The notes under the pieces: generated by a model | Seen by the model: the letters and a program-made list of their open reading frames with translations, nothing else | Told to the model about the DNA's origin: nothing | The model's database searches: none | Position numbers and translations under genes: made by a program | NCBI GenBank assembly: GCA_965226875.1 | Contig: OZ245439.1 | Coordinates: 711,081 to 775,080, forward strand | Direction: 5' to 3' | Source: Dehalococcoidia bacterium | GTDB taxonomy: Bacteria > Chloroflexota > Dehalococcoidia > Lucifugimonadales > UBA3495 | Length of the DNA stretch: 64,000 nucleotides | Shown: in pieces, positions 1 through 64,000 of the stretch | Position numbering within the stretch: the stretch's first letter is position 1 | Layout of the letters: each line of letters starts with the position of its first letter

Positions 1-10
1 GCCACGCCCA

Positions 11-1655
<1,645 letters not shown>

Positions 1656-1676
1656 GTCGTGCCAGAAGCCCTCCTC

Positions 1677-1712
1677 CTCACTCACTCACTCACTCACTCA
1701 CTCACTCACTCA
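1677..1712. repeat. (CTCA)9 microsatellite
   Basis: Nine perfect tandem CTCA units read directly; non-coding, downstream of the istB remnant. Confidence 0.95.
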
Positions 1713-1857
1713 CCCGCCCAGCCTGCTGCCAGCCTGCCTCTGTGACACTTCTCCCGAACAACTGGCGCGGACATTTACGCTGGCCAATGACCTCTCTGGT
1801 GGTACACTTTTGCTCCGCCCCACTGGTATGTTTTGTCGACGCCCTTGACAATTCCCG

Positions 1858-1992
1858 TGTCGGCGTATCGTCGGAGGGTGTGAGGATGGAGGCCCAATAT
1901 CTTGGCGGCTTCCCGTGAGGGCAGGTACTGCATATTGTAATTATAACGGTTGTTGCGTGCTTATCACCATTATATGCTACTGCAGCTTACGG
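1858..1992 (-). mobile_element. Solo left-end fragment of IS607-type element A
   Basis: Reverse complement matches 9003-9140: left-end palindrome region plus the first ~25 codons of the serine recombinase (MQYLPSREAAKILGLHPHTLRRYADA), with a few substitutions. Confidence 0.8.
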
Positions 1993-2072
1993 CGGCACCG
2001 GTGGCGTTGGCTATGTGTCGTTCGACGTCCTGCCAGTCGGGGGTGGTCATGCTGGCTCCTCCGGGGTTCTGT

Positions 2073-2417
2073 TCAGGCATCGCTGGCTTTCTGGGCGAAC
2101 TCTCTGAGCGTCTGCTCTGCCAGCATCATCCACTTGGTGCCGCCGATGGGCCCGTCCTCGCCGGTTTTGGTCTTGAACCAGTTTATGGTATCGCGGTCGA
2201 GGGTCAGCGTGATGTGCTCGATCAGGCCGGACTCGAGGGCTGCTTGACGTTCCCTGGCCCACTTGGCGAACTCTGGGGAGAGGTCCTCCGCAGTCATGGC
2301 GTTGGCCCAGTCCTCGTCGGTCCATTCCCGTTCGTCGGGATTCTCGGCGATCTGCTTGGCTATTTCGGCTTCTTCCTCGGGAGTGTTGCGCAGGATATTA
2401 CGTCTGTTGCCGGTCAT
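2073..2417 (-). CDS. brnA: BrnA-family antitoxin
   Basis: 114 aa. The C-terminal ...ITLTLDRDTINWFKTKTG...LREF matches the BrnA ribbon-helix-helix pattern. Overlaps the upstream BrnT gene by 20 nt. Confidence 0.75.
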   Translation of the reverse strand: MTGNRRNILRNTPEEEAEIAKQIAENPDEREWTDEDWANAMTAEDLSPEFAKWARERQAALESGLIEHITLTLDRDTINWFKTKTGEDGPIGGTKWMMLAEQTLREFAQKASDA

Positions 2418-2688
2418 ATTGTGCTCTCTCCCTGGCGTTGGCTTTTCTGAGACTGATGATTCTTGTGCTGTTGCCTCTGGGAGTCCAGACGATGTGGTGT
2501 AACCTGTCGGCGATCAACGCGAGCGAAGCGTATCTGACCTCGCCTTGTCGTTCCTCCCTGCGGTAGGTGGCGATGCCCCAGTCTATCTGGGTAACGAGCG
2601 CAAAGTCGAGTCCGCGTAAGGTGAGCGTGTCCTGACGTTTGTTTTCGTCCCACTCGTACGGAGGGTGGGGTATTGGAGTTACATCCAT
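2398..2688 (-). CDS. brnT: BrnT-family (DUF497) toxin
   Basis: 96 aa; YEWDENKRQDTLTLRGLDFA...RIISLRKANARERAQY is the BrnT/DUF497 signature. Operonic with brnA. Confidence 0.8.
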   Translation of the reverse strand: MDVTPIPHPPYEWDENKRQDTLTLRGLDFALVTQIDWGIATYRREERQGEVRYASLALIADRLHHIVWTPRGNSTRIISLRKANARERAQYDRQQT

Positions 2689-2715
2689 CTGGTATTGCTC
2701 ATTCTCTTATCTGGA

Positions 2716-4173
2716 CTTTACGCATAATTTAGAAAAATCATAAAGACAGGGTAAGCTGGCCTGACCCCACTTCTCACGAAAGGTCCAGCCATGCTCGCCC
2801 TGCCGATGCCATTGTAGCCGTTCTCGTTCCCTTCGCGACGCTGTTTAGCAGCCCGACTTGGCGGAAAGCCCAGGGGTTGCTGGTCGGCGCGATACTGACC
2901 CCGGGCCAACGCACGGTTACCGCGGCGCTCCGCGTCATGGGACGCAGCGACCAACGGGACTACGCCCGCTACCATGAGGTGCTCAACCGGGCGGTGTGGT
3001 CGCCCCGTGCGGCGGCCCGCATCCTGCTGTCGCTGCTGCTCCAGCACCTGGACCGCGGCGACGGCCCGTTGGTCTTCGGCATCGACGAGACCTTGGACCG
3101 GCGTCGCGGTCCCAAGATCAAGGCTCGGGGCGTCTACCGCGACGCGGTACGTTCCAGTCGCCAGCAACTGGTCAAGGCCAGCGGTCTACGCTGGGTCTCC
3201 CTGATGTGGCTGGGTCACATACCCTTGGCCGGTCGCCATTGGGCCTTGCCCTTTCTCACCGTGCTGGCACCCTCGGAACGCTACTACCGCCAGCAGGGGC
3301 GCCGCCACAAAAAGCTCACCGACTGGGCGCGGCAGATGATCTTGCAACTGCGCCGCTGGCTGCCCCATCGGTCCCTGGTGCTGGTGGGCGACAACAGCTA
3401 TGCCGTGCTGGACCTGATCCACTGCTGCCAGTCTCTAGCCCAGCCGGTTACTCTCATCGCCAGATTGCGTTTGGAGCCGCCCTGTACGCGCCAGCGCCAC
3501 CCCGTCAGCCGGGTCAGAACGGCCGCCCGCCGCTGAAAGGCGCGCGGCGACCCCCGCTCAAAGCCCTGCTTGAAGCCCTGCTTGAACCGGTCAACGTGGC
3601 TTGGGCCAGTGCCGTGGTGGCCTGGTATGACGGCACCACCCGCGCGGTGGAACTCACCTCCCAAACAGCGGTCTGGTACCGCTCGGGCAAGCCCCCCGTG
3701 CTCATTCGCTGGGTGCTGATTCGAGATCCCCAGGGCGTCTTCGCCCCGCAGGCCCTGCTCTGTACCGATCCGTCGGCGGACCCAACGCAGATCCTGGAGT
3801 GGTTTGTGCTGCGCTGGCAACTGGAGGTCACCTCCCGGGAGGTGCGGGCTCACCCGGGCGTGGAGACCCAGCGCCAGTGGTCGGATCGAGCCATTGCCCG
3901 TACTACGCCAATCCTGATGGGGCTCTTCTCTTGGACCACCCTGGCAGCCCAGCTTCTGCGGCAACAACGACCCTCGGCCCATCGCACAGCGGCTTGGTAC
4001 GACAAGCCGTCGCCGACCTTCGTGGACGCCATCGCCCTGGTGCGCCGCCACCTGTGGCTGGCGTCGGAGGGTTTTTCACTGTCCGCCGCCAACCCCGATA
4101 CGCAGGAACTCCCAGTCGCTCTGTACCACCGACTCGTAGATTCCCTTGCTTATGCCGCTTGAAATGCGTAAAG
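2716..4173 (+). mobile_element. IS701/IS4-like insertion sequence
   Basis: Terminal inverted repeats CTTTACGCAT (2716-2725) and ATGCGTAAAG (4164-4173) bracket one DDE-transposase-like reading frame. Confidence 0.75.
2791..4162 (+). pseudogene. IS701/IS4-like transposase with at least two frameshifts
   Basis: ATG 2791 (MLALPMPL) hits TAG. The frame shifts to ...VPFATLFSSPTWRKAQGLLVGAILTPGQRTV... (ORF 2877-3536), then shifts again near 3530 into ...WYDGTTRAVELTSQTAVWYRSGKPPVLIRWVLIRDP...LAYAA (to 4162). Confidence 0.8.
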
Positions 4174-4182
4174 CATCAATAC

Positions 4183-4594
4183 GCCCGCGTTTCGGGCCGT
4201 GCAGAGCCGACTAACTGGTGAGTCCGCCCCAGCGGTCACGGCGTGACATCTTAATTTAGTCGGGAGCATTGATATGCCCGTATCCGGCCCGTGCAGAGGC
4301 GACTAACTGGGTGAGTCCGCCCCAGCGGTCACGGCGTGACATCTTAAGTTAGTGGGGAGCATTGATATGCCCGTATCCGGCCCGTGCAGAGGCGACTAAC
4401 TGGGTGAGTCCGCCCCAGCGGTCACGGCGTGACATCTTAAGTTAGTGGGGAGCATTGTTATGCCCGTGCCCGGCCCGTGCAGAGGCGACTAACTGGTCAG
4501 TCCGCCCCCGCGGTCACGCCGTGACATCTCAAGTTAGTCCATAGCAGAGTTATGCCCCTATCCGGGCCGTGCAGAGGCGACTAACTGGTGAGTC
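4183..4594 (+). repeat. 93-bp tandem repeat array, left part (about 4.4 units)
   Basis: Units start at 4183, 4276, 4369, 4462 and 4554. Consensus: gcccgtatccggcccgtgcagaggcgactaactgggtgagtccgccccagcggtcacggcgtgacatcttaagttagtggggagcattgatat. Each unit holds the hairpin GTCAC-GGC-GTGAC nested in GACTAAC...GTTAGTC. Confidence 0.95.
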
Positions 4595-6212
4595 GGCCCA
4601 AGGATGTATGCTCATGGTAAGGCGCGTCGTCCGGACCAAGACCGAGCAGACTCTGGTGCCTATTGCCCGAACCGTAGCATGGTCAGGGAGCCTTACGACG
4701 GCATCATTGGTGACGCCCCGATCGGGGCGATCCCGTTGAGGAGAGTGGCTACGTTGCGTGGCTCCCTCCGGCGACACGTCTACCTTGTAGGCGTGGAGGG
4801 AATGATGAGCCACGGACGCCAGAGCAGCGCGAAACCGGCAGGGCTGTCCCAGCTGAACCTGAACGCGGCGGGCATTGACGTGGGGGCCACCAGCCACTTC
4901 GCGGCGGTTCCCGCCGACCGCGCGGAGCAGCCGGTGCAGGAGTTTGAGGCTTTCACGGCGGACCTATACCGTCTGGCGGACTGGCTGGCCGAGTGCGGTG
5001 TGGAGACCGTGGTCATGGAGTCCACCGGCGTGTACTGGATACCCCCTGTTCGGGGTGCTGGAAGAACGGGGCTTCCAGGTGATGCTGGTGGACCCCAGGC
5101 GCATCAAGAACGTGCCTGGTCGCAAGACCGACGTGCTGGACCTGCCAGTGGCTACAGCAGCAGCACACCTACGGCCTGCTGTCGGGGGCTTTCCGACCCG
5201 ACGGGGAGATCCGACGCTTACGCAGTTACCTGCGGCAGCGGGTCATGCTGGTGCAGTACGCATCCCACCATATCCAGCATATGCAGAAGGCGCTGACCCA
5301 GATGAACGTGAAGCTCCACCACGTCATCAGCGATATCACCGGCAAGACCGGCATGGACATCATGGAGGCAATCGTGGGTGGCCAACGGGACCCGCGACGA
5401 CTGGCGCAATTGCGCGACCCCAGGATCAAGGCCGACGAGGCGACCATCGCCAAGTCGCTGCAAGGCCACTGGCGGGAAGAGCACATCTTCGAGCTGACCC
5501 AGGCCCTGGAGCTGTACCGGTTCTATCAGGATAAGATTGCCGAGTGCGACAGGGAGATTGAAGCCCAGTTGGAGCGTTTCGAGGATCACAGCAATGGTGA
5601 TCCTCCAGCGGCGAAGTCCGGCCGGAGACGCAGCAAAGGAAACGCCCCACGCTTCGACGTTTGGACGCACCTGTACCGGATGACGGGGATTGACCTGACC
5701 CGGATCGACGGTGTGGATGCCTACACCGCGCTCAAGGTGGTGAGTGAGATTGGCACCGACATGACGAAATGGGCGAGTGCGAAGCACTTTGCGTCCTGGT
5801 TGGGGCTGAGCCCAAACAACCGCATCACCGGTGGGAGGGTGATCAGCTCCAAGACCAAACCCAGCGCCAACCGTGCGGCGGCGGCCTTGCGTCTGGCGGC
5901 CAACGCGCTGCACCGCTCCGACAGCGCCCTGGGCGCCTTCCTGCGCCGGAAGAAAGCGCAACTGGGAGCGCCCAAGGCCATCACCGCCACGGCCCACAAG
6001 CTGGCCAGGCTCATCTATTCCATGCTGCGCTACGGCCAGGAATACGTGGATGCCGGCGCTGAATACTACGAGAGCCAATATCAACAACGAGCCTTGCGTG
6101 CGGCACAACGTCGGGCGGCTCAACTGGGCTACCGGCTGGTGCCCATGCCCGATGCTCCGGAACACACCACCTACGCACCTCCTGGCGCGCCGATTGCCTC
6201 GTAACGACTGTG
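4595..6212 (+). mobile_element. IS110-family insertion sequence inside the 93-bp array
   Basis: Repeat unit 5 breaks after ...ctggtgagtc (4594). The array resumes at gttagtgaggagc (6213). The interval carries an IS110-type DEDD transposase gene preceded by about 200 bp of non-coding leader. Confidence 0.8.
4802..6204 (+). pseudogene. IS110-family transposase with two frameshifts
   Basis: MMSHGRQ...GIDVGATSHFAAV...VVMESTGVYWIP, shift near 5045 to LFGVLEERGFQVMLVDPRRIKNVPGRKTDVLD, shift near 5140 to CQWLQQQHTYGLLSGAFRP...MLVQYASHHIQHMQKAL...GLSPNNRITGGRV... Confidence 0.85.
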
Positions 6213-6411
6213 GTTAGTGAGGAGCAGAGTTATGCCCGTATCCGGCCCGTGCAGAGGCGACTAACTGGGTGAGTCCGCCCCAGCGGTCACGGCGTGACAT
6301 CTTAAGTTAGTCGGGAGCAGAGTTATGCCCGTATCCGGCCCGTGCAGAGGAGACTAACTGGGTGAGTCCGCCCCAGCGGCCACGGCGTGACAGATTAAGT
6401 TAGTGAGGAGG
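6213..6411 (+). repeat. 93-bp tandem repeat array, right part (about 2.2 units)
   Basis: Same unit as 4183-4594 (full units at 6234 and 6327). Ends against the truncated IS1380-family gene. Confidence 0.9.
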
Positions 6412-6853
6412 TCTCGCAGATGGTGGAGTCCAGGTCGATGGTCAGGGGCCCGTCGCCGGGTCCGGCCCCAGCCTCCCAGGCCCGGGCCAGCAACTGGCGG
6501 CTCACCCGGTCCAGTTGGCGGACATGGCCCCACCGGAAACTGCGCAGGAAGGTGCCCAAGGTGGAGGGCGCCTTGACTACACTGCCCAGGGTGCAGGCTG
6601 TCCCGCCGGTGCGCAACACATCGGCATCGTCGATGCAGTCGCCGCCCGCCAGCGCGGAAGCCACCAGCGTCATGATCTTGTCGCCGGTGTTGGCTCGGCC
6701 TGGGGCCCAGCCCAGGTCCAAGTGCCGGTCAACCAGTTGGGGCAGGCCCAGGTGCAAGGCCAACGCGGCGGGAAGGATCAGCCCGGCATTGTTGACCAGG
6801 CGGTGGTCGTCGAAGGCGATGTGGATGCCGTCGGGGTGGTTGCGTGGTAGCAT
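6395..6853 (-). pseudogene. IS1380-family transposase, N-terminal fragment
   Basis: ...HRLVNNAGLILPAALALHLGLPQLVDRHL...LVASALAGGDCIDDADVLR...APSTLGTFLRSFRWGHVRQLD matches the IS1380-family N-terminal region. The ORF runs into the 93-bp array after about 147 codons. The IS leader extends to about 6974. Confidence 0.7.
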
Positions 6854-6974
6854 CTATTGGGTGCTCCTTGTTTCTGGTTGGTTTTCTGTCTCGAAAACCA
6901 TTATCCCAGATGCACAGGAGCACTTTCTTACCCATTCAACCCGCCGCGACACTCATCCTTTCGGTGGATTCGGG

Positions 6975-7122
6975 CTAAAGCCAAGGTGAAATGTACATAT
7001 CGCTAGACCGCACTATCGGTGCCCTCCCAGTTGGGGCCTGAAGGTGATATGAGGTGCCGTGGAGTCCTTGCGGTCATCGTCAATCTCCCGGAAATGCACA
7101 TCCCACCTTGGTATTGGTTTAG
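6975..7122 (-). repeat. R155 element (TA-flanked TIR element), divergent interior
   Basis: CTAAAGCCAAGGTGAAATGTACAT...ATGCACATCCCACCTTGGTATTGGTTTAG. Termini match the R155 family; the left terminus lacks about 5 nt. Confidence 0.8.
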
Positions 7123-7206
7123 CGTCGAGCTAAGGAAGAGCACGGCTTGAGTTCGCCGTGCTCTTCGGTAAACCTGTAGAAATTGTCCGGGAAGCCTGCG
7201 TTCGGG

Positions 7207-7734
7207 CTAGACGAACCAGCCCATGCCTTCCCAGTGGCCGCGCAGGAAGGCTATCTGGCCTCCGTGGACGATGTTGTCAAAGACCAGGACACCGATGATG
7301 GTCTCTTTCGGCTCGGGGTCCGAACCGGGCCTCAGGCTCATGGTGGCGCTCAACTCCTCGTCGGTCACGGAGGACATATAGTCCTGGCAGCAGGCCTTCA
7401 TGGCCTCGTAGTACCCTACCAGGACGTCTTTGGAGGGAAGCGGCCACGCGGCCACGCGCGCCGTGTCCCAGCCTTGGCCGGTCGTCTCCGGGTCGTCGCT
7501 CAGGCCGAATTTCTCGCACCAACCGTCCTCTATCCATATCTGAGGCTTGCCTTGGAACCTGGCATTCATGAAAACGTCCACCACCCGGCTCATGTGGAAG
7601 AGGAGCCACCCGATGGAATTGTCGCTGTCGGATATCTGGCGCGCCAGTGTCTCATCACTTAGCCCGTCTATGGCGCGGTCTACCATACCCCAGTTACGTT
7701 CCAGCGCATTTGATATCCCGGCGGAAACAGCCAT
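7207..7734 (-). CDS. DinB-family (DinB_2-like) protein
   Basis: 175 aa. Four-helix-bundle DinB pattern (WLLFHMSRVVD...VFDNIVHGGQIAFLRG). Assignment from motif memory only. Confidence 0.6.
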   Translation of the reverse strand: MAVSAGISNALERNWGMVDRAIDGLSDETLARQISDSDNSIGWLLFHMSRVVDVFMNARFQGKPQIWIEDGWCEKFGLSDDPETTGQGWDTARVAAWPLPSKDVLVGYYEAMKACCQDYMSSVTDEELSATMSLRPGSDPEPKETIIGVLVFDNIVHGGQIAFLRGHWEGMGWFV

Positions 7735-7890
7735 GATTGCTCTCCAAAAGTTTCGTTAGTTTGGGGTTGCGGGGCTAATTGTAACAGCCCCAAAACTGGA
7801 ATGGTAAGGTAGCGCCGACGATCAAGAAGAGACCTGCTACTGATCTGCGGCTGTAGTATCAGGGTCCTTTCGGTAGTCTTCAAGACCCTC

Positions 7891-7922
7891 GAAATGTAGA
7901 TCCCACCGTGGCTTTAGTTTAG
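7891..7922 (-). repeat. Solo R155 terminus
   Basis: GAAATGTAGATCCCACCGTGGCTTTAGTTTAG equals one R155 end without a partner within 150 bp. Confidence 0.7.
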
Positions 7923-8043
7923 GGTCTCGCCGCCCTCGACATGTTCTTCATCGGCCTGCTAAGCCACAGTCCGGGCTGAAGCCCGTTTTGTCGGCTGCAC
8001 AAGGGCGGGCAACAGTCGAAAAGCCCGCACCGTTGAGGTCGTC

Positions 8044-8502
8044 CTACAGACGCTCCAGTAACTTTGCAATCTGATCGGTGTGGTTCATGTCGGGTTCCCA
8101 CTCGCAGATCACACTGTGTTCGTCGATGACAACTGCGGGCCTTTTCCCGTCTGACGGGTCTTTGACGTACCTCTCTCCATCGAGAGCGGACATGCCTAGC
8201 TCAATGCCTACTCGTCGATCAGGGTCGTTCAGGACCGCGAACGGAAGCTGCTCTTTCTCGATCCACTGGCGTGCAGCATCCAAGCTTCCGTCATGGATTC
8301 CGAACAGCACGACGTTCTTCTCGGTGAACTCGGCAGCATGCTCTCGGTACCCAAGAGCCATGCGGGTTCAGTTACCACCGCCCGGACTCGTGAAGAAGTA
8401 CAGCAGGACCTTTTGTCCGCGAAGACTGCTAAGGGATATCGTCTGTCCATCGCTGGACTGAAGTGTGAAATCGGAAATCGTCTTCCCGATGTAAGTTTCC
8501 AT
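8044..8502 (-). CDS. BCP/PrxQ-type peroxiredoxin with in-frame TGA (candidate selenocysteine) at the peroxidatic-Cys position
   Basis: ATG 8502 (GGAAAGGA upstream): METYIGKTISDFTLQSSDGQTISLSSLRGQKVLLYFFTSPGGGN-TGA(8370-8368)-TRMALGYREHAAEF...LNDPDRRVG. Aligns to E. coli BCP [20 protein letters not shown] with the TGA opposite Cys. May instead be a nonsense pseudogene. Confidence 0.6.
8336..8363 (-). promoter_or_regulatory. SECIS-like hairpin 4 nt downstream of the in-frame UGA
   Basis: mRNA GCAUG(G)CUCUUGG-GUA-CCGAGAGCAUGC: 12 pairs, one bulged G, apical loop about 17 nt from the UGA. Confidence 0.45.
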
Positions 8503-8712
8503 CATTGCCGTCCTTTCCGGTGAGACTTAATAGAACCGACGCACGCATGGCAGAACCGTTCCCCATGCAGTTGCTGGGCTGCACGGAGTCTAGGCGTTTC
8601 TCACCGCCGATGCACGCCTAGCTGCGCACGTCCGTTCGGGCGGCGAAGTGAGTAGCGCATCCTCTTGCGCCAGGACGTCTGTAGGTCCCAGGCGCCCAGC
8701 CGGGCCGCGCCC

Positions 8713-8958
8713 CTACCTGAGCATCGTCGTGTAGCGAGTGAAATCAACCGGCGCGAGGCCAGATTGCGAGCGCAGACGCGTCAGGAATCGCAGGATCTCC
8801 CGCCGTAGGGCGACGCCTTCGCGCGCGAGTCCACGAAGGTAGAGGCCGCCTGCAGCGGGGTCACCCGTTGCAATCTCCACGCCTGAATCGTCTACGGAGT
8901 ACTTGTTGGGTCCGCTTGGTCCACCGGCGACGCTGTTTGACATTATAGGGGCGCTCAT
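8713..8958 (-). CDS. Hypothetical protein (81 aa), possibly a gene fragment
   Basis: ORF only; no recognisable family. The start codon lies inside the 8943-8976 palindrome. Confidence 0.25.
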   Translation of the reverse strand: MSAPIMSNSVAGGPSGPNKYSVDDSGVEIATGDPAAGGLYLRGLAREGVALRREILRFLTRLRSQSGLAPVDFTRYTTMLR

Positions 8959-8976
8959 GTGTGAGCGCCCCTATAA
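8943..8976. repeat. Perfect 15-bp-stem palindrome (TTATAGGGGCGCTCA tgtg TGAGCGCCCCTATAA)
   Basis: Read directly. No flanking T-run on either strand, so not a canonical terminator. Lies 27 bp outside the IS607-A left end. Confidence 0.9.
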
Positions 8977-9063
8977 GCACCACCGAACTGGACTCGAACT
9001 AAAACCGTAAACTACAGTAGCCTATAATGGTGATAAGCACGCAACAACCATTATAATCATCAC

Positions 9064-9657
9064 ATGCAGTACCTGCCCTCACGGGAAGCCGCCAAGATAT
9101 TGGGCCTCCATCCTCACACCCTCCGACGATACGCCGACGCCGGAATCATCCCCTCCATCAAAACCCAGAGCGGACAACGACGATATGACGTCCAAACCTA
9201 CCTCGGTAACTCCAAACCCAGCTCCACCGTCTGCTATTGCCGGGTCTCCAGCCACAAACAGACCGGCGACCTTCAACGTCAGGTCGCTTTCATGCAGCAA
9301 CACTATCCCGACGCCGAGGTAATCACCGATGTCGCCTCAGGACTCAACTACCGGCGGAAAGGACTTGCGTCCCTACTGGAGCGACTTCATCGCGGAGATA
9401 AACTCACACTTGTGGTTGCCTACCGGGACCGCCTCGCCCGCTTCGGCACCGAGCTCATCGAGCAGATGCTCCAGCAAAACGGTGGCGAACTCCTGGTTCT
9501 CAACCAGCGAGATCTCAGCCCCCCAGAGGAACTCACCCAGGATCTACTCGCCATCCTTACTGTCTTCTCTGCCAGAGCCAACGGACTCCGCAGGTACCGG
9601 AAGGAAATCCAAGAGGATAAGAATCTACCCAGACCGGCAGCAGAAAGCCAAGCTTAA
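9064..9657 (+). CDS. tnpA: IS607-type serine recombinase TnpA (MerR-like HTH plus resolvase catalytic domain)
   Basis: 197 aa: LPSREAAKILGLHPHTLRRYADAGIIP (HTH), VCYCRVSSHKQ (catalytic Ser), VVAYRDRLARFG. Confidence 0.9.
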   Translation: MQYLPSREAAKILGLHPHTLRRYADAGIIPSIKTQSGQRRYDVQTYLGNSKPSSTVCYCRVSSHKQTGDLQRQVAFMQQHYPDAEVITDVASGLNYRRKGLASLLERLHRGDKLTLVVAYRDRLARFGTELIEQMLQQNGGELLVLNQRDLSPPEELTQDLLAILTVFSARANGLRRYRKEIQEDKNLPRPAAESQA

Positions 9658-10767
9658 ACTCTGGTTCGACGCCGCCCGGTTCACCTACAACCGCACCATC
9701 GAACTCCTCAACTCGGACGGAGCCCCAAAAGCCTCCTGGCTCGGGGTCAAGAAGGACATCCTATCCAGTCTCCCCGAATGGACCAAGCCCGCTCCCTATG
9801 AGGTGAAGAGCAACGCCGTCCGAGAGGCCTGCCTGGCGGTCAGCGCGGTCAAGAAATTCAACCGGGAACTTGCCGCCGACCAAGGCAAGGGCATCAGAAA
9901 AGAGCAGACCTATGCGAGAGCACGTTTCCGCTCCCGGAAGAATCCCAGCCAGACCATTTTCATCCACGCATCCGCCCTCAGCCACCGGGGCGTCTATCAC
10001 ACCCTCCTGGGACCACTGAAAAAGAGGGAACCAATACCCCACGCCCACGGGGACGCCAAGCTGACACTGAGGCACCACCAGTACCACCTCAGCGTCCCCT
10101 TCAAAAGAATGGGACCCCACCTGGGTGAGAGCAATCTGCAGCCGAAGGCACCAGACCAAGTCAAAGTGGTTGCCCTCGACCCGGGAGTGAGAAACTTCAT
10201 CGCATGGTTCTCCGAAGACGGCTGCGGAAAGCTGGGAGAAAACGATTTCGGACGAATCCAGAGGCTGTGCCAGCACCAGGACAACCTGTTGTCCCGTGCT
10301 ACGCAGGCGCCGTCAGGAAAACGGCGCAACATGCGCAGGGCCGCCGAAAGAATGACCGTCAGGATTCAGAACCTGATAAATGAGCTCCACCACAAGACCG
10401 CCCGGTACCTCGTGGATAACTTCGACGTCATCCTCCTGCCCGCCTTCAAATCATCCGAAGTCGTGATCAGGGGACATCGCAAGATCAGATCAAAGACCGT
10501 CCGCAACCTGCTCAACTACGCCCATCACCGGTTCAGGAACTTCCTCCAGCACAAGGCTGCCGAAAACGGCAGGACCGTGCTGGTGGTCAACGAGGCCTAC
10601 ACCTCGAAGACCGTGAGCTGGACCGGAGAAATAATCCATAACCTGGGCGGACGCAAAACGGTCAGATCCTCCGATGGACAGAGGATGGACCGGGACATCA
10701 ACGGCGCACGGGGGACTTTCCTTCGTGCTTTGGGAGATACCCCCTTCCTGAGACAACACGTCTCTGG
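9329..10767 (+). pseudogene. tnpB: TnpB (IS607 type), C-terminally truncated; ORF reads through into unrelated DNA
   Basis: Same protein as 44885-46354 up to ...FLRQHVSG. The 676-aa ORF 9329-11359 is a read-through artefact running antisense to the MFS gene. Confidence 0.85.
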
Positions 10768-10795
10768 ACGACATTGCCGGGCGGAAACGGGCTCC

Positions 10796-12000
10796 TCAGC
10801 CGGTGTTCACCCGCAACTGCCTGGCAAACACGGCCATAAGCAGCACGCTGCCGGTCGTGAGAGCGAGACACAGGTAGCCGATTCCCTCGTAGCCCACGCT
10901 GGCCAGAAGAGCGCCGGAGAGCCCGGCCCCAAGCACTCCGCCCACGAAGTTGCCGACACCGATAGTGCTGGCTCCCGTAGCCTTGGATTCTCCGGAATAC
11001 TCCGTCGTGGCAGCGACCATCACTGGCGCCAGGACGCTCAACAAGCCCGATCCCGCCGTTGCCAGGGCCACCGCAGGCCAGAGCCCGAAATCGACGGAGA
11101 AGAAGAGGAATACACAGACACCCCCTGCGGCCGTGGTAATGGCCATCAGTGCGACTCGATAACTCCTCGTGGCCACGAATCCGGCGGCGTAGCTCCCTAT
11201 CACCTGGGCTGCCGCAGCAATCAGCAGCGGCAGGGCCACGAATCCCACGCTCAAATCGTAAGCCTGTATCAAATAGGCGGCGAAGAAGCTGATCAGACCC
11301 CAGTAGGCCAGCCGCTGGGTCACAATCACCGTCAGGGCGACCCGAAAAAAACTCATTGAAAGCAGCGACCAATACCTGGCAAAGAATATGAACTGGCGAC
11401 TGCGTTCCCTGCTGTCCCGGGGATACCAGACCACGCTTAAGAGTAACGCCGTTGCCAGCAACAAACTCGCCAGTACAAAAGTGAACCGCCAGCCCCACAA
11501 GTCCGCGAACAGGGCCACCAGCGGGACGGTGATGGCCGAGGGGTCAACACGACTGTTCCCATAATGCCGCCGACGGCCTGGGCCCTCCTGGCGGGGGAAA
11601 TGATGTCGGACACCACCCCCACCGATGTGGGCGGTATGGTTCCTCCTCCCAATCCGCCCAGCACTCTGAGCGCGAGGAACACCTCGATGTTGGGCGCGAA
11701 GGCCGACCCTAGCACTGAGACCAGGACCATCAGCACCCCTGCGAGAGTCACCGGGCGGCGGCCGAAGGAATCGGCCAGCGGCCCCACGGCGACTATGGAA
11801 ACCGCCAATGCCGCGAAGGACGCCGTATTCAATTGCCCTGAGACTGCCACTGAAACGTCAAGGTCGGTTGCAATCTCAACCAGGAGCGCCGGAACCATCA
11901 CAATCGCGGTTTGGGTGCTTAGAATGGTGAGGGAGAGTACGAAGTAGAACCAGGCCTTGTTTACCTCTTTGCCCTCTGTCTGCGCCGCTTGGGTGGTCAT
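10796..12000 (-). pseudogene. MFS transporter, frameshifted (paralog 1)
   Basis: ORFs 11437-12000 and 10796-11518 together align along the whole length of the intact paralog 12057-13259. The frame breaks near 11540. Confidence 0.8.
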
Positions 12001-12056
12001 TTGATCAATACCTGTTCCGGCAAGGTCCTATCAGTCAATTTGCAGCCCCGAGGGTC

Positions 12057-13259
12057 TCAGCCAGTGCCGACGCGCAGCAGTCGGGCGAACACGGTCGCCA
12101 CCAACGCACTGGCGACGGTGAACGCGAGACAAAGGTAACCAATCCCGTCGTAGCCTATGGTTGCCAGCAACACGCCGGAGAGGCCGGCCCCGAACACTCC
12201 GCCGGTCTGGTTGCTGAAACCTATCAGGCTGGCGCCGGTGGCCTTTGATTCTCCCGAGTACTCCGTGCTGCCTGCCAACAGCACAGGGGTCGTAATACTC
12301 AACAGGCCCGACCCTGCCGTAGCCACCGCGACCGATGGCCAAAGTCCGAAATCGACTACGAAAAACAGGAACCCGCAAACACCCCCTGCCGCTGAGGTCA
12401 CGGCCACCAACGCGACCCGGTAGCTCTTCGACGCCACGAGCCCCGCGGTGTAGCTTCCCACCACTTGGCCCAATGCGGAAATCACCAGCGGCAGGGCAAC
12501 GAACCCCAGGCTGATGTCGTAGGCCTGTATTAAATATGCGGCGAAATACCCGAGCAAACTCCAGTAGGCCATACGCTGAGTGCCGTTCACCGTAACAGCC
12601 ACACGGAAATAATTCATGGAAAGCAGGGACCAATACCTGGCAAAGAACACAAAGCCGCGAAGGCTTTCCCTGCTGTCCCGGGGATACCAGACCCAGTTCA
12701 AAAGCCACGCCGCCGCCAGGAACAATCCGGCCAGGACAAAGCTGGAACGCCAGCCCTGCCAGTCCGCGTACAAGGCAATCAGCGGAATGCTGATGGCCGA
12801 GGTCAACACGATGGTGCTGGCAATGCCGCCGATGGCCTGGGCCCGTTTGGCCTGGGAGATGACGTCGGAAATCACTCCGATCGATGTGGGCGCAATTGCA
12901 CCCCCTCCCAGGCCGGCCAGCACGCGAAGCGCCATCAGTACCTCGATATTGGGCGCAAATGCAGACGCAAGAAGGGAGACCACCACCAGGAACACACCGG
13001 CAAGAGCCAGTGGCCGGCGCCCGACGGAGTCGGCCAGCGGTCCCACGGCGACAATGGAGACCGCCCAGGCCGCGAAGGTTGCCGTGGTCAACTGCCCTGC
13101 CACCGCCACCGAGACATCGAGGTCCCTTCCGATCTCCACAAGGAGCGCCGGGACCATCATCACCCCGGTCATGGTGGCAAAAACGGCGAGACAGAGCGCG
13201 AAGTAGAACAACGCCTTGTTCACCTCTTTGCCCTTTGTTTGTGCCGTTTGCGTGGTCAT
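12057..13259 (-). CDS. MFS transporter (paralog 2)
   Basis: Start taken at MTTQTAQTKGKEV (13259) by comparison with paralog 1. About 12 hydrophobic segments; GPLADSVGRRP motif. Confidence 0.8.
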   Translation of the reverse strand: MTTQTAQTKGKEVNKALFYFALCLAVFATMTGVMMVPALLVEIGRDLDVSVAVAGQLTTATFAAWAVSIVAVGPLADSVGRRPLALAGVFLVVVSLLASAFAPNIEVLMALRVLAGLGGGAIAPTSIGVISDVISQAKRAQAIGGIASTIVLTSAISIPLIALYADWQGWRSSFVLAGLFLAAAWLLNWVWYPRDSRESLRGFVFFARYWSLLSMNYFRVAVTVNGTQRMAYWSLLGYFAAYLIQAYDISLGFVALPLVISALGQVVGSYTAGLVASKSYRVALVAVTSAAGGVCGFLFFVVDFGLWPSVAVATAGSGLLSITTPVLLAGSTEYSGESKATGASLIGFSNQTGGVFGAGLSGVLLATIGYDGIGYLCLAFTVASALVATVFARLLRVGTG

Positions 13260-13914
13260 GAAGTCGCTTATTCCTGTTCCAGCTAGTGATCCGGCAAAAT
13301 TGGACCGACTTGTAGGTGCAGACAGCCTGATGGCGGAAGAGTGCTTCAATGAAGCTCCGGAAACCAGTTATATTCTCGTCGAACTCTTGAGCTGCTCTGC
13401 GGATTGGGAGGTCAGAGTGCTCAATACCTTTACCGTCGAGAGGGCTGGCCGCTTTCCGGGAGATGATTTTTTCTCCGCATTGGCTGGGGAGAGATGTGAC
13501 CGCCGATCGAGCTCTCAATTCTTACCAACCGACGATACTTGGCTTTTGGGGGACAGGACTATCATCTGTCTTCAGGGCGGTTTTGGACTGTCCGCAACTG
13601 ATCCGGCGAAATTGGACCGACTTGTAAGTATAGACAGCCTGATGGCGGGAGAGTGCTTCAATCCGGCTCCCGAACCCGCCAACTCGCTGGTCGAAATATT
13701 AAGCTGCTCCAGCGAATGGGAATGGCAGGTCGTAGGCATATTTTCTGTTCCATTGGACGGGGCTTTTCCAGCCGACAGCTACTTCGGCGACCAGGCAGCC
13801 CAAAACTGCGAACTCGGTTGGGAGTATTATTTCGCTCCCACCGCCGAGACTTGGAGTTTCGGGGATCGCTCGGTAATTTGCGCCCGAACAAACGAGTCCA
13901 TAGTGAACCCGTAA
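13258..13914 (+). CDS. Hypothetical protein built from two ~100-aa Cys-containing repeats (septum-formation-domain-like)
   Basis: Internal duplication: DPAKLDRLVGADSLMAEECFNEAPE...LSCSADWE...GDRTIIC versus DPAKLDRLVSIDSLMAGECFNPAPE...LSCSSEWE...GDRSVIC. Start uncertain; it overlaps the divergent MFS start. Confidence 0.5.
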   Translation: MKSLIPVPASDPAKLDRLVGADSLMAEECFNEAPETSYILVELLSCSADWEVRVLNTFTVERAGRFPGDDFFSALAGERCDRRSSSQFLPTDDTWLLGDRTIICLQGGFGLSATDPAKLDRLVSIDSLMAGECFNPAPEPANSLVEILSCSSEWEWQVVGIFSVPLDGAFPADSYFGDQAAQNCELGWEYYFAPTAETWSFGDRSVICARTNESIVNP

Positions 13915-14023
13915 TGGGGAACCCATGCCCGGCTGTATGTAAACGAGGCAGAGGTAAAGTGCGCCGTGCGGGCGGAAGATTGCTGACTATCGGCTGTCGA
14001 AGTTCAGCAGAAATGTCCTTTGC

Positions 14024-14347
14024 TTAGTCTGCGATGGTATCAGATGCTGGTGCCGGAGGAGTTGGTGGGGTTCGCCGCGTCGGCGGACTCTCGGCGTCGA
14101 TGTATCTCCTTACCGTGTCTCTGTGGATTCCCAACTCCCGCGCCATCCGTCGAATGGACATCCCCTTAAGTTTGGCCTGCTGCACCGCCTTCCATCTCTC
14201 CTGCTGCAGGAACGTCGGCCTCCGCGGCGATGCGACGACCCGCAACCCGGCTACGTCCGGATCGTCAATTGCCGCAGCGTGAGCATCTTCTTCTTGATCT
14301 GGCTTTGCGCCCGGCAGATCGAGAGCTTCAACCGAAGGTTTTGACAC
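14024..14347 (-). pseudogene. Remnant of an IS21-family IstA N-terminal HTH region
   Basis: ...KLKGMSIRRMARELGIHRDTVRRYIDAE... is the IstA HTH motif. No catalytic domain follows. Confidence 0.55.
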
Positions 14348-14676
14348 GAGTTCGGGATCGAGGGTTGGGATGGTTGCGGCTGCGGAGAGATGCCGGACTG
14401 GGCAGCAGTTGCAGGGTGTGCCTGTAATACTTCACGGTGTTGTCCCGCGCCACTCTCATGCGGTGCTTGAAACACAGGATATGCTCGCCGTTTACACCCA
14501 TCCCGCCTGTTACGCTGTTGACCGCGCCGGATGCCTCTTGTAGGCTTGTTGACCGCGTCGGCCCGTCAATTGGTGAAGCTCTGACGACTCAGGGACGGGT
14601 GCCCCGGATCCTCTGTAGCCCGGAGGAGTTGCCCACCGGATCCTTGGACAGCCTCTCTCGACCCGATACTTTTTCG

Positions 14677-16323
14677 CTAACCGACGTTAACAACGCCGGT
14701 TGCGATGCACGCTGATTGCATCAGCGAGGGGGTATCTCCCAAAGCCCGCAGGAATATCCCACGGGCACCGTTGATGTCGCGTTCGACGCGGAAGCCGTCT
14801 GAGCTCTGGATCCAGCGTTGGCCTCCGAGCTTGGCGATTATCTCCCCGTTCCAGCTGCAGGTTTTGCTGGTATATGCTTCGTTGACCAGCAGCACCTGTT
14901 TGCCCGTCTCCCCGGCCTTCCACAGTAGGAACTGCTGGAATCGGTAGTGGGCGAAGGTCATCATGGAGCGTACGCTCTTGCTGCGGATCTTTCTCTTCCC
15001 CCGTTGCACCATGTCGCTGGTTTCGAATGTTGGCAGGAGGATGAGGTCGAAGTTGTCGACCAGGAAGCGTGCGGCCTGGTGGTGAAGCTCGTTGATGAGG
15101 TTCGTTATGCGAACTCTCATGCGGTCCGCGGCCTTCCGCAGGTTGCGCTTTCGGCGGGCTCCGGCCTTGGCCGTCCTGCTGATGAGCTGGTCTAGGTGGT
15201 GGCACAGGCGTTGGATTCTTCCGAAGTCGTGCTTGCCGATCTGGCCGGCGTCGGTTTCCGAAAACCAGGTGAGGAAGGTGCGTATGCCGGGGTCGAGTGC
15301 GACGACGCGTGCTTGGGTCTCGCTTTTGCGCCGTTCCGCCTTGAAGGTTACCGCTAGGTGGTACTGGCCGTTGTGCAGGGTCAGCCGGCAGTCTTGGTGA
15401 CCGTCGGGCAGTTGCTCGGCCATACGGAGGTTTCCCAGGATGGTGCAATAGGCGCCGCGGTCGGTTGTTGCCCTTCTTGGTATGTAGCATCCCTGCTTGG
15501 GGTGCTTGCGGCTGCGGAAGCCGACCTCGGCGTAGGGTTCACCCAGCCGTTCTCCTTGTGCCTTGGCCTTGGCCAGTTCCCTGTTGGCCTTCTTGCAGCG
15601 GGTGACCGCTCGGCAGGCGTCGCGCACTGCGATGCTCTTGACCTGGTAGGGGGCTGCCCTCAGCCTTTCCGGCGCGGAGTGGATGATCGTCGTTTTGATG
15701 CTCTTCCAGTTGGCGACGGTGCCGGGTTTACGGAGGTGGGCGACGGTTTCGTTGTAGCACCACCGTGCGGCGTCAAACCAGAGTTTCAGTACCGGTTTCT
15801 GGATCGCTGTGGGATAGAGTCGTATCCTTCTCGATTTGGTTTCGGTAACGGCGGAGTCCGTGGAGCCGGCAACTGAAGGTATGGAGGATGGCGAGAATAT
15901 CCTCGGTGAGTTCCTGCTGGGGGCTGTGATCCGTGTTGTCCAGAACCAGGATCTCGCCGCCGTTCTGCTCGGCCATCCACTGGATGAGTTCAAAGCCGAA
16001 CCTGGCGAGGCGGTCTCTGTGGGCAACCACAATCTGGAGCTTATCTCCGCGATGGAGTCGTTCCAGTAGGGAGACAAGTCCCTTCCTTTGGAAGTTGAGC
16101 CCGCCTCCGACGTCGGTGACGATATTTGCGTCAGGGAACCGTTCCTGCATGAACTGGACCTGTCTTTGCAGGTCGTCTTTTTGCTGGTGGGAGCTGACGC
16201 GGCAGTAGCAGACTGTTTCTGCTTCCTGGTTGTTTTCCTGGTTGCCTTGGAGATAGGAGTCGACGTCATAGAGGCGCTGTCCGGCGGCGTTTCGGTAGTG
16301 GGGGATTTTGCCCTTGTTGGCAT
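14677..16323 (-). CDS. tnpB: TnpB (IS607 type B); true start unresolved
   Basis: RIRLYPTAIQKPVLKLWFDAARWCYN..., VALDPGIRTF, LILLPTFETSDMV, VNEAYTSKTCSWNG...ERDINGARGIF. The ORF is open for about 180 codons upstream of the conserved N-terminus, across tnpA. Confidence 0.8.
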   Translation of the reverse strand: MPTRAKSPTTETPPDSASMTSTPISKATRKTTRKQKQSATAASAPTSKKTTCKDRSSSCRNGSLTQISSPTSEAGSTSKGRDLSPYWNDSIAEISSRLWLPTETASPGSALNSSSGWPSRTAARSWFWTTRITAPSRNSPRIFSPSSIPSVAGSTDSAVTETKSRRIRLYPTAIQKPVLKLWFDAARWCYNETVAHLRKPGTVANWKSIKTTIIHSAPERLRAAPYQVKSIAVRDACRAVTRCKKANRELAKAKAQGERLGEPYAEVGFRSRKHPKQGCYIPRRATTDRGAYCTILGNLRMAEQLPDGHQDCRLTLHNGQYHLAVTFKAERRKSETQARVVALDPGIRTFLTWFSETDAGQIGKHDFGRIQRLCHHLDQLISRTAKAGARRKRNLRKAADRMRVRITNLINELHHQAARFLVDNFDLILLPTFETSDMVQRGKRKIRSKSVRSMMTFAHYRFQQFLLWKAGETGKQVLLVNEAYTSKTCSWNGEIIAKLGGQRWIQSSDGFRVERDINGARGIFLRALGDTPSLMQSACIATGVVNVG

Positions 16324-16390
16324 AGGACCTCAGGGTATTGGGGTGCAGCCCGAGGATTGCGGCTGCCTTCCGGCTTGGGAGGTGGGCCAT
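15773..16390 (-). CDS. tnpA: IS607-type serine recombinase TnpA (type B)
   Basis: 205 aa: LPSRKAAAILGLHPNTLRSYANKGKIP, VCYCRVSSHQQ, VVAHRDRLARFG. Confidence 0.9.
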   Translation of the reverse strand: MAHLPSRKAAAILGLHPNTLRSYANKGKIPHYRNAAGQRLYDVDSYLQGNQENNQEAETVCYCRVSSHQQKDDLQRQVQFMQERFPDANIVTDVGGGLNFQRKGLVSLLERLHRGDKLQIVVAHRDRLARFGFELIQWMAEQNGGEILVLDNTDHSPQQELTEDILAILHTFSCRLHGLRRYRNQIEKDTTLSHSDPETGTETLV

Positions 16391-16606
16391 GGCGGTGTAC
16401 GTTACCTTTCCTGATTGTTAGTGAATGGTAACATATCTGCGTCTGGAGATTAGCCCCTGCTGACTCACCCGACACCACTCGCCGCAGCTCGTGTACCGCC
16501 ACCATGTTCCACTTGAGCGACTAAGCTGAGAATTTACTATAAGTACTTGATGAGTTTTAGGGAATAATGTAAAATACTAGTAACATGAAGGATTAAGTAT
16601 TCCATT

Positions 16607-16900
16607 GTGCGGGTCATATCCAAGAGAACACTACGGCTATTTTGGCAGCGTCGTCCTGAAACCGAGGCATCGCTGCAAGCGTGGTTTCGGGAAGTTGAGA
16701 AAGAGGACTGGAGCACGCCGGCTCAGGTCATTGCGCGCTATCCCAATGCAAGCATAGTGGGGGCGGACCGGGTGGTATTCCGAGTCCGGCATAAGGACAT
16801 TCGAATCGTTGTCAGGGTGTTCTACCCGGGGCGACAGGTTTACATCCGCTTCGTTGGCACCCACACCGAGTATGACCGCATCAATGCAGGGGAGGTATAA
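16607..16900 (+). CDS. higB: HigB-family type II toxin (RelE superfamily)
   Basis: 97 aa, GTG start: RVISKRTLRLFWQRRPETEASLQAWFREVEKEDWSTPAQV...VYIRFVGTHTEYDRI matches the HigB_toxin family closely. Confidence 0.85.
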   Translation: MRVISKRTLRLFWQRRPETEASLQAWFREVEKEDWSTPAQVIARYPNASIVGADRVVFRVRHKDIRIVVRVFYPGRQVYIRFVGTHTEYDRINAGEV

Positions 16901-16902
16901 CT

Positions 16903-18147
16903 ATGGTACAAGTCCGGGCGATTCGCTCAGAAGATGACTACGCCGCTGCGCTGGCCCGGATCAACGAACTCATGGACGCACTGTCCGGTCCAGATGGCCA
17001 GATTGAGGACGCGGACAACCCGCACCGGGTAGATCTGGATGCTCTGACCGACCTCGTCGAATTCTATGAGGAGCGGAACCATCCCATCGGCTACCCCGAC
17101 CCGGTTTCCGCCATCAGGTTCCGGATGGACCAGGCCAACCTGACCCACCGCGACCTGGTGCCCTTCATTGGTAGCCGGGCCAAGGTCTCCGAGGTTCTCT
17201 CAGGGAAACGGGCCATTACCATGTCCATGGCCAGGGCACTTCACCAGCACCTGGGAATACCCGCCGAAGTGCTGCTGAGGGAACCAGGAGGCAGTTTGCC
17301 TGAGGATCTACCGAGCATTGACTACTCCAGGTTTCCTCTGAACGACATGGCCAAGGCTGGCTGGATTCCCAGGGTGCGAAACCTGAGAGAGCAAGCCGAG
17401 GAATTGGTAACTGGCCTGATGGAACAGGCTGGAGGGCGGCGGTTTGCTGCCGCTCCCCTATACCGGAAGAACGACAGCCGCAGAATCAACGCCAAGACTG
17501 ACGACTACGCCCTCCGGGCGTGGTGCTGGCGAGTACTGGCACAGGCCAGGGACGATGAGCCTACCGTGGAGTACAACGCCGACGCCGTCACCCCCCAGTT
17601 CATGCGACAGCTGGCGCGTATGAGCGCTCTGGGGAACGGCCCTATACAGGCCAGAGATCTCCTTGGTCAGCACGGGGTGTCCCTGGAGTACGTGCCCCAC
17701 CTACCGAGGACGCACCTGGACGGCGCGGCCCTGCCTTTGCCGGACGGTAGGCCGGTGGTAGGGGTCACTCTGCGGTATGACCGGATAGACAACTTCTGGT
17801 TCACCCTGCTGCACGAGCTTGGCCACGTTGGCTCTCATATGGGCCACTGTGGCGAGGATGCGGGTTTTGTCGACGACCACAGTCTTCGGAGGGTCCAACC
17901 TGAAGGGGCAGACACCTTGGAACAGGAGGCGGACCAGTTGGCCCAGGATGCCCTGATACCCCCCGAGGTATGGGACGACGGCGGCATCCTGGAGGATCCC
18001 AGTCCAATGGCGGTCCTGCAAATGGCATGGGAGGCCCAGGTGCACCCGGCGATCATCGCAGGCCGGATTCGGCATGAGCGGAGCAATTACAGGCTCCTCT
18101 CGCAGTTCGTGGGCACCGGTGAGGTGCGGCGGCAGTTTGTCGACTAA
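16903..18147 (+). CDS. HigA-like HTH antitoxin fused to an ImmA/IrrE-type metallopeptidase domain
   Basis: 414 aa. N-terminal ~120 aa are HigA-like (...SEVLSGKRAITMSMARALHQHLGIPAEVLL). The C-terminal domain has the HEXXH motif LLHELGHVGSH. The stop TAA lies inside the adjacent R155 terminus. Confidence 0.75.
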   Translation: MVQVRAIRSEDDYAAALARINELMDALSGPDGQIEDADNPHRVDLDALTDLVEFYEERNHPIGYPDPVSAIRFRMDQANLTHRDLVPFIGSRAKVSEVLSGKRAITMSMARALHQHLGIPAEVLLREPGGSLPEDLPSIDYSRFPLNDMAKAGWIPRVRNLREQAEELVTGLMEQAGGRRFAAAPLYRKNDSRRINAKTDDYALRAWCWRVLAQARDDEPTVEYNADAVTPQFMRQLARMSALGNGPIQARDLLGQHGVSLEYVPHLPRTHLDGAALPLPDGRPVVGVTLRYDRIDNFWFTLLHELGHVGSHMGHCGEDAGFVDDHSLRRVQPEGADTLEQEADQLAQDALIPPEVWDDGGILEDPSPMAVLQMAWEAQVHPAIIAGRIRHERSNYRLLSQFVGTGEVRRQFVD

Positions 18148-18295
18148 ACCAAAGCCAAGGTGGGATGTACATTTAAGTGGCGATGATGATCAGCCGGGTT
18201 TCGCGGGTTAAATCCTCTCATCCGTACCTGGAGAATGACCCGTCCTCGTCGCTTGTCTCCCACCGTCTGCGCATTTCACCTTGGCTTCGGTTTAG
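18144..18295 (+). repeat. R155 element, subtype a
   Basis: CTAAACCAAAGCCAAGGTGGGATGTACATTT...CTGCGCATTTCACCTTGGCTTCGGTTTAG. Identical to 33605-33756 and inverted at 19525-19676. Confidence 0.9.
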
Positions 18296-19525
18296 TAGAC
18301 CACCATCATTGAAACGATGGCTGGTAAAATGTGAGAGGATGGCAGCCAAAGGAAAAATGTTGGGAAGTGGGGGTGGATGTGATGGTGAAGAAATACCGTG
18401 TGGCGCTGGCTGAGGAGGAGCAACAGGAACTGAAGGGGCTGGTGGGCCGGGGGCGGGCGGCAGCTTACCGGCAGACCCACGCCCGCATCCTGCTGCTCTG
18501 CGATGAGAACCAGGCCAACGGGTCCATGAAGGACGAGGAGATAGCCCGGGCCCTCAAGGTGGGAACCGCCACGGTGGAACGGGTGCGCCGCCGCTGTGTG
18601 GAGGAGAGTCTGGAGAGGTCCCTGGGACGCAAGGAGCAGCTTAACCGCCGCCCCAAGAAGCTGGACGGCCATGATGAAGCCCAGTTGATTGCCTTGGCCT
18701 GCTCCCAACCTCCGGAGGGCCGGGCCTCCTGGACGCTGCAACTGCTGGCGGATCGGCTGGTGGAATGCGAGATAGTGGACAGCATCAGCACCGAAACCGT
18801 GCGCCAGACACTGAAAAAAACGAACTCAAGCCTTGGCTGAAAGAGTGCTGGTGCATCCCGCCACAGGGCAACGCCGAGTTCGTCTGCGCCATGGAGGACG
18901 TGCTGGAGGTCTACCACCGTCAATTCGGGGACAACGAGGTGCTGGTGTGCCTGGACGAAACCAGCAAACAGCTGGTGAAGGAGACCCGCCAGCCCCTCCC
19001 GCCGCAGCCCAGGGCTGCCATGGCGTACGATTATGAATACCAGCGCAACGGAGTGAGCAACCGGTTCATGCTATTCGCCCCCTTGGAGGGGTGGCGGCGG
19101 GTGGAGGTCACCGAGCGACGCACCCGGACCGATTGGGCGCGAGTGGTACGGAAACTGGTGGATGAGGACTACCCCGACAAGGAGCGGATAGTGCTGGTGA
19201 TGGACAACTTGAACACCCATCATCCGGCTTCTCTGCACCAGGCTTTTGAGCCGGCCGAAGCGAGGCGTATCGCTGAACGGCTGGAGATTCATTACACGCC
19301 GAAGCACGGGAGTTGGCTCAATATGGCCGAGATCGAACTGGGAGTTCTGGCCCGGCAATGCCTGGACCGCCGGATTCCCGGGCAGGTAGTCCTGGAACAA
19401 GAGACCAAGGCGTGGCAGAACCAACGAAACCGTGACTCAATACGGGTGGACTGGCGCTTCACCACCAAGGACGCCCGCATCAAACTGAGGTCGCTATACC
19501 CATCACTCCAACGATGACAGACTAC
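18295..19525 (+). mobile_element. IS630-family element type A, copy 1 (1231 bp)
   Basis: Ends GTAGACCACCATCATTGAAACGATGG / CCATCACTCCAACGATGACAGACTAC (imperfect IR), flanked by TA (18293-94, 19526-27). Near-identical copies at 22170-23400 and 27680-28910. Confidence 0.9.
18331..19517 (+). CDS. IS630-family transposase, two frames joined by -1 frameshift at A7 (18814-18820)
   Basis: ORF1 ...VRQTLKK ends 18840. ORF2 continues KKNELKPWLKECWCIPP...DNLNTHH...GSWLNMAEIELGVL. The slippery run is conserved in all A and B copies. Confidence 0.85.
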
Positions 19526-19676
19526 TAAACCGAAGCCAAGGTGAAATGCGCAGACGGTGGGAGACAAGCGACGAGGACGGGTCATTCTCCAGGTACGGAT
19601 GAGAGGATTTAACCCGCGAAACCCGGCTGATCATCATCGCCACTTAAATGTACATCCCACCTTGGCTTTGGTTTAG
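19525..19676 (-). repeat. R155 element, subtype a (inverted)
   Basis: Reverse complement of 18144-18295; shares TA junctions with IS630-A and IS630-B. Confidence 0.9.
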
Positions 19677-20882
19677 TACCGTTTCCAGAAAGTCTTACAA
19701 TCATAAAGAAGATCAGGTAGGCTTGAGTAAAATCCTTTAGCGAGGCCGTACCTGACATGCCTGTCTCCAAATACAAAGTCGAACTGACCCAATCCGAACG
19801 CTCCGCTCTGATTGAAACATCCGGCCGTGGCAAGCCGTTGGCCCGCACGGTAAAGCGGGCCCTTGCGCTGTTGAAAGCTGACGAAGGACTCTTAGACCGC
19901 GAGGTAGCTGAGGCGGTTTCGCTCAGCGCCGCCACTGTTGCCTGAGTGCGGAGACGGTTCGTCGAGGAGGGACTGGAAGCCGCAATCAACGACCGGCCAC
20001 GGTCAGGCCGTGAGCGCAAGCTGAGCGGCAGACAGGAAGCGCACCTCGTCGCCATCGCGTGCAGCAATGCGCCCGAAGGACACACGAACTGGACGCTCCA
20101 TCTGCTGGCGGACAAGGTGGTGGAGCTGGAGTTTGCCGGGAGCATCTCCCTGGAGACGGTGCGCCAGATACTCAAAAAAACGAACTCAAGCCGTGGAAGA
20201 AGAAAGAATGGTGCATTCCCAAGGTGAGCGGGGAGTTCGTCGCCCGGATGGAGGATGTGCTGGACCTGTACCACGAAGAGTATGACCGGGAGCGTCCCGT
20301 GGTATGTTTCGACGAGACCTCCAGGCAGTTGGTCGAGGACGTGAGGCCACCCATCAAAGCCAAGCCCGGACGGGTGGAACGCTATGACACTGAGTACCAG
20401 CGAAACGGGACCCGGAACCTGTTCATGTTCTGTGAACCGAAGGGCGGATGGAGACACGTCGAAGTGACCGAGCGCCGCACTGCTGTGGACTTTGCTCACC
20501 AGATGCGCTGGCTGGTTGACCAGGCGTACCCCCACGCCAGGGTCGTCCGGCTGGTGTTGGACAATCTCAATACCCACAAGTTGGGCTCGCTCTACGAAGC
20601 ATTTGGAGCGTCCGAGGCGCGCCGCATAGCCAAACGCCTAGAGTTTCAACACACACCCAATCACGGAAGCTGGCTGAACATGGCCGAGATCGAGTTGAGC
20701 GTCTTCAGCAGGCAGTGTCTGAACCGCCGGATCGGCGATGAAGCGTTGCTGAAACGGGAGGTCGCAGCGCTCGAACGCGAGCGCAACGATGCTGGCGCCA
20801 TCATAGACTGGCGGTTCTCCACCCGGGACGCTCGCAGTAAGCTCAAACATGTATATCCAATAGAATTAAATTGAAACGGTAC
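19676..20882 (+). mobile_element. IS630-family element type B, copy 1 (1207 bp)
   Basis: Ends GTACCGTTTCC.../...GAAACGGTAC, TA flanks (19674-75, 20883-84). About 90% identical to 40886-42116. Confidence 0.9.
19757..20874 (+). pseudogene. IS630-B transposase with nonsense codon (TGA 19943-19945) plus the family A7 frameshift site (20174-20180)
   Basis: Copy 2 has AGA (Arg) where this copy has TGA. Otherwise colinear. Confidence 0.85.
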
Positions 20883-21032
20883 TAAACTAAAGCCAAGGTG
20901 GGATGTACATTTAAGTGGCGATGATGATCAGCTGGGTTATGCCGGTGAATCCCTCTCATCCGTACTTGGAGAATGACCCGGCTCCGTCGTTTGCCCCCAC
21001 CATCTGCGCATTTCACCTTGGCTTTAGTTTAG
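20882..21032 (+). repeat. R155 element, subtype b
   Basis: CTAAACTAAAGCCAAGGTGGGATGTACATTT...CTGCGCATTTCACCTTGGCTTTAGTTTAG. Confidence 0.9.
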
Positions 21033-21130
21033 TAGTCGAACATCTTTGAAATGAGGGTTAGTTGAGGTTAGCCTGATTGCGTGGCAATATTCGGGAAATG
21101 CTGCTCTCCCGTCAGGCTGCCAATTACTTA

Positions 21131-21990
21131 GAGCCTGTCTACGATCTTTGCAATATGTTAAGTTGAGGCTGTTACCAGAGGGGGTAATCATGTCTCATTC
21201 CTATTCCAGCGACATCAGCCGGGAACAGTTTGCCCGGATTCTTCCCTATTTGGAGTCGGCCCGCCGCCGGACCAAGCCCCGCACCGTGGACCTGTACGAC
21301 GTTTTCTGCGGGGTGCTCTATCTCCTGAAAAGCGGGTGCCAGTGGCGGATGCTGCCTGCGGACTTCCCAGATTGGCGCACCTGCTACAAGTATTTCCGGC
21401 AATGGAGCGAGCGACCCGACCCGGCGAAGTATTCCATTCTGGAGCAGGTCTTAAAAAAAATCGGTTGGCACAGCCCGACGAAGCAATGGTCGGAAAAAAC
21501 GGACCAGCTTCTGTATCGTGGACTCCCAGAGCGTCAAGAACACCGACAGCGCCGAGAACAAGGGCTATGACTCGGGCAAGAAGGTGTCTGGAATCAAGCG
21601 CCACATCGCCGTGGACACTCAGGGGTTGCCCCATGCGATTCACGTGACCACCGCCAACGTTACCGACCGTGCTGGGGCTTTGGCTATGTTTGACCGGCGC
21701 CGGGCCAACCTGAGGCAGGTGCAGAATGTGCTGGTGGATGGGGGATACACCGGGAAACCCTTTGCCACGGCGGTGCAGAGCCTGCTGGGAGCCTCGGTGG
21801 AAGTGGTGAAGCGCAACGAACTGCACACTTTCGTGGTGCTGCCGAAACGATGGGTGGTGGAGCGGTCTTTCGGCTGGCTGGAGAAGTGCCGCCGCCTCTG
21901 GAAGAACTGCGAGAGAAAGCTCAATACCAGCCTGCAAATGGTGGTTCTCGCCTTCGCGGTGCTAATCCTGAAGAGATTGTAAACAGGCTC
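21131..21990 (+). mobile_element. IS5-family (IS427-like) element type a, copy 1 (860 bp)
   Basis: IRs GAGCCTGTCTACGATC / GATTGTAAACAGGCTC; 3-bp direct repeat TTA (21128-30, 21991-93). Identical copy at 31617-32476. Confidence 0.9.
21190..21982 (+). CDS. IS5-family transposase split at an A8 run (21453-21460)
   Basis: ORF1 MSHSYSSDISREQFARILPYLE...CQWRMLP...EQVLKK. ORF2 (+1 frame) KSVGTARRSNGRKKRTSFCIVDSQSVKNTD...DGGYTG...ERSFGWL. An A7 run would give one continuous frame. Confidence 0.8.
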
Positions 21991-22019
21991 TTATACATCA
22001 ATTCAAAGCTGTTGGTCTA

Positions 22020-22170
22020 CTAAACTAAAACCAAGGTGAAATGCGCAGATGGTGGGGGCAAACGACGGAGCCGGGTCATTCTCCAAGTACGGATGAGAGG
22101 GATTCACCGGCATAACCCAGCTGATCATCATCGCCACTTAAATGTACATCCCACCTTGGCTTTAGTTTAG
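22020..22170 (-). repeat. R155 element, subtype b (inverted)
   Basis: Termini and interior match 20882-21032 in reverse. Confidence 0.9.
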
Positions 22171-23400
22171 TAGTCTGTCATCGTTGGAGTGATGGGTATA
22201 GCGACCTCAGTTTGATGCGGGCGTCCTTGGTGGTGAAGCGCCAGTCCACCCGTATTGAGTCACGGTTTCGTTGGTTCTGCCACGCCTTGGTCTCTTGTTC
22301 CAGGACTACCTGCCCGGGAATCCGGCGGTCCAGGCATTGCCGGGCCAGAACTCCCAGTTCGATCTCGGCCATATTGAGCCAACTCCCGTGCTTCGGCGTG
22401 TAATGAATCTCCAGCCGTTCAGCGATACGCCTCGCTTCGGCCGGCTCAAAAGCCTGGTGCAGAGAAGCCGGATGATGGGTGTTCAAGTTGTCCATCACCA
22501 GCACTATCCGCTCCTTGTCGGGGTAGTCCTCATCCACCAGTTTCCGTACCACTCGCGCCCAATCGGTCCGGGTGCGTCGCTCGGTGACCTCCACCCGCCG
22601 CCACCCCTCCAAGGGGGCGAATAGCATGAACCGGTTGCTCACTCCGTTGCGCTGGTATTCATAATCGTACGCCATGGCAGCCCTGGGCTGCGGCGGGAGG
22701 GGCTGGCGGGTCTCCTTCACCAGCTGTTTGCTGGTTTCGTCCAGGCACACCAGCACCTCGTTGTCCCCGAATTGACGGTGGTAGACCTCCAGCACGTCCT
22801 CCATGGCGCAGACGAACTCGGCGTTGCCCTGTGGCGGGATGCACCAGCACTCTTTCAGCCAAGGCTTGAGTTCGTTTTTTTCAGTGTCTGGCGCACGGTT
22901 TCGGTGCTGATGCTGTCCACTATCTCGCATTCCACCAGCCGATCCGCCAGCAGTTGCAGCGTCCAGGAGGCCCGGCCCTCCGGAGGTTGGGAGCAGGCCA
23001 AGGCAATCAACTGGGCTTCATCATGGCCGTCCAGCTTCTTGGGGCGGCGGTTAAGCTGCTCCTTGCGTCCCAGGGACCTCTCCAGACTCTCCTCCACACA
23101 GCGGCGGCGCACCCGTTCCACCGTGGCGGTTCCCACCTTGAGGGCCCGGGCTATCTCCTCGTCCTTCATGGACCCGTTGGCCTGGTTCTCATCGCAGAGC
23201 AGCAGGATGCGGGCGTGGGTCTGCCGGTAAGCTGCCGCCCGCCCCCGGCCCACCAGCCCCTTCAGTTCCTGTTGCTCCTCCTCAGCCAGCGCCACACGGT
23301 ATTTCTTCACCATCACATCCACCCCCACTTCCCAACATTTTTCCTTTGGCTGCCATCCTCTCACATTTTACCAGCCATCGTTTCAATGATGGTGGTCTAC
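22170..23400 (-). mobile_element. IS630-family element type A, copy 2
   Basis: Reverse complement of copy 1; same 1231-bp length; TA flanks. Confidence 0.9.
22178..23364 (-). CDS. IS630-A transposase (two frames, -1 frameshift)
   Basis: ORFs 22855-23364 and 22178-22930 translate identically to copy 1. Confidence 0.85.
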
Positions 23401-23550
23401 TAAACTAAAGCCAAGGTGAAATGCGCAGATGGTGGGGGCAAACGACGGAGCCGGGTCATTCTCCAAGTACGGATGAGAGGGGTTCACCGGCATAACCCAG
23501 CTGATCATCATCGCCACTTAAATGTACATCCCACCTTGGCTTTAGTTTAG
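23400..23550 (-). repeat. R155 element, subtype b (inverted)
   Basis: Same orientation as 22020-22170; a few substitutions. Confidence 0.9.
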
Positions 23551-23855
23551 ACGTCAACAACCGCATAGCCTCAATAAGATGCTACCGAAAAATTGGGAGG
23601 CAGTCGCTTGGCGGGAAACATAAGCAGAACGGCAAAACAGGAGTTTCTGGCAAAAACACGGGATCGCTGACAAGCGTTTTCCAGAGTGGACAGGAGCCGT
23701 ATCCTTGACGAATTTACCGGGTGGCCGGCCATCAACGCAAGCATGGTCTCAGGCTTCTGGCTCAATCCGAGGACGGCTGCAGGAAGGTCCGTGCTTGGGA
23801 AGCATCAGACCACCTGGACATGCACCGTGCAGAGGCTGCAATTTCCATCCAACCC

Positions 23856-24416
23856 CTACCTGTCCGCCTGTTGGATGGTCCAACGGCTGACCTCCAGGCG
23901 CTTGGCCAGTTCCCGCTGGCTCACTCCCTTCGACCGCTCCGCCCGGATGTACTCCCGTTGCTGCTCAGTCAGGCTCGGCCGCCGGCCAGGGAAACGGCCC
24001 TCGGTCCGTGCCTTCGCCTGGCCCGCGACGGAGCGCTCCCTGATCGAGTTCCGCCACCACTCGCTGAAGGCGAGCACCATCACGAGCTGGAGCTTGCCGG
24101 TGGTCGTGGACGTGTCGAAGTCTTCCGCCAGGGACCGGAACTCCACTCCCGCCCGGTGCAGGCCCTCGATCACCTGCAGCCCATAGGTCAGCCCCCTGGA
24201 GAGCCGGTCGATGTGGGTGACCACCAGGGTGTCCCCCTCGAGCACCAGGTCCAGCAGTTCCAGGAGGCCGCCGCGGTCGTTCTTGGCCCCGCTGGCCTCC
24301 TCGGCTCGAATGTTGCTCATGGCACAGCCAGAGCGGACCAGCCGTTCCACCTGCAGGTCCAGATTCTTGTCCTCCGGCTCTCTGACCGAGACCCTGGCAT
24401 AGCCGTACAGCGTCAA
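23856..24416 (-). CDS. Small serine recombinase (resolvase/invertase family)
   Basis: TTG start at 24416; the truncated paralog at 31146 has ATG at the same codon. TLYGYARVSV...LVVTHIDRLSR... plus C-terminal HTH (VSQRELAKRLEVSRWTI). Confidence 0.85.
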   Translation of the reverse strand: MTLYGYARVSVREPEDKNLDLQVERLVRSGCAMSNIRAEEASGAKNDRGGLLELLDLVLEGDTLVVTHIDRLSRGLTYGLQVIEGLHRAGVEFRSLAEDFDTSTTTGKLQLVMVLAFSEWWRNSIRERSVAGQAKARTEGRFPGRRPSLTEQQREYIRAERSKGVSQRELAKRLEVSRWTIQQADR

Positions 24417-24477
24417 CCCTCTACACCCCTGGCTGGAATACCTGAAGTATGACTGTCTGCCAGCGGTTCTGCAACCG

Positions 24478-24536
24478 GGTTTTACAGCCATCCCTTCAGC
24501 TACGGGGAGTGGGGATTTACAGCCATGGCTGTAAAC
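24478..24536. promoter_or_regulatory. res-like recombinase binding region upstream of the resolvase gene
   Basis: Half-site TTTACAGCCAT (24481-91) and perfect 20-bp palindrome TTTACAGCCATGGCTGTAAA (24516-35). A third related site TTTCCAGCCATGG is at 24751-63. The whole arrangement is duplicated at 31205-31285. Confidence 0.5.
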
Positions 24537-24544
24537 GGGGGGGG

Positions 24545-24741
24545 CTGACAGGGGTATGTAAAAGCGAGATTATAGCTACGAACCGTCCCCGCCACCCCTG
24601 GATTCCCGACTACGCCGGAATGACCGAATGGGCCCGGTAGTAAGCATTTGGGGGCGATTTTGTATCTGCGTTCTCCTAACCTACTATCCGATCTCACGAT
24701 CAACTGCGTAAGTCTCAAAATAAAATACATACCCCTGTCAG
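24545..24741. mobile_element. 197-bp TIR-bounded miniature element inserted within the res-like region
   Basis: TIRs CTGACAGGGGTATGTA / TACATACCCCTGTCAG, flanked by G-runs (G8 and G7). The paralogous site at 31262-31275 lacks it. Confidence 0.7.
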
Positions 24742-25158
24742 GGGGGGCTGTTTCCAGCCATGGCGGGCGGGTGCGGCCTGGCCAGAGCCGGCGTTTCAGA
24801 CTCGGCGATCATGCGGCAGGGACGGTGGTCCGGGAGTGCCGTTGACATCTGGCCGTAGCGCGGAAGCATCCACCGCTGGCATAATTGAACGGTCGCTGAC
24901 CAACGGCGACGCTGGCCGGCCCGACCAACCGGGCGGTCATCTTTTTGCCATGAGCCTTTGAGGACTTGCCGCCGACTACGCAACATGTGGCTGAACCAAG
25001 GTGCATCAGCCGTAATTGCCGGCGAAACCCCCGGTTCAGAGAAACGTACTGGGCCGCCCCGCTTAGGGGGCGGCCCGAAGCATAATATTGCCAACATCTC
25101 CAACGCCGGACCCCATCCAAGACACTGTTCGCTCGAGCACGCCGAGGACGAAGCAACC

Positions 25159-26754
25159 ATGACCTCACAGAACCACATCGAAATCCGCCTGGCCGAACTC
25201 CTCAAGGAAATCAAGGACGGGGACCAATGGCAGGTGGGCTACCCAGGCAACCAGAACTTCGATTACTCCCCTCTCATACCATTCCTCAGCCACTGCCTCA
25301 ACAACCTCGGGGACCCCTTCCACCAGACCAACTACCGGGCCAACACCCACCAATTCGAACGAGAGGTCATCCTCCATTTCGCCCAACTCACCGGACTGGA
25401 TCCCGACGACGCCTGGGGCTACGTCACATCGGGCGGCACCGAGGGCAACATGTACGGCCTCTACCTCGCCCGGGAACTCCATCCCGAGGGTATGCTCTAC
25501 TTCTCCGAGGAAGCCCACTATTCGATCCTCAAGATTGCCCGCATCCTCAACATGCCTCACACCACCGTCAAACGACGTACCGACGGCGAGATCGACTACG
25601 ACGACCTCCGGGACATGCTGACCGTCCACCGGGACCGTCCCGCCATCATCCTGGCCACCATCGGCACCACCATGCGCGGTGCCGTGGACGACATCCCCGC
25701 GATCCGGCAGATCATTGACGAACTGGACATCGGAGAACACTACATTCACGCGGACGCAGCACTCAGCGGCATGATCCTGCCCTACGTGGATGACCCACAG
25801 CCTTTCGGGTTCGACGCCGGCATCGACAGCATCTCCATCAGCGGCCACAAACTCATCGGCGCACCCCTGCCCTGCGGTATCGTTCTCACCCGCAAACACC
25901 TGGTTGAAATCCTGGGCAGGGCCGTGGAACTCGTCGGCGTCAACGACACCACCCTGTCCGGTTCCCGCAACGGCCTGACCCCGCTCATGCTCTGGTACGC
26001 CATTAACCGTTACGGCGAACATGAATGGAGAGAAACCGTTCGAGGAATGCTCGACACCGCCGAGTACGCCGTGAAACGGTTCAATGAACACGGCATCAAC
26101 GCATGGCGACACCGGAACTCTCCCACCGTTGTATTCGACCGACCCTCGCAGGAAGTCTTCGACAGGTGGCAGATTGCCCCCGAGGGCGAAGTGGCCCACA
26201 TCATCACCATGCCCCATGTGGACTTCCACACCATTGACCGCTTGGTCAAGGACTGCATCAGCCCGCATTCCGAACCGCCGCCGGAACACGATCTCCAGCC
26301 AGCGGAAACTGTCCTGCTGGCTCAAGAGCAGGAGACGGAGCCCGCTCAAGCAACAACGATGGCGCGCATCGTGATCATGGCCGAAAACCGCATCGGGACC
26401 ATTGCCCGGATTGCCGGCACCCTGGCCGAGAGCGGAGTGAACCTCAATAGCATCGCGACCGAGAACGAGGGACAACACGGAGTGGTGATCATCACCACCG
26501 ACCGGACGGACCACGCCCTTGCGATCCTCAACCAAGCCGGCTTCAAAGCAGTCGCTGACGAAGCTGTACTGGTCCAGCTGGCGGACCAGGCCGGAGCCCT
26601 GGCCAACCTAGCCGGCGAACTCAAGGACGCCGGCCTCAGCATCAGGACTTTCCACATCATCGAGCGCCGGGATGACTACGCGACCGCAGCCATCACCACC
26701 GATGACCAGGAAAAGGCCAAGACGGCCCTGGCCAACCGCTATACCGTAATATAA
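25159..26754 (+). CDS. PLP-dependent histidine-decarboxylase-like enzyme fused to two C-terminal ACT domains
   Basis: Start MTSQNHIE (25159). Group II decarboxylase motifs incl. SISGHKLIGAPLPCGIVL (PLP Lys). C-terminal ~140 aa form two ACT-like modules (RIVIMAENRIGTIARIAGTLAESGVNL...; LVQLADQAGALANLAGELKDAGLSI...). Confidence 0.8.
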   Translation: MTSQNHIEIRLAELLKEIKDGDQWQVGYPGNQNFDYSPLIPFLSHCLNNLGDPFHQTNYRANTHQFEREVILHFAQLTGLDPDDAWGYVTSGGTEGNMYGLYLARELHPEGMLYFSEEAHYSILKIARILNMPHTTVKRRTDGEIDYDDLRDMLTVHRDRPAIILATIGTTMRGAVDDIPAIRQIIDELDIGEHYIHADAALSGMILPYVDDPQPFGFDAGIDSISISGHKLIGAPLPCGIVLTRKHLVEILGRAVELVGVNDTTLSGSRNGLTPLMLWYAINRYGEHEWRETVRGMLDTAEYAVKRFNEHGINAWRHRNSPTVVFDRPSQEVFDRWQIAPEGEVAHIITMPHVDFHTIDRLVKDCISPHSEPPPEHDLQPAETVLLAQEQETEPAQATTMARIVIMAENRIGTIARIAGTLAESGVNLNSIATENEGQHGVVIITTDRTDHALAILNQAGFKAVADEAVLVQLADQAGALANLAGELKDAGLSIRTFHIIERRDDYATAAITTDDQEKAKTALANRYTVI

Positions 26755-26974
26755 GCACGCCGTCTTTCCGGCGGAGGCCGGAATCCAGGATCTCTTACTG
26801 GAAAACGGTGCAGTTCTCTTAGCATTCCTGGGTCCCGGCTTTCGCCGGGAGGACGGTAGGGTCTACTGAAACCGGCCCTCGCAGACCGTCTTGATCCGAT
26901 TCCGGGCCGCCGGGCGGCCCTCGGCGCGCTGCCGGGACAGCATGTTCAACCTTGCGGGCCGCCTCGGAATTTGA

Positions 26975-27011
26975 TCATATGGGAACTTTTACACCAAAAG
27001 TTCCCATATGA
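26975..27011. repeat. Perfect 16-5-16 palindrome overlapping the recombinase start codon
   Basis: TCATATGGGAACTTTT acacc AAAAGTTCCCATATGA; the ATG of ORF 27008 is inside the right arm. Confidence 0.95.
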
Positions 27012-27553
27012 TTCCCCACTACTGGAACCCCCAACAGGTCGAGCGGCTCTTGGACTCCCTGGCGGCCCTGGGGCTTCGCCGCACCCGGGTGGCGGCACTC
27101 ATCATGTGGCGAACCGGGCTGCGTGTCGGTGAGACCGTGGCCCTGGAATGGCGGGACATAGACGTCACGGTCGGCTCCCTGCTGGTCCGCCGCGGCAAGG
27201 GCGGCAGGGGCCGGACCGTCCCGCTGCACCCGGACCTGGCCAGCCTGTTCGCCAACTGGCCCACGTCCTATGGCCCGCGCGATCCCGTTGTCGGACTGAC
27301 CAGGAAAACAGTCCTGCGGCATCTGCGGGCTGGCATCGAGCATGCCGACTTGGATGAGGAGTCGCCGGGGACCGGGCGACAGAGAGCTGGGGCCCACAGC
27401 CTCCGGCACAGTGCCGCCCGTCACTGGCTGACCACCGCGGGGATCCCGCTGAACGTGGTCTCCCAGTGGCTGGGGCATGCCAACCCGGAGGTGACGCTCC
27501 GCATCTACCCTCCCATCGTGGGCAGCACCCACTCCATGGCGGACGTGCCGTAG
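27008..27553 (+). CDS. Tyrosine recombinase, catalytic domain only (181 aa)
   Basis: TGLRVGE (Arg), HSLRHSAA (His-x-x-Arg), WLGH, LRIYPP (Tyr). No N-terminal core-binding domain; an in-frame stop lies 12 codons upstream. Confidence 0.75.
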   Translation: MIPHYWNPQQVERLLDSLAALGLRRTRVAALIMWRTGLRVGETVALEWRDIDVTVGSLLVRRGKGGRGRTVPLHPDLASLFANWPTSYGPRDPVVGLTRKTVLRHLRAGIEHADLDEESPGTGRQRAGAHSLRHSAARHWLTTAGIPLNVVSQWLGHANPEVTLRIYPPIVGSTHSMADVP

Positions 27554-27604
27554 GTTCAGGCGTCGCGGATGGCGTGTTCGCGGCGGCTGTTGTTGCCGGG
27601 ATGA

Positions 27605-27680
27605 CTAAACCAATACCAAGGTGGAATCTACATAGACCCTGACGCGAATCCTTGCATTTTTCAGCTGGGCTTTGGTCTAG
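27605..27680 (+). repeat. R155 element, internally deleted and degenerate (76 bp)
   Basis: CTAAACCAATACCAAGGTGGAATCTACAT...GGGCTTTGGTCTAG. Confidence 0.65.
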
Positions 27681-28910
27681 TAGACCACCATCATTGAAAC
27701 GATGGCTGGTAAAATGTGAGAGGATGGCAGCCAAAGGAAAAATGTTGGGAAGTGGGGGTGGATGTGATGGTGAAGAAATACCGTGTGGCGCTGGCTGAGG
27801 AGGAGCAACAGGAACTGAAGGGGCTGGTGGGCCGGGGGCGGGCGGCAGCTTACCGGCAGACCCACGCCCGCATCCTGCTGCTCTGCGATGAGAACCAGGC
27901 CAACGGGTCCATGAAGGACGAGGAGATAGCCCGGGCCCTCAAGGTGGGAACCGCCACGGTGGAACGGGTGCGCCGCCGCTGTGTGGAGGAGAGTCTGGAG
28001 AGGTCCCTGGGACGCAAGGAGCAGCTTAACCGCCGCCCCAAGAAGCTGGACGGCCATGATGAAGCCCAGTTGATTGCCTTGGCCTGCTCCCAACCTCCGG
28101 AGGGCCGGGCCTCCTGGACGCTGCAACTGCTGGCGGATCGGCTGGTGGAATGCGAGATAGTGGACAGCATCAGCACCGAAACCGTGCGCCAGACACTGAA
28201 AAAAACGAACTCAAGCCTTGGCTGAAAGAGTGCTGGTGCATCCCGCCACAGGGCAACGCCGAGTTCGTCTGCGCCATGGAGGACGTGCTGGAGGTCTACC
28301 GCCGTCAATTCGGGGACAACGAGGTGCTGGTGTGCCTGGACGAAACCAGCAAACAGCTGGTGAAGGAGACCCGCCAGCCCCTCCCGCCGCAGCCCAGGGC
28401 TGCCATGGCGTACGATTATGAATACCAGCGCAACGGAGTGAGCAACCGGTTCATGCTATTCGCCCCCTTGGAGGGGTGGCGGCGGGTGGAGGTCACCGAG
28501 CGACGCACCCGGACCGATTGGGCGCGAGTGGTACGGAAACTGGTGGATGAGGACTACCCCGACAAGGAGCGGATAGTGCTGGTGATGGACAACTTGAACA
28601 CCCATCATCCGGCTTCTCTGCACCAGGCTTTTGAGCCGGCCGAAGCGAGGCGTATCGCTGAACGGCTGGAGATTCATTACACGCCGAAGCACGGGAGTTG
28701 GCTCAATATGGCCGAGATCGAACTGGGAGTTCTGGCCCGGCAATGCCTGGACCGCCGGATTCCCGGGCAGGTAGTCCTGGAACAAGAGACCAAGGCGTGG
28801 CAGAACCAACGAAACCGTGACTCAATACGGGTGGACTGGCGCTTCACCACCAAGGACGCCCGCATCAAACTGAGGTCGCTATACCCATCACTCCAACGAT
28901 GACAGACTAC
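27680..28910 (+). mobile_element. IS630-family element type A, copy 3
   Basis: 1231 bp, TA flanks; one amino-acid difference (YRRQF vs YHRQF) from copies 1 and 2. Confidence 0.9.
27716..28902 (+). CDS. IS630-A transposase (two frames, -1 frameshift)
   Basis: ORFs 27716-28225 and 28150-28902. Confidence 0.85.
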
Positions 28911-29061
28911 TAAACTAAAGCCAAGGTGAAATGCGCAGATGGTGGGGGTCAAACGACGGAGCCGGGTCATTCTCCAAGTACGGATGAGAGGGATTCACCC
29001 GCGCAACCCAGCTGATCACCATCGCCACTTAAATGTACATCCCACCTTGGCTTTAGTTTAG
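28910..29061 (-). repeat. R155 element, subtype b-like (inverted)
   Basis: Termini conserved. Its TTA (29058-60) supplies the stop codon of the downstream minus-strand gene. Confidence 0.9.
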
Positions 29062-29477
29062 TCCATTTGTTGCAGCACCTCTCCGGATAATTCTGTGATC
29101 TTGTCTATCTTAATGAGGACGGCGACACCCAGACGTTCAGGGTCCCGGTCCAGTTCGGCTTGGACGCAGCGATCCATGACTTCTTGGCGAATGGGACCGT
29201 CTTCGTGGACGGTGGCCTTGCCGTGGAACCGCCACCTCACCCGGTCGGCAGCGTGGGCGTAGTAGACGACGACCTGCGGATTCTCGGCAACGTTGTCCAA
29301 GGCCGACCGCTTGGCCCGCTCCCAATAGGCCAGCGTATCTCTGTCGAAGGCCATCACGCTTCCCTTGGGGCTTATCTGGGGTTCGCCGTCCTTGGAGGCC
29401 GTGCCCACCAGGCAAGAATATCCGTCGGCTAAAGCGCTGTCCAATCGCGATACCATCTCGTCGGTCAAATTGATCAT
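29058..29477 (-). CDS. Pyridoxamine-5-phosphate-oxidase-like (split beta-barrel) family protein
   Basis: 139 aa. LVGTASKDGEPQISPKGS...FDRDTLAYWE pattern is typical of PNPOx-like proteins. Assignment from memory. Confidence 0.55.
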   Translation of the reverse strand: MINLTDEMVSRLDSALADGYSCLVGTASKDGEPQISPKGSVMAFDRDTLAYWERAKRSALDNVAENPQVVVYYAHAADRVRWRFHGKATVHEDGPIRQEVMDRCVQAELDRDPERLGVAVLIKIDKITELSGEVLQQMD

Positions 29478-29789
29478 CGTAGTCTATCTCCTTGGGAGTA
29501 ACGGCAGTTTGTAAGGCTCTGTCCATCGAAACCATCCGTCTTGATGGGGACCAGTATTCGAGAGCACTCTCTGCCATATGTAACTCTTTCCTTGCATCAT
29601 TTCTGGATCCTGGTTTCCGCACATCATGGGAGCGTAGGCCTCGTCGCATTGTGCGGCCCTTGAAGTAAACCAAAGCCAAGGCGGGATGTGCCATTTGCGG
29701 GGATCGGCCGAGCTTCGGCGAGAGTCAGCGTGCCTGCTGGGTTTCCTGATTCCGAAGTGGCCTTCGCCTTTGCCGGGTCTGATTCGCTT

Positions 29790-30131
29790 TCATCGCAGGA
29801 GGGTGCCTATCATCCCCAAAACCTGTTCCACCACTCGCGGAGTTGTTTGGGTTGCTAAACCCGCCTGCCTCGCGCGCCAGTCCAGGCTCTTGATGTGGTC
29901 GGACAGCACCACGCCGGTGATGGCGCCTCCATGCGGGAGGGGTACTTCAAAGGGGTAACCCTTCGCTGCCGTGGTAACCGGACAGAATAGGGCCAAGCCT
30001 GTCCTGTCGTTATAGCTCCTGGGACTCAGGACCAGCGCCGGCCGGCGGCCCGCCTGCTCGGGCCCGGCATGAGGGCTGAAGTTCAGCCAAACGATGTCGC
30101 CTCTGTCGGGAACATAGGGTGCACTCACCAT
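29790..30131 (-). CDS. mazF: MazF/PemK-family toxin
   Basis: MVSAPYVPDRGDIVWLNFSPHAGPEQAGRRPALVLSPRSYN...FCPVTT... Overlaps mazE by 7 nt. Confidence 0.85.
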   Translation of the reverse strand: MVSAPYVPDRGDIVWLNFSPHAGPEQAGRRPALVLSPRSYNDRTGLALFCPVTTAAKGYPFEVPLPHGGAITGVVLSDHIKSLDWRARQAGLATQTTPRVVEQVLGMIGTLLR

Positions 30132-30364
30132 GTTTCGTTGCCTTGGGCTGAGCCTGTATCCCATTCAGAATGCAGGTTATCTGTGGTGACCCGGGACAAC
30201 AATTCATCCAGGTCGTATGCCCTCTTGGTCAGGGTCAAACGTTCACCGTCCGTGGTCATCTCAATTGCCGACCCGACGTGGACGCCCCACTCTTCTGCAA
30301 GGGGTTTTGGTATCCGTACCGCGAGGCTGCTACCCCACCGGGCTACGTGCGATTGCGTTCCCAT
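30125..30364 (-). CDS. mazE: AbrB/MazE/SpoVT-family antitoxin
   Basis: 79 aa; VARWGSSLAVRIPKPLAEEWGVHVGSAIEM is the swapped-hairpin AbrB-type motif. Confidence 0.8.
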   Translation of the reverse strand: MGTQSHVARWGSSLAVRIPKPLAEEWGVHVGSAIEMTTDGERLTLTKRAYDLDELLSRVTTDNLHSEWDTGSAQGNETW

Positions 30365-30546
30365 TTGAGATCCTCACTGTCGCAGATAGATATATAATAT
30401 ATATCCAACTGCGGGCGTGTTGTCCAGCGTGTGATTGCGGGTGCGGAGCAGTGGTACCGCCTGCAATCGAGGGCTGAAAAGCTGCTGCGGCACTTCCAGC
30501 CCCATCGCCAATCCCTCCCTGGTGCACATCTCACCTTGGCTTCGGT

Positions 30547-30927
30547 TTAGGTCGTATCCTCTTCCAAGATGATCTTCAGCAACTGGTCGACCGCACGTTT
30601 GGTCGAACGCCTGTCCGCTGCCAAGCGAGTTTCGTCCAGGTGTCCGTGCAGGAAGTGCTGCTGGAGCTGGGCCGCGGCTTCGAAGTCCTGCCGCCAGCCG
30701 GGCTGGTGTTGTTTGTCCGCCAACCTGTCGGCCACATCTTTCATGTGTTGCTCGCTACAGCATTCCCACCCGTGGACCATTGCCACGGCGATCAGGCCGC
30801 GGGCGAAGGCCCCCCAGAGCATGTCGGCGGCAATCATCTGGTCTGTCATGCGTTCACTCGTCTCGAACCCCTGGTCGGAGAGCTCGACCAGTTCCCTGAT
30901 GCGTGCGGTCTGCTCGTCTGTACTCAT
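30547..30927 (-). CDS. Hypothetical helical protein (possibly HEPN/PaREP1-like)
   Basis: 126 aa; weak resemblance only (...AAAQLQQHFLHGHL...). The stop codon TAA is supplied by the R155-type terminus at 30547-49. Confidence 0.35.
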   Translation of the reverse strand: MSTDEQTARIRELVELSDQGFETSERMTDQMIAADMLWGAFARGLIAVAMVHGWECCSEQHMKDVADRLADKQHQPGWRQDFEAAAQLQQHFLHGHLDETRLAADRRSTKRAVDQLLKIILEEDTT

Positions 30928-31077
30928 TTTTTCACCTCTTGTTAAAGTTTGATTTCCAGATTCAGGTCAAAGGCGGTGTATTCCGGGTTTCCTGTGTCTT
31001 GGACACAGAAAGCCATGCCCGACTGTCGCTCTTATTGCCCATGGAGCAGCCGGCGCGGCCCAGCCGCTCCCTCCACC

Positions 31078-31146
31078 TGCAGATCCAGATTTTTGTCCTC
31101 CGGCTCTCTCACCGAGACCCTGGCGTAACCGTATAACGTCATCCAT
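31078..31146 (-). pseudogene. N-terminal fragment of a resolvase paralog with its res-like upstream region
   Basis: MTLYGYARVSVREPEDKNLDLQVE, then divergence and a stop. Upstream 31150-31290 duplicates 24420-24540 plus 24745-24790. Confidence 0.75.
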
Positions 31147-31389
31147 CTGCACCCCTGGCTGGAATACCTGAACTATGGCTTTCTGCCAGAGGTTGTGCAA
31201 CTGGGTTTTCCATCCACCCCTTCAGCTACGGGGAGTGGGGATTTACAGCCATGGCTGTAAACAGGTGGGCTGTTTCCAGCCACCCGCTGGCGGGGGCGTG
31301 CTTGGGAAACGGGACCGAAAAGGACCCTGCCCGCTGGGGATCGGTGCGGCACCGGAGACTCCACCGTGGGCATCAGAGGGGCCGTGGGA

Positions 31390-31443
31390 CTTTGCACAAT
31401 GAATCCTTTTTAATTCATGCCAATTCCCATTCATTGTGCAAAG
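31390..31443. repeat. AT-rich hairpin element (CTTTGCACAATGAAT...ATTCATTGTGCAAAG)
   Basis: 15-bp inverted ends; related copy at 49755-49805. Confidence 0.8.
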
Positions 31444-31616
31444 CCTCGAGGCAGGTAACTCGGCTTTGTCGTGCTGTTGATCTGGTCGGTCTCAAACTTT
31501 GTTTCGTTTAGGCGATGCAAAGGGCCCAGCCAATGCTGGGCCTCGTACGGTGATAGCTCTGCGCTCGGCGTTGACAACTGTGGTGGTGGTGGGCGCCCGT
31601 GGTGGGAGATTTCTAA

Positions 31617-32476
31617 GAGCCTGTTTACAATCTCTTCAGGATTAGCACCGCGAAGGCGAGAACCACCATTTGCAGGCTGGTATTGAGCTTTCTCTCGCAG
31701 TTCTTCCAGAGGCGGCGGCACTTCTCCAGCCAGCCGAAAGACCGCTCCACCACCCATCGTTTCGGCAGCACCACGAAAGTGTGCAGTTCGTTGCGCTTCA
31801 CCACTTCCACCGAGGCTCCCAGCAGGCTCTGCACCGCCGTGGCAAAGGGTTTCCCGGTGTATCCCCCATCCACCAGCACATTCTGCACCTGCCTCAGGTT
31901 GGCCCGGCGCCGGTCAAACATAGCCAAAGCCCCAGCACGGTCGGTAACGTTGGCGGTGGTCACGTGAATCGCATGGGGCAACCCCTGAGTGTCCACGGCG
32001 ATGTGGCGCTTGATTCCAGACACCTTCTTGCCCGAGTCATAGCCCTTGTTCTCGGCGCTGTCGGTGTTCTTGACGCTCTGGGAGTCCACGATACAGAAGC
32101 TGGTCCGTTTTTTCCGACCATTGCTTCGTCGGGCTGTGCCAACCGATTTTTTTTAAGACCTGCTCCAGAATGGAATACTTCGCCGGGTCGGGTCGCTCGC
32201 TCCATTGCCGGAAATACTTGTAGCAGGTGCGCCAATCTGGGAAGTCCGCAGGCAGCATCCGCCACTGGCACCCGCTTTTCAGGAGATAGAGCACCCCGCA
32301 GAAAACGTCGTACAGGTCCACGGTGCGGGGCTTGGTCCGGCGGCGGGCCGACTCCAAATAGGGAAGAATCCGGGCAAACTGTTCCCGGCTGATGTCGCTG
32401 GAATAGGAATGAGACATGATTACCCCCTCTGGTAACAGCCTCAACTTAACATATTGCAAAGATCGTAGACAGGCTC
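31617..32476 (-). mobile_element. IS5-family (IS427-like) element type a, copy 2
   Basis: Identical 860 bp in reverse; 3-bp direct repeat TAA (31614-16, 32477-79). Confidence 0.9.
31625..32417 (-). CDS. IS5-family transposase split at the same A8 run
   Basis: ORFs 32037-32459 and 31625-32089 translate identically to copy 1. Confidence 0.8.
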
Positions 32477-32582
32477 TAAGGGTCCTTGGTCCGGTGTTCC
32501 GTCCGGGGAGCCGGGTTGGGGAGTGCTGCTGGAGCTCTTCATCCCTAGTCAGGAGGTGTCCGAGGCGTCAAGCCCGCTGCTG

Positions 32583-33032
32583 TCAGAGGCTCATTGTCCC
32601 GTCCGCCAGGTGCGGAGTGAGCTGGAGCTTGCCTCTCGTCTTGTCGTACAGCAGCCGGCAACGGTCGATCACGTCCCTGCCCAGTAGAGACGGCAGGTTT
32701 CTGTTGCCCCGGTCGGGCACCGCTACCGCCAGTTCTGTCTGGAAGTAGACCAGTCTTGTCTTTCGCCAGGGCCAGGGCCTCTCTTGGAATGCGATGAAGG
32801 CTGGCACCGTGGCGTAGCTGATCGTGCCTCCGATTCCCCTGCTTGTGCCCGTCGGGCTCAGGTCCTGTGTGCTTATTCCCAGTATCCTCGCCCCGGCGGG
32901 CTGGATGAAGGTGTTGTCTGCGCCGGTGTCCAGCAGCAGCGCGGTCGCTTCCGGGGCCGGCTGCAGGCCAGGGACCACCACGTAGGCCCGGACATACGGG
33001 CGCCCGGCAGGGTCGAAGTATCCCTCGATCAT
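32583..33032 (-). CDS. Retropepsin-like (clan AA) aspartic protease family protein
   Basis: 149 aa; LLLDTGADNTFI contains the D-T-G-A active-site motif; C-terminal LLGRDVI. Confidence 0.7.
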   Translation of the reverse strand: MIEGYFDPAGRPYVRAYVVVPGLQPAPEATALLLDTGADNTFIQPAGARILGISTQDLSPTGTSRGIGGTISYATVPAFIAFQERPWPWRKTRLVYFQTELAVAVPDRGNRNLPSLLGRDVIDRCRLLYDKTRGKLQLTPHLADGTMSL

Positions 33033-33376
33033 AGAATCAACGCTCCTCCCTCCGGGTCGATGTACCGGACCAGGTATCCGTTCCTGTTGCTCCCGGACTC
33101 GCCGATTAGTTCAAACAGCCTTTCTAAGGCTTGTTCTTCGTCTTCTTCCGAGGAGTCCTCGGGGACCGGGACGTTGGCTATCATGCCGTCGGGCCCCATG
33201 GCGATCCAGTGCCGGGGGTACTGTTCCAGGATGCGGCTGTACTCCTTGTCCAGCTGGTCGTTGGCTAACCGCAGGCCGTCAAAGGCTGCCTGTACTGCCT
33301 TGGGTCCTCCGGCCTGGGCCACTGCTTGCATGAAGTCGTCCTTGGTGAGGGCCTGGGCGGTCTTTTCCTCGTTCAT
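33029..33376 (-). CDS. Small acidic partner protein (antitoxin-like; family uncertain)
   Basis: 115 aa. Its stop overlaps the start of the protease gene (ATGA at 33029-33032). Confidence 0.5.
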   Translation of the reverse strand: MNEEKTAQALTKDDFMQAVAQAGGPKAVQAAFDGLRLANDQLDKEYSRILEQYPRHWIAMGPDGMIANVPVPEDSSEEDEEQALERLFELIGESGSNRNGYLVRYIDPEGGALIL

Positions 33377-33604
33377 CTTCCCCTCCGGTGGCTGGGAAGC
33401 CGGTGTAGTCTGCTTTTGGTTATTCGGCAGTCGGGACCTGTTGCTTTTACAATTATACAGAGTGAAGCAGCACGTTCCTCGAGTTCATGATGAGCCGGCA
33501 GGGGCGGCGTGGTCGCCGTTTACTGCCTGTCAGTCTCTGAGCGTTTCTTATTCATGATCCGCACTTATGCAGTGACCGGCGGGTTTGGACTGTTGCCATT
33601 ACAG

Positions 33605-33756
33605 CTAAACCAAAGCCAAGGTGGGATGTACATTTAAGTGGCGATGATGATCAGCCGGGTTTCGCGGGTTAAATCCTCTCATCCGTACCTGGAGAATGAC
33701 CCGTCCTCGTCGCTTGTCTCCCACCGTCTGCGCATTTCACCTTGGCTTCGGTTTAG
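33605..33756 (+). repeat. R155 element, subtype a
   Basis: Identical to 18144-18295. Confidence 0.9.
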
Positions 33757-33925
33757 TAGTTCAGCTATTTTGAATTGCTGGGTAAAGGGATTTCAGCTTG
33801 ATGCGCGCGTCATCGGTGGTGAAGCGCCAGTCCACTCGCACCATGTCCCGGTTGCGCTGGTTCTGCCAGGAGTCTTAAATCGCATTCTGGAAGGACTGAT
33901 TCCCGGAATTCCCGCCGGCTGGGTT
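33756..33925 (-). mobile_element. IS630-family element type C, terminal fragment
   Basis: Starts GTAGTTCAGC at a shared TA. Encodes in reverse the transposase C-terminus (...VDWRFTTDDARIKLKSLY...) and then breaks off. Confidence 0.7.
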
Positions 33926-34545
33926 CAGTCGTCGGTGGGTTCGGGTATGAGGATGATCTGGACGTCGCGGCGGTTGAGGCCGGGTTCTTCCTGGGTGCCG
34001 ATGGCGAATGGGGTGACGGTCTGGCCGGTGGCCTTGGCGAGCAGTGCGGCCCGATGGGCGGCGCGGTCGACGTCGTGCTGCTGGATGGTTATGGAGATCT
34101 CGGCGAGGATGTAATCGGTGGGGCCGTCGGTCGTGAGGATGAGGTCGGTCTTGTCGAGCTCGTCGGTCTCGTGGGCGTTGATGTTGCCCTGCGTCTCGGC
34201 GTCGTCCAGTAGGGTTGCGAGGGCGGCCTGGTTGCGTTGGGAGGAGAAGATGGTGGCGGCGACGCCCAGCTGACGGCGCAGGAACCGGTTGGCGAGCCTG
34301 GCGACGTGGGACTCGTAGTCCGAGCCTTTCAGCATGCTGACGTCGCCTCCTATTCTGTTCACAGTTGTCGTGAGGGTGGTGAGATTGTCCTTGAGGGTGC
34401 TGACGTCCGCCTCGATTCTCTCCAGCCGGACGGGCATCTGGAGGAGCTCGTCGGTGAGGATGTGGCGGCGCAGGGCCTCCCTGAGAGCGGGGTCGCGCTC
34501 CAGGGCGTTGAGTATGTCTTCGAGGGTGTTGATGGGGGTGGTCAT
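33925..34545 (-). CDS. Hypothetical protein (coiled-coil N-terminus, possible nuclease-fold C-terminus)
   Basis: 206-aa ORF with plausible composition; the C-terminal D...E.S pattern (DLILTTDGPTDYILAEISIT) is only suggestive. Confidence 0.4.
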   Translation of the reverse strand: MTTPINTLEDILNALERDPALREALRRHILTDELLQMPVRLERIEADVSTLKDNLTTLTTTVNRIGGDVSMLKGSDYESHVARLANRFLRRQLGVAATIFSSQRNQAALATLLDDAETQGNINAHETDELDKTDLILTTDGPTDYILAEISITIQQHDVDRAAHRAALLAKATGQTVTPFAIGTQEEPGLNRRDVQIILIPEPTDD

Positions 34546-34618
34546 CGGGGGTTCCTCGAGGAGTATTTTACAACGGGTGGGCGTTGGGGAGCAGGGGTGG
34601 TCAGGCGGCGGTCGGGAA

Positions 34619-35326
34619 CTATGACGTAGACGGAGCTCCTACAGGGTCAAGGGTGAGGTCATAGCCGGTGAGATCGCGGATCCGTTCCCACAGTGCATCG
34701 CGGTCTACCTGCAGGTCCTGCCGCATGGACGGCACGTCGTCGATCGGGTCGGTGACGACCACTTCGCATCCGCAGTCGGAATACTGGTCGATGCGGTCAA
34801 GGTCGCTCTGGAAGATGTGGCTCCAGCCGGCGTCGTGCTGGGCGATGGAACGGGCCATCTCCGCCACGGAGTCCCTGGGGTAGACGGCACCGAGGATGGA
34901 CAGGAGCGCTGCGCCGGAGTTCCACAGCAGCCAGTGGGCGTTTCGTCCGTGAACGGTGTTCACGTTGAACTTGCTTGCTGGACGCGGGGGCCAGAACCGG
35001 GGGATGTCGGCCAACATGCGGTTTTTACTGGCCGCCTGACGCAGGCGCTTGGTGGTGATCAGCTCCCACTCGTTGGAGACATCGCCGTCGTGGCGGTAGC
35101 GGTGCTCGTTGCCCGGTTCCTTGCAGAAGACTAGTGCCGTTTCCAGATAGATTTGTTGATATTGGAAAGCTGCCTCCAACTCTGGATTCCTGCTTGCGCG
35201 AGAATGACTAACAGATGAAACAGATATCCGGTATAAGGCATATTCAGGTGGAAACGGTACTAGTTTAAGTTGTAAACCCTGGCCGCGTTCCCACCGGCTA
35301 TCTTGGCCCGTTCCTCCAGGGTGCAT
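34619..35326 (-). CDS. Hypothetical protein; start uncertain
   Basis: ORF only. Its 5-prime 66 nt overlap the upstream gene end. Confidence 0.35.
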   Translation of the reverse strand: MHPGGTGQDSRWERGQGLQLKLVPFPPEYALYRISVSSVSHSRASRNPELEAAFQYQQIYLETALVFCKEPGNEHRYRHDGDVSNEWELITTKRLRQAASKNRMLADIPRFWPPRPASKFNVNTVHGRNAHWLLWNSGAALLSILGAVYPRDSVAEMARSIAQHDAGWSHIFQSDLDRIDQYSDCGCEVVVTDPIDDVPSMRQDLQVDRDALWERIRDLTGYDLTLDPVGAPSTS

Positions 35327-36072
35327 TCAGCCAGGATTTCCTCGAGGATTTCCCGGCTTCTTGGAAAAGTGGACTCCTGATGGGGGTAGTCGGAGCCCCA
35401 TTGCAGAGTATCGACGCCGATAATATTCCGAAGCTGAATCCCCAATCCGTCTTCCTGGAACCCCAGGAAAACGTTCCGGCGAAAGAAGTCGCTCGGAAGC
35501 ATATTGTCTTTGAACCGATAGCCGCTCACGCCTCTGGCCCGTTGGGTGTAGTTGTAGTCCATGCGGTCCAGAAAATGGGCGGCCCATGACACTTCGTGCT
35601 CAACCGCCCCAACTTGCAGGCGCGGGTAACGCTCGAACACCCCACAGAAAATCATGTCGGTAAGCGACATCCGGACGTAGTGATCGAAGTTCACCGTTAC
35701 GGAGAACCGGTTGGTAATGGCGCGGTCGCCCTCCCCCGATCCAAACCGGTTGGTCGCGGCATGAAGCCCCAAAGGCATCCCCAAGTCCTGAGCAGCCGCC
35801 CAAAGGGGTTCATAGACCGGCGTGTCGTACCGGCGGTCCTCCTGCAGGTAAACCGTAATCATGCCGCCTATGAATCCCAGTTTGTGGCATCGCTCCAGCT
35901 CGGCCACCGCAATGTCCACGTCATCCACGTTGATCATGGCGATTCCGGCGAGACGCTTTGGCGCAGCTTGGCAGAACTCGGCCAGCCAATCGTTGTAAGT
36001 CTTGAAAACGGCAGTCAGAAGCTCACTATCCGGTACCTTGAACAACTGGAGTCCAGAGGGGTTGCCAACTGC
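35260..36072 (-). pseudogene. Amidohydrolase_2 (ACMSD-like) family hydrolase, 5-prime truncated
   Basis: ...AGIAMINVDDVDIAVAELERCHKLGFIGG...HAATN...WGSDYPHQES... The ~85 N-terminal residues with the HxH metal motif are missing; homology stops at about 36072. Confidence 0.7.
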
Positions 36073-36197
36073 TCACGAATTAGTGGGTTTCAGTATGTGA
36101 CGGTGGTCAATGGTCAAGCGGACAGACCATGTGCGGTGCCTTTGGTGTGCGTCGCGGACTGAAGCAGCACGAACAAGAGTTCTGGTATGATGTGACC

Positions 36198-37822
36198 ATG
36201 GTACGTCGCAGCAAAGTTCCCCCAGCATCCGCCGGTTTGAATCCGTCTCAGGGCCCGCTGGTCAGCACCTATCAGACCAGGATCGCTGACTTCGGCGACA
36301 TGGACCGTGCGGTGGGTTATTCGGCATTAGCCGCTTACGCGCAGCTCTACGGCCGGGTGGAGCGGAAACTGTTTGCGGACTTTTCAGCTGGTGAGGCACC
36401 TGCGTCTCTGAAGAAGGAGTACCTGGAGCGATACGGGATACCGGCGAGGATGTTCAACGGCCTGCGGGTTTCGCTGGAGGGCCAGGTGTCGGCCGTCCAG
36501 AAAACTATGGGGCTGAGGTTGGATAACCTTCAGCGTCGGATCGCCCGGGCTGAGCTTGAGATTGCCAAGGCTGTTGAGCGTGGACGCTTGAATCAGGTGC
36601 ATCAGAAGCGGCGCCGGCTGGCAAATCTGAGATTCAGGTTGGCTGTGCTGGAAGCCGATGTCGCCGCAGGCCGGGTCAGGCTGTGTTTCGGCTCGAAGCG
36701 GTTGTGGCGGAAGCAGCATGACCTTGAGGTCAATGGTTACGGCAACCATGAGGAATGGCTGAGTGATTGGCGGGACGCCCGTAGCGACGAGTTTTCACAC
36801 TGGGGAGCAGGGATGAAACCACTGGTTGCCAATTATGCGTCGCCACGATAGCTGAGGACGGGTGCCTCAACCTCCGGGTCAGGATGCCCGATGCCCTGGC
36901 AGAGCAGCATGGGAAATACCTGTTGATCCAGAATGTCTGGTTTGCCTATGGGCATGAGCAGGTACTGGCTGCGTTGCAGAGCAATACTGAGTACACTCGG
37001 TATCGGCGGCAACATGGTGAAAAGGCGGCGCGTTCCACAAAACTGGGGCAGGCCATCAGCTACCGCTTCAAGCGGGATGGCAGGGGATGGCGGGTGTTCG
37101 TGAGCACCAATATGATGGGCGTGCCGGTTGTAACGGACCGACGGCGTGGAGCAATCGGCGTCGATTTGAACGCCGATCATCTGGCGGTCGCGGAGACCGA
37201 TGCCTCGGGGAACTGGTTGAACGCTTGGCGGGTGCCGTTGGTGACCTATGGCAAGAGCGCTCATCAGGCTGAGGCTCTGATCGGCGACGCCGTGGCCTGG
37301 GTGGTCGAGTACGCCCGTGATGCTGGCAAGCCCATCGTTATCGAGAAGCTGGACTTTCGTCAGAAGAAGGCTGTCTTGGAAGGTGATAACCAGAGGTACT
37401 CCCGGATGCTTTCCAGTTTCAGCTATGGGAAAGTCAAGGCGTACTTCATCTCCCGCGGTTATCGTCAGGGAGTGGTAATTCATCAGGTCAACCCGGCCTA
37501 CAGTTCAGTGATGGGCCGGGTCAAGTTCATGGAACGATATGGGCTCAGTGTCCATCAGGCGGCTGCCCTGGTGCTGGCCCGTCGTTTACTTGGTTGCTCA
37601 GAGCGCATTCCACGCCTTCGGGTTGCACCCGTTGGCAATGGCGTCCATGTCGCCTTCACCGTACCTGTAAGGAAGCGAGTGAAGCACGTGTGGGCGTGCT
37701 GGGGTGCGATCTCTCGGCAGCTGAAACCGGCGCTTGCAGCGCAATCCCGGCTGGAGAGGCAGAGACGCAGATCCAATCCGGCTCAGGCTGGTTCGCAGGT
37801 TCAGGCCTGCGGAAGGGCTTGA
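36198..37822 (+). pseudogene. TnpB/OrfB-like RuvC-fold protein lacking zinc ribbon, frameshifted near 36790
   Basis: ...LVSTYQTRI...; frame switch at GAGTTTTCAC. Second frame: FTLGSRDETTGCQLCVATIAEDGCLNLRVRMPDAL...AIGVDLNADHLAV...PIVIEKLDF...VNPAYSSVMGRVKF...SVHQAAALVLARR. Confidence 0.65.
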
Positions 37823-38320
37823 GTGGGGACCAGTTCGGTGTTTCCGGGTGCGATTCCCGGTCGGAGCCGTCTTGAACTGTTGGGGCGGCGAATGGTGGGT
37901 TTTCTTGGTCGTTGCGACCAAAGTCAACCTTTTTTACAACGGTTCCATCACATGGTTATCAGACGAAATGATCCTGTAATAAGCCATGGCTCGGCTCTCC
38001 GAATGCAGTCTTTGGTGATTTCCAACCTAGCGCCAAATTACAGTGGGCTTTAGGCGCCAACACCCACCCGAACGGCCTGCGAGGCTTGCCTCCGGGCGAT
38101 TCAGGATTGACGAATTGCGGCGATTATGGCCGGGGCTTGAAACGAAGTCAAACCGCAAAGAGGGGCCTTCTCAAGCTATCACTGCCAAAGAGATGAGGAA
38201 GACTTGCTTTTGCCGGAACGTCCATCCAGGCCTATACTTCCGGGCTTTGAGGGTGCCCGGGCGGCCATGAAACACATCGTTAGCCTGTTTCCGCTCACCT
38301 TTCTCCGGTCCCGAGCTCGA

Positions 38321-38497
38321 CTTTACGCAAAATCCAGGAAAAGTAATGGATGACATCACCTTTGTGCGTAGCCACTGGTGGTTGGTGTCGGAGGGTTTTT
38401 CACTATCGACCGCCAACTCCGATGTACAGAAACTCCCCGCCACTCTGTACCATCGTATTGCAGATTCCCTCGCTTATGCCGCTTAAAATGCGTAAAG
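38321..38497 (+). mobile_element. 177-bp internally deleted derivative of an IS701/IS4-like element
   Basis: CTTTACGCAAAAT...(last ~46 transposase codons: MDDITFVRSHWWLVSEGFSLS...LAYAA)...AATGCGTAAAG. Second copy at 49573-49749. Confidence 0.8.
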
Positions 38498-38842
38498 TCC
38501 AGCCGAGCCGCTCGCGTCAGTCTACGCCCGGAATCTGGTATGCTAGCGTTGGTCTAGCACTTGGCTCTCTTGGACCAACAATCTCCGGCCCCGAGCAGCC
38601 GAACGCTCGTAAGACGACTTGGTTGCCACAGGTCCGGCATCTGTCCTTAAGATGTCCCGCTTGAGCTTTTGCTAACACCGCTTCAGCCGCGCCAGCCAAC
38701 CCGACTTGGTGCCGTGAGCTTAAGTCGAGACTGGGACTATAGGTGTCTGCGTCTTGTCGACCGCCACTCTGCTGATTCTGTCCCCAGGCCTCCCGCTCAT
38801 CACTATCCCCACCGCACCGAAGCTCAGAGAAGGGTGAGAACA

Positions 38843-40135
38843 TTGTTCTATGGGTGGATAATGGTCAGCGCGGCCTTGTTCGTTAACGGCCTGTCGAGCG
38901 GCCCGGTCTGGAGTGGTGTCGGCGTCTGGATCAAGGCACTGGAGTTGCAGTTCGGATGGAGCCGCACCCAGTTGACTGGCGCGTTTTCCATGGCTCAGCT
39001 CGAGGGCAGCATCATCGGGCCTTTGATGGGATACCTGATCGACCGGCTGGATTCCCGCCGGATGGTCCTCATCGGGATGATGATAACCGGCTTGGGCTTT
39101 CTCCTATTCAGCCGCACCGCGAACATTTACATCTTTTACCTGTCCTACGGGCTGATCATGCTGGGTACGGCGGCGGGTACCTGGCTGCCGTATATGACCG
39201 TGGTCAACCGGTGGTTCGTGCGAAGGCGGGGCATGGCCATGGCGGTTGCCGCCGAGGGTTCGCCACTGGGCGGTCTGGTGCTGGTGCCGATCCTGGCGTG
39301 GGCAGTTACGCCCGGCAATCACGGCTGGAGCGTCACCGCCCAATGGATTGGGGTGGTGTTCCTGTGCCTGGCGTGGCCGATGTCTTGGTTGGTCCGGGAA
39401 CGCCCGGAAGACCATGGGCTACTGCCTGATGGAGACCCACCGGACCAAGCGGTGCGCGAAGCGGCCAGACCCGCTGGGAGAGCGGCCTCGCCAGACCAAC
39501 TGAATTTCACCGCGCGGCAAGCAATCCGAACCCACGCATTCTGGCTGATCACTTTCGGCCACGCCTGCTCTACCATACTTTTCGCAACCTTGACCGTGCA
39601 CCTTGTGCCCATGTTGACGGACCAGGGCTTGTCCCTGCAGTCGGCGGCATACGTGTTTTCGGTGGTCATGGGGTCGGCCGCGATCTTTCAGTTAATCGGC
39701 GGCTACGTCGGGGACAGGATCCAAATAAACATCGCCATTGCCATCTTCGGCTTTATTCAGGCGGGCGGCTTTCTCATGGCGGTGTTGATCGATAGTCTCC
39801 CGATGGCGATGCTCTTTGCCATAACTTTCGGCGCAGGATTCGGCGGGAGAAATCCGCTTACCACCGCGATACGCGGCGACTACTTCGGCAAAAACGCCTT
39901 TGCCACCATCACCGGCATTTCCAGCGCCCCCATGTACGTGTTCATGTTGGCCGCCCCGCTCTTCGCGGCGTTCCTGTTCGACTCGACCGGAAGCTACACC
40001 GTTGCGTTCCTGGTAATCGGAAGTCTGGGAATGATGAGCGGCGTTCTGTTTATGCTAGCCAAAAAGCCGACCTCTCTTCCGTTGGACAGAAGAGCTTCTG
40101 CTACTCCCCGCCCGGCCGGGCCCGGCGTCGGCTGA
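38843..40135 (+). CDS. MFS transporter (oxalate/formate-antiporter-like)
   Basis: TTG 38843 chosen (AAGGGTGAG upstream): FYGWIMVSAALFVNG... with about 12 TM segments. Start uncertain (alternatives 38834, 38861). Confidence 0.75.
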   Translation: MFYGWIMVSAALFVNGLSSGPVWSGVGVWIKALELQFGWSRTQLTGAFSMAQLEGSIIGPLMGYLIDRLDSRRMVLIGMMITGLGFLLFSRTANIYIFYLSYGLIMLGTAAGTWLPYMTVVNRWFVRRRGMAMAVAAEGSPLGGLVLVPILAWAVTPGNHGWSVTAQWIGVVFLCLAWPMSWLVRERPEDHGLLPDGDPPDQAVREAARPAGRAASPDQLNFTARQAIRTHAFWLITFGHACSTILFATLTVHLVPMLTDQGLSLQSAAYVFSVVMGSAAIFQLIGGYVGDRIQINIAIAIFGFIQAGGFLMAVLIDSLPMAMLFAITFGAGFGGRNPLTTAIRGDYFGKNAFATITGISSAPMYVFMLAAPLFAAFLFDSTGSYTVAFLVIGSLGMMSGVLFMLAKKPTSLPLDRRASATPRPAGPGVG

Positions 40136-40248
40136 GGTTCTCGCTGCGCATCGGGAGGGCGGGCGTCATGACAAGGCGCTCCTTGCCGGAAAGCATGGGC
40201 CGCAGGAGCGTTACAGCTTGGCCGATCAGGTCACTATTGACCTCTCGG

Positions 40249-40737
40249 TTACGTCAGAAGTTTGTCGGCTAACTCGATGAAGTCGTCCACGATGATGTCG
40301 GGCTGGTACTCCGAGTCTTCGGTGGGGAGCTTGTACCGGTTGACGTAGGCCGCTTTGAAGCCGCAGGCCTGGGCACCCAGGATATCGAAAGCGTGCGCGG
40401 CGACCATCATGATCTCCCCGGGTTCGCACCCCAGCCGCTGTATCGCCTTGCGGTATATCCTTGGCGAAGGCTTGAACGCGCCAACCTGATCCACGGATAT
40501 TATGGCGTCGAACCTTACCGGGACGTTGTTGCCCAGCAGCTCCTCCAAGTACCACTGCTCCCCGTTGGAAAGGGCAATCAGCTTGTAACGCTCCGCCAGC
40601 GACTGCAGCCCTTCAATGGCGTTTCCGTAAGGCTTCAGGCCCTTGTAGACCTCCATAAACTCCTGCACCGCGCCGGGGGTGTAGCTGACGTTGTGCTTCT
40701 TTAGGCAGTAAACGAAGGCCCGGCGGCAGGTCTCTAA
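40249..40737 (-). pseudogene. HAD-superfamily hydrolase (haloacid dehalogenase type II-like), 5-prime truncated
   Basis: ...LSNGEQWYLEELL...VGAFKPSPRIY...MVAAHAFDILGAQACGFKAAYVNR. The open frame runs directly into the R155 terminus at 40734. Confidence 0.65.
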
Positions 40738-40886
40738 ACTAAGGCCAAGGTGGGATCGACATTTCTGAGATGATGACGGCAGGTCAGCGCTGCCAACTAA
40801 AGCTTTACCGTCCGCACATTGAAGTCAGTCCTCCCCCGGTCACCGAGTATCCTTCGAATGCGCATTTCACCTTGGCTTTGGTTTAG
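40734..40886 (+). repeat. R155 element, subtype c
   Basis: Conserved termini. Interior differs from subtypes a and b but is related to 44358-44509. Confidence 0.9.
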
Positions 40887-42116
40887 TACCGTTTCCAGAT
40901 AGATTTACAAGAATATGAGAAGGCAGCCATACTTGGGCATGATCTTTCTGTGGGGGAGTATCCAGACATGGCTGCCATCAAATATAAAGTCGAGCTGGCT
41001 GAATCCGAACGCTCCCGTCTCAATGAGGTTTCCCACCGGGGCAAACCGTCAGTCCGCACCGTCAAGCGGGCGCTGGCGTTGCTCAAAGCGGATGAAGGAC
41101 TTCGGGACGCTGAGATAGCCGGTGCGCTTTTGATCAACGCCGCCACCGTTGCCAGAGTGCGGAAGCGGTTCGTCGAGGAAGGACTTGAGGCCGCCATCAA
41201 TGACAAGCCACGGCCGGGCCGTGAGCGCAAGCTGAGCGGCAGACAGGAAGCGCACCTCGTCGCCATCGCATGCAGCAATGCGCCCGAAGGACACACGAAC
41301 TGGACGCTCCATCTGCTGGCGGACAAGGTGGTGGAGCTGGAGTTTGCCGGGAGCATCTCCCTGGAGACGGTGCGCCAGATACTCAAAAAAACGAACTCAA
41401 GCCGTGGAAGAAGAAAGAATGGTGCACTCCCAAGGTGAGCGGGGAGTTCGTCGCCCGGATGGAGGACGTGCTGGACCCCGTATCCAGTACGGGGCAGGCT
41501 CTTTATCACGAAGAGTATGACCGGGAGCGTCCGGTGGTGTGTTTCGACGAGACCTCCAAGCAGTTGCTCGGGGACGTGAGGCCGCCCGTCAAAGCCAAGC
41601 CCGGACGGGTGGAGCGCTATGACACCGAGTACCAGCGAAACGGGACCCGGAACCTGTTCATGTTCTGTGAACCGAAGGGTGGGTGGAGGCACGTCGAGGT
41701 GACCGGGCACCGCACTGCCGTTGACTTCGCGCACCGGATGAAGTGGCTGGTGGACGAGGCATATTCTGACGCCACGGTGATCCGACTGGTGTTGGACAAT
41801 CTCAACACCCACAAGTTGGGCTCGCTCTACGAAGCGTTTGCACCGTCCGAGGCGCGCCGCATAGCCAAGCGCCTGGAGTTTCACCACACACCCGTTCACG
41901 GAAGCTGGCTGAACATGGCTGAAATCGAGTTGAGCGTATTCAGCAGGCAGTGTCTGAACCGCCGGATCGGCGATGAAGCGTTGCTGAGACGGGAGGTCGC
42001 AGCACTCGAACGCGAGCGCAACGATGCTGGCGCCATCATAGACTGGCGGTTCTCCACTCGGGACGCTCGCAGTAAGCTCAAACATGTCTATCCAATAGAA
42101 TTAAATTGAAACGGTA
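40886..42116 (+). mobile_element. IS630-family element type B, copy 2 (1231 bp)
   Basis: TA flanks (40884-85, 42117-18). Carries a 24-bp in-frame insertion relative to copy 1. Confidence 0.9.
40950..42109 (+). CDS. IS630-B transposase (two frames, -1 frameshift at A7)
   Basis: ORFs 40950-41438 and 41270-42109; no nonsense codon in this copy. Confidence 0.8.
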
Positions 42117-42378
42117 CTAGCCACCACAAGATTCACGCGATTCGCAAAATTGCAATGATGGAATTATGCTTTTCATAGTGGTAAATTCTTGTATGCAAAT
42201 TTCGTCCCATAACGCTAAAATGTGGCACCTTCCCGTTAATCGTTCAAACTGCTGCGGACATACCAAGCTTCCGCATGAAACCGAGCTTCAATCTCAGCGG
42301 CCTGCAAGTAGAATCCGGACACCTCCATTGGAACCATAGGCACTACAAATATATACGGCAGATGAAAAGGGGTTCGCC

Positions 42379-43365
42379 ATGTCCACCTTGCAAACCAACA
42401 CGGCTTACCGGATGGGGGAGCGCTACGGCCGGCACCCGGACGACGGCAAGTATCCCGGAACTCTGATTATCGTAGAGGGCATAGACGGCTCGGGCAAAAG
42501 CACTCAGATTGACCTGCTTCAGAAATGGCTCAACAGTCGCAACCTGGTAACGGTATTCACCCAGTGGAATTCATCTCCCATTGTCCGGCGCACCACCAAG
42601 CAAGCAAAGGTGGAGGGACTGCTCACTCCGATGTCCTTCAGCCTCATTCACGCCGCCGATTTCACCAACCGGGTTCACGCGCAGATACTGCCGGCCCTTT
42701 GGGCCGGGGCCATTGTTCTGGCCGACCGCTATGTTTACACCGCCTTCGCCCGTGATGCGGCGCGGGGCGTAAATCGCGACTGGCTGCGGCGTATCTATTC
42801 CTTCGCAGTGGAGCCGACGCTGGCCCTGTACTTCAAAGTCCCATTGGACGTGTCCATTCACCGTATTAGGTTCTGTTGACATTTGCATTTGTAACCGATG
42901 TGCAGGCCCATTTCATGTCATTCCAAGTGCAGGAAAGCACTAATGGCCTTGAATCGGAGTGATAAGTCCAGGATTCTTCGTCGCTATTTCCCTGGAATGA
43001 CCCGCAACAGCGAAATGTCAACAGAACCTAATACCGGCCGCGAGAAACTGGGGTTCTACGAATCGGGGCAGGATATGGGCTTCTCCACCGACCGGGAAGA
43101 ATCTTTCCGCATCTTCCAGGGCAAGCTGTTGGAAGAGTACGAGGCCATGACGGAAGAATTCGGCATGATGACCATTGACGCCACGCAGCCAATTGCCGTG
43201 CAACAACAATTGTTACGCCGCTACGTTGAGCCGCTCATCGAAAATGCGATGCCGATACACGGGCAAAGCGTGCCGGAGGCATTGGGCAACGCTGGCCTGA
43301 CCGGACGCTACGTAAAACCGCCGGTTCCGCGCAGACTGACAGAGCAGGACATCGCCGGCCGGTAG
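42379..43365 (+). pseudogene. Thymidylate-kinase-like P-loop protein 1, interrupted by a 160-bp MITE
   Basis: LIIVEGIDGSGKSTQ (P-loop), LADRYVYT. Removing 42869-43030 restores ...VSIHRINTGREKLGFYESG... (274 aa). Confidence 0.75.
42869..43028. mobile_element. 160-bp MITE derived from IS5-family element type b
   Basis: TIRs GGTTCTGTTGACATTT / AAATGTCAACAGAACC with TA flanks. Same ends as the 809-bp IS at 61122-61930. Second copy 59044-59203. Confidence 0.85.
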
Positions 43366-43410
43366 GCCACGGCCGCGTTTTGCCGGGCCAACGGTATTGG
43401 GAGTCAAACG

Positions 43411-44109
43411 ATGACTACATTCACTTTCTACGGCCATACTCCCCCCGGAATAGGCGAAGAAACTACCCCGGGACGCTTGGTCGTGGTGGAAGGAACCGAC
43501 GGTGTGGGACGCTCGACGCAGATTGCCATGTTGCAGGAGTGGCTGGAATCCGAAGGCTATGCCGTATTGGTGACCGGTTTCCGCCGCTCGGAACTGGCCG
43601 CATCGGGAATCGACCGGGCCATGCGCGGCAACACACTGGACGCCCTAACGCTGAACCTGTTTTATGCCACCGACTTCTGGGACCGGCTGGAGAAGAACAT
43701 CGTGCCTGCCCTGCGCACCGGCATGGTAGCACTGGTGGACCGGTACATCTTCTCCATCATCGCGCGAGCGAGGGTGCGAGGGGTGCCGGCCCGTTGGCTG
43801 AACGACGTCTTTGACTTCGCCTTGGTGCCCGACTTGGTGCTCTACTTGGACGTGGATGTGGAACACCTGTTGCCAAGGGTGCTTTCGGTGCGCCAACTGG
43901 ACCACTGGGAGTCAGGCGAGGACTTCCTCCGCGGGCCGGATTTGTACGACAATTTCATCCGCTATCAGAGCGCGCTAATCGAAGAGTTCCGCAGCCTGGC
44001 CAAGCATCACAATTTCGTGACCGTGGATGGCCGGGGCAGCGTGGGCGACGTTTTCCAAGCCCTGAAAACCGAGGTGCAGAAAGCGCTCCAGGGGATGGGA
44101 GAGGAATAA
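43411..44109 (+). CDS. Thymidylate-kinase-like P-loop protein 2
   Basis: 232 aa; LVVVEGTDGVGRSTQ (P-loop), LVDRYIFS. Paralogous to the upstream gene. Confidence 0.75.
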   Translation: MTTFTFYGHTPPGIGEETTPGRLVVVEGTDGVGRSTQIAMLQEWLESEGYAVLVTGFRRSELAASGIDRAMRGNTLDALTLNLFYATDFWDRLEKNIVPALRTGMVALVDRYIFSIIARARVRGVPARWLNDVFDFALVPDLVLYLDVDVEHLLPRVLSVRQLDHWESGEDFLRGPDLYDNFIRYQSALIEEFRSLAKHHNFVTVDGRGSVGDVFQALKTEVQKALQGMGEE

Positions 44110-44229
44110 GAAACTATCTCAAAATCAACTGGCCCTCCTGATATACCGGCATCGCTGACCAAAGCTCATAGATTCCCGCCTTCGCGGGGATGATGGGTTG
44201 GGTGCCGCGCCACGTTTTGAGATAGTCTC
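44110..44229. repeat. 120-bp TIR-bounded small element
   Basis: GAAACTATCTCAAAA...TTTTGAGATAGTCTC (15-bp IR, one mismatch) enclosing ATTCCCGCCTTCGCGGGGATGAT. Confidence 0.7.
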
Positions 44230-44232
44230 TTA

Positions 44233-44358
44233 GTAGTCCGAAATCTTTGGAATGATGAGTTGATCGGTACAGGACTTTCCCTCGGGCATACTGGGCTTAT
44301 GAAGACGATCCCCAAGCAATCTGGCATTTTACACGTCATTTCAAGGATGTTGGTCTAC
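44233..44358 (+). mobile_element. 126-bp IS630-A-derived MITE (intact)
   Basis: GTAGTCCGAAATCTTTGGAATG...CATTTCAAGGATGTTGGTCTAC; TA flanks (44231-32, 44359-60). Confidence 0.8.
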
Positions 44359-44509
44359 TAAACTAAAGCCAAGGTGGGATCTACATTTCTGAGATGATGA
44401 GAGCAGATCAGCGCTGCCAAGAGAAGCTCTCCCGCCCGCTCATTGAAGCCACTCCGCCCTCGTTGTCAGGTATCCTTCAAATGCGCATTTCACCTTGGCT
44501 TTGGTTTAG
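44358..44509 (+). repeat. R155 element, subtype c-prime
   Basis: Conserved termini; interior related to 40734-40886. Confidence 0.9.
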
Positions 44510-44762
44510 TCATCCGGGTTCGACAATCTACGATTCGCCCCCGAACTGACAGAGTCGCCGGACCGCTAAGGGTGGCGCGGCTGCTTTTCCCTTGAGGTTG
44601 ACTTGGGATGCCAGTCGCGCAGTCTGGCCGGCTACACGTTTCGAAGCTTGGGATCCAGCTTGTCCCTCACCCAGTCCCCCAGCAGATTCATGGATAGCAC
44701 GGATACTAATTCGCTAGAGAGTGTCGTCAATTTAAGAATATCGGTCTCCAAGCCTCTTTTTC

Positions 44763-44877
44763 CGTCATTCCGGAGAAAGCGGGAAACCAGAATCCGTTAG
44801 AATCCGGTAGCTGGCAAATACGCATTTGCTGCCAATGGCCTTTGGATTCCTGCTTTCGCGGGACGGTGAATATGACG
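44763..44877. repeat. 115-bp imperfect palindromic element
   Basis: CGTCATTCCGGAGAAAGCGGGAAACCAGAATCC...GGATTCCTGCTTTCGCGGGACGGTGAATATGACG with central GCAAATacgcATTTGC. Lies 8 bp beyond the tnpB stop. Confidence 0.7.
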
Positions 44878-44884
44878 ACACCCC

Positions 44885-46354
44885 CTAACAAACGTTGAGG
44901 TTTGTTGCGATGCTCCCAGAGACGTGTTGTCTCAGGAAGGGGGTATCTCCCAAAGCACGAAGGAAAGTCCCCCGTGCGCCGTTGATGTCCCGGTCCATCC
45001 TCTGTCCATCGGAGGATCTGACCGTTTTGCGTCCGCCCAGGTTATGGATTATTTCTCCGGTCCAGCTCACGGTCTTCGAGGTGTAGGCCTCGTTGACCAC
45101 CAGCACGGTCCTGCCGTTTTCGGCAGCCTTGTGCTGGAGGAAGTTCCTGAACCGGTGATGGGCGTAGTTGAGCAGGTTGCGGACGGTCTTTGATCTGATC
45201 TTGCGATGTCCCCTGATCACGACTTCGGATGATTTGAAGGCGGGCAGGAGGATGACGTCGAAGTTATCCACGAGGTACCGGGCGGTCTTGTGGTGGAGCT
45301 CATTTATCAGGTTCTGAATCCTGACGGTCATTCTTTCGGCGGCCCTGCGCATGTTGCGCCGTTTTCCTGACGGCGCCTGCGTAGCACGGGACAACAGGTT
45401 GTCCTGGTGCTGGCACAGCCTCTGGATTCGTCCGAAATCGTTTTCTCCCAGCTTTCCGCAGCCGTCTTCGGAGAACCATGCGATGAAGTTTCTCACTCCC
45501 GGGTCGAGGGCAACCACTTTGACTTGGTCTGGTGCCTTCGGCTGCAGATTGCTCTCACCCAGGTGGGGTCCCATTCTTTTGAAGGGGACGCTGAGGTGGT
45601 ACTGGTGGTGCCTCAGTGTCAGCTTGGCGTCCCCGTGGGCGTGGGGTATTGGTTCCCTCTTTTTCAGTGGTCCCAGGAGGGTGTGATAGACGCCCCGGTG
45701 GCTGAGGGCGGATGCGTGGATGAAAATGGTCTGGCTGGGATTCTTCCGGGAGCGGAAACGTGCTCTCGCATAGGTCTGCTCTTTTCTGATGCCCTTGCCT
45801 TGGTCGGCGGCAAGTTCCCGGTTGAATTTCTTGACCGCGCTGACCGCCAGGCAGGCCTCTCGGACGGCGTTGCTCTTCACCTCATAGGGAGCGGGCTTGG
45901 TCCATTCGGGGAGACTGGATAGGATGTCCTTCTTGACCCCGAGCCAGGAGGCTTTTGGGGCTCCGTCCGAGTTGAGGAGTTCGATGGTGCGGTTGTAGGT
46001 GAACCGGGCGGCGTCGAACCAGAGTTTAAGCTTGGCTTTCTGCTGCCGGTCTGGGTAGATTCTTATCCTCTTGGATTTCCTTCCGGTACCTGCGGAGTCC
46101 GTTGGCTCTGGCAGAGAAGACAGTAAGGATGGCGAGTAGATCCTGGGTGAGTTCCTCTGGGGGGCTGAGATCTCGCTGGTTGAGAACCAGGAGTTCGCCA
46201 CCGTTTTGCTGGAGCATCTGCTCGATGAGCTCGGTGCCGAAGCGGGCGAGGCGGTCCCGGTAGGCAACCACAAGTGTGAGTTTATCTCCGCGATGAAGTC
46301 GCTCCAGTAGGGACGCAAGTCCTTTCCGCCGGTAGTTGAGTCCTGAGGCGACAT
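44885..46354 (-). CDS. tnpB: TnpB (IS607 type A), complete C-terminus; true start unresolved
   Basis: 489-aa ORF: RIRIYPDRQQKAKLKLWFDAARFTYN, VALDPGVRNF, VILLPAFKSSEVV, VNEAYTSKTVSWTGEII...MDRDINGARGTF. All four zinc-finger Cys positions are substituted. Confidence 0.8.
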   Translation of the reverse strand: MSPQDSTTGGKDLRPYWSDFIAEINSHLWLPTGTASPASAPSSSSRCSSKTVANSWFSTSEISAPQRNSPRIYSPSLLSSLPEPTDSAGTGRKSKRIRIYPDRQQKAKLKLWFDAARFTYNRTIELLNSDGAPKASWLGVKKDILSSLPEWTKPAPYEVKSNAVREACLAVSAVKKFNRELAADQGKGIRKEQTYARARFRSRKNPSQTIFIHASALSHRGVYHTLLGPLKKREPIPHAHGDAKLTLRHHQYHLSVPFKRMGPHLGESNLQPKAPDQVKVVALDPGVRNFIAWFSEDGCGKLGENDFGRIQRLCQHQDNLLSRATQAPSGKRRNMRRAAERMTVRIQNLINELHHKTARYLVDNFDVILLPAFKSSEVVIRGHRKIRSKTVRNLLNYAHHRFRNFLQHKAAENGRTVLVVNEAYTSKTVSWTGEIIHNLGGRKTVRSSDGQRMDRDINGARGTFLRALGDTPFLRQHVSGSIATNLNVC

Positions 46355-46619
46355 CGGTGATTACCTCGGCGTCGGGATAGTGTTGCTGCATGAAAGCGAC
46401 CTGGCGTTGGAGATCGCCGGTCTGTTTGTGGCTGGAGACCCGGCAATAGCAGACGGTGGAGCTGGGTTTGGAGTTACCGAGGTAGGTTTGGACGTCATAT
46501 CGTCGTTGTCCGCTCTGGGTTTTGATGGAGGGGATGATTCCGGCGTCGGCGTATCGTCGGAGGGTGTGAGGATGGAGGCCCAATATCTTGGCGGCTTCCC
46601 GTGAGGGCAGGTACTGCAT
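46026..46619 (-). CDS. tnpA: IS607-type serine recombinase TnpA (type A)
   Basis: Identical translation to 9064-9657. Confidence 0.9.
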   Translation of the reverse strand: MQYLPSREAAKILGLHPHTLRRYADAGIIPSIKTQSGQRRYDVQTYLGNSKPSSTVCYCRVSSHKQTGDLQRQVAFMQQHYPDAEVITDVASGLNYRRKGLASLLERLHRGDKLTLVVAYRDRLARFGTELIEQMLQQNGGELLVLNQRDLSPPEELTQDLLAILTVFSARANGLRRYRKEIQEDKNLPRPAAESQA

Positions 46620-46687
46620 GTGATGATTATAATGGTTGTTGCGTGCTTATCACCATTATAGGCTACTGCAGTTTACGGTTCCCTCGT

Positions 46688-47094
46688 TCATTCTTCCGTG
46701 TTGGTCATTTCCAGGGCGTCGACCGGTATCAGCCTCTTCGAGTGGGGATCCACTGCCAGCATGGCGTCTTCTAGGGCCATGGCCCCCAGCAGGTTCTGTT
46801 CTCCATCCTCTCCGAAGGTCACCGGTGTGGGGAACTCCTTCCCCTCCAGCCGGATTACCGTTCCAGCCGGATTACCGTCCTGCCTCGGGTCCGTTCCACG
46901 CGGCTTCCGTCGGCGAGCTCGGCGGTGTAGGTGCTTTCCACTGGGACGCCTAGCCGTTCCAGCAGGTCTCTGGGGGCCTTGGTGAACGTGGCCCCGGTAT
47001 CCACGAGCATCTCCACTGCTTCGAAGTGCTGGCCTCGTGGGTCAGCTATCTCAACTGTTATTCGGAAAGTTCCCATTCCTGTCCTTTTCCCCAT
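46688..47094 (-). pseudogene. Retropepsin-like aspartic protease disrupted by a 17-bp tandem duplication
   Basis: MLVDTGATF active site. TCCAGCCGGATTACCGT occurs twice in tandem (46845-61, 46862-78). Removing one copy restores ...VIRLEGKEFPTPVTFGEDGEQNLLGAMALEDAMLAVDP... Confidence 0.75.
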
Positions 47095-47219
47095 GCGGGC
47101 CGCTGCCTGTGGTCATTCTAGCTGCCGCAGGCGGTGATCAACGACAATTAGTCTTGCCGGTGGCGACGACTATTTTTGCCGGTCACATGTGGTAATCATT
47201 CGGTACAGGAGGTGCCGGA

Positions 47220-48702
47220 TTGGTTACGGATCAGCAAGTCGCATTACTGAGGCAAAGACAGATGGAAGGAAAGAAACAACAGACGGCGGCGGCCATGGCG
47301 GGGATGAGCGAGCGGTCGGCGCGGAAGTGGCAGTGTGGCCCGTTGCCCTCGGAGACCAAGCAGGAGCGCCGGTGGCGCACCCGGCCCGATCCCTTTGACG
47401 GCGTCTGGGAGGAAGAAATCCTGCCCCTGCTCAGGGGAGAGGCCGCCGGCAGGCTCAGGGCGACGACAATTATCGAGTGGCTGGAGGAGAAATTTCCCGG
47501 CCGGTTCAGCGCCTCCCAGCTCCGCACCCTGCAACGCCGATTACAGGACTGGCGGGCACTCAACGGTCCGGATCAGGAGGTCTACTTCCCCCAGGAGCAT
47601 CCACCTGGCCGGGAGGCGCAGCTCGACTTCACCCACTGCAACTCCCTGGGAGTAACCATCGGCGGCCGGCGCTACCGCCACCTGCTGTTCCAGCTGGTGT
47701 TGAGCCATTCAGGCTGGCGCTACGCCGAGGTGGTTGCCGGCGAGACCTTTGTGGCCCTGAAGCAGGGACTCCAGAACGCGCTCTGGGAACTGGGCGGCGC
47801 GCCCCAGATCATACGCTCCGACAACAGCTCGGCCCTCACCCATGAGATAAAGCGCAGCCGCGGCCGGGCCCTGAACGACAACTACGCCGAGCTCCTGGAG
47901 CACTACGGGATCGAGGCCACGCTGATCAATTCCGGGGAATCCCACGAGAATGGCGTGGCCGAGCAGGCTCATTACCGGTTGAAGGACGCTTTGGACCAGG
48001 CCCTCATGCTGCGGGGCAGCCGCGACTTCGATTCCGCCGAGTCCTACACCGGCTTCGTCAGGAAGGTGGTTGAGCGGCGCAACCGCTTGGTGCAAGGGAA
48101 GCTGGAGCAGGAACGCCCACTTCTGCAGTGCCTGCCTCCAGCTCCCGTGCCGGAGTACGTCAACCACCAGGCCCGGGTGCGCAAGTGGAGCACCATCCAG
48201 GCAGCCGGACGGGACCTACACCGTACCCTCCCGGCTCATCGGAAAGGAGGTGCAGATACGCTTGTACGCCGAGCGTCTGGAAGTGTACTACAAGGGCCAC
48301 TTGGTGGAACGCATGGAGCGGGTGCGCGGTGAAAGGGAGGCCAACGTCAATTACCGCCACGTCATCGGCTCCCTGGTGCGCAAGCCCGGGGCCTTCGCTC
48401 GCTACCGGTTCCGGGAGCAGATGTTTCCCACCATGACTTTCCGCTTGGCCTACGACGCCCTCAAGAGGTGGCGAGGCGAACGGACTGACGTGGAGTACCT
48501 GCGGATCCTGCACCTTGCGGCGACAACTATGGAGTCGACGGTGGACAGCGCCCTAGCCCTGCTGCTGGAGGCCGGTGAGCCCTTCGACTACGCCACGGTC
48601 AAGGAACTGGCGAACCCGGCTCCGCCGCGGGCGCCGGTGCTGAGCCTGTCCGGGATGCCGGACCTGAGGGTCTACGACTCCCTGCTGGCGGGGGTGGCCT
48701 GA
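47220..48702 (+). pseudogene. istA: IS21-family transposase IstA with a 1-nt frameshift near 48205
   Basis: ORF 47220-48332 and ORF 48070-48702 join at ...VRKWSTIQAAGR|TYTVPSRLIGKEV...; an extra G sits in GGACGGGACC. Confidence 0.85.
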
Positions 48703-49478
48703 TGATGGAGGCCAACGCCATTAAGGTCCGGATCGGGGAGCTGTGCCACCAATTCCGGCTGCCCACCATGGGGGCGCAGTCGGTGTCCCGATTCACCGCC
48801 GCCGGGCACGGCGACGCCCTGGAGACCCTCTTGGAAGTGCTGGAGCAGGAGGCCGAGGACCGGAGGCAGCGCCGCATCGGCCGGCTGCGCACCGCATCCA
48901 GGCTGCCCGCCGGCAAGACCTGGGAGACCTTCGAGCACGACCGTGTGCCCCTGGCTCTGCGGCAGCAACTGGGCGAGCTGTCTGACGGCAGCTTCGTCGA
49001 CCGAGGCGTCAACGTGCTGGCCTTCGGACTGCCCGGCACCGGCAAGACCCATGCACTGTGCGCCTTGGGCCACCGGCTGGTGGAAGCCGGACGCTCGGTG
49101 CTCTTCGCCCCGGCCTACCGGCTGGTGCAGGACCTGCTCGCCGCCAAGCGGGACCTGGCGCTACCGCGACAACTACGAAAGCTCGACAACTACGACTTCC
49201 TGCTGCTGGACGACCTGGGGTACCTGCCCCAAGGGGCCGAAGAGTCCGAGGTGCTCTTCACACTCATCGCCGAACGCTACGAACGCCGGTCCCTGGGCAT
49301 CACGTCCAACCTGGTCTTCTCCCAGTGGGAGCACATCTTCGCCAACCCAATGGCCACGGCTGCGGCCATCGACCGGGTGGTCCACCACTCGGTCATCCTG
49401 GAATTCGACGTCCCCAGCTACCGCACCGGAGTGGCCCAGCAGCGCAGTCAGAAACAGGGGGTGAACCGGCAAGAATAA
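48702..49478 (+). CDS. istB: IS21-family helper ATPase IstB
   Basis: 258 aa; FGLPGTGKTHA (Walker A), FLLLDDLGY (Walker B). Confidence 0.9.
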   Translation: MMEANAIKVRIGELCHQFRLPTMGAQSVSRFTAAGHGDALETLLEVLEQEAEDRRQRRIGRLRTASRLPAGKTWETFEHDRVPLALRQQLGELSDGSFVDRGVNVLAFGLPGTGKTHALCALGHRLVEAGRSVLFAPAYRLVQDLLAAKRDLALPRQLRKLDNYDFLLLDDLGYLPQGAEESEVLFTLIAERYERRSLGITSNLVFSQWEHIFANPMATAAAIDRVVHHSVILEFDVPSYRTGVAQQRSQKQGVNRQE

Positions 49479-49572
49479 TTGACGGAACCGGCAAAAGTAG
49501 TTGACGCTGAACAGGCGGGCCTGAGCCATATCTTTTGCTGGGGCTCGTTATCTGCTTGACGGCTTTGCTCGA

Positions 49573-49749
49573 CTTTACGCAAAATCTAGGAAAAGTAATG
49601 GATGACATCACCTTTGTGCGTAGCCACTGGTGGTTGGTGTCGGAGGGTTTTTCACTATCGACCGCCAACTCCGATGTACAGAAACTCCCCGCCACTCTGT
49701 ACCATCGTATTGCAGATTCCCTCGCTTATGCCGCTTAAAATGCGTAAAG
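49573..49749 (+). mobile_element. 177-bp IS701/IS4-like deletion derivative, copy 2
   Basis: Near-identical to 38321-38497, including a few flanking bases. Confidence 0.8.
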
Positions 49750-49754
49750 TCCAG

Positions 49755-49805
49755 CTTTGCACAGTAATGTTTTTTTTCGTGTAAATGTCCATTCATTGTG
49801 CAAAG
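49755..49805. repeat. AT-rich hairpin element, copy 2
   Basis: CTTTGCACA...TGTGCAAAG, related to 31390-31443. Confidence 0.7.
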
Positions 49806-49824
49806 CCGCTCTGAGGATGCGTCG

Positions 49825-50277
49825 TTATTCCCGGGCCCACTGTGCCAGGGCCTTCTGGGGGATCTCCGAGGCCGAGGTGTGGTAGTGGTCCTGCCAGGAA
49901 TGCTCCGGTATGCCGGTGAAGAGCATCAGGTTGAGCGGGTATTCCTCGCTGTCGGTTACGCGGCGGAAGTCGTCCCGGAAGAGGAAGGTGGGTTTGCCCA
50001 GGGCGATTGCCATTCCGAGTTCGATGCAGACGCCCTCGTCGGGCGGGCAGCCGTTGACGACTGCGAAGATGGCGTCGGCCCCTTCAACGTCCCGTTTGTC
50101 GGCCTGACCGACCTCGTGGGCCCAGCCGGGCTGGCTGAAATCCACTTGGTTATTTCGTTGAAAGGGTTCCCAGACCTCCAGGCCCAGGTCGCCTAGGGCC
50201 TGGATCAGCTCGGGGAGCAGGAGCCGTTTCTGCTGTTCGGAGAACCCGTAGGGACTGGCGAGATAGATGGTCTTCAT
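49825..50277 (-). CDS. Nucleoside 2-deoxyribosyltransferase family protein
   Basis: Start MKTIYLASPYGFSEQQ (50277); ...DAIFAVVNG...DEGVCIELGMAIALGKPTFLF fits the family pattern. Confidence 0.75.
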   Translation of the reverse strand: MKTIYLASPYGFSEQQKRLLLPELIQALGDLGLEVWEPFQRNNQVDFSQPGWAHEVGQADKRDVEGADAIFAVVNGCPPDEGVCIELGMAIALGKPTFLFRDDFRRVTDSEEYPLNLMLFTGIPEHSWQDHYHTSASEIPQKALAQWARE

Positions 50278-50459
50278 GCGCCTCCGGTGGGTTCGGTGAG
50301 GATACGGGGCAGTCCCAGCATGGGGCCTGTGTCGTGGGTCGGTACGCCCTGGAGGTTCCAGTGCTTGCCGCAGGCGAGGCATTCGGCGAGCACACAGCCA
50401 CCGGTGGCAATGTGGACTATGCCGGTATCCGATGGCGGGATAGCCGGAGTTGCCCGAGA

Positions 50460-50549
50460 CAGCCGACACGGCTGTCTTTCAGTATGGATGTATTTCCTCA
50501 CGGTCTCTCTGTGGATGCCCAACTCCCTCGCCATACCTCGAATGGACAA
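50460..50549 (-). pseudogene. Short remnant of an IS21 IstA HTH
   Basis: MSIRGMARELGIHRETVRKYI, similar to 14024-14347. Nothing IstA-like follows. Confidence 0.5.
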
Positions 50550-50660
50550 CTCTTTACATACCAGCGCAGGGCAACCGCATTTGGGTTTTTGGTCGTTCCC
50601 GGCACCAACGGCTTGTTTTACTGCCGCTGCGTAACTCTGTGCCGGAAGTCTCTTCTCAGT

Positions 50661-52796
50661 TCACCGAAGAGACAGAGCGATTCGTTTGCGCTCTAGGTCG
50701 ACTTCAAGCACGGTCACCCACACTCGCTGCTGAATTTTAACGATGTCCGAGGGGTTGCTGACGAAGCGGTCCGACAGCCTGCTGATGTGAATCAACCCGT
50801 CCTGGTGTACACCCAGATCGACAAAGGCGCCAAAACCGGTCACATTGGTTACCACCCCGGGCAGCTTCATGCCTGCCGTCAGGTCCCCGATCTGGTTTAT
50901 CCCCTGGGCGAAGTGAAAGGGTTCAAATTCCTGGCGTGGATCCCGGCCGGGCCGGGCCAGTTCTTCGATGATGTCAGTCAATGTCGGCAGCCCAACGTTA
51001 TCTCTGATGTAGCGACTGGGGTCAATCCTCTGGGCCATAGCAGCATTGCCCACCATCTGCACCAGCGATTGGCCCAGGCCTTGGGCAATGGCATCGACAA
51101 CCCGGTAGGACTCGGGATGCACTGCACTGGCGTCCAGCGGATGGTCGCCGTCTCTGATGCGTAAGAACCCGGCAGCCTGCTCGAAAGCCTTGGGACCCAG
51201 GCGAGGCACTTTCTTCAGCGATTGCCGGGAGGCAAACGGGCCGTTGTCGTTCCGGTACTCCACAATTGCCTTGGCCAAACGAGGTCCAAGGCCAGAAACA
51301 TACGAGAGCAACTGGCTGCTGGCCGTGTTCAGTTCCACGCCCACGCTGTTGACGCAGCTAGCAACCACGTCGTCGAGGCGCTGCCTCAATGCTTTCTGAT
51401 CGACGTCGTGCTGGTACTGGCCCACACCGATGGACTTGGGGTCTATTTTGACCAATTCGGCCAACGGGTCCATCAGGCGCCGCCCAATGGAAACCGCCCC
51501 CCGCACGGTGATGTCCTGGTCGGGGAACTCGGTCCGCGCCGCATCCGAAGCCGAATAGACCGAGGCCCCGCTCTCGTTGACCATCACCACCGCAATCTGA
51601 GGGTCCAAATCCAGCTTCCTCAGAAAGGCTTCCGTCTCCCGGCCCGCGGTTCCGTTGCCCACCGCAATGGCTTCCACCTGGTATTGTCGGCAGAGCAGAA
51701 GCACCTTACTGGCGGCTTCCTCCCGCCCCCGCGACCCCAATAGCGGATAGACAGTATCCTGGTGCATCAGCCGGCCCTGCCGGTCCAAACAGACCAATTT
51801 GCAGCCCGCGCGGAAGCCGGGGTCCAGGGCCAGGATGTTCTTCTGGCCCAGGGCCGGAGCCAACAGCAACTGCCGCAGGTTGTCGGCGAATACCCTGATG
51901 GCCGCCTCTTCGGCGCGAAGCCTGACCTCCTTGCGGACCTCCGTTTCCATTGACGATTCCAACAGCGGCTTATAACGGTCCTTAATGGCCAGCCGAACCT
52001 GCTCAGATGCCTGGGTTGGCCCGCTAACAAAGAGCCTTTCCAGGATCGCTAACGCAGAGGAAACCGGAGGCGCTATATGCAACGAAAGCAACGCTTCCTT
52101 CTCTCCCCTGAACATGGCCAGTGCCCGGTGGGAAGGCACACCCGCAACAGGTTCCTGCCACTGGAAGTAATCCCGGTACTTGGCTGCCGCCTCTTCCTTA
52201 CCCGAAGCCACCGTCGCCGAAAATACTCCCTCGTCCCAAAACAGCTCCCGAATTGCCCGCCGCGCTGTGGCGTCCTCGCTGACCCATTCGGCGATAATGT
52301 CCCTGGCGCCGCTCAGGGCGTCCTGGACATTTTTTACCTCAGTGTCGGGGTTCACGTACTCTGCAGCAGCCAGGCCGACGTCAAAATCTTCCTGGCCCCG
52401 AATATACAGAGCCAGGGGAGCCAACCCTTTTTCCCGGGCGATGGCAGCCCGAGTGCGTCGCTTGGGCCTGAAGGGCAAATATGCGTCCTCCAGGGCTGCC
52501 AAGGATTCAGCAGAGAGAACCGCCTGACCCAGTTCCTCCGTCAGAAGACCCTGCTTTTCCAGGGAAGACAGTATGGCCTCCCGACGATCCCCGAGTTCCC
52601 GAAGCTGCGACAGACGATCCCGAATATTGGAAATCGCCACCTCGTCCAGGGTGGCGGTATTCTCCTTCCTGTAACGTGCGATGAAGGGTACGGTTGCCCC
52701 GTCGTCCAGCAAGGCAACGGTGGCCACAACTTGCCTCCGCTCCAACTGAAGCTCGTGGGCAATTTGGGGAATCAAAAAATTATTCATGTTATTCAT
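50661..52796 (-). CDS. tex: Tex-like transcription accessory protein with C-terminal S1 domain
   Basis: 711 aa; N-terminal IAHELQLERRQVVATVALLDDGATVPFIARYRKE, YqgF/HhH regions, C-terminal S1 (GVVTNVTGFGAFVDLGVHQDGLIHIS). Confidence 0.9.
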   Translation of the reverse strand: MNNMNNFLIPQIAHELQLERRQVVATVALLDDGATVPFIARYRKENTATLDEVAISNIRDRLSQLRELGDRREAILSSLEKQGLLTEELGQAVLSAESLAALEDAYLPFRPKRRTRAAIAREKGLAPLALYIRGQEDFDVGLAAAEYVNPDTEVKNVQDALSGARDIIAEWVSEDATARRAIRELFWDEGVFSATVASGKEEAAAKYRDYFQWQEPVAGVPSHRALAMFRGEKEALLSLHIAPPVSSALAILERLFVSGPTQASEQVRLAIKDRYKPLLESSMETEVRKEVRLRAEEAAIRVFADNLRQLLLAPALGQKNILALDPGFRAGCKLVCLDRQGRLMHQDTVYPLLGSRGREEAASKVLLLCRQYQVEAIAVGNGTAGRETEAFLRKLDLDPQIAVVMVNESGASVYSASDAARTEFPDQDITVRGAVSIGRRLMDPLAELVKIDPKSIGVGQYQHDVDQKALRQRLDDVVASCVNSVGVELNTASSQLLSYVSGLGPRLAKAIVEYRNDNGPFASRQSLKKVPRLGPKAFEQAAGFLRIRDGDHPLDASAVHPESYRVVDAIAQGLGQSLVQMVGNAAMAQRIDPSRYIRDNVGLPTLTDIIEELARPGRDPRQEFEPFHFAQGINQIGDLTAGMKLPGVVTNVTGFGAFVDLGVHQDGLIHISRLSDRFVSNPSDIVKIQQRVWVTVLEVDLERKRIALSLR

Positions 52797-53116
52797 GGTG
52801 GTGGACGGTCCATCGGGTATCGTTAGCTATATTGTGCATGTTGTGTATGTATGGTCCTGCAGAATCCTTGTTGAAGCAATTTTCTATTGAGCAATGGCTG
52901 TTTAGGAATGGTCCTGTGAAAAGGGACACCACCTCTCCCATCGGCAGTTCTGAGCCTCTTGGGTTGAGGCGCATCCAATCTGCCAGGTGATTCTGGACGG
53001 TTGCTGGTTCCTGCCATTTATCAAAGAGAACCCGTTTTCCCGGCACATCCAAATTTGTGGCCTTAAGAGGACTCCGTTTGATCCGCCCGCGCTGTTCCGC
53101 CTCACCGCGTATCAGG

Positions 53117-54962
53117 CCTAGAAATCTGGCCGGAAAGCCCTGTTCGTGGAGATGTATTTCGGCAGTGAGGCCAACGCAAGCAAGGCCAGGGTCAAGATTT
53201 GGCAGAGCCGCGCAGGGACGAAATCAAAGGCGGAACGGATGGTCTCGGTGCGGAGGGATCTGCCGATGCTGGAACCACCGCCGGCGCCGGCCGGCAGACC
53301 GGCCTTGGCGGCCACCAGGGTCAGGTTGGCCACCGTGGCGGCCAGGTACAACTGGAATTTCGTCTTGGCGCGCCCGAAGTAGCGGGACTGGCGGATTCCC
53401 AGTTGGACCAGCCGCGCCAGCCGGTGCTCCACCACCACCCGGCGCTGCCGGTATTCGCTAAAGGCTTCACTCTGCTGCAGGGCCCGGGCCTGCTGCAATA
53501 AAGCCTCCTGCGGGTGCAGTTGCACCGTCCGTCCTGTGCCCGGCGCCGCGGCCACGCACTGGGTCCGCAGCGGGCACACCCCGCAGACCGCTCCATCGAA
53601 CTGGAAGGCCTTCAGTTGGTGCGTCCGGCCTGTTGCTGCGGTGCGAGTACCCAAGGGCCGGATTCTCCCGGGTAACGTTCCCCACCGGACAGGTGCAGGT
53701 GCCCGCCTCCAGGTCGATATGGAAGTCCTCTTTCGGAAAGTGTTTCCGGTTTGGGCGTCCCGGCACCCTGGCAATCAGGGTGCGGCCTGCGTCGGCGAAG
53801 GCCTGCCTGGTATCGCCGTCGCCGTAGGCGGCATCGCCCATGGCCTCCTCTACCGGCACACCGGCGTTGGCTTCGCTCTGCTCCACCAGTTCCAGCGCCC
53901 CCAGATTGTCGGGAGCGTTGCCGGGCAATACCTCCATGGCGGTGATCAGCTGGGTGCCGGTGTCCACCACAATCGCCGCCTTGTGCCCGTCGAAACGTCT
54001 ACTCCTGCTCTTGTGGCCGTGGCGCATCTCAAGGTCATGCACCGACATCATACGGTCCCGGCTCACCCCATCCTTGAGGCTCACTCCGTCATCAGTGCGC
54101 TCCACGTCCTGGAGCAGCAACCGGCCCAGCAACTCCGCCGCCGCCACTATCTGCTGACGCTCCTCACCGTTCTCCCCCAGCGCCTGCCGCGACAACTCCA
54201 GCAGCCGGTCCGCGTCGGCCACAATCCCGGCCAGCAGGGCCGTGCGCGCCCGATTGTCCGACCAGTCCATGGCCGCCTCGCCCTTGATGCTGGAGGCCAG
54301 GTACCGCCCGTATCACCGGGCCTTGGCCCATTTCCCGGCGCTGATTCCCTCAACCTGCGACAGCACCCGCAGCAGCTTGACGATCCCGTCGGTCAACAGG
54401 TTGTAAGTGTCCCTCACCGCGCCCCGGCCCAGGATGTTGGTTGTGTCCAGCGCCACCCGCATGCTCCGTCTTTTCAGGTACCCCGACTCCCGGGCCAGCC
54501 ACAGGCTGGACTCGAACACCTCCCGCACCTTGTCGTGCAGGATCAGCTGGGCGCGAAACACCTGGAGCGTGTTCTTGGCGAAGGGCCTATCCTCCACCTC
54601 AATCCCCAACGCCACTTTCCAGCGGATGTCGAAGTCGGCCCGGGCCTTGGCCTCGGCGTCACTCACCTTGTCGTGGGACTGGAGCAGGGAGCCGTGGCCA
54701 GCAGGCTGGGCGGTACGCTGTCCCTGCCGTTGTCCAAGAAGTAGAACGCCGCGAAATCGGCGTCCCGGAACAACCGGCCCCGCAGTGATGCCATCAGACC
54801 GTAGAAAGTGTCCCGCCCCACATGGTCCAGGTACAACCGGTCCGCTTCCCAGAGGCCCCTCTGGTCCGAACGCTCTCCCAGCATTCTCAGCCCTCGCTAT
54901 GCTTTTTGACCCCAAGTATAGCCGCTGGCCGGCCAACGCCACTTTCCGGCCAGATTTCTAGG
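53117..54962 (-). mobile_element. IS5/IS1182-like element
   Basis: Perfect 21-bp terminal IRs CCTAGAAATCTGGCCGGAAAG (53117-37) / CTTTCCGGCCAGATTTCTAGG (54942-62), possibly 23 bp with flanking GG/CC. Confidence 0.85.
53118..54884 (-). pseudogene. IS5/IS1182-like transposase with several frameshifts
   Basis: Pieces in three frames: InsH-N-like ...GRDSVPPSLLATA.. / LLQSHDKVSDAEAKARADFDIRWKVALG; DDE core ...DAAYGDGDTR...; C-terminal ...CPLRTQC...RRVVVEHRLARL.... Confidence 0.8.
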
Positions 54963-57654
54963 CCGAGCGGAGAGACTCGGCATCGGCCGAGGCGAGCTGC
55001 AGCTGGTGCGCGCCGAGACCCTCGAAGAGTTGCTCGCGACAGGTGAAAACCAGGATCTGTACGCGCTGAGCAGCGTGCGAGAGGATGTCGAACATCAGCC
55101 GCATCCGCTGGTCGTCGGAAAACACGAGCGCATCGTCCAGGATCACGGCGGCGGGTGCGCCTTGATCAATCAGCATTTCAGCGAAGGCCAAGCGAACGAG
55201 GACGGCGATCTGTTCCTGAGTACCAATGCTCAGATGATCGAAGCTTTCTTCGTATCCCGCGTGGCGGGACATGCCGGTGATGTACAGGTCTTCGTTTATG
55301 CCGATTTCGGCGTTGGGGAAGAGCATTTGGAGGTACGGATGGACGCGATTGACGACTGGGGCGAGGTAGCGCTCTCTGGCTTCGCTCTCGGCCGCGCGAA
55401 GCGTCTCGGACAGGAGGTCAAGGACCTCCAGTTCGCGTTCAAAACGGTCGCGTCGGCGTGTCGCTTGTTCGAGTTCGTGCTGCGTATGTTCGATGGCTTC
55501 GTCAATGCCGGCGCTATCGTGAACTTCGATGCGTTCACGCAGGCGGACGCTCTCGATTCTCAAGTCAACTCGTGAGCTTGCGCGTTGCTCGATCGCCGTC
55601 TGCAGTCGTGAGATCCGAGCTTCCAGTTGCGTCCTGGCGCTGGACGGTCGCTCCTCCTCCAGCGAGGAGACGGCTTGTTGTTGTTCCGTCACAGCCTGCG
55701 CCGCTGTTTCAGACGCCGCTGCGAGTTGCTGATCGGGTACGGCTTCGGCATCGCTCCGGAGCCTTTCATCGCGCCTTTCAACCAACTCGGTTTGACTATC
55801 CACAGCGTTTTGCAGTGTGCGCACTTCTACACTGAGGTCTGCGACGGCGCGTGCCCTCCCATTCACTGCCTCGCGAGCGATCCGTTCCTCGTCCCTCGCC
55901 TTCTGTAGTTCTGACTGAGCCGAGTCCAAGGCAGCCTCTGCGTGATCCCTCTGCGGTACCTGAACCGTATCCTCTTCTGCCGGCAAGGCCTCCAGTGCTT
56001 GGCGCAACTCGTCGATTCGTGGCTGCAGTGTCGGTGCGCTACCGGGCGGCGCGAGCCGCTCCAGTTCCCGACGGGCTGCGCTGGCAGTAGCCTCGAGATC
56101 GCGCCGTTGGTCACGCAGGATCTGTGCGTCGACAAGCGTGTTCGCACCGACTTCACTGAGTGCGGCATGAAGCTCTGCTCTTGCTTCCCGTTCTGCGCGC
56201 AAGAGCTGATCGCGGTCAGCGACGGCCGGCTCGATGAGAATCCGTCCCCGCTCGGGGATGGTGATGGCGACCGGCTCGACCGCCTCGACCGTCGTGGGCG
56301 GGTCTGTCAACGGAACGCCGTCGGCCTCAATGCCGGCAAGACGGTCGCTGGGGATCTCAAAGCTGATACGAGTGGCCGCGACACTGAGCCGGGCATTTGC
56401 CTGCTCGGCGATGTCGGCGGCATGGCGGATGCGTTGTAGAGATTCGTCCGTGACCTTTATCTGCTCCGACTGACGCTGGGCATCAGCGAATCGTTCCTGC
56501 GCAGCTTCGACATCGCTTTGCTGGCGGAGCAGGTCGTTCAACTCTGCGGAGCGAGTGATTCGATCTAGGATACGGCGCCAGCTTGCCTCGGACAGCATTG
56601 CTGCTTCAACGGCTGCTTCGGCGTTGGTCGCAACCTGCCGAAGCTCTTCTAGTGAGGCCAGCGATTCTCGCTCGTGTTCTTGCAGTTCCTTCAAGCGCTC
56701 GGTCTCTTGTCTCAACTGATCCTGATCCGTCTTGAGCTCTGCTCGCCGGGATCCGCGCTCGGATTGGGCGCGTTCGGCTTGCTCCAACTGCCCCTGCCGG
56801 TTCTGCAGTTCGCTGCGAGCCACCTCTAGCTGCAGGTCGTGCCGCATCACCTCGTCAAGCTGGTCCTGAGCCTCCTTACGTTCCTCCTGATCGATTCGGT
56901 CCTGACTGCCCTCCTCCAGCCGCTTGAGCCGTCCTGCCGTCTCCGCCAACTGCTCGAGCGTTTGCGACATCACCTTCTGTTGCTGTTGTTGCTCGCTGAG
57001 ACGTTTTTCGAGATCACTGACATTATCAAGCGTTTCCTTGTATACGCCGCGCGGCCGACGCTGGGCCGCAGTTACAAATTCGCCCCGCTGTTGTTCGATG
57101 ACCTGCGGCAACTCTCTGCCACGCCGGCCGCCCAGGACCGTGCCGACCTCGGACTCCAGCCCGGCGCTGAGACTCGCCAGTGCCGAATGGGGCAGGTGCG
57201 GTCTGCCGAATGACTGTCCCTGCTGAACCCAGAGGACGCCCCACATGCCAAGCGTTTCCGAAGTCGCCCCCCGGTTGCCGGCCTCGGAGAAACCCAGAAG
57301 GTTGCGCAACTTGTTTTCGGCAGCGTCCGCTTCGAGCAGTGTTCCATCAGGGCATTGCAGCCGCGCAAGGGGGCTCTTGACGAAGCGCTTGGTCAGCGTG
57401 TACTCAGCGCCATTGACTTGAAACACCAGTTCAACGACCGGTGCCGCGCCACTTCGATCGTTCTGCAGTGCCCTGATTGGCCCCGCCCCGGAGCTGTAGC
57501 GCTCGAACAGCACTGCTCGAAGCGCATCCAACAGGGTCGATTTGCCAAGCTCGTTCGGCCCAACGACCAGATTGAGACCGTCGCCGAGCTCGCCCAACTG
57601 TGTCGGCACGGTGAAGCACTTGAACTGGTTGACTGAGAGCTTGCGCAGTTTCAT
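54958..57654 (-). CDS. SbcC/Rad50-like AAA ATPase with long coiled coil
   Basis: 898 aa; MKLRKLSVNQFKCF...VVGPNELGKSTLLDA (Walker A), about 600 aa coiled coil, LSIGTQEQ (signature-like), VILDDALVFSDD (Walker B). The stop TAG lies in the IS terminal repeat. Confidence 0.8.
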   Translation of the reverse strand: MKLRKLSVNQFKCFTVPTQLGELGDGLNLVVGPNELGKSTLLDALRAVLFERYSSGAGPIRALQNDRSGAAPVVELVFQVNGAEYTLTKRFVKSPLARLQCPDGTLLEADAAENKLRNLLGFSEAGNRGATSETLGMWGVLWVQQGQSFGRPHLPHSALASLSAGLESEVGTVLGGRRGRELPQVIEQQRGEFVTAAQRRPRGVYKETLDNVSDLEKRLSEQQQQQKVMSQTLEQLAETAGRLKRLEEGSQDRIDQEERKEAQDQLDEVMRHDLQLEVARSELQNRQGQLEQAERAQSERGSRRAELKTDQDQLRQETERLKELQEHERESLASLEELRQVATNAEAAVEAAMLSEASWRRILDRITRSAELNDLLRQQSDVEAAQERFADAQRQSEQIKVTDESLQRIRHAADIAEQANARLSVAATRISFEIPSDRLAGIEADGVPLTDPPTTVEAVEPVAITIPERGRILIEPAVADRDQLLRAEREARAELHAALSEVGANTLVDAQILRDQRRDLEATASAARRELERLAPPGSAPTLQPRIDELRQALEALPAEEDTVQVPQRDHAEAALDSAQSELQKARDEERIAREAVNGRARAVADLSVEVRTLQNAVDSQTELVERRDERLRSDAEAVPDQQLAAASETAAQAVTEQQQAVSSLEEERPSSARTQLEARISRLQTAIEQRASSRVDLRIESVRLRERIEVHDSAGIDEAIEHTQHELEQATRRRDRFERELEVLDLLSETLRAAESEARERYLAPVVNRVHPYLQMLFPNAEIGINEDLYITGMSRHAGYEESFDHLSIGTQEQIAVLVRLAFAEMLIDQGAPAAVILDDALVFSDDQRMRLMFDILSHAAQRVQILVFTCREQLFEGLGAHQLQLASADAESLRSA

Positions 57655-58790
57655 CGTTGCCCTGATTCAAGCTTCATGTGTTCGATGTAAAGTCGATGAA
57701 GAGCGGCACGAGCGAGTTGGGCGTCCCCCCCCCCTGCCTCCATGATTCCTCGAAGCCTGTCAGCAGCGGCGCGCACAATCCCACCAGGATCAATACTGTC
57801 GAGGTCGTCGTCGGTGGGTTCTGGAAACAGCTGCCCTCGGTCGATCCGAAGATGATAGAGCGCTGCCGCCGCCCCCTCGACGATCAGTTCCTCGAAGTGC
57901 AGCAGGTCAGCCAGTGAGAGCGCTCCTGAAAGTTTCAGATCGACCAGTGTGTGGGTGAGGTCGCCGTTCAGGTTCCGCAATTTGTGTTCAAGTAGATCTA
58001 CGTCTTCCAGGTTCTCCACGCGCTCATCGATCGATTCCCAGCGGTACTGACCTGTCGAGAGCGGAGTGACCTGGGGCAACTCCTTCGGACTGTCGATTTC
58101 TACCAGCAGGGCTGTGCCTCTACCGCGCGTCTGAAACGAGTCCGTCTCGGGCGTGCCGCTGTACCAGCAGCGCTCGTTTACCTGAAGCTCTCCGTGCCAA
58201 TCGCCTAGCGCCAGGTAGTCAAGTCGAGCGAGCTGCGGCCGCGTGGGGTCGATCGGGTTGGCTCTCTGTTCCTCATTTGTGTCGAAGCCATAGACGGCGC
58301 CATGAGCCAGGCCGATACGGATCAAGTGGGCTTCGTTAACCTGATCGTCCATCCAGGCGGTCGGGTCATTGAGCGTACGACGATGTTGGAGAGGAGCCGG
58401 AAGCAGGACGGCGGCATCTTGCTCGATGACGGTGGCGGCAGATTCGGTATGCGCGTGAATGTTGTCAGGCAGGCCACGTTTTCGAAGCTGGTCCCACAGT
58501 CCATTGGGTTGGTACGGATCATGGTTTCCCGGCAACAGATGCCACTGTACGGAGGTGTAAGCACGCATTCGCTCGACGACCTGGTTGCGCGTGTGGGGAG
58601 AGGGAGTTGCATGGTCATAGATATCGCCCGCCACCAGTACATGGCTCACGTCGTGCTCGTAGGCGAGATTTCCGATGCGCGTGATCGCATCCAGCCTCGC
58701 CAGTTGGAGCCCGCCCATCGCGGTATCATCGACGAAGCGAAACACCTTGCCGATCTGCCAGTCGGCAGTATGGATGAAGCGGAATGGCAT
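57651..58790 (-). CDS. SbcD/Mre11-like metallophosphoesterase
   Basis: 379 aa; FIHTADWQIG, VLVAGDIYD, LPGNHD, GLAHG. 4-nt overlap with the ATPase gene. Confidence 0.8.
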   Translation of the reverse strand: MPFRFIHTADWQIGKVFRFVDDTAMGGLQLARLDAITRIGNLAYEHDVSHVLVAGDIYDHATPSPHTRNQVVERMRAYTSVQWHLLPGNHDPYQPNGLWDQLRKRGLPDNIHAHTESAATVIEQDAAVLLPAPLQHRRTLNDPTAWMDDQVNEAHLIRIGLAHGAVYGFDTNEEQRANPIDPTRPQLARLDYLALGDWHGELQVNERCWYSGTPETDSFQTRGRGTALLVEIDSPKELPQVTPLSTGQYRWESIDERVENLEDVDLLEHKLRNLNGDLTHTLVDLKLSGALSLADLLHFEELIVEGAAAALYHLRIDRGQLFPEPTDDDLDSIDPGGIVRAAADRLRGIMEAGGGDAQLARAALHRLYIEHMKLESGQR

Positions 58791-59043
58791 TGCCTAAACG
58801 GTTCCCCTTAATGTACGCAGTGACTGCCTCGATTTTATGGAACATATGTCACAAATGCAAGATATAGCATCCTAACTGATAGGTGTCCGACAATGTGCGA
58901 GGGAAGTGCAAACCCTTATTTCAACCAATAAACAAATCTCTAGGGGCGAAACGCCCGCTCTTGCATCAAGCCGGATTAGGTGGTTGAGCAAAACCTAAGC
59001 AATCGCTTATGCGCCTCCGTCACGCACGGGGGAGCCGTTTCTA

Positions 59044-59203
59044 GGTTCTGTTGACATTTGCATTTGTAACCGATGTGCAGGCCCATTTCATGTCATTCCA
59101 AGTGCAGGAAAGCACTAATGGCCTTGAATCGGAGTGATAAGTCCAGGATTCTTCGTCGCCATTTCCCCGGAATGACCCGCAACAGCGAAATGTCAACAGG
59201 ACC
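59044..59203. mobile_element. 160-bp MITE derived from IS5-family element type b, copy 2
   Basis: Same TIRs as 42869-43028; TA flanks within an original CTAG that contained the stop codon of the adjacent gene. Confidence 0.85.
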
Positions 59204-60063
59204 TAGCAAAGTAACAACGTCGTGAAATATCCGTACCCATACCCCGCTAAGTAACCCTCATGGACCCCGATGGCTGCCTTGGAAAATGTCGAATCCAACA
59301 TTGCTCTCTTGTGTAGGGGGCTGTCCAGCCAAGTGTTGACCGCCGCCTGAGGGCTCTGATGTCCCCGAGACCCGAAGTATAGATTCTCAGCAACTCCTTG
59401 CCACTTGAGGTTCGGACAATCGTAACCCGCTGCAATGGCTCGTTGCCGGTAGTCCAAGCCTGACCTGTTCGTATGGTCAAAGTAACCTCTGTCTGACATG
59501 TCTCGACTGTGCGCCCGCGCTATGGCTTGCAATTTGGGATCCCAAGTCATTTCGCGGATCCCGCGCTGGTTGCGTTCCTGGTTGATGAGAGAGACGATTG
59601 CCCGCTCGTGCTGTTCCTGTTTCTTGTCCTCGTTGGCAACCCGTGTTTGGCTCTCCATTTCCTGAATGGTCACCCGGGTTTGCCTCTCAATTCCCTCGTT
59701 AGCCGTCCGGGTTTGCTTCTCAATTCCCTCGTTGGCCACCCGCGTTTGCCTCTCAATTCCCTCGTTAGCCGTCCGGGTTTGCTTCTCAATTCCCTCTTTG
59801 GCCACCCGCGTTTGAGCTCGCTCCTCTTGGCGTTGAGATTGCTCCTTGGCATTTCCCACCACGAAGGTTTTCACCGCCTCAACTTGAGTATCGAAGCGCA
59901 GGCCTGCGAACACCGCCAGACATGCCAGTGAGCCAATGAGCACCACCACAAAGCCGATCCGCCAAGGTCTTTGCCTTCTACGGACAGCGTTGTAGTGATT
60001 CCCACCTTTTGGTTGCCTGTGATGAGTATGGAAAGACCAGTTATGGAAGTGGCTGTAGGGCAT
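59203..60063 (-). CDS. CAP/SCP (YkwD-like) domain protein with N-terminal TM segment and 11-aa tandem repeats
   Basis: 286 aa; C-terminal ...ARAHSRDMSDRGYFDHTNRSG...VAENLYFG...WLDSPLHKRAMLD is the CAP-domain pattern. Confidence 0.75.
   Translation of the reverse strand: MPYSHFHNWSFHTHHRQPKGGNHYNAVRRRQRPWRIGFVVVLIGSLACLAVFAGLRFDTQVEAVKTFVVGNAKEQSQRQEERAQTRVAKEGIEKQTRTANEGIERQTRVANEGIEKQTRTANEGIERQTRVTIQEMESQTRVANEDKKQEQHERAIVSLINQERNQRGIREMTWDPKLQAIARAHSRDMSDRGYFDHTNRSGLDYRQRAIAAGYDCPNLKWQGVAENLYFGSRGHQSPQAAVNTWLDSPLHKRAMLDSTFSKAAIGVHEGYLAGYGYGYFTTLLLC
59671..59812 (-). repeat. In-frame 33-bp tandem repeats (about 4.3 units) inside the CAP-domain gene
   Basis: Encodes (ANEGIE[KR]QTR[TV])n; alternating 66-bp higher-order units. 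Confidence 0.85.
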
Positions 60064-60110
60064 GATTCCTCGACCAGTCGCTGGGTCGTCTATGGTTCTA
60101 AGCCATGCTG

Positions 60111-60593
60111 TCAGCTACCGACTCGCCCAAAAGTGGCCCAGGTACCGATCTCGAAACGTGCGCAAAAATCTCGTTTGCCAAGAATCAAAAAGGCCGGAGC
60201 ACCAACTCTCGCCCTGGCCACTCTTCGCACGACCCATATGGCCACGTTGTTGTCGGCAAGGTCCTCGTCGACCAGCTCCAGGCAGTCGTCGCAACCGGCA
60301 ACGGCCTCCAGCTCATCGGTCCAGAGCGCGCGGACAGGCTCTGCCCTGCAGAGGGGGACTTCCCCGGGGCCGTAGTGGACGGCGTGCCCCATCTTGGCGT
60401 CCATCTTCCTGAGGGCGGCTTTCAGCCGTTCCGCCTGCTCCCCGGAGAGGGGCTCGTCCTCCGTCATGGCGGCGGCGTAGGCCCGGTGGGCGGGGACCAC
60501 CAGCAACCACGTCCCGTCGGGGGTCATGGTCCAGAGCGCCACGGCCGTGCCTCCTCTTGTTCCGTCCCTCCCAGGATACAGGGCAGCCGCCAT
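60111..60593 (-). CDS. Hypothetical protein
   Basis: ORF only; no family recognised. Confidence 0.3.
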   Translation of the reverse strand: MAAALYPGRDGTRGGTAVALWTMTPDGTWLLVVPAHRAYAAAMTEDEPLSGEQAERLKAALRKMDAKMGHAVHYGPGEVPLCRAEPVRALWTDELEAVAGCDDCLELVDEDLADNNVAIWVVRRVARARVGAPAFLILGKRDFCARFEIGTWATFGRVGS

Positions 60594-60638
60594 GCCCTGC
60601 TGCTGTGCGCCGGTCCGTCAACGCCCAGGGGAGGGCAT

Positions 60639-61038
60639 TCACCGGCCCGTGGGAGGGCTGTCATTATTCAGGAGATCAAAGTCCTTCCGGACGTTGAAAT
60701 CTACTTCTCCAGGCAGGATGAGACGCTGGCGACAGGCCGGAGGGCGAAGCGCCACGTCGGGGAGCTGGTCCTCAATGGAAAATGCCTGAGGGTCAGAGTT
60801 GGCGACGACTCCAGCGTCCCGCAGCCTGTGCTGCTCCTTTGGCCGAGTGCTTTCGAGTTGAACGTCGACGATGGGGTTGCCGAGATAATCGACGCAAGTA
60901 GGCGTGTTGTCGCACGCGTGGGGGATGAGGCCGAACATGAACTTCGGCGGGCCGAACATGAACCGTGTTGTCGCACGCGTGGGGGATGAGGTCCAGTTCA
61001 GCGCCTTTAACGTCACCTACAATCAGGCACTTGAGCAT
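60639..61038 (-). pseudogene. Small hypothetical gene frameshifted by a local duplication
   Basis: A 28-bp direct repeat (60903-30, 60964-91) 61 bp apart duplicates the peptide LIPHACDNT in two frames. Collapsing it joins ORF 60793-61038 to ORF 60639-61016. Confidence 0.5.
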
Positions 61039-61121
61039 GGAGGATTGGAGGAAATAACGCCTGCTTGCTTCGGACCCTATTGGGCAGTGGGTGAGGAGTT
61101 CAGATCTGTCGAGACTCCTTA

Positions 61122-61930
61122 GGTTGTGTTGACATTTCAGCGCAACCAGATGAGAGCGGCGGTGAAATGCAGAAAGCCCAGGTATCTGGTGTCCAGTTTC
61201 TCAAACCGGGAGAATATCCGGCGATAGTGTTTTATCTTGTTGATGAAGCATTCGACCAGATGGCGCTCCCGGTACAGATGCCGGTCATAGCCGGCGGGTT
61301 CCTTCCGGTTTGAGCGGGGCGGAATGACCGCAGTCATGCCCAGGGCCAGGATGTGCTCGCGAAACTCCTGGGAGTCATATCCTTTATCAGCCAGCACCTG
61401 CTCTCCAGCGTAACCGGCGATCAATTCCTCTGCCTGGGTGATGTCGTGCCGTTGCCCTCCGGTCAGGATGAATCGCAAGGGGTTGCCCAAGCCGTCCACG
61501 CTCACGTGGATCTTGGTGCTGAACCCGCCCCGGCTGCGGCCCAGAGCCTGGCAAGCCTGTCCCCCGTTTTTGGGGGCGCCCCCGCCGCGCATGGGTGCGC
61601 CCGAACCACCGTGCTGTCAATGATCAGGTATTCCAGGTCCGGGTCGCCGGAGAAATGTTGAAGCATCTGTTCCCAGACGCCTTTGTCAGCCCAACGGGCG
61701 AATCGTTTATAGACACTGTTCCAATTCCCGTATTCGGCCGGAAGCAGCCGCCATTGGGCGCCGGAGCGGTTAATCCACAGCACGGCCTCGACAAATCGCT
61801 GGCAATCTTCTTCCTGAGCGACATACAGGCCGGCGCAGCCACGCAGGAAATCGAGAATCCTGTCCCATTGTTCTGCTGGCAACTTAACATTTGACATACA
61901 AGCATCATAACCAAAATGTCAACACAACCT
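61122..61930 (-). mobile_element. IS5-family (IS427-like) element type b (809 bp)
   Basis: TIRs GGTTGTGTTGACATTT / AAATGTCAACACAACC; TA flanks (61120-21, 61931-32). Confidence 0.9.
61137..61897 (-). CDS. IS5-family transposase, two frames joined by -1 frameshift at C CCA AAA (about 61567-61575)
   Basis: ORF1 ...AQWRLLPAEYGNWNSVYKRF...IIDSTVVRAHPCAAGAPPK. ORF2 ...KNGGQACQALGRSRGGFSTKIH...ADKGYDS...RHLVECFINKIK. Confidence 0.85.
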
Positions 61931-62113
61931 AGTCAAAAGGAAAGGCTCACTGGGGCGCAACCCGGTGTGCCTCACAGAGAAGGATGAGAACGCGAATGCC
62001 GCCGCCACCCTTGTAGATCAGCGGAGCTGGGGTGACCCGTACTATCGACCTCGGTCTGATGAGGAGCAGGGCCTTCTCACTGGGGCCGCCGGTCGAGAAG
62101 GCTGCCCCAAGGG

Positions 62114-63715
62114 CTAGCCAACGCCATTGGTGCCCCTCCGCAACACCCTCCCAGGCAGAGCCCCAGTGTGCTCTGCTTCATCAATGACCACCTCCCCGTT
62201 CACCACCACCGTCGAGATGCCCGTGGCGTATTGGTGGGGGTCGTCATAGGTCGCTACCTCCGCTACGGTGTCCGGGTCGAAGACCGTGACGTCGGCCCAG
62301 TTGCCCTCTTTCAGGGTGCCACGATCCACCAACCGCAGGGCCGCCGCCGACCCACCAGTCATCTTGTGGACGGCGGTGTGCAGAGGCATCAGGCCCAGGT
62401 CACGGACGTAGTGGCCGAGGACTCGGACGAAGGTGCCGTAGAAGCGGGGGTGCGGCTTCCCCTGGGCGGTGATACCGTAGGGCGCCAATGAGTTACCGTC
62501 GGAGCCCACCAGGACCATGGGCGAGCGCAGGATTTCCTGCACGTCCTCTTCCGCCATCGAGGTAACCACGATGCGGGTATGCCCCTTGTCGGCCAAGAGG
62601 ATGTCGCAGGCGGCGTCCAACTGATCGATGCCCCTGGCCTGGGCCACTTGGCCCACCGTCTGGCCTGCCAGCTCGGGCATCTCGGGGCTGATGGCGATGC
62701 GAACGGCGTGCCATGAATCCACTCACCCGAAATTGTTGAGGCCATCCTGCAGGATCTCACCCCGCATGCGCTCCCTGACTTCGCCGTCCCGCAGTCGCTG
62801 GAGCATGGGCTCCACCCCTCCCTCCTGCACCCAGACGGGGAGCAGGTTGCGCAGAGGGTTGGTGCCTGCAGTGTAAGGATATTGATCGCAGAACAGGTCG
62901 ATGCCCCGTTCCCTCGCCTCGCTGATTATCGACAGCAGCGACGGCACGTCGCCCCAGTTGTCCGTGCCCGAGAGCTTCAGGTGGGCGATCTGCACTCGCA
63001 CTCCGGCATTCTCGCCGATGCCAATGGCCTCGTGTACTGCCTCGAACACATGGTTGGCCTCGTCGCGGATGTGCGAGGCATAGGTGGCGCCGTGCTGGCG
63101 CAAGACATCTGCCAAGGCCAGCAACTCCTCGCTCCGGGCATAGTTGCCCGGCGCAGTGAACAGCCCGGTGGACATGCCCAGGGCGCCCGCTTCCAGGCCC
63201 TCGGCCAGGAGTTGCTGCATATGTGAGAGATCGCTGGCGGTGGGGTCCCGCGCCTCAAGGCCCATGGTCATTAGACGCAGGGTCGCGTGGCCCACCTGCA
63301 TCACCGTGTTCACCGAGGTGGCTGGGAAGCCGTCCAGGTACTCGGCAAAGGTGCGCGGCTCGTAGTCCAGCCAAGGAGCCCCGGCCCTCAGGTAGTCCTG
63401 AAGGTCCTGGGCCTTGCCAGGCAACACAGGCGCAGTGGAGTAGCCGCAGTTGCCCACCACCTCCGTGGTGACCCTCTGGCGCACCTTGCTCTCGGCCAGT
63501 GGATTCAGAGGGAGGGTGAAGTCGGAGTGGGTGTGGATGTCGATGAAACCCGGAGCGACGATCTGTCCCGAGGCATAGATCTCCCGTTGCGCCTCCAGGT
63601 CTTCGCAGTCTCCCACAGCAGTGATGCGTCCATTTCTAATAGCAACGTCCGCCCGCCGCGCCGGTGTCCCATTCCCGTCAATCACCTGTCCACCACGGAT
63701 CGATAGGTCTTCCAT
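62114..63715 (-). pseudogene. N-acyl-D-amino-acid deacylase (D-aminoacylase) with one in-frame TGA
   Basis: ...FIDIHTHSD...; ...GLNNFG-TGA(62722-62720)-VDSWHAVRIAISP... Both halves are colinear with the family. The TGA sits where I recall an Arg codon, consistent with CGA to TGA. Confidence 0.75.
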
Positions 63716-63792
63716 CCGTTGCTCCTCGATATCGGGTCCGATGGCCAGTGAGTCTACCGCCAGCTACGAGCCGGCTAATAGCTCCTGGACTA

Positions 63793-63838
63793 GTAGACCA
63801 CCATCATTGAAACGATGGCTGGTAAAATGTGAGAGGAT
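63793..63838 (+). mobile_element. IS630-A copy 4, first 46 bp only (interrupted by IS21)
   Basis: GTAGACCACCATCATTGAAACGATGGCTGGTAAAATGTGAGAGGAT preceded by TA, then the IS21 end. Confidence 0.8.
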
Positions 63839-64000
63839 TGTTCAGCGTCAACTACTTTTGCCGGTTCCGTCAATTATTCTTGCCGGTTCACCCCCTGTTT
63901 CTGACTGCGCTGCTGGGCCACTCCGGTGCGGTAGCTGGGGACGTCGAATTCCAGGATGACCGAGTGGTGGACCACCCGGTCGATGGCCGCAGCCGTGGCC
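63839..64000 (-). mobile_element. IS21-family element (second type), copy 2, right end; continues off-window
   Basis: Reverse complement of 49352-49513, identical. Confidence 0.9.

Follow-up and report, generated by a model that had tools for sequence, protein, structure and literature searches.

Selenocysteine (Sec)-containing members of the peroxiredoxin (Prx) family are established in bacteria, as the sequence-only reading of the DNA studied here had stated. They include Sec-peroxiredoxins of family PF00578 with the motif PxxxTxxU, for example PrxU of Eubacterium acidaminophilum (Sohling et al. 2001, as listed in PMC13188914), and Prx-like subfamilies with the motifs UxxC, UGC, UxxS, and CxxU (PMC2398784, PMC13188914). 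Marine selenoproteins with a thioredoxin fold that are Prx-like, Redoxin-like, or TlpA-like come mainly from metagenomes (PMC2398784, PMC13188914). In the GOS survey, Cys forms of Prx are about 30 times more numerous than Sec forms (PMC2398784). The published model of the bacterial SECIS (bSECIS) hairpin describes an apical loop of 3–9 nt on an upper stem of 4–16 bp, a G within the first two positions of the loop that is usually followed by G or U, a distance of 16–37 nt from the UGA to the loop, and an MFE of −7.5 kcal/mol or lower (PMC13188914).

We analyzed a 64-kb stretch of DNA, referred to below as the window, in which a candidate selenoprotein gene had been proposed from the letters of the sequence. 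The window organism is an IS-rich, SAR202-type member of the Dehalococcoidia from sponges, with flanking DNA that is 94–99% identical to metagenome-assembled genomes (MAGs) of this kind. SAR202/Dehalococcoidia are an abundant ocean and sponge-symbiont lineage. The proposal is upheld by a conserved UGA, a Sec/Cys pair, a covarying bSECIS hairpin, and an intact reading frame under selection. We place the probability that this is a functional selenoprotein gene, in which the TGA is a conserved Sec codon with its own hairpin, at about 0.93.

The reading frame and its internal TGA

Translation of the minus strand from 8502 to 8044 encounters one internal stop, the TGA at 8370-8368, and reads METYIGKTISDFTLQSSDGQTISLSSLRGQKVLLYFFTSPGGGN*TRMALGYRE...LLERL*, where the asterisks mark stops. 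The sequence-only reading had described a frame running from the ATG at 8502 through this single TGA into the open reading frame at 8044-8361, and the translation agrees. Its product length of 152 residues holds for a start at 8502, but the ATG immediately before it, at 8505, is equally possible and gives 153 residues, the length typical of the family; comparison with homologs allows either of these adjacent codons as the start. The coding sequence therefore has 153 or 152 codons and ends with a TAG at 8046-8044. The features of the gene are as follows.

8044..8505, minus strand: putative Sec-containing PrxQ/BCP-like coding sequence (translation, PF00578, homologs of 152–153 aa, ribosome-binding site and ATG, pN << pS)
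8368..8370, minus strand: UGA codon 45, numbered from the ATG at 8502, predicted to be read as Sec at the peroxidatic-Cys position (125 TGA versus 7 TGC; Cp of 2ywn/3drn)
8511..8518, minus strand: Shine–Dalgarno-like GGAAAGGA, 5' of the start codons (read directly; equivalent site in divergent homologs)

Comparison of the loci places AAGGAGG or GGAGG at the equivalent position in divergent homologs, and a strong Shine–Dalgarno sequence with an ATG about 45 codons before the TGA is present in all lineages compared. Because these start signals are conserved upstream and the frames are intact and selected, we conclude that the 44 N-terminal codons are translated in frame with the remainder of the gene.

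Public databases represent this family differently. Among the 120 protein matches listed, 85 are entries of 105 aa, every one of which begins at the Met that is the third codon past the TGA (MALGYR in 84 and MALGNR in one). The matches listed also include 10 full-length proteins of 152–153 aa, which carry Cys in the sequence GGNNCTRM, or W or R where the source translated the codon otherwise. Proteins with the Cys form include P0012, P0014, and P0017-20, and some source pipelines rendered the codon as W in P0002, P0024, and P0030. The occurrence of 85 identical truncations is the pattern expected if the same TGA halts gene callers everywhere. The public records are mis-annotated: they hold a 105-residue fragment without the catalytic residue, and those that are named say "peroxiredoxin". 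Reading through the TGA corrects a systematic annotation error; the 85 fragments stand in clusters of up to 512 sequences.

Conservation of the TGA and the hairpin behind it

The codon at the TGA site was counted in 132 motif-carrying gene copies from Dehalococcoidia/SAR202 genomes and metagenomes, spanning 44–99% protein identity. The DNA set comprised 80 loci from species-representative genomes, all of them Dehalococcoidia, SAR202, or Chloroflexota MAGs, and 58 metagenome loci from sponge, deep ocean, and soil, with a few more from exact look-ups. TGA occupies the homologous codon in 125 of the 132 copies. The remaining seven carry TGC, encoding Cys, and correspond to four distinct Cys sequences (L062, L081, L092, and L112); Cys is the only sense codon found at this site. 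Whether homologs carry Cys or TGA had been named as a check on the proposal, and the outcome is a classic Sec/Cys pair. Genome loci matched by the motif have TGA in 77 of 77 cases, and the count is 79 of 80 once L062, L078, and L080 are inspected by eye. The most distant TGA copy, L080, has 44% protein identity, and TGA forms come from sponge, marine, and soil sources. This distribution indicates that the family has retained the TGA throughout its existence.

Apart from the TGA, the frame is well preserved. No other stop occurs in 134 of 136 copies over the 40 codons before the TGA and the 107 after it, and the window copy shows none of the further disabling mutations that the sequence-only reading had listed as grounds for abandoning its proposal. 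Relative to the window copy, pN is far below pS in both halves, upstream and downstream. For L059, pN/pS is 0.105/0.80 in the upstream 40 codons and 0.158/0.66 in the downstream 107. Synonymous sites are saturated in the distant pairs. These values point to purifying selection on both sides of the TGA.

The RNA immediately downstream can form the hairpin GCAUG(G)CUCUUGG-GUA-CCGAGAGCAUGC, which begins 4 nt past the UGA. A bulged G interrupts its 12 pairs, and the loop, of 3 nt, is located 17 nt from the UGA. The hairpin is present just as it had first been drawn. Its parts are listed here.

8336..8363, minus strand: putative bSECIS hairpin (MFE, pairing and covariation, frozen synonymous codons)
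8363-8359 / 8340-8336, minus strand: lower stem of the hairpin (5 bp), with the bulged G at 8358
8357-8351 / 8347-8341, minus strand: upper stem of the hairpin (7 bp), with the apical loop GUA at 8350-8348

The 28 nt of the hairpin alone have an MFE of −15.5 kcal/mol. In a 66-nt context, this single sequence is only marginally better than chance (z = −1.96, 7/200 shuffles); the hairpin owes its significance to the way in which it is conserved and covaries among homologs. The 28-nt segment folds at −8.0 to −17.6 kcal/mol in every one of the 65 distinct TGA forms, and 62 of them have the loop GUA, with G-U at loop positions 1-2. The four Cys forms yield weak structures of −5.6 to −8.2 kcal/mol that differ from the hairpin of the TGA forms.

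In the ungapped alignment A3, pairing is found in 90% of cells, versus 32–50% when the 3' arm is slid by 1–3 columns, and the observed covariation score was reached by none of 500 shuffles. Double changes are seen at three of the seven upper-stem pairs (C-G to G-C, U-A to A-U, and C-G to U-A), together with many G-U intermediates, and the five-pair lower stem is looser than the upper stem. Covariation of the hairpin had been proposed as a further check, and it gave compensatory changes in the TGA forms and no such hairpin in the Cys forms.

The coding sequence beneath the hairpin carries a corresponding signature. Under the upper stem and loop of the TGA forms, synonymous codons are frozen, with Ala as GCT in 62 of 63, Gly as GGG in 62 of 65, and Tyr as TAC in 65 of 65; the Thr and Arg codons just before this stretch use all of their synonyms. 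In the Cys forms, the same Gly is GGC in 4 of 4, and the preceding residue is encoded by GGC or GCG. Overall, these patterns argue that the hairpin is maintained by selection, and in the TGA forms only.

With its GUA loop, 7 + 5 bp, spacing of 17 nt, and −15.5 kcal/mol, the hairpin agrees with all four elements of the bSECIS model (PMC13188914), bearing out the earlier statement that it lies within the range described for bacteria. A search of the hairpin region against Rfam, including its SECIS families, gave no match at E ≤ 10, and at gathering thresholds Rfam gave no match anywhere in the 64-kb window. In the minimal SECIS of E. coli fdhF, an upper stem-loop of 17 nt carries G-U in its apical loop and follows the UGA at a distance of approximately 10–11 nt. 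The present hairpin shares with it the 17-nt upper stem-loop, the distance from the UGA, and the G-U in the loop. It differs in sequence and in having a loop of 3 nt, and the nucleotide bulged out, on the 5' strand beneath the upper stem, is a G and not the bulged U of fdhF.

Selenocysteine machinery, genomic setting, and other explanations of the TGA

The 64-kb window contains no selA, selB, selD, or tRNA-Sec gene detectable by ARAGORN, Rfam, or Pfam on 40 ORFs, and a tblastn search with an approximate E. coli SelD probe found no match in the window or in the homolog loci. Four indirect lines of evidence speak well for the availability of Sec decoding. A Dehalococcoidia MAG, CB21_323.39 (L065), encodes a 61% identical TGA-form homolog, and 800 bp downstream of it msrB and a thioredoxin gene flank a tRNA-Sec gene. 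The tRNA is reported by ARAGORN as SeC(TCA) and matches Rfam RF01852 with 73.1 bits (E = 1.7e-13). Contigs resembling it beyond the generic T-arm occur in the sponge DNA and RNA runs in which the window sequence is also found, a weak observation that is not organism-specific. Two TGA orthologs, with 95% and 91% identity to the protein of the window, occur in "SAR202 cluster bacterium bin87" (L034) and "SAR202 cluster bacterium bin16" (L050). Judging from their names, these are presumably bin87 and bin16 of a published sponge-symbiont study, for which 3 SelA, 1 SelB, and 1 SelD and 1, 1, and 1, respectively, are tabulated (PMC5649159 Table S4); SelA and SelB co-occur in most of the sponge-symbiont bins (PMC5649159). 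Two Dehalococcoidia MAGs are among the top ten selenoprotein-rich bacteria of a 2026 database, with 46–49 genes (PMC13326102). One of these two shares its type of isolate name with MAGs found here.

We also examined the surroundings of the gene. At 89–99% protein identity, 42 species-level genomes carry it in 58 loci, with up to three copies per genome. Complete chromosomes with a 98–99% identical copy include OZ250156.1, OZ253565.1, and OZ253476.1. The flanks differ between copies, some of which are abutted by IS1182-, IS1380-, or IS630-type elements. Two features lie downstream in the window.

7207..7734, minus strand: DinB_2 / mycothiol-S-transferase-like gene (PF12867, E = 1e-13)
7900..7922, minus strand: solo terminal inverted repeat of an IS630-type element or MITE (23-mer, 13 copies in the window versus 0 expected)

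Of 58 close loci, 17 have the DinB_2 gene next to the Prx-like gene; among the divergent loci, 0 do. We rejected it as a conserved operon partner, since this adjacency is limited to part of the sponge clade, and likewise msrB/trx, which is adjacent in one contig only; the divergent marine and soil lineages have no conserved neighbor. The block common to the copies reaches downstream to about 7950-7920, and the IS630-type repeat sits at this 3' limit or slightly beyond it. Homology between the copies has ragged ends (left 2883-2984 and right 3459-3553 in locus coordinates, by blastn), and no attC-like or terminal repeats bound the gene, so an integron cassette or discrete mobile cassette was also rejected. 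The gene appears to have been repeatedly duplicated and rearranged among insertion sequences.

A screen of the window for other Sec candidates, based on in-frame TGA and codon-position GC, returned mostly antisense noise. An Amidohydro_3 gene in the window has one in-frame TGA and no hairpin and is probably a gene with a TGA nonsense mutation.

The window sequence is present in four sponge metatranscriptome runs, where contig X18 spans 8043-8828 at a depth of 344 and contigs X2 and X4 span 7950-8900. These metatranscriptome contigs show no variants at 8368-8370; the nearest difference, at 8371, is a synonymous AAC/AAT change of Asn44. The TGA form is the form present in the RNA libraries, in which DNA carry-over is possible and contig depth is a poor measure of expression.

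Several explanations of the TGA do not involve selenium. One is a Cys-peroxiredoxin gene disabled by a change of TGC to TGA in a genome that is decaying and rich in IS elements; the sequence-only reading had itself raised a TGC-to-TGA pseudogene and had warned of other TGA nonsense mutations in the window. That warning holds for at least one probable case, the Amidohydro_3 gene; the window is full of IS elements, and a few Prx copies are broken elsewhere, with L056 and L057 truncated at the 5' end by an insertion sequence and L058 and L133 frameshifted. The pseudogene that it was meant to suggest is nonetheless refuted by conservation and selection, because a nonsense mutation cannot be inherited over such depth with the frame intact: the TGA recurs in nearly all copies down to 44% identity and across three kinds of habitat, purifying selection continues on both sides of it, and the RNA hairpin is maintained specifically in TGA forms. 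We regard the chance of a pseudogene as negligible.

An active gene could also be split, with termination at the UGA and a restart at the ATG 6 nt on giving 44- and 105-residue products, perhaps reassembling, that contain no selenium. The position of this ATG (Met48) just past the UGA and the 105-aa ORF annotated by gene callers would fit such an arrangement. However, Cys forms, which have no stop, conserve Met48 equally well, which marks it as a structural residue, not as a signal for restarting. The split product would also be missing its only catalytic residue, the hairpin confined to UGA forms has SECIS geometry, and an active-site Sec/Cys pair is what marks a selenoprotein (PMC13188914), all of which make a split gene extremely unlikely. 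It is very unlikely, too, that near-cognate decoding, a suppressor tRNA, or an allo-tRNA places Trp, Cys, Gly, or Ser at the UGA, an idea prompted by the W in three database proteins and by odd long tRNAs that ARAGORN calls in the window and in L076. Those calls (a "tRNA-Pro" at window 37776-37868 and its counterpart in L076) were considered as tRNA-Sec or allo-tRNA and discarded, having no Rfam tRNA match at E ≤ 1. Many genes of the window with Pfam support, among them those for an MFS transporter, Tex, and DDE_3, end normally in TGA, indicating that the genetic code is standard. The lone sense alternative at the site is Cys, the position is that of the redox-active residue, and tRNA-Sec and sel genes exist in carrier genomes (L065; bin16 and bin87). 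Insertion of Sec at a conserved, hairpin-associated UGA is the reading that we prefer.

Protein family, proposed chemistry, and comparison with known systems

With Cys placed at the stop, the translated frame matches PF00578 (AhpC-TSA) at E = 6.4e-22, scoring 78 bits against a cutoff of 26, and the Pfam Redoxin family at 1.5e-14. The best matches of the Cys-form profile are solved PrxQ/BCP structures, led by S. tokodaii 2ywn/4g2e (E = 2e-18) and including S. solfataricus Bcp1 (3drn) and Bcp4 (3hjp). FFTsaGGNN-C-TRM of the profile aligns without gaps to FYPAAFTQV-C-TKE of PrxQ, in which the Cys/Sec column is the peroxidatic Cys. The TGA had been placed opposite the catalytic Cys from a comparison with E. 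coli BCP, and the profile alignment likewise puts the codon on Cp of 2ywn/3drn.

An AlphaFold (AF2) model of the natural Cys homolog P0014 (pLDDT 86, pTM 0.83) has Cys46 in the first turn of helix 44-55. Its top Foldseek match is Bcp1 3drn at TM 0.81, BCP and AhpE are also among the best superpositions, and TM values to Bcp1/BCP structures are 0.81–0.84. The earlier assignment to a thioredoxin-fold, BCP-type peroxiredoxin is in keeping with both the PF00578 match and this model. Together, the alignment and model predict that Sec occupies the peroxidatic position in the first turn of helix α2. One further active-site residue is encoded in the window.

8140..8142, minus strand: Arg121 codon, predicted catalytic Arg of the Prx fold (GKRPAVVID; invariant in alignment A1; aligns with the Arg of 2ywn)

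In the Cys-form profile, this family-invariant Arg lies in GRRPAVVID and aligns with the Arg of 2ywn in "akRavfvid".

Other parts of the active site are altered. The PxxxT/SxxCp motif is absent, as T-S-P-G-G-G-N-U aligns gaplessly to P-A-A-F-T-Q-V-C; Pro is replaced by Thr at −7 and Thr by Gly at −3 in all members, Sec and Cys forms alike. The original caveat that the Thr of PxxxTxxC is missing was correct. No resolving Cys is conserved, and most relatives have Ala where the window protein has Cys134. Scores are low against the equivalog models for BCP (NF006960, 62 bits versus a cutoff of 140) and PrxQ (NF053650, 44 bits versus a cutoff of 260), and all curated selenoprotein NCBIfam models are far below their cutoffs, including WAxxUGC_long (E = 2e-7) and SelL_rel_redox (E = 6e-5). 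By sequence comparison, the protein appears to be a selenoprotein with the Prx fold and Prx position that belongs to a subfamily of its own. Peroxidase chemistry is not assured, because the canonical Pro/Thr and a resolving Cys are missing, and the odds that the protein is a peroxidase in the strict sense seem slightly better than even.

In the mechanism that we propose, translation would start at the ATG at 8505 or 8502. The upper stem-loop (17 nt, 10 nt past the UGA), together with the lower stem, would act as a bacterial SECIS and recruit SelB-GTP-Sec-tRNA(Sec), leading to insertion of Sec at the UGA at 8370-8368, after which translation would run on to the TAG at 8044. This would yield a protein of 153 residues with a thioredoxin fold, belonging to the PrxQ/BCP branch within the AhpC/TSA family. 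Its likeliest chemistry would be a 1-Sec peroxidase or thiol-dependent reductase cycle, in which the selenolate is oxidized to a selenenic acid, forms a selenenylsulfide with an external thiol or thioredoxin, and returns to the selenolate. Selenium insertion, peroxide as the substrate, and the reductant are presumed in this scheme.

A more tentative possibility, which we think somewhat doubtful, is that these genes constitute an uncatalogued, Sec-dominant (~95% Sec) PrxQ-like subfamily with a glycine-rich TSPGGGN-U site. Loss of the Thr and Pro with which all peroxiredoxins activate peroxide would suggest either a Sec-enabled peroxidase variant or a different substrate. As part of the same tentative proposal, this may be an antioxidant gene of the sponge holobiont that is spreading horizontally, since it is multi-copy (up to 3 per genome), near-identical across ~42 species-level genomes, situated among insertion sequences, and well represented in metatranscriptomes. 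The gene adds a Sec-dominant, PrxQ-like protein with a divergent active site to the predicted SAR202/Dehalococcoidia selenoproteome. As every member is missing the Thr, the family offers a natural test of whether selenium compensates for an absent activating residue.

The kind of system found here, a Sec-containing Prx-family protein, is already known, and no new kind is revealed. Like the Sec-peroxiredoxins with PxxxTxxU, the window protein belongs to PF00578, has its predicted Sec at the peroxidatic position, has a SECIS-like hairpin right after the UGA, and has Cys homologs. Unlike them, it has the motif TSPGGGN-U, with Gly for Thr at −3 and Thr for Pro at −7, and its fold is nearest to the PrxQ/BCP branch, with no conserved resolving Cys. 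Proteins of that branch (3drn, 3hjp, 2ywn/4g2e, and E. coli BCP) resemble it in their length of ~150 aa, Cp position, and catalytic Arg; they differ in being only 23–30% identical, in having Cys at the position of Sec, and in retaining the motif Pro and Thr, and the window protein scores below the equivalog cutoffs.

The Prx-like, Redoxin-like, and TlpA-like selenoproteins (GOS Prx-like 1-3, cd02970, WAxxUGC, and Prx-SUH) share the thioredoxin fold and a weak HMM similarity. The UxxC, UGC, UxxS, and CxxU subfamilies are distinguished from the window protein by its U-T-R-M, with neither Cys nor Ser at +2/+3 and a residue other than Cys at −3. The motif G-x-x-U-T-R-M fits no catalogued Prx-like Sec motif (TxxU, UxxC/UxxU, UGC, UxxS, or CxxU), and no mention of it was found in the GOS supplements or the literature searched, which is absence of evidence only. 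The balance of the two active-site residues also sets the family apart: Sec and Cys forms stand at 125:7 here, in contrast to the ~30-fold excess of Cys forms among GOS peroxiredoxins (PMC2398784).

Homologs of the selenoprotein gene

A TGA-form homolog of the Prx gene, the Sec-containing PrxQ/BCP-like gene of the window, lies on a marine Dehalococcoidia contig (locus L065, 3001-4757), with msrB, then a tRNA-Sec gene (Rfam 73 bits) and a gene for thioredoxin downstream of it. Together, these genes form a small redox/selenium neighborhood, an arrangement that was seen in none of the other loci carrying homologs.

Database translations of four protein homologs place either Arg (P0013) or Trp (P0002, P0024, and P0030) at the Sec position, the codon that matches the TGA at 8370-8368. 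The DNA encoding P0002 reads TGA at this codon, indicating that its Trp derives from a source using another code.

In some copies, the decay of the gene is genuine. At L056 and L057, the gene is broken at approximately codon 22 by an inserted element ending in ...THPFGGFG, which is also the end of the IS1380-like fragment at ~6400-6990 in the window. The copies at L058 and L133 carry frameshifts within the C-terminal half.

Mobile elements and the 23-nt repeat

The window is heavily loaded with mobile elements:

9064-10700 (+), TnpB (Cas12f-like TNB) region
14677-16329 (-), TnpB (Cas12f-like TNB) region
44885-46672 (-), TnpB (Cas12f-like TNB) region
5245-6204, IS110 transposase
6395-6853, IS1380-like fragment
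47196-49478, IS21 pair (rve + IstB)
18678-19517, 22178-23017, and 28063-28902, IS630-type DDE_3 ORFs, identical
7900-7922, 18144, 19654, 20882, 21010, 22148, 23400, 23528, 28910, 29039, 33605, 40734, and 44358, copies of the 23-nt repeat

The TnpB regions contain three TnpB ORFs, and the one at 9329-10700, in the first region, adjoins an IS607-type MerR-HTH serine recombinase (9064-9657). The ORFs at 10796-12000 (-), adjoining this unit, resemble a frameshifted membrane transporter (putative).

The 23-nt repeat, CTAAACTAAAGCCAAGGTGGGAT, occurs 13 times in the window, versus 0 copies expected. Copies adjoin all three DDE_3 ORFs, the first of which is flanked on both sides by an inverted pair, and the repeat is also found in MITE-like inverted pairs with a spacing of ~150 bp. 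The solo copy at 7900-7922, directly downstream of the Prx gene, shows very high depth and many differing flanks in sponge metatranscriptome contigs.

Other genes and calls in the window

Two neighboring ORFs, 42340-42879 and 43366-44109 (+), both match thymidylate kinase (PF02223); they either arose by tandem duplication or are a pair of dNMP-kinase paralogs. The window also has a nucleoside 2-deoxyribosyltransferase gene, at 49825-50478.

ARAGORN called "tRNA-Pro" genes of unusual length (93-95 nt), bearing CGG/AGG anticodons, at 37776-37868 (+) in the window and at 4426-4520 (-) in L076, another homolog-bearing locus. Because Rfam gave no tRNA match at either site even at E<=1, both are in all likelihood spurious calls, not allo-tRNAs.

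At 62114-63763 (-), one in-frame TGA (62725-62723) interrupts an Amidohydro_3 (D-aminoacylase-like) gene of ~548 codons. No frameshift was found in this gene, nor was there a significant hairpin downstream of the TGA (z = +0.78). The gene is probably a genuine pseudogene created by a nonsense mutation; its TGA likely accounts for the sequence-only reading's mention of other TGA nonsense mutations in the window.

Follow-up and report, generated by a model that had tools for sequence, protein, structure and literature searches.

A repeat family with conserved ends

What kind of element keeps the same ~30-bp ends around differing interiors at thirteen loci of a single 64-kb stretch of Dehalococcoidia DNA (here referred to as the window)? 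An earlier note, made from the sequence alone, had listed these loci as the family R155, and a scan of the window with a 23-nt terminus pattern (up to 6 substitutions) returned exactly 25 ends, all at the positions listed, with no extras. The core 12-mer AAAGCCAAGGTG, with at most 1 mismatch, had 22 matches in the 64-kb window compared with 0.31 expected, a count reached in 0 of 100 shuffles.

Ten copies are complete, with coordinates and lengths (148–153 bp) as previously described, and both orientations are present. By interior, seven belong to class A, two to class B and one to class C. The class A1 copy at 18144–18295 (minus strand), the sequence of which agreed with the earlier description, has its element proper (AAC..GTT) at 18147–18292 with TA at 18145–18146 and 18293–18294, and its C-TA-A forms the TAA stop of the gene at 16903–18147. 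An exact inverted copy lies at 19525–19676 (plus) and an identical one at 33605–33756 (minus), the right end of which adjoins TAGTTCAGC..., the 'GTAGTTC' type of the earlier note. Class A2 copies occupy 20882–21032 (minus), 22020–22170 (plus), 23400–23550 (plus; the array's right end) and 28910–29061 (plus), the last flanked by the PNPOx gene's stop codon and the insertion sequence IS1. Both class B copies are on the minus strand, at 40734–40886, adjoining an IS2-like element (40887–42116), and at 44358–44509, where the left end adjoins an IS-like end ...GTTGGTCTA. The class C copy (6975–7122, plus) has an IRL terminus shortened by 5 bp (CTAAA-GCC). The remaining loci, whose coordinates were also right, are a 76-bp degenerate copy at 27605–27680 (minus), with the variant CTAGAC as terminus at 27680, a 32-bp solo IRR-type end at 7891–7922 (plus), the right flank of which adjoins another IS630-type end at CTAG in contig L097, and an 886-bp unit at 29665–30550 (minus), with GTAAAC rather than CTAAAC as its left terminus.

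An IS630-family parent element

The earlier note saw no autonomous partner for these ends. This stands for the 64-kb window, where only 38-aa relics and no full-length parent were found; however, a partner exists elsewhere, in many Dehalococcoidia/SAR202-like MAGs and on L122, a contig of a strain-level relative. Scanning GTDB genomes for the terminus recovered at least 116 loci, nearly all of them in MAGs of Dehalococcoidia or SAR202, and about 67 of the matches listed were short end pairs and about 33 were pairs at 1,226–1,266 bp. The search for copies enclosing a transposase was positive, with ~30-bp ends bounding an IS630-family transposase in many related genomes. The long elements encode one ORF of 385–398 aa (e.g., about 387 aa), which in L016:919-2079 matches the NCBIfam profile NF033545 'IS630 family transposase' (151.6 bits, cutoff 100) and the Pfam domains DDE_3 (PF13358, 84.5 bits) and HTH_33 (51 bits), with 36 residues separating the second D from the E in DDE_3. 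This profile match places the parent transposase in the IS630 family, as do the element's size and structure, with terminal inverted repeats and one gene or two ORFs. Its IRL and IRR are identical over the outer 19 nt, with likeness reaching ~28 nt, and its inverted repeats are near-identical to those of R155 over 27–31 bp.

In many population copies the transposase is split into ORFs of 96 aa and 286 aa with a 4-nt overlap. The ORF continues right up to the element's final base; the duplicated TA and the target G thus provide the stop codon, and the IRR doubles as coding sequence (..HPTLALV*). L122 contains the same 414-aa gene as the window, identical in sequence, and a full-length 1,241-bp copy exactly at the site held by an R155 repeat in the window. 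A 286-aa protein (P0007), 95% identical to the ORF of L122, was identical on at least 22 contigs, and its gene neighbourhoods differed among the 10 places shown. Related protein clusters in public metagenomes number more than 5,700; none of the best 120 transposase matches listed carried a name, and sample ERZ28763718, the source of the window's own 4.0-Mb contig, was absent from them and from two further look-ups. No published description of the R155 element was found in the literature.

The interiors of classes A and B trace to the same parent. Three classes exist, as had been claimed, but the label 'unrelated' fails for these two: they can be aligned over 108 of 155 positions, and each retains a frame, now decayed, with homology to the transposase C-terminus, i.e., the decayed 3′ end of the gene. 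Up to the terminal TAG, the class A frame reads EVKRRCRIILQARMRG..NVHPTLALV*, compared with EVRRRCRTVLQSRAE..NAHPTLALV* in the full-length IS, and the termini match full-length IS ends across 37–52 bp at 83–93% identity. For class C, 22 unique relatives were found at other Dehalococcoidia loci. A typical copy consists of ~40 bp of the IRL side joined to ~110 bp of the 3′ end including the IRR. Length is nearly constant across interior classes (151–153 bp), which fits one ancient deletion followed by divergence; a length constraint may be an alternative. R155 repeats are thus MITEs, miniature non-coding deletion copies of a 1.24-kb IS630-family IS common in uncultured Dehalococcoidia, and as such an ordinary sort of bacterial mobile DNA. 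At 148–153 bp they stay below the ~300 bp usual for bacterial MITEs, they contain no transposase beyond the decayed C-terminal relic, their ends match an IS, they are multicopy (13 loci in the window, at least 65 unique short copies among the loci fetched from GTDB genomes), and they vary in presence between strains at the PNPOx site, with the target-site duplication of the parent.

Target site and strain-level polymorphism

Near-identical strains provided empty and filled versions of one insertion site. At the PNPOx gene, where 1,500 bp of upstream flank are 99.2–100% identical, three states were seen: an empty site in L131 (GGA-CTAG-ACCAAAGCCC), an IS1-only site in L137 (GGA-C-TA-[GTAGTCTGTC.. 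IS1]) and a site with MITE and IS1 in the window and L128 (GGA-C-TA-[AAC..MITE..GTT]-TA-[GTAGTC.. IS1 ..GGTCTAC]-TA-GACCAAAGCCC). The MITE of 28910–29061 is missing from L137, and L128 differs from L137 by the addition of AAC..GTT and one TA to an otherwise identical CTAG, a 2-bp TA target-site duplication. In L129 the MITE at this site is in reverse orientation, and IS1 (27681–28909) is absent from the same site in L130–L132. Insertion polymorphism, TA duplication and one order of events are therefore observed directly, and the parse C-TA-[AAC...GTT]-TA-G proposed for every copy is borne out here, TA being duplicated within CTAG. An initial screen for empty sites, with both flanks joined around CTAG, found nothing in the 116 GTDB loci listed; empty sites were later found by a single-flank screen and in strain-level contigs, and a second one was seen across genomes (L043 versus L098 and L021). 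The strain states point to R155 being mobile, and full-length copies, which have identical C-TA..TA-G flanks, probably duplicate TA as well.

Among 252 distinct R155 ends, the outer C, T and A occur in 97%, 100% and 99%, respectively. The flank ends in TA for 31% of them, the signature of an adjoining IS end (...TA|C), and such adjoining IS ends, where found elsewhere, have CTAG next. The window is about 5-fold depleted in CTAG itself. According to PMC2170065 (citing Tenzen 1990 and 1991), IS630 and ISY100 duplicate a TA target and prefer CTAG.

TAA stop codons created by R155 insertion terminate three genes in the window. As a general rule, enrichment at stop codons was not convincing: across the loci, 24 of 156 insertions had an in-frame ORF of 100 codons or more, versus 7 and 19 in the control frames. 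No empty state was found at the stop of an ImmA-like gene, every variant recovered there already having an R155 element.

Neighbouring insertion sequences and the array

Between 18144 and 23550, MITEs alternate with complete IS elements. IS1, an IS630-family element with two ORFs (Pfam HTH_32 and DDE_3; NF033545, 131 bits), occupies 18296–19524 (plus), or 18295–19525 including its G and C end bases, and has further copies at 22171–23399 (minus) and 27681–28909 (plus). IS2 (19677–20881, plus) is also of the IS630 family (NF033545, 144.5 bits) and has a derivative MITE at 35134–35260. IS3 (21033–22019, plus) belongs to the IS5 family (DUF4096 and DDE_Tnp_1; NF033580, 141.7 bits) and is replaced in L124 by a derivative MITE of 124 bp. 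The note's observation that R155 termini match none of three IS630 types in the window is correct with regard to the IS1 and IS2 repeats, but the three types are in fact two IS630 elements and one IS5-family element. Elsewhere in the window, the only look-up match of a TnpB-like gene (44885–46354) was the window's own contig, and the ORF at 38669–40135, the assumed start codon of which is probably wrong, had no record in the protein look-up.

R155 copies adjoin an IS end at 10 of 13 loci in the window, compared with 4 of the other 43 CTAG sites. The earlier note was silent on this association and on its reason. Selection for harmless sites, local hopping or a true target preference might each account for the excess. 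The end bases of the elements account for the array itself: since the neighbouring IS elements have G as their first and C as their last base, CTAG is restored on both sides whenever one of them inserts, and R155 copies filling these sites produce the MITE-IS-MITE-IS order. R155 copies are the last occupants of the IS junctions because their AAC/GTT ends destroy CTAG. The MITE at 28910–29061 occupies a CTAG regenerated between the PNPOx stop codon and IS1, and the mutated terminus CTAGAC of the degenerate copy (27605–27680) makes a CTAG into which IS1 inserted.

The 886-bp unit encodes mazE (30125–30364; Pfam MazE_antitoxin) and mazF/pemK (29790–30164; Pfam PemK_toxin), both on the minus strand, and no transposase. 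Mobile insertion cassettes (MICs), such as MIC231 of Bacillus cereus, likewise have IS-type inverted repeats around passenger genes without a transposase. In contrast to MICs, the R155-bounded mazEF unit was seen in one context throughout 10 contigs, with no second genomic location among them, and it could represent two R155 ends lying by chance on either side of resident genes.

Alternative explanations

Might R155 instead be immobile, a set of fixed landing pads or recombination hot spots targeted by other IS elements, with strain variation arising by homologous recombination between copies? Most copies do adjoin IS ends, R155 is present in every strain variant at the ImmA-like gene stop while the downstream content varies, and IS1 did insert at a CTAG made by a degenerate R155 end. 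Recombination products are also clear, L119 being an IS1-IS1 deletion and L122, L130, L123 and L125 having swapped flanks. However, all that separates L128 from L137 is one inserted AAC..GTT plus TA, with the opposite orientation in L129, and a further empty site was seen across genomes; intact R155 ends (CTAA/TTAG) offer no CTAG for an IS to target, and these ends do have a cognate transposase. The empty/filled pair largely refutes this explanation, which we regard as very unlikely. It is similarly improbable that the MITEs are cross-mobilised by the resident IS1 or IS2 transposases rather than by the cognate R155 transposase. These two IS630-family elements have apparently intact ORFs, share the CTAG/TA target and adjoin MITEs, and the window has no cognate IS copy; but their inverted repeats (GTAGACCACC.. 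and GTACCGTTTCC..) have nothing in common with those of R155, each has its own derivative MITE type (e.g., the IS2-derived one noted above), and the cognate IS with near-identical 27–31 bp repeats is abundant in the same population.

Ends conserved for folding, as in a regulatory RNA or a REP-like structured DNA element, would also account for a conserved length of 151–153 bp across classes. Whole elements fold better than shuffled sequence (z = −5.0, −3.3 and −2.7), and within classes A and B an internal hairpin of 5 bp has double-sided changes in 12 sequences. Yet interiors alone behave as shuffles (z −0.1 to −0.4), there is no Rfam match at gathering thresholds, and the only structure found in all classes is the nearly invariant terminal-repeat stem, the 18 pairs of which show just 4 double-sided changes in 1,116 cells. 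Apart from this terminal-repeat pairing, neither folding nor covariation supports a conserved RNA, and the ends bound a transposase gene elsewhere, the IRR also being coding. A structured RNA or DNA as primary explanation is refuted, and we consider it extremely improbable. The 1.1–1.4 kb spacing across 18144–23550 had led us to consider attC-like sites of an integron-like cassette array, given that the CTAAAC/GTTTAG ends resemble, with one mismatch, the inverse-core and core motifs of integron sites (RYYYAAC and GTTRRRY). Tyrosine and serine recombinase genes also lie nearby. This reading was ruled out by the mixed orientation of the copies, by 'cassettes' that turn out to be whole IS elements, each bounded by ends of its own, and by the duplication of TA on insertion, unlike attC x attI recombination; the same ends moreover bound a DDE transposase, and the probability left to an integron array is close to nil.

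Proposed mechanism and comparison with known systems

R155 MITEs very probably arose from the ~1,235-bp IS630-family IS of uncultured SAR202-like Dehalococcoidia, the transposase of which would mobilise them in trans. The proposal of transposase-recognised ends is supported by the cognate IS, by the empty and filled sites and by the folding results; the biochemistry and the mobilisation in trans we infer. In the model, the parent IS has AAC...GTT ends and a ~385-aa transposase with HTH domains and a DDE_3 catalytic domain, which, by analogy with IS630 and ISY100, would bind the ~30-bp inverted repeats, excise the element and integrate it at the TA of CTAG, with duplication of TA. Neighbouring TA-targeting IS elements, starting with G and ending with C, recreate CTAG on either side at each insertion, and R155 copies then take these sites, destroy CTAG and stay as final occupants of MITE-IS-MITE-IS arrays. 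It appears unlikely that the stop-less transposase gene and the CTAG-destroying ends are adaptive rather than incidental. With no stop codon of its own, the gene relies on the target site for a properly terminated protein. On the adaptive reading R155 copies, with ends that destroy the CTAG regenerated by neighbouring IS ends, would cap and close self-propagating IS trains in a CTAG-depleted genome; R155 ends may in addition carry passenger genes along, the mazEF unit being a possible case.

Among known systems, RUP/IS630-Spn1 comes closest, R155 itself being a fresh case of a known type. RUP (repeat unit of pneumococcus, Streptococcus pneumoniae) is described in PMC2229807 (citing Oggioni and Claverys 1999) as a non-coding MITE with terminal repeats matching IS630-Spn1, inserting at TA and notably associated with other IS elements. 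R155 is likewise short and non-coding, with IS630-family ends, TA insertion and IS association. RUP differs in size and host: it measures 107 bp, has short terminal repeats (9 bp contiguous) and occurs in a Firmicute, whereas R155 has ~152 bp (146 bp for the element proper) and repeats of ~30 bp, and inserts beside IS ends, not into transposase genes. The R155 sequence is unrelated, keeps a decayed 3′ coding piece of the transposase and is near-exclusive (97%) for CTAG. IS630 of Shigella sonnei prefers TA in 5′-CTAG-3′, according to PMC2170065 (citing Tenzen 1990/1991), and the R155 parent resembles IS630 and ISY100 (Synechocystis; IS630/Tc1/mariner superfamily) in its ~1.1–1.3 kb size, single HTH and DDE transposase, terminal inverted repeats and TA duplication. 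It differs in inverted-repeat sequence, in its Chloroflexota host, in an ORF ending at the last base and in the 96-aa plus 286-aa split of many copies. IS5-family MITEs such as MITEPsy1 of Pseudomonas syringae, which duplicate CTAG or YTAA, are also small and land in CTAG (PMC3189936), but their duplication covers all 4 bp. That of R155 is limited to TA, so the flanks read CTA..TAG and the empty site CTAG.

Knowledge of transposition itself is unchanged by these results. Their main use is in annotation: an abundant, formerly unlabelled repeat of SAR202-like Dehalococcoidia genomes is named, and its parent IS is given along with the boundaries (AAC..GTT plus TA) and the CTAG target. The three ordered states in near-identical strains are a natural example of how CTAG-regenerating elements build dense IS/MITE pile-ups, which then drive deletions and rearrangements.

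Occurrence of R155 in the window

An earlier note had described R155, a family of ~150-bp repeats at 13 loci in the window (G+C content 59.8%), and the family was borne out together with its positions and lengths. The copy under study, 18144-18295, reads CTAAACCAAAGCCAAGGTGGGATGTACAT...CTGCGCATTTCACCTTGGCTTCGGTTTAG. The core 12-mer AAAGCCAAGGTG occurs 22 times with at most one mismatch against 0.31 expected, a count attained by no shuffle of the window, and a 23-nt terminus pattern allowing up to 6 substitutions recovered 25 ends, which are those of the 13 loci and no others. Copies lie in both orientations, a point not stressed previously. Most adjoin the end of another insertion sequence (IS) without spacer (for example ...GTTTAG/TAGACCACC, ...GTTTAG/TACCGTTTCC and ...GGTCTA/CTAAAC), with 10 of the 13 loci contacting an IS end. 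The nearest GTDB representatives to the window are Dehalococcoidia and SAR202 MAGs (~77-96% identity over shared segments).

An IS630-family partner and the origin of the R155 interiors

R155 comprises MITEs of an IS belonging to the IS630 family. Scanning the terminus AGCCAAGGTGRRATSYRCA against one genome per GTDB species gave at least 116 loci, almost all, among the matches listed, from uncultured Dehalococcoidia or SAR202-cluster MAGs. Paired ends among the matches listed had two sizes, with at least ~67 pairs near 150 bp and at least ~33 pairs of 1,226-1,266 bp. The longer form encloses an IS630-family ORF, so that the search of relatives for a terminus enclosing a transposase gene, suggested in the earlier note, found the partner; with the TA duplication observed between strains, the transposon interpretation is supported overall. 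A 1,241-bp example from another genome (L016:842-2082) carries a single ORF of ~387 aa, which matched NCBIfam NF033545 'IS630 family transposase' at 151.6 bits (cutoff 100) and Pfam DDE_3 and HTH_33. In the transposase, 36 residues lie between the second D and the E. Over 5,700 protein clusters in public data are related to it at E <= 1e-30, with no named protein among the best 120. The window has no full-length copy; the tblastn matches there were all 38-aa relics of the C-terminus, lying within class A copies.

The left and right inverted repeats (IRL and IRR) of the full-length IS are identical over their first 19 nt. The transposase ORF ends ...NAHPTLALV-TAG, and since this TAG is the final three bases of the GTTTAG terminus, IRR doubles as coding sequence. 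In full-length copies (L016 842-2082 and others) the element contains no stop codon for this ORF; its last bases are ...GTT, and the stop is formed from the duplicated TA and the G of the target CTAG. At a TTAA-type flank (L008) the stop would be TAA instead.

Clustering of the 65 unique short copies, nearly all 151-153 bp, separated three main classes of interior, represented by 35, 22 and 4 unique copies. Each end of the short copies matched the IS along 37-52 bp, and one subclass matched its 3' end over 118 bp at ~71% identity. Class A has a frame ending at the terminal TAG (for example EVKRRCRIILQARMRGLHWRNQANLHRPSNVHPTLALV*, where the IS reads EVRRRCRTVLQSRAETLPRDSRPDSQHPANAHPTLALV*), class B retains RGRTDFNVR...NVDPTLALV*, and the two classes align at 108 of 155 positions. 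The interiors of both are therefore decayed transposase 3' ends, and their description as unrelated was not upheld for A and B; class C is too diverged for assignment.

It is very improbable that R155 is instead a conserved structured RNA whose ends are kept for folding. Compared with shuffles, entire elements show better folding (z = -5.0, -3.3 and -2.7), an advantage that the isolated interiors lack (z = -0.1, -0.4 and -0.2), and the sole stem retained by RNAalifold across 62 oriented copies is that of the terminal repeats, with 18 nearly invariant pairs. Double-sided changes in 12 of 40 sequences at a 5-bp hairpin in classes A and B (alignment columns 67-71/83-87) would favor an RNA, whereas an Rfam search gave no match. 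Neither of the two observations named beforehand as jointly telling against a transposon, termini never bounding a transposase gene and covariation supporting an RNA structure, was made. The 5-bp hairpin (present, for example, in the interior of 28910-29061) falls in the transposase 3' coding relic.

Target site and TA duplication

The MITE reading of R155 was followed to its target site in strain variants, defined as contigs encoding exactly the window's MazF protein. They share 99.2-100% identity over the 1,500 bp that precede the stop of the PNPOx gene, and the PNPOx site occurs in three ordered states. In state 0 (L130, L131, L132) it reads ...AAATGGA-CTAG-ACCAAAGCCC..., and the gene is followed directly by a degenerate 76-bp R155 copy in which mutation has changed the terminus CTAAAC into CTAGAC. 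State 1 (L137) is ...AAATGGA-C-TA-[GTAGTCTGTC... IS1], and state 2 (window, L128, L133-L135) is ...AAATGGA-C-TA-[AAC...MITE...GTT]-TA-[GTAGTC...IS1...GGTGGTCTAC]-TA-GACCAAAGCCC. In L129 a 95% identical MITE occupies the same point in opposite orientation. R155 proper is AAC...GTT, and its insertion duplicates the TA of a CTAG, as does that of IS1; because IS1 starts with G and ends with C, CTAG is recreated on both of its sides. The proposed comparison with empty CTAG sites in related strains thus revealed the TA duplication.

A second, cross-genome empty site was found in L043 (...GCATC-CTA[AAC..GTT]TAG-CTTCC...) versus L098 and L021 (...GCATC-CTGG-CTTCC...). Where R155-end flanks were found elsewhere without R155, the next bases were CTAG, and the outer bases of 252 distinct ends were C (97%), T (100%) and A (99%). 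TA duplication and CTAG preference are described for IS630 and ISY100 in PMC2170065 (citing Tenzen et al. 1990, Tenzen and Ohtsubo 1991). Three genes, 16903-18147 (+), 29058-29477 (-) and 30547-30927 (-), have a TAA stop made by R155 insertion into a C/TAG stop, which leaves the end point of the reading frame unchanged; 156 insertions at other loci gave no convincing signal of general enrichment at stop codons.

Formation of MITE-IS arrays

The segment 18144-23550 has the order MITE-IS1-MITE'-IS2-MITE-IS3-MITE'-IS1'-MITE'. All three neighbors had been called IS630 types, which held for IS1 and IS2 and failed for IS3, an IS5-family element (DUF4096 plus DDE_Tnp_1; NF033580 at 141.7 bits). Each can be parsed as a TA-flanked G...C element. 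CTAG is ~5-fold under-represented in the window (43 sites versus 231 expected from base composition), and four of the 43 are IS junctions that have stayed unfilled (35131, 35260, 42117 and 63790). In the wider sample, 31% of the 252 ends contact an IS end. G...C elements would multiply the CTAG sites of a locus, insertion at IS junctions would be harmless, and R155 ends would close each site by turning CTAG into CTAA and TTAG. One site shows the G...C element first and R155 filling afterwards, an order that probably also applied at the remaining sites. RUP is an earlier reported case of an IS630-type MITE found in association with other insertion sequences (PMC2229807).

A second, unrelated ~127-bp MITE (35134-35260), whose ends GTGCCGTTTCC...GGAAACGGTAC match IS2, is set in C-TA...TA-G with CTAG at both junctions still unfilled. 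In one strain variant an IS66-like end (GTAACTGTTCAGAC...) directly adjoins an R155 MITE (L118 9393 onward; L051 5638-5688), and therefore non-TA-targeting IS elements also enter these pile-ups. The window forms a mobile-DNA island containing IS630, IS5, IS21 (47220-49478) and TnpB/IS605 OrfB genes (9329-11359, 44885-46354), serine and tyrosine recombinases, higB and an ImmA-like gene.

Strain variation and spread

Ten contigs encode an identical 414-aa ImmA-like protein (16903-18147), and all have an R155-family element after its stop codon. This is class A1 in the window, L119, L121 and L123-L126, class A2 in L117, L118 and L120, and a full-length 1,241-bp copy in L122; this last copy places the partner in the same population. 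Downstream content varies by recombination: L119 carries an IS1-IS1 deletion, and in L124 an inverted 124-bp IS3-derived MITE (12131-12254) replaces the full IS3 (window 21033-22019) between two R155 copies. L123 and L125 are truncated.

The 286-aa transposase ORF P0007, 95% identical to that of L122, is on at least 22 contigs. Its gene neighborhoods differ among the 10 places shown, each with a 96-aa HTH ORF that shares 4 nt with it, a pattern that indicates recent transposition. In the population copies L138-L152 (locus positions 1214-2361) two ORFs with a 4-nt overlap, one of 96 aa (HTH) and one of 286 aa (HTH_33/DDE_3), make up the transposase, versus one ~387-aa ORF in L016 and others; the split may reflect programmed frameshifting or translational coupling. 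Terminus matches also occur on contigs binned as Tectimicrobiota, Firmicutes, Bacteroidetes, Methylococcaceae, Ectothiorhodospiraceae and Woesearchaeota (L011, L002, L028, L039, L056, L063), including a near-canonical class A MITE (L011 5796-5947), and could result from mis-binning or horizontal transfer.

An 886-bp unit (29665-30550) has good R155 ends, one with 2 mismatches and the other with 1, enclosing a minus-strand mazE and mazF/pemK toxin-antitoxin pair. With passenger genes between R155 ends it resembles a mobile insertion cassette and is a candidate for one; in all 10 contigs examined its context is identical, with one particular 126-aa gene on one side and the PNPOx gene on the other.

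Placement of R155

R155 is closest in logic to RUP/IS630-Spn1. IS630-family MITEs are already well known as a kind, and literature searches found no published description of this member. Of note are the three naturally occurring states that record how CTAG is regenerated and then filled, and a transposase ORF that takes its stop codon from the target site.

Follow-up and report, generated by a model that had tools for sequence, protein, structure and literature searches.

The 5.4-kb pile-up of mobile elements at positions 18145-23549 of a 64,000-nucleotide stretch of DNA (the window) from an uncultured Dehalococcoidia bacterium has probably (roughly 70%) grown from a single ancestral CTAG in which IS630-family elements accumulated, as a result of ordinary CTAG/TA choice and the ends of the elements themselves. 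It is an ordinary outcome of known IS630 behaviour and involves no new targeting system. Nine elements abut, with R155 and IS630-type elements in strict alternation: R155, IS630-A, R155, IS630-B, R155, MITE-A (with an IS5-type insert), R155, inverted IS630-A and R155. A single TA is common to both neighbours at every junction, and these TAs start at 18145, 18293, 19526, 19674, 20883, 21030, 22021, 22168, 23401 and 23548. An earlier, sequence-only reading had described this order, the orientations, the coordinates and one shared TA per junction, and had explained the pile-up by serial TA-duplicating insertions into the shared TAs; re-examination, in which all ten TAs were located, bears this out. 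The parts of the array are the following.

18144-18146, no strand: left half (C + TA) of the original CTAG site; the right half is TA+G at 23548-23550
18147-18292, plus strand: R1, R155a MITE of 146 bp with R-type TIRs AACCAAAGCCAAGGTG...; 100% identical to R2 and R7
18295-19525, plus strand: IS630-A copy 1, 1231 bp, termini G...C
19528-19673, minus strand: R2, R155a MITE, inverted
19676-20882, plus strand: IS630-B, 1207 bp, termini GTAC...GTAC
20885-21029, plus strand: R3, R155b MITE
21032-22020, plus strand: MITE-A, IS630-type MITE, interrupted by the IS5-type element and ~126 bp long when this is discounted
21131-21990, plus strand: IS5-family element, 860 bp, with TTA duplicated at 21128-21130 and 21991-21993
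22023-22167, minus strand: R4, R155b MITE, inverted
22170-23400, minus strand: IS630-A copy 2, inverted, 100% identical to copy 1
23403-23547, minus strand: R5, R155b MITE, inverted

The TA at 18145 sits in the stop codon of an upstream 414-aa gene (16903-18147); this stop is now TAA and would have been TAG when the CTAG site was empty. Repeats of 1.2 kb that are nearly identical and lie in both orientations are well known to cause assembly errors, and one short-read scaffold (L110) pairs the flanks in a possibly chimeric way. That dispersed repeats were mis-joined, or collapsed as the sequence-only reading had considered, is nevertheless barely conceivable, since independent ENA metagenome assemblies (L082, L087, L098, L100) contain the identical array, with the same order, orientations and junctions in long contigs of independent samples (ERZ25074053, ERZ26694896 and ERZ28763718, the last with two contigs, of which one is 4.0 Mb long), and coherent strain variants exist.

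The IS630-family elements of this Dehalococcoidia population fall into two unrelated lineages. The G...C lineage (termini TA-GTAG...CTAC-TA) comprises IS630-A, IS630-B and a remnant of IS630-C, along with the MITEs of these elements; the R lineage (termini TA-AAC...GTT-TA) comprises IS-R (1.24 kb, in sister strains and relatives), its MITEs R155a/b/c, a derivative of 70 bp and a mazEF cassette of 881 bp. In IS630-A a -1 frameshift at an A7 run (18814-18820) connects two ORFs, and the joined transposase reaches 207 bits with the NCBIfam model NF033545 (cut-off 100). The Pfam models DDE_3 and HTH_32 match the IS630-A ORFs; DDE_3 also matches the IS630-B ORF, and the N-terminal ORF of IS630-B has an in-frame TGA. 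TIRs are ~25 nt long in ~90 IS630-type copies. IS630-A and IS630-B show the marks of the IS630 family, namely a match to the transposase model, TIRs with a 2-bp TA duplication and a preference for CTAG, the last being a property of IS630 itself and not of all family members. The element inside MITE-A belongs to the IS5 family: its transposase scores 141.7 bits against NF033580 (cut-off 110), with matches to DUF4096 and DDE_Tnp_1, and the TTA duplicated in the window is single in the intact MITE-A of L078, L081 and L086 (empty site in L078: CCAATTACTTATACATC). A second copy lies within 31608-32480.

IS-R is located outside the window, in a sister strain (L083:11244-12482, 1239 bp, flanks C-TA...TA-G). 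Its transposase scores 187 bits against NF033545 (cut-off 100) and, together with the TIRs and TA flanks, places IS-R in the IS630 family; no alignment could be obtained between the IS-R and IS630-A transposases. At least 25 full-length IS-R relatives, with 72-83% identity, are present in L001-L077. Each R155 end matches its IS-R counterpart over ~28 bp, end-specific parts included. Judged by these ends, R155 is a MITE of IS-R, a second IS630-family element that is unrelated to IS630-A and is the candidate parent, and its mobilisation by the IS-R transposase is predicted. R155 is therefore no passive landmark. R155a/b, R8/R9, Rc and Rshort are non-coding, multi-copy sequences of 70-148 bp with TIRs as in the autonomous IS, as expected of MITEs; an Rfam search with the R-family MITEs matched no family, and in the folded strand pairing is confined to the TIRs.

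The sequence-only reading had taken the TA beside an R155 terminus as a strongly preferred target for IS630-type elements. The flanks do not support this. In a set of 169 unique IS630-type ends with boundaries set by TIRs, 150 have a non-R155 flank, and at 144 of these C adjoins the TA, whereas the R155 junction reads TTAG/CTAA and is not CTAG. C also adjoins the TA at 121 of the 123 R-family ends. All these elements thus share the classical IS630 site CTAG as their target, with duplication of TA. Because the termini of IS630-A, IS630-B and their MITE are G...C, each of their insertions restores CTAG on both sides, while R155, with termini A...T, abolishes it; the earlier proposal that every insertion recreates its target is right for the former and wrong for the latter. 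Open junctions between IS elements (...CTAC-TA-GTAG...) that lack R155 are found in the relatives L001, L044, L052, L064, L076 and L077, and the sister-strain array L094 has three open CTAG junctions between IS elements. IS630-type ends abut R in 16 of 163 cases (~10%) in relatives, and among the same-species IS630-A copies at 8 loci, seven ends abut R, six lie in open CTAG and one abuts another YAC end. A comparison with REP/PU-type systems, in which an IS enters at a fixed position set by the sequence of a host repeat and seldom anywhere else, was considered and rejected: plain CTAG without R155 surrounds ~90% of the relatives' IS630-type ends and one half of the IS630-A ends in the same species, and the canonical R junction differs from the preferred tetranucleotide.

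The same data bear on the possibility that R155 copies or head-to-head dimers came first, their terminal TA being a specific target recognised by several IS630 transposases, and captured the IS630 elements later. Removal of IS630-A does leave, arithmetically, a palindrome of two R155 copies on one TA, as had been pointed out, but such an R-TA-R junction occurs at 0 of 123 R-family ends. Contacts between R155 and IS630 are hugely over-represented, and IS630-A, with R6, is documented in one case at a TA beside an R-family terminus; the R variant in this only documented case ends in C, so that the target was a canonical CTAG. With the junction at TTAG, C at nearly all non-R flanks of IS630-type ends, six same-species IS630-A ends in plain CTAG and the strain comparisons described below, an R155-first origin is unlikely. 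The further R-family elements and contacts in the window are listed here.

27608-27677, plus strand: Rshort, 70-bp (71-bp in one count) R-family derivative, right terminus ending in C
27680-28910, plus strand: IS630-A copy 3, absent with R6 from sister strains (empty site)
28913-29058, minus strand: R6, R155b2 MITE, which caps IS630-A copy 3 at its right junction
29668-30548: 881-bp element with mazEF, R-type TIRs, TA on each side and no transposase
33608-33753, plus strand: R7, R155a MITE, in CTAG beside an IS630-type (IS630-C) remnant from 33756; TA at 33754
40737-40883, plus strand: R8, MITE from a different R subfamily (60% to R155a) but with the same TIRs; TA at 40884
40886-42117: relative of IS630-B abutting R8; its far junction, 42117-42120, is an open CTAG
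44233-44506, no strand: IS630-type MITE (44233-44358) and R9 (44361-44506), with TA 44359-44360 in common

Three of these contacts, with TAs at 27678, 33754 and 40884, had been recognised by the sequence-only reading and do exist; the TA between Rshort and IS630-A copy 3 (27678-27679) lies within a CTAG. The window holds 13 R-family elements, and ~13 of its 18 IS630-type ends touch an R-family terminus, against 1564 TA dinucleotides in the window. The association of R155 with IS630 that had been noted is therefore strongly non-random, far beyond chance.

Comparison with sister genomes, proposed earlier for ordering the events, dated two insertions relative to their neighbours. At R7, CTAC-TA-GCTG in L092 corresponds to CTAC-TA-[R155a]-TA-GCTG in the window, L088 and L090. 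This empty and filled pair provides the target-site duplication of an R-family MITE, and it is the one single-element pair, with R155 entering an open CTAG beside an earlier IS630-type end, although the empty site in L092 could in principle be a precise excision. IS630-A copy 3 and R6 occupy GGTC-TA-GTCC, a site with a single TA that is empty in L086, L089, L092, L095, L097 and L099; here IS630-A inserted into the CTAG beside Rshort. Inside the 5.4-kb array the order is a reconstruction, and no strain with an uncapped junction between gene and IS630-A or between IS630-A and IS630-B was recovered among the strains compared. Across strains the positions of IS630 elements are constant, while a given junction may hold another R variant, an R element in the other orientation or even a different family member, which also speaks against R155 having come first. 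Depending on the strain, R155a, R155b1, R155b2 or IS-R follows the upstream gene; the junction between MITE-A and IS630-A holds R155b, or the unrelated Rc in L078 and L081; and the junction between IS630-A and PNPOx holds R155b2 in either orientation, which in L080 and L090 is opposite to that in the window (R6).

Recombination among R copies is demonstrably active, so some of these different occupants could be conversions and not independent insertions. A Ra/Rb chimera at the R5 position and an inverted MITE-A are seen in L086, and L080 has a flipped R6 and a deletion between IS630-A copy 1 and copy 3. Such products, together with the 100% identity of R1 and R2, whose outer ends are correctly oriented for the IS-R transposase, and a PNPOx-mazEF segment between R-type ends with variable outer flanks, agree with composite transposition and/or homologous recombination, by which units such as R155a-IS630-A-inverted R155a, with R-type TIRs facing outwards at their borders, would move whole, dispersed copies would recombine, and the alternation would reflect moved or recombined blocks instead of nine single insertions. 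This origin is quite improbable: the R155a-IS630-A-R155a block was found at no other locus among those compared, other IS630-A copies have different R flanks or none, and recombination cannot make precise single-TA junctions or the TA duplication of the empty and filled pairs.

Termini of the YAC-TA type are abutted by 65 of the 123 R-family ends, against ~9% expected, in a sample biased towards IS-rich DNA as the relatives' loci were picked around IS630-A-like copies; when only R-family ends over 2 kb away from the IS by which the locus was retrieved are counted, the figure is 23 of 54. As R ends often abut YAC-TA and few IS630-type ends in relatives abut R, it looks like R, rather than the IS630-type element, chooses the junction. 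This choice could be active, with an IS-R transposase that specifically recognises IS630-type termini next to CTAG (e.g. ..TAC-TA-G) and R155 as a parasite seeking other IS630 elements, beyond the effect of CTAG scarcity and neutrality. Such capping would fit all five array junctions being capped, the capping of junction CTAGs ~8-20 times as often as of other CTAGs, and the preference for IS elements reported for the pneumococcal RUP MITE (PMC2229807). It is rather unlikely, however, as R flanks other than IS ends have no extended consensus beyond C at -1, many IS junction CTAGs are still open, and on a rough estimate the fill rates become similar if ~1/8 of generic CTAGs are in dispensable DNA. 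An extension of this idea, in which R155 and IS-R form a hyper-parasite whose transposase seeks the outer CTAGs of other IS630 elements and whose conversion to CTAA/TTAG freezes arrays as a built-in brake, is improbable as well; if it were true, the low genomic CTAG frequency may be partly kept by selection against IS630 target sites.

The preferred accretion model explains the enrichment at junctions by neutrality. CTAG is the scarcest palindromic tetranucleotide, with 43 sites in 64 kb (observed/expected 0.19) and 1726 sites in 1.59 Mb (observed/expected 0.30). Both lineages target the TA within CTAG, which is duplicated on insertion. A G...C element turns one CTAG into two, one per junction, both where further insertion is harmless, while the other CTAGs are mostly intragenic; because junction CTAGs are harmless and CTAG is scarce elsewhere, later insertions would fall disproportionately at existing junctions and give TA-sharing arrays. 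An R element converts CTAG to CTAA and TTAG and so caps the junction. Here, a short G...C array (IS630-A, IS630-B, MITE-A, inverted IS630-A) would have formed first at the upstream gene's stop codon, all five CTAG junctions would then have been filled by R155 copies, and the IS5-type element would have entered MITE-A at TTA last. Neutrality, and not active recognition, probably suffices together with CTAG scarcity, according to a rough estimate. It counts against this model that five capped junctions need a high rate of R155 insertion. The cap rate in the window (~13 of 18 ends) is far above that in relatives (~10%).

Several known systems resemble this locus. IS630 of Shigella sonnei favours TA in CTAG (Tenzen et al. 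1990; Tenzen & Ohtsubo 1991, both as cited in PMC2170065), and the elements here likewise have a DDE transposase and short TIRs and enter and duplicate the TA of 5'-CTAG-3'. They differ in that several divergent IS630 lineages and their MITEs coexist in a Dehalococcoidia population and in that G...C termini restore CTAG, so that arrays can grow from one site; no description of TA-sharing arrays of this sort was found in the literature searched. ISY100 of Synechocystis is a biochemically characterised cut-and-paste element of the Tc1/mariner/IS630 group, with TA as a target duplication outside the element (PMC2170065), and the empty and filled pairs agree with this. ISY100 reportedly uses TA with little further context (PMC2170065), whereas the elements here have ~96-98% C/G beside the TA. 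For the RUP MITE of Streptococcus pneumoniae, mobilisation by IS630-Spn1 and preferential insertion in IS elements have been proposed (Oggioni & Claverys 1999, summarised in PMC2229807). RUP and R155 are alike in being MITEs of ~100-150 bp with IS630-family-like TIRs, TA targets and links to other insertion sequences, but RUP is described as inserting inside IS elements and inactivating transposase genes, whereas R155 sits at the outer junction TA, leaves the IS intact and removes CTAG. The 881-bp mazEF element resembles mobile insertion cassettes (MICs), or cargo MITE-like elements, in having R-type TIRs and no transposase; no empty site for it was found among the strains compared, and its TIRs suggest mobilisation by IS-R.

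No new transposition chemistry and no new element class are revealed by this locus. It provides a testable rule for TA-sharing IS630 arrays, in which G...C ends restore the CTAG target and A...T ends erase it. It is easy to take such arrays, with their MITEs, for misassemblies or for the work of a special recognition system, and the arrays are hot spots of strain-level rearrangement, with flips, deletions and chimeras all observed. The rule thereby helps in reading IS-dense regions in the genomes of uncultured Chloroflexota.

The pile-up at 18144-23550 consists of nine abutting elements bounded by ten TA dinucleotides, and the order proposed for them in the sequence-only reading was borne out by direct reading of 17900-23800 and by repeat finding. 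The elements are listed below, each between the start positions of its two TAs.

18145 to 18293, forward: R155a, a short TA-flanked repeat
18293 to 19526, forward: IS630-A
19526 to 19674, reverse: R155a
19674 to 20883, forward: IS630-B
20883 to 21030, forward: R155b
21030 to 22021: MITE-A
22021 to 22168, reverse: R155b
22168 to 23401, reverse: IS630-A
23401 to 23548, reverse: R155b

An IS5-type element of 860 bp (21131-21990), flanked by duplicated TTA, interrupts MITE-A; a second copy, 99.8% identical, lies within 31608-32480, and the insertion site in MITE-A is empty in the sister contigs L078, L081 and L086. The outermost flanks of the array read ...GTCGAC-TA and TA-GACGTC..., so the entire 5.4 kb occupies what was once a single C-TA-G, the site of the stop codon of an upstream 414-aa gene. 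The array's two IS630-A copies share 99.9-100% identity with each other and with a third at 27680-28910. R155a and R155b are 88% alike, and the copies R1 and R2 of the array are identical to R7 (33608-33753). The further contacts between R155 and IS630 types that had been named are also present, one of them with a 70-bp R155 derivative (Rshort, 27608-27677) and another with an R-family MITE of a different subfamily.

The protein of the 414-aa gene has a weak Peptidase_M78/ImmA match and is encoded downstream of a HigB-like toxin gene; judged from these matches, the two genes (about 16607-18147) are likely to be a toxin-antitoxin pair. Further upstream, large TnpB/IS605-type ORFs are found (9329-11359); one of them, a 676-aa gene call, matches OrfB_IS605 and Cas12f1-like_TNB. 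The whole region is a strain-variable, IS-dense island.

In a scan of the GTDB species-representative genomes, a set that does not include the genome of the window, 77 loci were obtained with the IS630-A protein, 76 from Dehalococcoidia MAGs and one from a Paracoccaceae MAG (L013), and the best relative was 86% identical at the protein level. Same-species loci were collected by exact-protein look-up with flanking genes (23 loci from several ENA metagenome assemblies) and by look-up of the IS630-A gene (a 208-aa gene call; ten more). L110, a short scaffold joining R155a to the right flank that the IS630-A copy has in L104/L105, was excluded as possibly chimeric. The identical array is present on contigs from independent samples (L082, L087, L098 and L100), which rules out an assembly artefact, including the collapse of repeats that had been put forward as one alternative.

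IS630-A and IS630-B both encode DDE_3 transposases. In IS630-A, two ORFs are joined via a -1 shift at an A7 run (18814-18820), giving ...TLKK/NELKPW..., and the joined protein scores 207 bits on the NCBIfam IS630 model (cut-off 100). The match to the 86%-identical relatives covers 378 residues in a span of 1133 nt, where a single frame would need 1134 nt, which suggests a conserved programmed frameshift and not decay. The IS630-B copy of the array is probably defective, because an in-frame TGA (about 19941-19943) lies within its N-terminal (HTH) reading frame.

R155 is non-coding, 145-148 bp long, and has its own TIRs (AACCAAAGCCAAGGTG...) with TA on both sides. Its predicted pairing is confined to the TIRs (z = -2.45), and an Rfam search of the window found no family, R155 included. 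A sister strain has a 1239-bp IS (IS-R, L083:11244-12482) at the position that follows the upstream gene, and each end of this IS matches the corresponding end of R155. The IS-R transposase scores 187 bits on the same NCBIfam model and cannot be aligned with the IS630-A protein; related genomes contain more than 25 full-length IS-R relatives. Because of these matching ends and this transposase, R155 is a MITE of a second IS630-family lineage, with IS-R as its candidate parent.

The target site of the IS630-type elements was examined from a tblastn and TIR search requiring TAGT...ACTA, in which about 90 IS630-type copies with 169 unique ends were found. At ends with a non-R155 flank, the base beside the TA is C in 144/150 cases; at the 19 R155-adjacent ends it is T, except for one Rshort variant ending in C. 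R-family ends have C beside the TA in 121 of 123 unique ends. No extended target consensus past this C/G was found at the ends of either lineage. Since C adjoins the TA so consistently, both lineages use the classical IS630 site, a TA within CTAG (Tenzen & Ohtsubo 1991, as cited in PMC2170065); for ISY100, TA duplication has been shown biochemically (PMC2170065). The array shares both its chemistry and its target with IS630.

The two lineages differ in their termini, which are G...C in IS630-A, IS630-B and MITE-A and A...T in R-type elements. Because of the G...C termini, an insertion into C-TA-G gives C-TA-[G...C]-TA-G, i.e., two CTAGs; because of the A...T termini, an R insertion turns CTAG into CTAA and TTAG and so caps the junction. 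CTAG is the most depleted palindromic tetranucleotide in the window (43 sites, 0.19 of expectation) and is present at 0.30 of expectation in 1.59 Mb of related loci (1726 sites, L001-L077). TTAG, CTAA and TATA are likewise low.

This rule predicts IS-IS junctions of the form CTAC-TA-GTAG, which were found in several relatives, and three of them are open in a sister-strain array (L094). R-R junctions are predicted not to form, and none is present among the 123 R-family ends; the R155-TA-R155 palindrome, which can be drawn by removing IS630-A, was never observed as a free state (0/123). The rule further predicts frequent contact of R ends with G...C termini, and such contact is seen in 65/123 cases, vs about 9% expected; among R ends separated by over 2 kb from the IS with which the locus was retrieved, it is seen in 23/54. 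In the relatives, only 16/163 IS630-type ends abut R. At the eight same-species loci with IS630-A copies, 7 ends adjoin R, 6 lie in plain CTAG and 1 meets another YAC terminus. The locus does not resemble IS systems that are specific to a repeat: IS630-type ends mostly occupy plain CTAG, and a canonical R junction differs from the preferred site. Of the serial pile-up model, the self-propagating junction TAs are supported, since G...C ends rebuild CTAG, and the R155 terminus as attractor is not.

The order of insertion was addressed by "remove and rejoin" searches (single-element and all-pairs) over 24 same-species sequences, which gave only two genuine empty sites, the remaining matches being repeats against repeats. 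In L092, ...GCTGAACTAC-TA-GCTGTAATGG... places the IS630-C remnant directly on its flank, and in the window, L088 and L090 exactly this TA is occupied by R155a (R7), with duplication; here R155 arrived after the IS630-type end. In six sister contigs, Rshort...GGTC-TA-GTCCATTTG is uninterrupted, and in the window its TA is occupied by IS630-A copy 3 and R6. In this case IS630-A inserted at a TA adjoining an R-family end, into a site that was a canonical CTAG because the Rshort variant finishes in C; on the left side of this copy the CTAG at 27677 remains open. The comparison of sister strains suggested earlier orders events at these two sites; the internal order of the array is deduced, because no strain with an uncapped junction inside the 5.4 kb was recovered among the same-species loci.

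Across strains, the IS630 elements are fixed in position and the R occupant changes.

Occupants of junctions across strains
After the upstream gene: R155a, R155b1, R155b2 or IS-R
Between MITE-A and inverted IS630-A: R155b or an unrelated 126-bp Rc
Between IS630-A and the PNPOx gene: one R155b2 variant, seen in both orientations

Most simply, R elements entered open CTAGs at IS junctions in repeated, independent insertions. The R155b2 variant (99% identical) has opposite orientations at the same junction in L080:12625-12773 and L090:6419-6567 vs 28913-29058 in the window, which could reflect an in-situ flip, excision and re-insertion, or a second insertion. In L086, the R155 copy that closes the array (14715-14862) is a chimera of R155a and R155b, and MITE-A (13207-13334, vs 21032-22020 in the window) is flipped between two inverted R155b copies, which indicate that homologous recombination is active among the repeats, so some occupant differences may be conversions. 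L080 has a deletion between IS630-A copies 1 and 3.

About 13/18 IS630-type ends in the window are capped, far above the rate in relatives, and junction CTAGs are filled at ~8-20 times the rate of other CTAGs. The higher fill rate is attributed to most other CTAGs lying in genes; because that attribution is an estimate and not a census, the IS-R transposase may actively recognise IS ends.

Several other elements of these types were observed. An 881-bp mazE/mazF element at 29668-30548 (TAs at 29666-29667 and 30549-30550) has R155-type TIRs and no transposase, and its MazF matches NF007386 (127.9 bits) and the PemK Pfam family; in this layout it resembles a mobile insertion cassette belonging to the IS-R lineage. 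The element is part, along with PNPOx and Rshort, of a segment that is bordered by different sequences in different strains. A 127-bp MITE at 35134-35260 has IS630-B-type ends (GTGCCGTTTCC...GGAAACGGTAC) and an open CTAG on each side, i.e., uncapped junctions. A fourth IS630-A copy runs past the end of the window, which includes just its first 46 nt (63793-63838); in L102 an IS21-type element splits this copy, whose outer junctions are both open CTAGs. Two further R-family elements lie at 6975-7121 and about 7780-7921, and the left end of the former has been cut off by an IS4-like terminus (...TTCGGTGGATTCGGG), from a family that also interrupts an R155b copy in L078/L081.

R155 resembles the pneumococcal RUP/IS630-Spn1 pair in its MITE-parent relationship and in its association with other IS elements; RUP is described as an element that inserts within other IS elements (PMC2229807), and R155 differs in lying at the outer IS junction. 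A literature search found no direct precedent for TA-sharing IS630 arrays, own-end hot spots or the distinction between regenerating and capping insertions. The arrays and this distinction both follow directly from known properties, and the value of the locus lies chiefly in illustrating them clearly and in aiding annotation.

Follow-up and report, generated by a model that had tools for sequence, protein, structure and literature searches.

A mazEF operon between IS630-type ends: a probable mobile insertion cassette in a Dehalococcoidia genome

The window analysed here, a 64,000-nucleotide stretch of contig OZ245439.1 from a Dehalococcoidia bacterium (GCA_965226875.1), carries a mazEF operon between two single terminal inverted repeats (Table 1). 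As an earlier note on this DNA claimed, mazF and mazE are the sole credible genes inside the segment, hereafter the cassette. mazE lies upstream of mazF and overlaps its start by 7 nt, so that a PemK/MazF toxin gene follows an overlapping AbrB/MazE-type antitoxin gene, the layout of MazEF/PemIK type II toxin-antitoxin pairs. Judged by their sequences, MazF is predicted to be toxic and MazE to neutralise it. An identical MazF protein is found on 23 contigs. Of eleven relatives compared, most keep the two genes intact, and in two of them mazE lacks a clean ORF. The dN/dS values against relatives (0.07-0.34 for mazF and 0.11-0.31 for mazE) place both genes under purifying selection. The region upstream of mazE contains an AT-rich near-palindrome (GATATATAATATATATC, 30389-30405) and a -35-like hexamer (TGGACA, 30421-30426, minus strand), and is kept in every mazEF relative, even where termini are missing. 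It is termed a putative promoter/operator because a scan of the cassette with strict sigma-70 consensus and terminator patterns returned no match. The cassette holds no transposase gene, and its only similarity to a transposase is a 29-aa C-terminal remnant at the mazE-side end.

Table 1. Features of the mazEF locus and IS630-type elements of the window (window positions).
Feature	Position	Strand	Details
ISY copies	18295-19525, 22170-23400, 27681-28910
ISX copies	19676-20882, 40886-42117
Nearest 150-bp MITE	28911-29060	-	same family as the cassette termini; independent element, not their partner
PNPOx-like flanking gene	29058-29477	-
mazF-side terminal inverted repeat	29666-29708	+	core 29666-29688; resembles the partner arm as far as 43 nt
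Spacer	29709-29789	-	non-coding, from terminus to mazF stop codon; kept in related cassettes
mazF (toxin)	29790-30131	-	113 aa; ATG at 30131; PemK/MazF family; PF02452 (PemK_toxin), E 2.8e-23
mazE (antitoxin)	30125-30364	-	79 aa; PF04014 (MazE_antitoxin), E 7e-12
mazE upstream region	30365-30453	-	putative native promoter/operator
Transposase 3'-end remnant and right inverted repeat	30454-30549	+	inverted-repeat arm 30507-30549; terminal TA 30548-30549
Flanking ORF	30547-30927	-	126 aa; no Pfam match

The two termini stand where they had been placed previously and in the correct relative orientation, TAAACCAAAGCCAAGGCGGGATGTGCCATTT starting at 29666 on the plus strand and TAAACCGAAGCCAAGGTGAGATGTGCAC at 30549 on the minus strand. 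As an inverted repeat, they pair over 43 nt with 74% complementarity, and 798 nt lie between the arms. The 16-nt terminal core (up to two mismatches) occurs 23 times in the window against 0.06 occurrences expected by chance, a number that none of 100 shuffles attained. Both termini are lone ends, as had been reported: no other terminus lies within 150 bp of either, the nearest being at 29038-29060 (606 bp away and part of the MITE at 28911-29060) and at 33606. The TA said to flank each end is present on both sides, although it constitutes the outermost bases of the termini themselves (29666-29667 and 30548-30549). These terminal TAs are the duplicated TA target of IS630-type elements, with a G just outside each of them. 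From TA to TA the cassette measures 884 bp; the 886 bp given earlier counts one extra base per side. The TAA stop codon of the flanking 126-aa ORF (30549-30547) is supplied by the terminal TA of the cassette plus an A. Conservation of the spacer between terminus and mazF was read from a right-end alignment of the window with the related loci L036-L040 and L045.

Where do these ends come from? Autonomous insertion sequences (IS) that share these termini and measure 1215-1239 bp are found at L042:112-1350, L003:16880-18117, L022:951-2185 and L031:4418-5632, and code for an ORF with an N-terminal HTH (HTH_23/HTH_29) and an ORF with HTH_33 and DDE_3 (Pfam). Transposases of 382 aa encoded by a single ORF are among the proteins P0039-P0070. 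By the match of its termini, the cassette belongs with the non-autonomous derivatives of IS630/Tc1-mariner elements. The mazF-side terminus is closest to the right end of the autonomous IS (IRR, the "A-type" end), matching that of the copies in L042, L022, L003, L031 and L032 over 26-40 nt at 85-97% identity, and both cassette ends resemble the IRR most. On the mazE side, positions 30454-30549 align with the IS of L032 at 82% identity over 98 nt (E 6.5e-20), colinear with its last 97 bp, and their translation (LQSRAEKLL...AHLTLASV) parallels the transposase C-terminus (LQSRAEALL...AHPALALV). Remnants of other lengths persist in relatives. A 1368-bp variant in L037 retains 88-106 transposase codons (~300 bp, about one third of the gene) and L038 retains 20 codons upstream of mazE, which weakens the idea that the mazF-side terminus is the older end.

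The cognate transposase is absent from the 64-kb window and lies within a few kb in close relatives; L022 is a near-identical relative, with 99.5% identity over window positions 29049-31617. The window has IS630-type transposases of its own, in the elements here called ISX and ISY. They were rejected as mobilisers of the cassette on two grounds: these elements end in other sequences (GTAGACCACCATC... and GTACCGTTTCC...), and BLASTP shows no similarity between their transposases and the cognate one (E 0.42).

Clean proof of insertion comes from L037, which belongs to another Dehalococcoidia species. There, a DUF3987 gene is interrupted by the 1368-bp variant, which has both termini and has duplicated the target TA exactly. 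Removal of L037:4099-5464 (the element plus one TA) leaves ...CCCC-TA-GGTT... and an in-frame ORF of 402 aa, whose DUF3987 match covers residues 94-401 and spans the junction at residue 374. The restored ORF is colinear with six intact homologues (48-62% identity, gapless across the junction), and past the junction 19 of 28 residues are identical to protein P0002. The read-through protein of the interrupted gene (P0001) is present on two contigs and has 8 member sequences. Integration at a TA that becomes duplicated is therefore found for the cassette family through a variant of 92% nucleotide identity from another species, and not for the 884-bp form.

The 884-bp form does occur elsewhere with different flanks, which the earlier note had proposed as a check, and the break always falls between a C and the TA. 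L005 and L006, from two samples, have in common with the window only positions 29666-30550 (98% identity), and their gene neighbourhood recurs on a third contig, which comes from the L006 sample. Six distinct left junctions (contexts W, B, D and E, L039 and L037), each of them C followed by TA, and at least three right junctions are present; the element is thus seen at different sites with breaks exactly at its inverted repeats. Some of the differing junctions could come from rearrangement at the termini. In L003 and L036 the B-left flank is combined with the W-right flank; L003 is not an obvious sequence mosaic of B and W, since it has private variants of its own. The B right flank reads unit, TA, ISX-type MITE, TA, GCCACC, where the window has a MITE end plus a full ISX, and an inversion between R155 termini (the repeat family of the cassette ends) could be an alternative origin for it. 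At the thymidylate-kinase site, at window position 42118, only the right flank is shared, and the chimeric terminus of L132 indicates that exchange inside termini does occur. A possible second mazEF-like copy at L007:7300-9340, comprising the 126-aa gene and the cassette with short insertions between perfect blocks, was treated as an assembly/consensus artefact or a degenerate duplicate and not as evidence of transposition.

The 4.0-Mb contig ctg125357 of ENA ERZ28763718 is 100% identical to the window. Each of the long contigs (4.35, 4.0 and 2.3 Mb) shows the cassette once, the junction of its mazF side with the PNPOx-like gene is kept in most relatives, other species included, and L038 has mazEF at the locus with one terminus only. 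For these reasons the window copy may be at an old, possibly original, locus and not recently moved. Furthermore, synteny extends past PNPOx, and most copies were therefore inherited vertically. A single-copy unit with orthologous mazEF at the same locus in relatives lacking the termini had been named beforehand as counting against a mobile unit. The single copy per contig and L038 agree with that in part, and L040, L044 and L045, like L038, have the mazF-side terminus only. The same note had called for a search for empty sites. None was found for the window locus among exact-protein matches: wherever a contig encodes the identical PNPOx or 126-aa protein, the terminus or the whole cassette is there too. 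A metagenome scan with the empty-site pattern GAGGATACGACC-N(0-8)-CTTCAAGGGCCGC returned one match only, in a urease alpha-subunit gene from a soil metagenome, which was discarded as a chance 25-nt match. With a TA at both tips but no empty site found, the window copy is no more than consistent with the TA duplication rule. Other elements have entered the locus in relatives: in L027 an IS3 element cuts the terminus, leaving TTGGTTTA, and in L034 an IS21 element is inserted within mazF. To test a deletion model, the left flanks of contexts B, D and E were sought in the window, with no informative result.

The termini belong to a family with several size classes. Across ~1.2 Mb (the window plus related loci), inverted adjacent terminus pairs fall at ~150 bp (21 distinct sequences), 884-886 bp (10), 1215-1239 bp (4) and 1368 bp (1). 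Nine full 150-bp MITE copies are present in the window. The earlier suggestion that the cassette gave rise to these short copies did not hold up: they derive from the 1.2-kb IS by deletion, as IRL+IRR forms that bear its two distinct end types (GGTGAAATGCGCAGA and GGTGGGATGTRCATTT), in contrast to the cassette with its two IRR-like ends. The cassette is not itself a MITE (below ~300 bp and non-coding), as it spans 884 bp and carries two intact genes. Nor is it a composite transposon with a whole IS or MITE on each side, as a single terminus bounds it on either side.

Taken with its passenger genes and lack of a transposase, these IS-type inverted repeats have the composition of a mobile insertion cassette (MIC). 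Positions 29666-30549 are very likely a MIC of the IS630/Tc1-mariner family because IS630-family termini occur together with a transposase 3'-end remnant and its right inverted repeat. The proposal of a non-autonomous transposable unit with toxin-antitoxin cargo is accordingly well supported, by termini that match an IS, the IS remnant, the missing transposase and the DUF3987 insertion. Two terminal inverted repeats, putative transposase-binding sites with TA at each tip, enclose the self-contained mazEF operon together with its own upstream region. In our reading the cassette derives from a 1.2-kb autonomous IS whose transposase frame runs into the right inverted repeat; ~96 bp of the IS 3' end survive at the mazE side, and the remaining IS has been replaced by antisense mazEF and a second short IRR-like terminus. 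In the mechanism we envisage, a DDE transposase from an autonomous copy, acting in trans, would bind both termini, excise the 884-bp segment and integrate it at a TA that is thereby duplicated, C-TA-G being the favoured context. Mobilisation in trans by the cognate transposase is suggested by sequence comparison, and cut-and-paste chemistry by analogy with IS630/Tc1 elements.

How else could a mazEF operon come to lie between such ends? A resident chromosomal mazEF may have been caught between two independently decayed R155 solo ends, its flanks changed by recombination or inversion and the unit never moving. The PNPOx junction conserved across species and beyond PNPOx, the single copy per contig and the four relatives with only a mazF-side terminus would suit this history, as would the chimeric terminus of L132, the pairing of B-left with W-right flanks in L003 and L036, and the nested arrays and hot-spot TAs that point to heavy rearrangement in the region. 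We nevertheless consider it improbable: in L037 the cassette sits in the DUF3987 gene, complete with both termini and a precisely duplicated TA, and across the W, B, D and E contexts termini and interior alike stay constant, with no chimerism. Moreover, the six left junctions fit CTAG-like targets and not random breakage, and recombination between termini would have just a very short identical stretch (16 nt) to work with.

It is also conceivable, if anything with slightly less probability, that gene conversion or homologous recombination spread the operon, a mazEF copy converting a resident R155 IS or MITE so that L037-like sites would be earlier IS insertions. Substrates would be plentiful, R155 IS and MITE copies being extremely abundant (5032 transposase clusters at E<=1e-60); the ~300 bp of transposase remnant that L037 shares with the autonomous IS would offer one long homology arm, and exchange inside termini is seen in L132. 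Against this, the second homology arm would be just 33-40 nt, no site was found at which, between flanks identical on both sides, one genome has the cassette where another has an IS or MITE, and transposition needs fewer steps to explain the same data. Finally, the comparison loci are all metagenome contigs or MAGs and the L007 duplicate is noisy and riddled with insertions, so chimeric joins at a repeat might have produced the different contexts. Such an artefact is extremely improbable, since the B context is found in both ERZ26167216 and ERZ25766727, the B-left/W-right arrangement in L003 and the GTDB genome L036, the D context in L004 and L031, and the P0001 read-through protein on two contigs.

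As a MIC, the cassette is a known kind of element with an unusual cargo. One example is MIC231 of Bacillus cereus, which is mobilised by IS231. The MIC concept also covers Tn3-derived MICs with TALE genes in Xanthomonas (PMC4133298, PMC7157771). Like the cassette, MICs consist of IS inverted repeats around one or a few passenger genes, depend on a transposase provided in trans and occur alongside autonomous copies and MITEs of their own family. Differently to MIC231 and the Tn3 MICs, the cassette belongs to the IS630 family, with its TA target, and not to IS4/IS231 or Tn3; its cargo is a toxin-antitoxin operon alone, both its ends resemble the right end of the IS, and its mobilisation is putative. 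Nezha of cyanobacteria is an example of a bacterial IS630-family MITE. These MITEs share with the cassette the kind of termini, the TA target duplication and the ancestry from IS630-type IS, but they are non-coding IRL+IRR deletions of less than 300 bp, in contrast to 884 bp with two selected genes.

Type II toxin-antitoxin pairs are also carried inside Tn3-family transposons (Lima-Mendez et al. 2020, PMC7157771), as in Tn4662a (PMC4133298), with a proposed benefit to maintenance of the element. Those transposons are large, autonomous and replicative, and the modules sit beside resolvase and transposase genes. In the cassette the module is the sole content of a minimal, non-autonomous element from a family taken as cut-and-paste. 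A literature search returned MICs and Tn3 transposons with toxin-antitoxin modules, and no IS630-derived cassette with such a module alone.

Toxin-antitoxin modules are notoriously mobile and their vehicle, whether within a chromosome or from one to another, is rarely visible; here it is explicit and minimal, consisting of two IS630-type ends only. Intermediates survive in relatives as the autonomous IS, the 1368-bp form, the 884-bp form and the one-terminus forms, which makes the family a testable system for the birth of non-autonomous cassettes from insertion sequences, for the stabilisation of a cut-and-paste element by toxin-antitoxin cargo, and for the way TA-targeting IS630-family elements build nested arrays and remodel genomes. 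The module may help the cassette to persist, since cells losing the cassette would be penalised. A bolder reading, which we think unlikely, makes mazEF the cassette's own addiction device and the IS-family ends a general gene-capture vehicle (for mazEF and for the DinB segment below) in these Dehalococcoidia genomes, which are saturated with IS. If it were true, excision without reinsertion, or deletion, would deprive the cell of the labile antitoxin and arrest it, and a MITE-sized element without a transposase would be nearly unloseable and persist in single copy; one-sided flank turnover at the cassette would then be the trace of repeated transposase action. In annotation, one should look for cargo wherever termini of a MITE family are separated by several hundred bp.

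Composite "TIME-COMP"-type units carry cargo between two complete miniature elements (PMC4133298). They resemble the cassette in moving cargo via ends borrowed from a transposon family, and differ in that two whole MITEs, rather than single termini, bound the cargo. The looser parallel drawn by the earlier note, a DinB-family gene bracketed by R155 ends, survives in part. Positions 6975-7121 are a whole 147-bp MITE, its left terminus short by 5 nt; 7899-7921 is a solo end with the same orientation as 7099-7121. The segment 6975-7921, with a whole MITE, a gene and a solo end, is nearer to the TIME-COMP design than the cassette is. Some support for the parallel comes from L132, in which the segment (6975-7922) occurs with both flanks different and with the right terminus chimeric.

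The mazEF module lies between two inverted R155 termini, TAAACCAAAGCCAAGGCGGGATGTGCCATTT on the + strand from 29666 and TAAACCGAAGCCAAGGTGAGATGTGCACC on the - strand from 30549, whose arms show 74% complementarity over 43 nt. At ≤2 mismatches, the 64-kb window contains 23 copies of the 16-nt terminal core (0.06 expected), most of them paired in nine 149-151-bp MITEs (see table). The pairing around mazEF described in the earlier note is confirmed: among the window's terminus pairs, only 29666/30549 has the 884-bp spacing, and no further R155 terminus was found in the window within 600 bp of either end. Within this cassette, mazE precedes mazF with a 7-nt overlap. Among the relatives compared, mazF is intact in 11 of 11 and mazE in nine, and dN/dS against eleven relatives is 0.07-0.34 for the two genes; the module, coding for a putative toxin and a putative antitoxin, is therefore maintained by selection. 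An AT-rich near-palindrome upstream of mazE (30389-30405) is kept in every mazEF relative, whether termini are present or absent. It is a putative promoter/operator; a strict promoter scan of the unit gave no consensus sigma-70 site.

Features of the cassette, the R155 family and its nested sites (window coordinates unless a fetched locus, L, is named)
Feature	Location	Strand	Content
mazF	29790-30131	-	PemK_toxin, E 2.8e-23
mazE	30125-30364	-	MazE_antitoxin, E 7e-12
R155 MITEs, 149-151 bp (n=9)	starts 18145, 19526, 20883, 22021, 23401, 28911, 33606, 40735, 44359		
R155 MITE, 75-bp variant	27606-27680		
R155 MITE, 5'-truncated	6975-7121		
R155 solo end	7899-7921		
DinB block	6975-7921		5'-truncated MITE, DinB_2/MST-family gene 7207-7734 (-), solo end
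Array	18145-23549		MITE, IS630-type IS 18295-19525, MITE, second IS630-type IS 19676-20882, MITE, IS5-type IS 21032-22020 (DUF4096 + DDE_Tnp_1), MITE, reversed IS630-type IS 22170-23400, MITE
TA site 42118, window	42118		MITE 40735-40885 + full ISX (an IS630-type element of the window), 1232 bp
TA site 42118, L005	L005:10827		mazEF cassette + 127-bp MITE with ISX-type ends
TA site 42118, L122	L117/L122/L124:4862		another R155 end + ~125-bp MITE of a third type
Autonomous IS copies	L042:112-1350; L003:16880-18117; L022:951-2185; L031:4418-5632; L032 in part		

The window's own IS630-type transposase elements (three copies of one type, two of another) are not the origin of the cassette termini; their ends (GTAGACCACCATC... 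and GTACCGTTTCC...) differ from R155, and they only adjoin R155 MITEs at shared TA dinucleotides. The autonomous element with exactly cassette-type termini is a 1215-1239-bp IS found in loci fetched via the mazEF proteins, whose source organisms are Dehalococcoidia (Chloroflexota) MAGs. It codes for an N-terminal HTH_23/HTH_29 ORF and an HTH_33 + DDE_3 ORF (Pfam), an IS630-family architecture. The left end is 'B-type' (GGTGAAATGCGCAGA) and the right end 'A-type' (GGTGGGATGTGCATTTG), with the transposase frame terminating within the right inverted repeat (...ANAHPALALV-stop). The 150-bp MITEs still code for the last 36 codons of this transposase and are IRL+IRR deletion derivatives of the IS; the cassette is thus not the origin of the short R155 copies, contrary to what had been suggested. 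No cognate transposase was found within the 64-kb window, and BLASTP gave no similarity between the cognate enzyme and the transposases of the window's IS630-type elements (E 0.42). The family of the cognate enzyme is very large (5032 clusters at 90% identity and E≤1e-60), with many single-ORF 382-aa members.

The cassette retains traces of this IS. Positions 30454-30549 align colinearly with the final 97 bp of the L032 copy (82% identity over 98 nt), a stretch made up of the transposase gene's 3' end and the IRR, and 29666-29708 is likewise IRR-like (85-97% over 26-40 nt). Read in the IS orientation, a short IRR-like terminus and antisense mazEF have taken the place of the left repeat and nearly the whole transposase gene. 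A 1368-bp variant from another species (L037:4097-5464), with a mazEF region 92% identical to the window's, retains 88-106 transposase codons and looks like a less-deleted form. The mazF-side terminus alone is present in L038, L040, L044 and L045; more distant mazEF (MazF identity ≤83%) have no intact terminus, L044 and L045 keeping a degraded mazF-side remnant. Because 20 transposase codons persist upstream of mazE in L038, the one-terminus forms can be read either as ancestors or as truncations. MAG CBDCQN01 carries two mazEF + PNPOx copies (L038 and L039, contigs 3 and 1), whose MazF proteins share 92% and 91% identity with that of the window; one copy has both termini, the other the mazF-side terminus only and the 20-codon remnant.

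The cleanest evidence of movement comes from L037, where the cassette interrupts a DUF3987 gene. Removal of the element and one TA restores a CTAG target (...CCCC-TA-GGTT...) and a 402-aa ORF, whose DUF3987 match (residues 94-401) spans the junction at residue 374. Homologues (48-62% identity) are gapless across the junction, the post-junction GALRERSFAGRASELTARIAAVLSGAE matching QALHERTFAGRAAELAARLAGVLSAAE of a homologue, and the duplication is 2 bp, since the frame stays open only if exactly one TA remains. The same 884-bp unit, sought at other loci as the earlier note had advised, occurs in two samples (L005, L006) where similarity to the window is confined to 29666-30550 (98% identity) and both flanks differ (...GCGGC/TA...TA/GTACC...); a third contig shares this context, judged by gene order. 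Taken together, the loci show six different left junctions (flank contexts W, the window's, B, D and E, and those of L039 and L037), every one C/TA, and at least three right junctions, while the termini stay constant. Adjacent inverted terminus pairs have discrete sizes of ~150, 884-886, 1215-1239 and 1368 bp. The L037 insertion and the varied 884-bp junctions support the proposed non-autonomous transposable unit with toxin-antitoxin cargo, and a cassette of the R155 family has very probably transposed as a unit. Current mobility of the window copy is much less likely.

At the window locus, most contigs, and also other GTDB species (L036, L038, L039; in L036 synteny extends beyond PNPOx), keep the junction between the cassette's mazF side and the PNPOx gene, and one cassette was seen per long contig. 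Exact-protein look-ups of PNPOx and of the 126-aa ORF on the other side yielded no empty site for this locus, and the sole match in a metagenome scan for the junction is a chance one in a urease gene. Therefore, the window copy was probably inherited at an old locus. Flank turnover here is one-sided, affecting the left flank only. Such one-sidedness is what transposase-mediated adjacent rearrangement classically leaves behind, or else a local hop with later recombination between copies; either may account for the pattern, at least in part. Exchange within termini does occur, as a chimeric terminus in L132 shows. The right flank of context 'B' corresponds to the TA at window 42118-42119 (C-TA-GCCACC / C-TA-GCCACCACAAG), upstream of thymidylate-kinase genes, a site with three different nested pairs by genome. 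Either an insertion of its own into a hot CTAG target or an inversion between termini could have produced this flank. As L122 shares its 2.3-Mb contig with a mazEF 'B' copy, the region is duplicated there.

In ISfinder terms, the cassette is a mobile insertion cassette (MIC), in which IS ends enclose passenger genes but no transposase. Its length and coding content exclude a MITE, and its single termini exclude a composite transposon. MICs are known for IS231 and Tn3 relatives (PMC4133298, PMC7157771), whereas the ends here are IS630-derived. Toxin-antitoxin pairs are known within Tn3-family transposons (PMC7157771), but these are autonomous, while here the operon is the only content. A literature search found no IS630-derived cassette with a toxin-antitoxin operon as sole content.

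The looser parallel drawn around the DinB-family gene holds in part. Segment 6975-7922 has both flanks changed in L132 (2812-5408) and the left flank only in L133 (2114-3760); the left terminus of its MITE lacks 5 nt in the window and is complete in both. However, the L132 right terminus is chimeric, making this evidence weaker than that for mazEF; the L132 copy also carries an IS inserted at about 7165.

The urease match (L116:3069-3098) lies in an alpha-subunit gene from a soil metagenome and agrees exactly with the reconstructed empty site over 25 nt (VEDTTAAFKGRT). It is coincidental, as GC-rich coding sequence allows; short junction patterns can match by chance. The 126-aa ORF (30547-30927, -), without a Pfam match, takes its TAA stop (30547-30549) from the cassette's terminal TA + A; without the cassette it would gain 176 codons, overlapping the PNPOx gene out of frame, an extension that is probably meaningless. 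A second copy of this gene and the cassette (L007:7300-9340; also L012, L021, L033) consists of perfect blocks with short insertions between them, dozens in all (68% identity, 24% gaps), and looks like an assembly/consensus artefact or a tandem duplicate that has decayed heavily.

The array of MITEs and ISs is unbroken and alternating, with a shared TA at every joint. Elements with an initial G and final C regenerate CTAG on both sides upon insertion, which may explain the nesting. 'B-type' MITE ends are always abutted by a look-alike ~25-nt motif, GTAGWC..CAtC.TTGAA..GATGG (18295.., 19525, 21032.., 22020, 23400, 27681.., 28910, 33756..), whether the neighbour codes for a transposase of IS630 or IS5 type or for nothing recognisable. 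Window 24000-33000 and L001-L035 are crowded with IS630, IS5/DUF4096, IS110, IS21, IS3, Tn3 fragments, IS605/TnpB (Cas12f1-like_TNB), resolvases, integrase fragments and further toxin-antitoxin genes (HigB), and gene order in this region varies between near-identical strains. The 'B' cassette copy is on L005 (ERZ26167216 ctg490484_40.76x_c, 157 kb) while L027 (ERZ25074053 ctg465178_15x_c, 118 kb) has a PNPOx copy whose terminus is cut by an IS3 element; the names of both contigs end in '_c', apparently 'circular', and parts of the region may sit on putative large plasmids in some strains.
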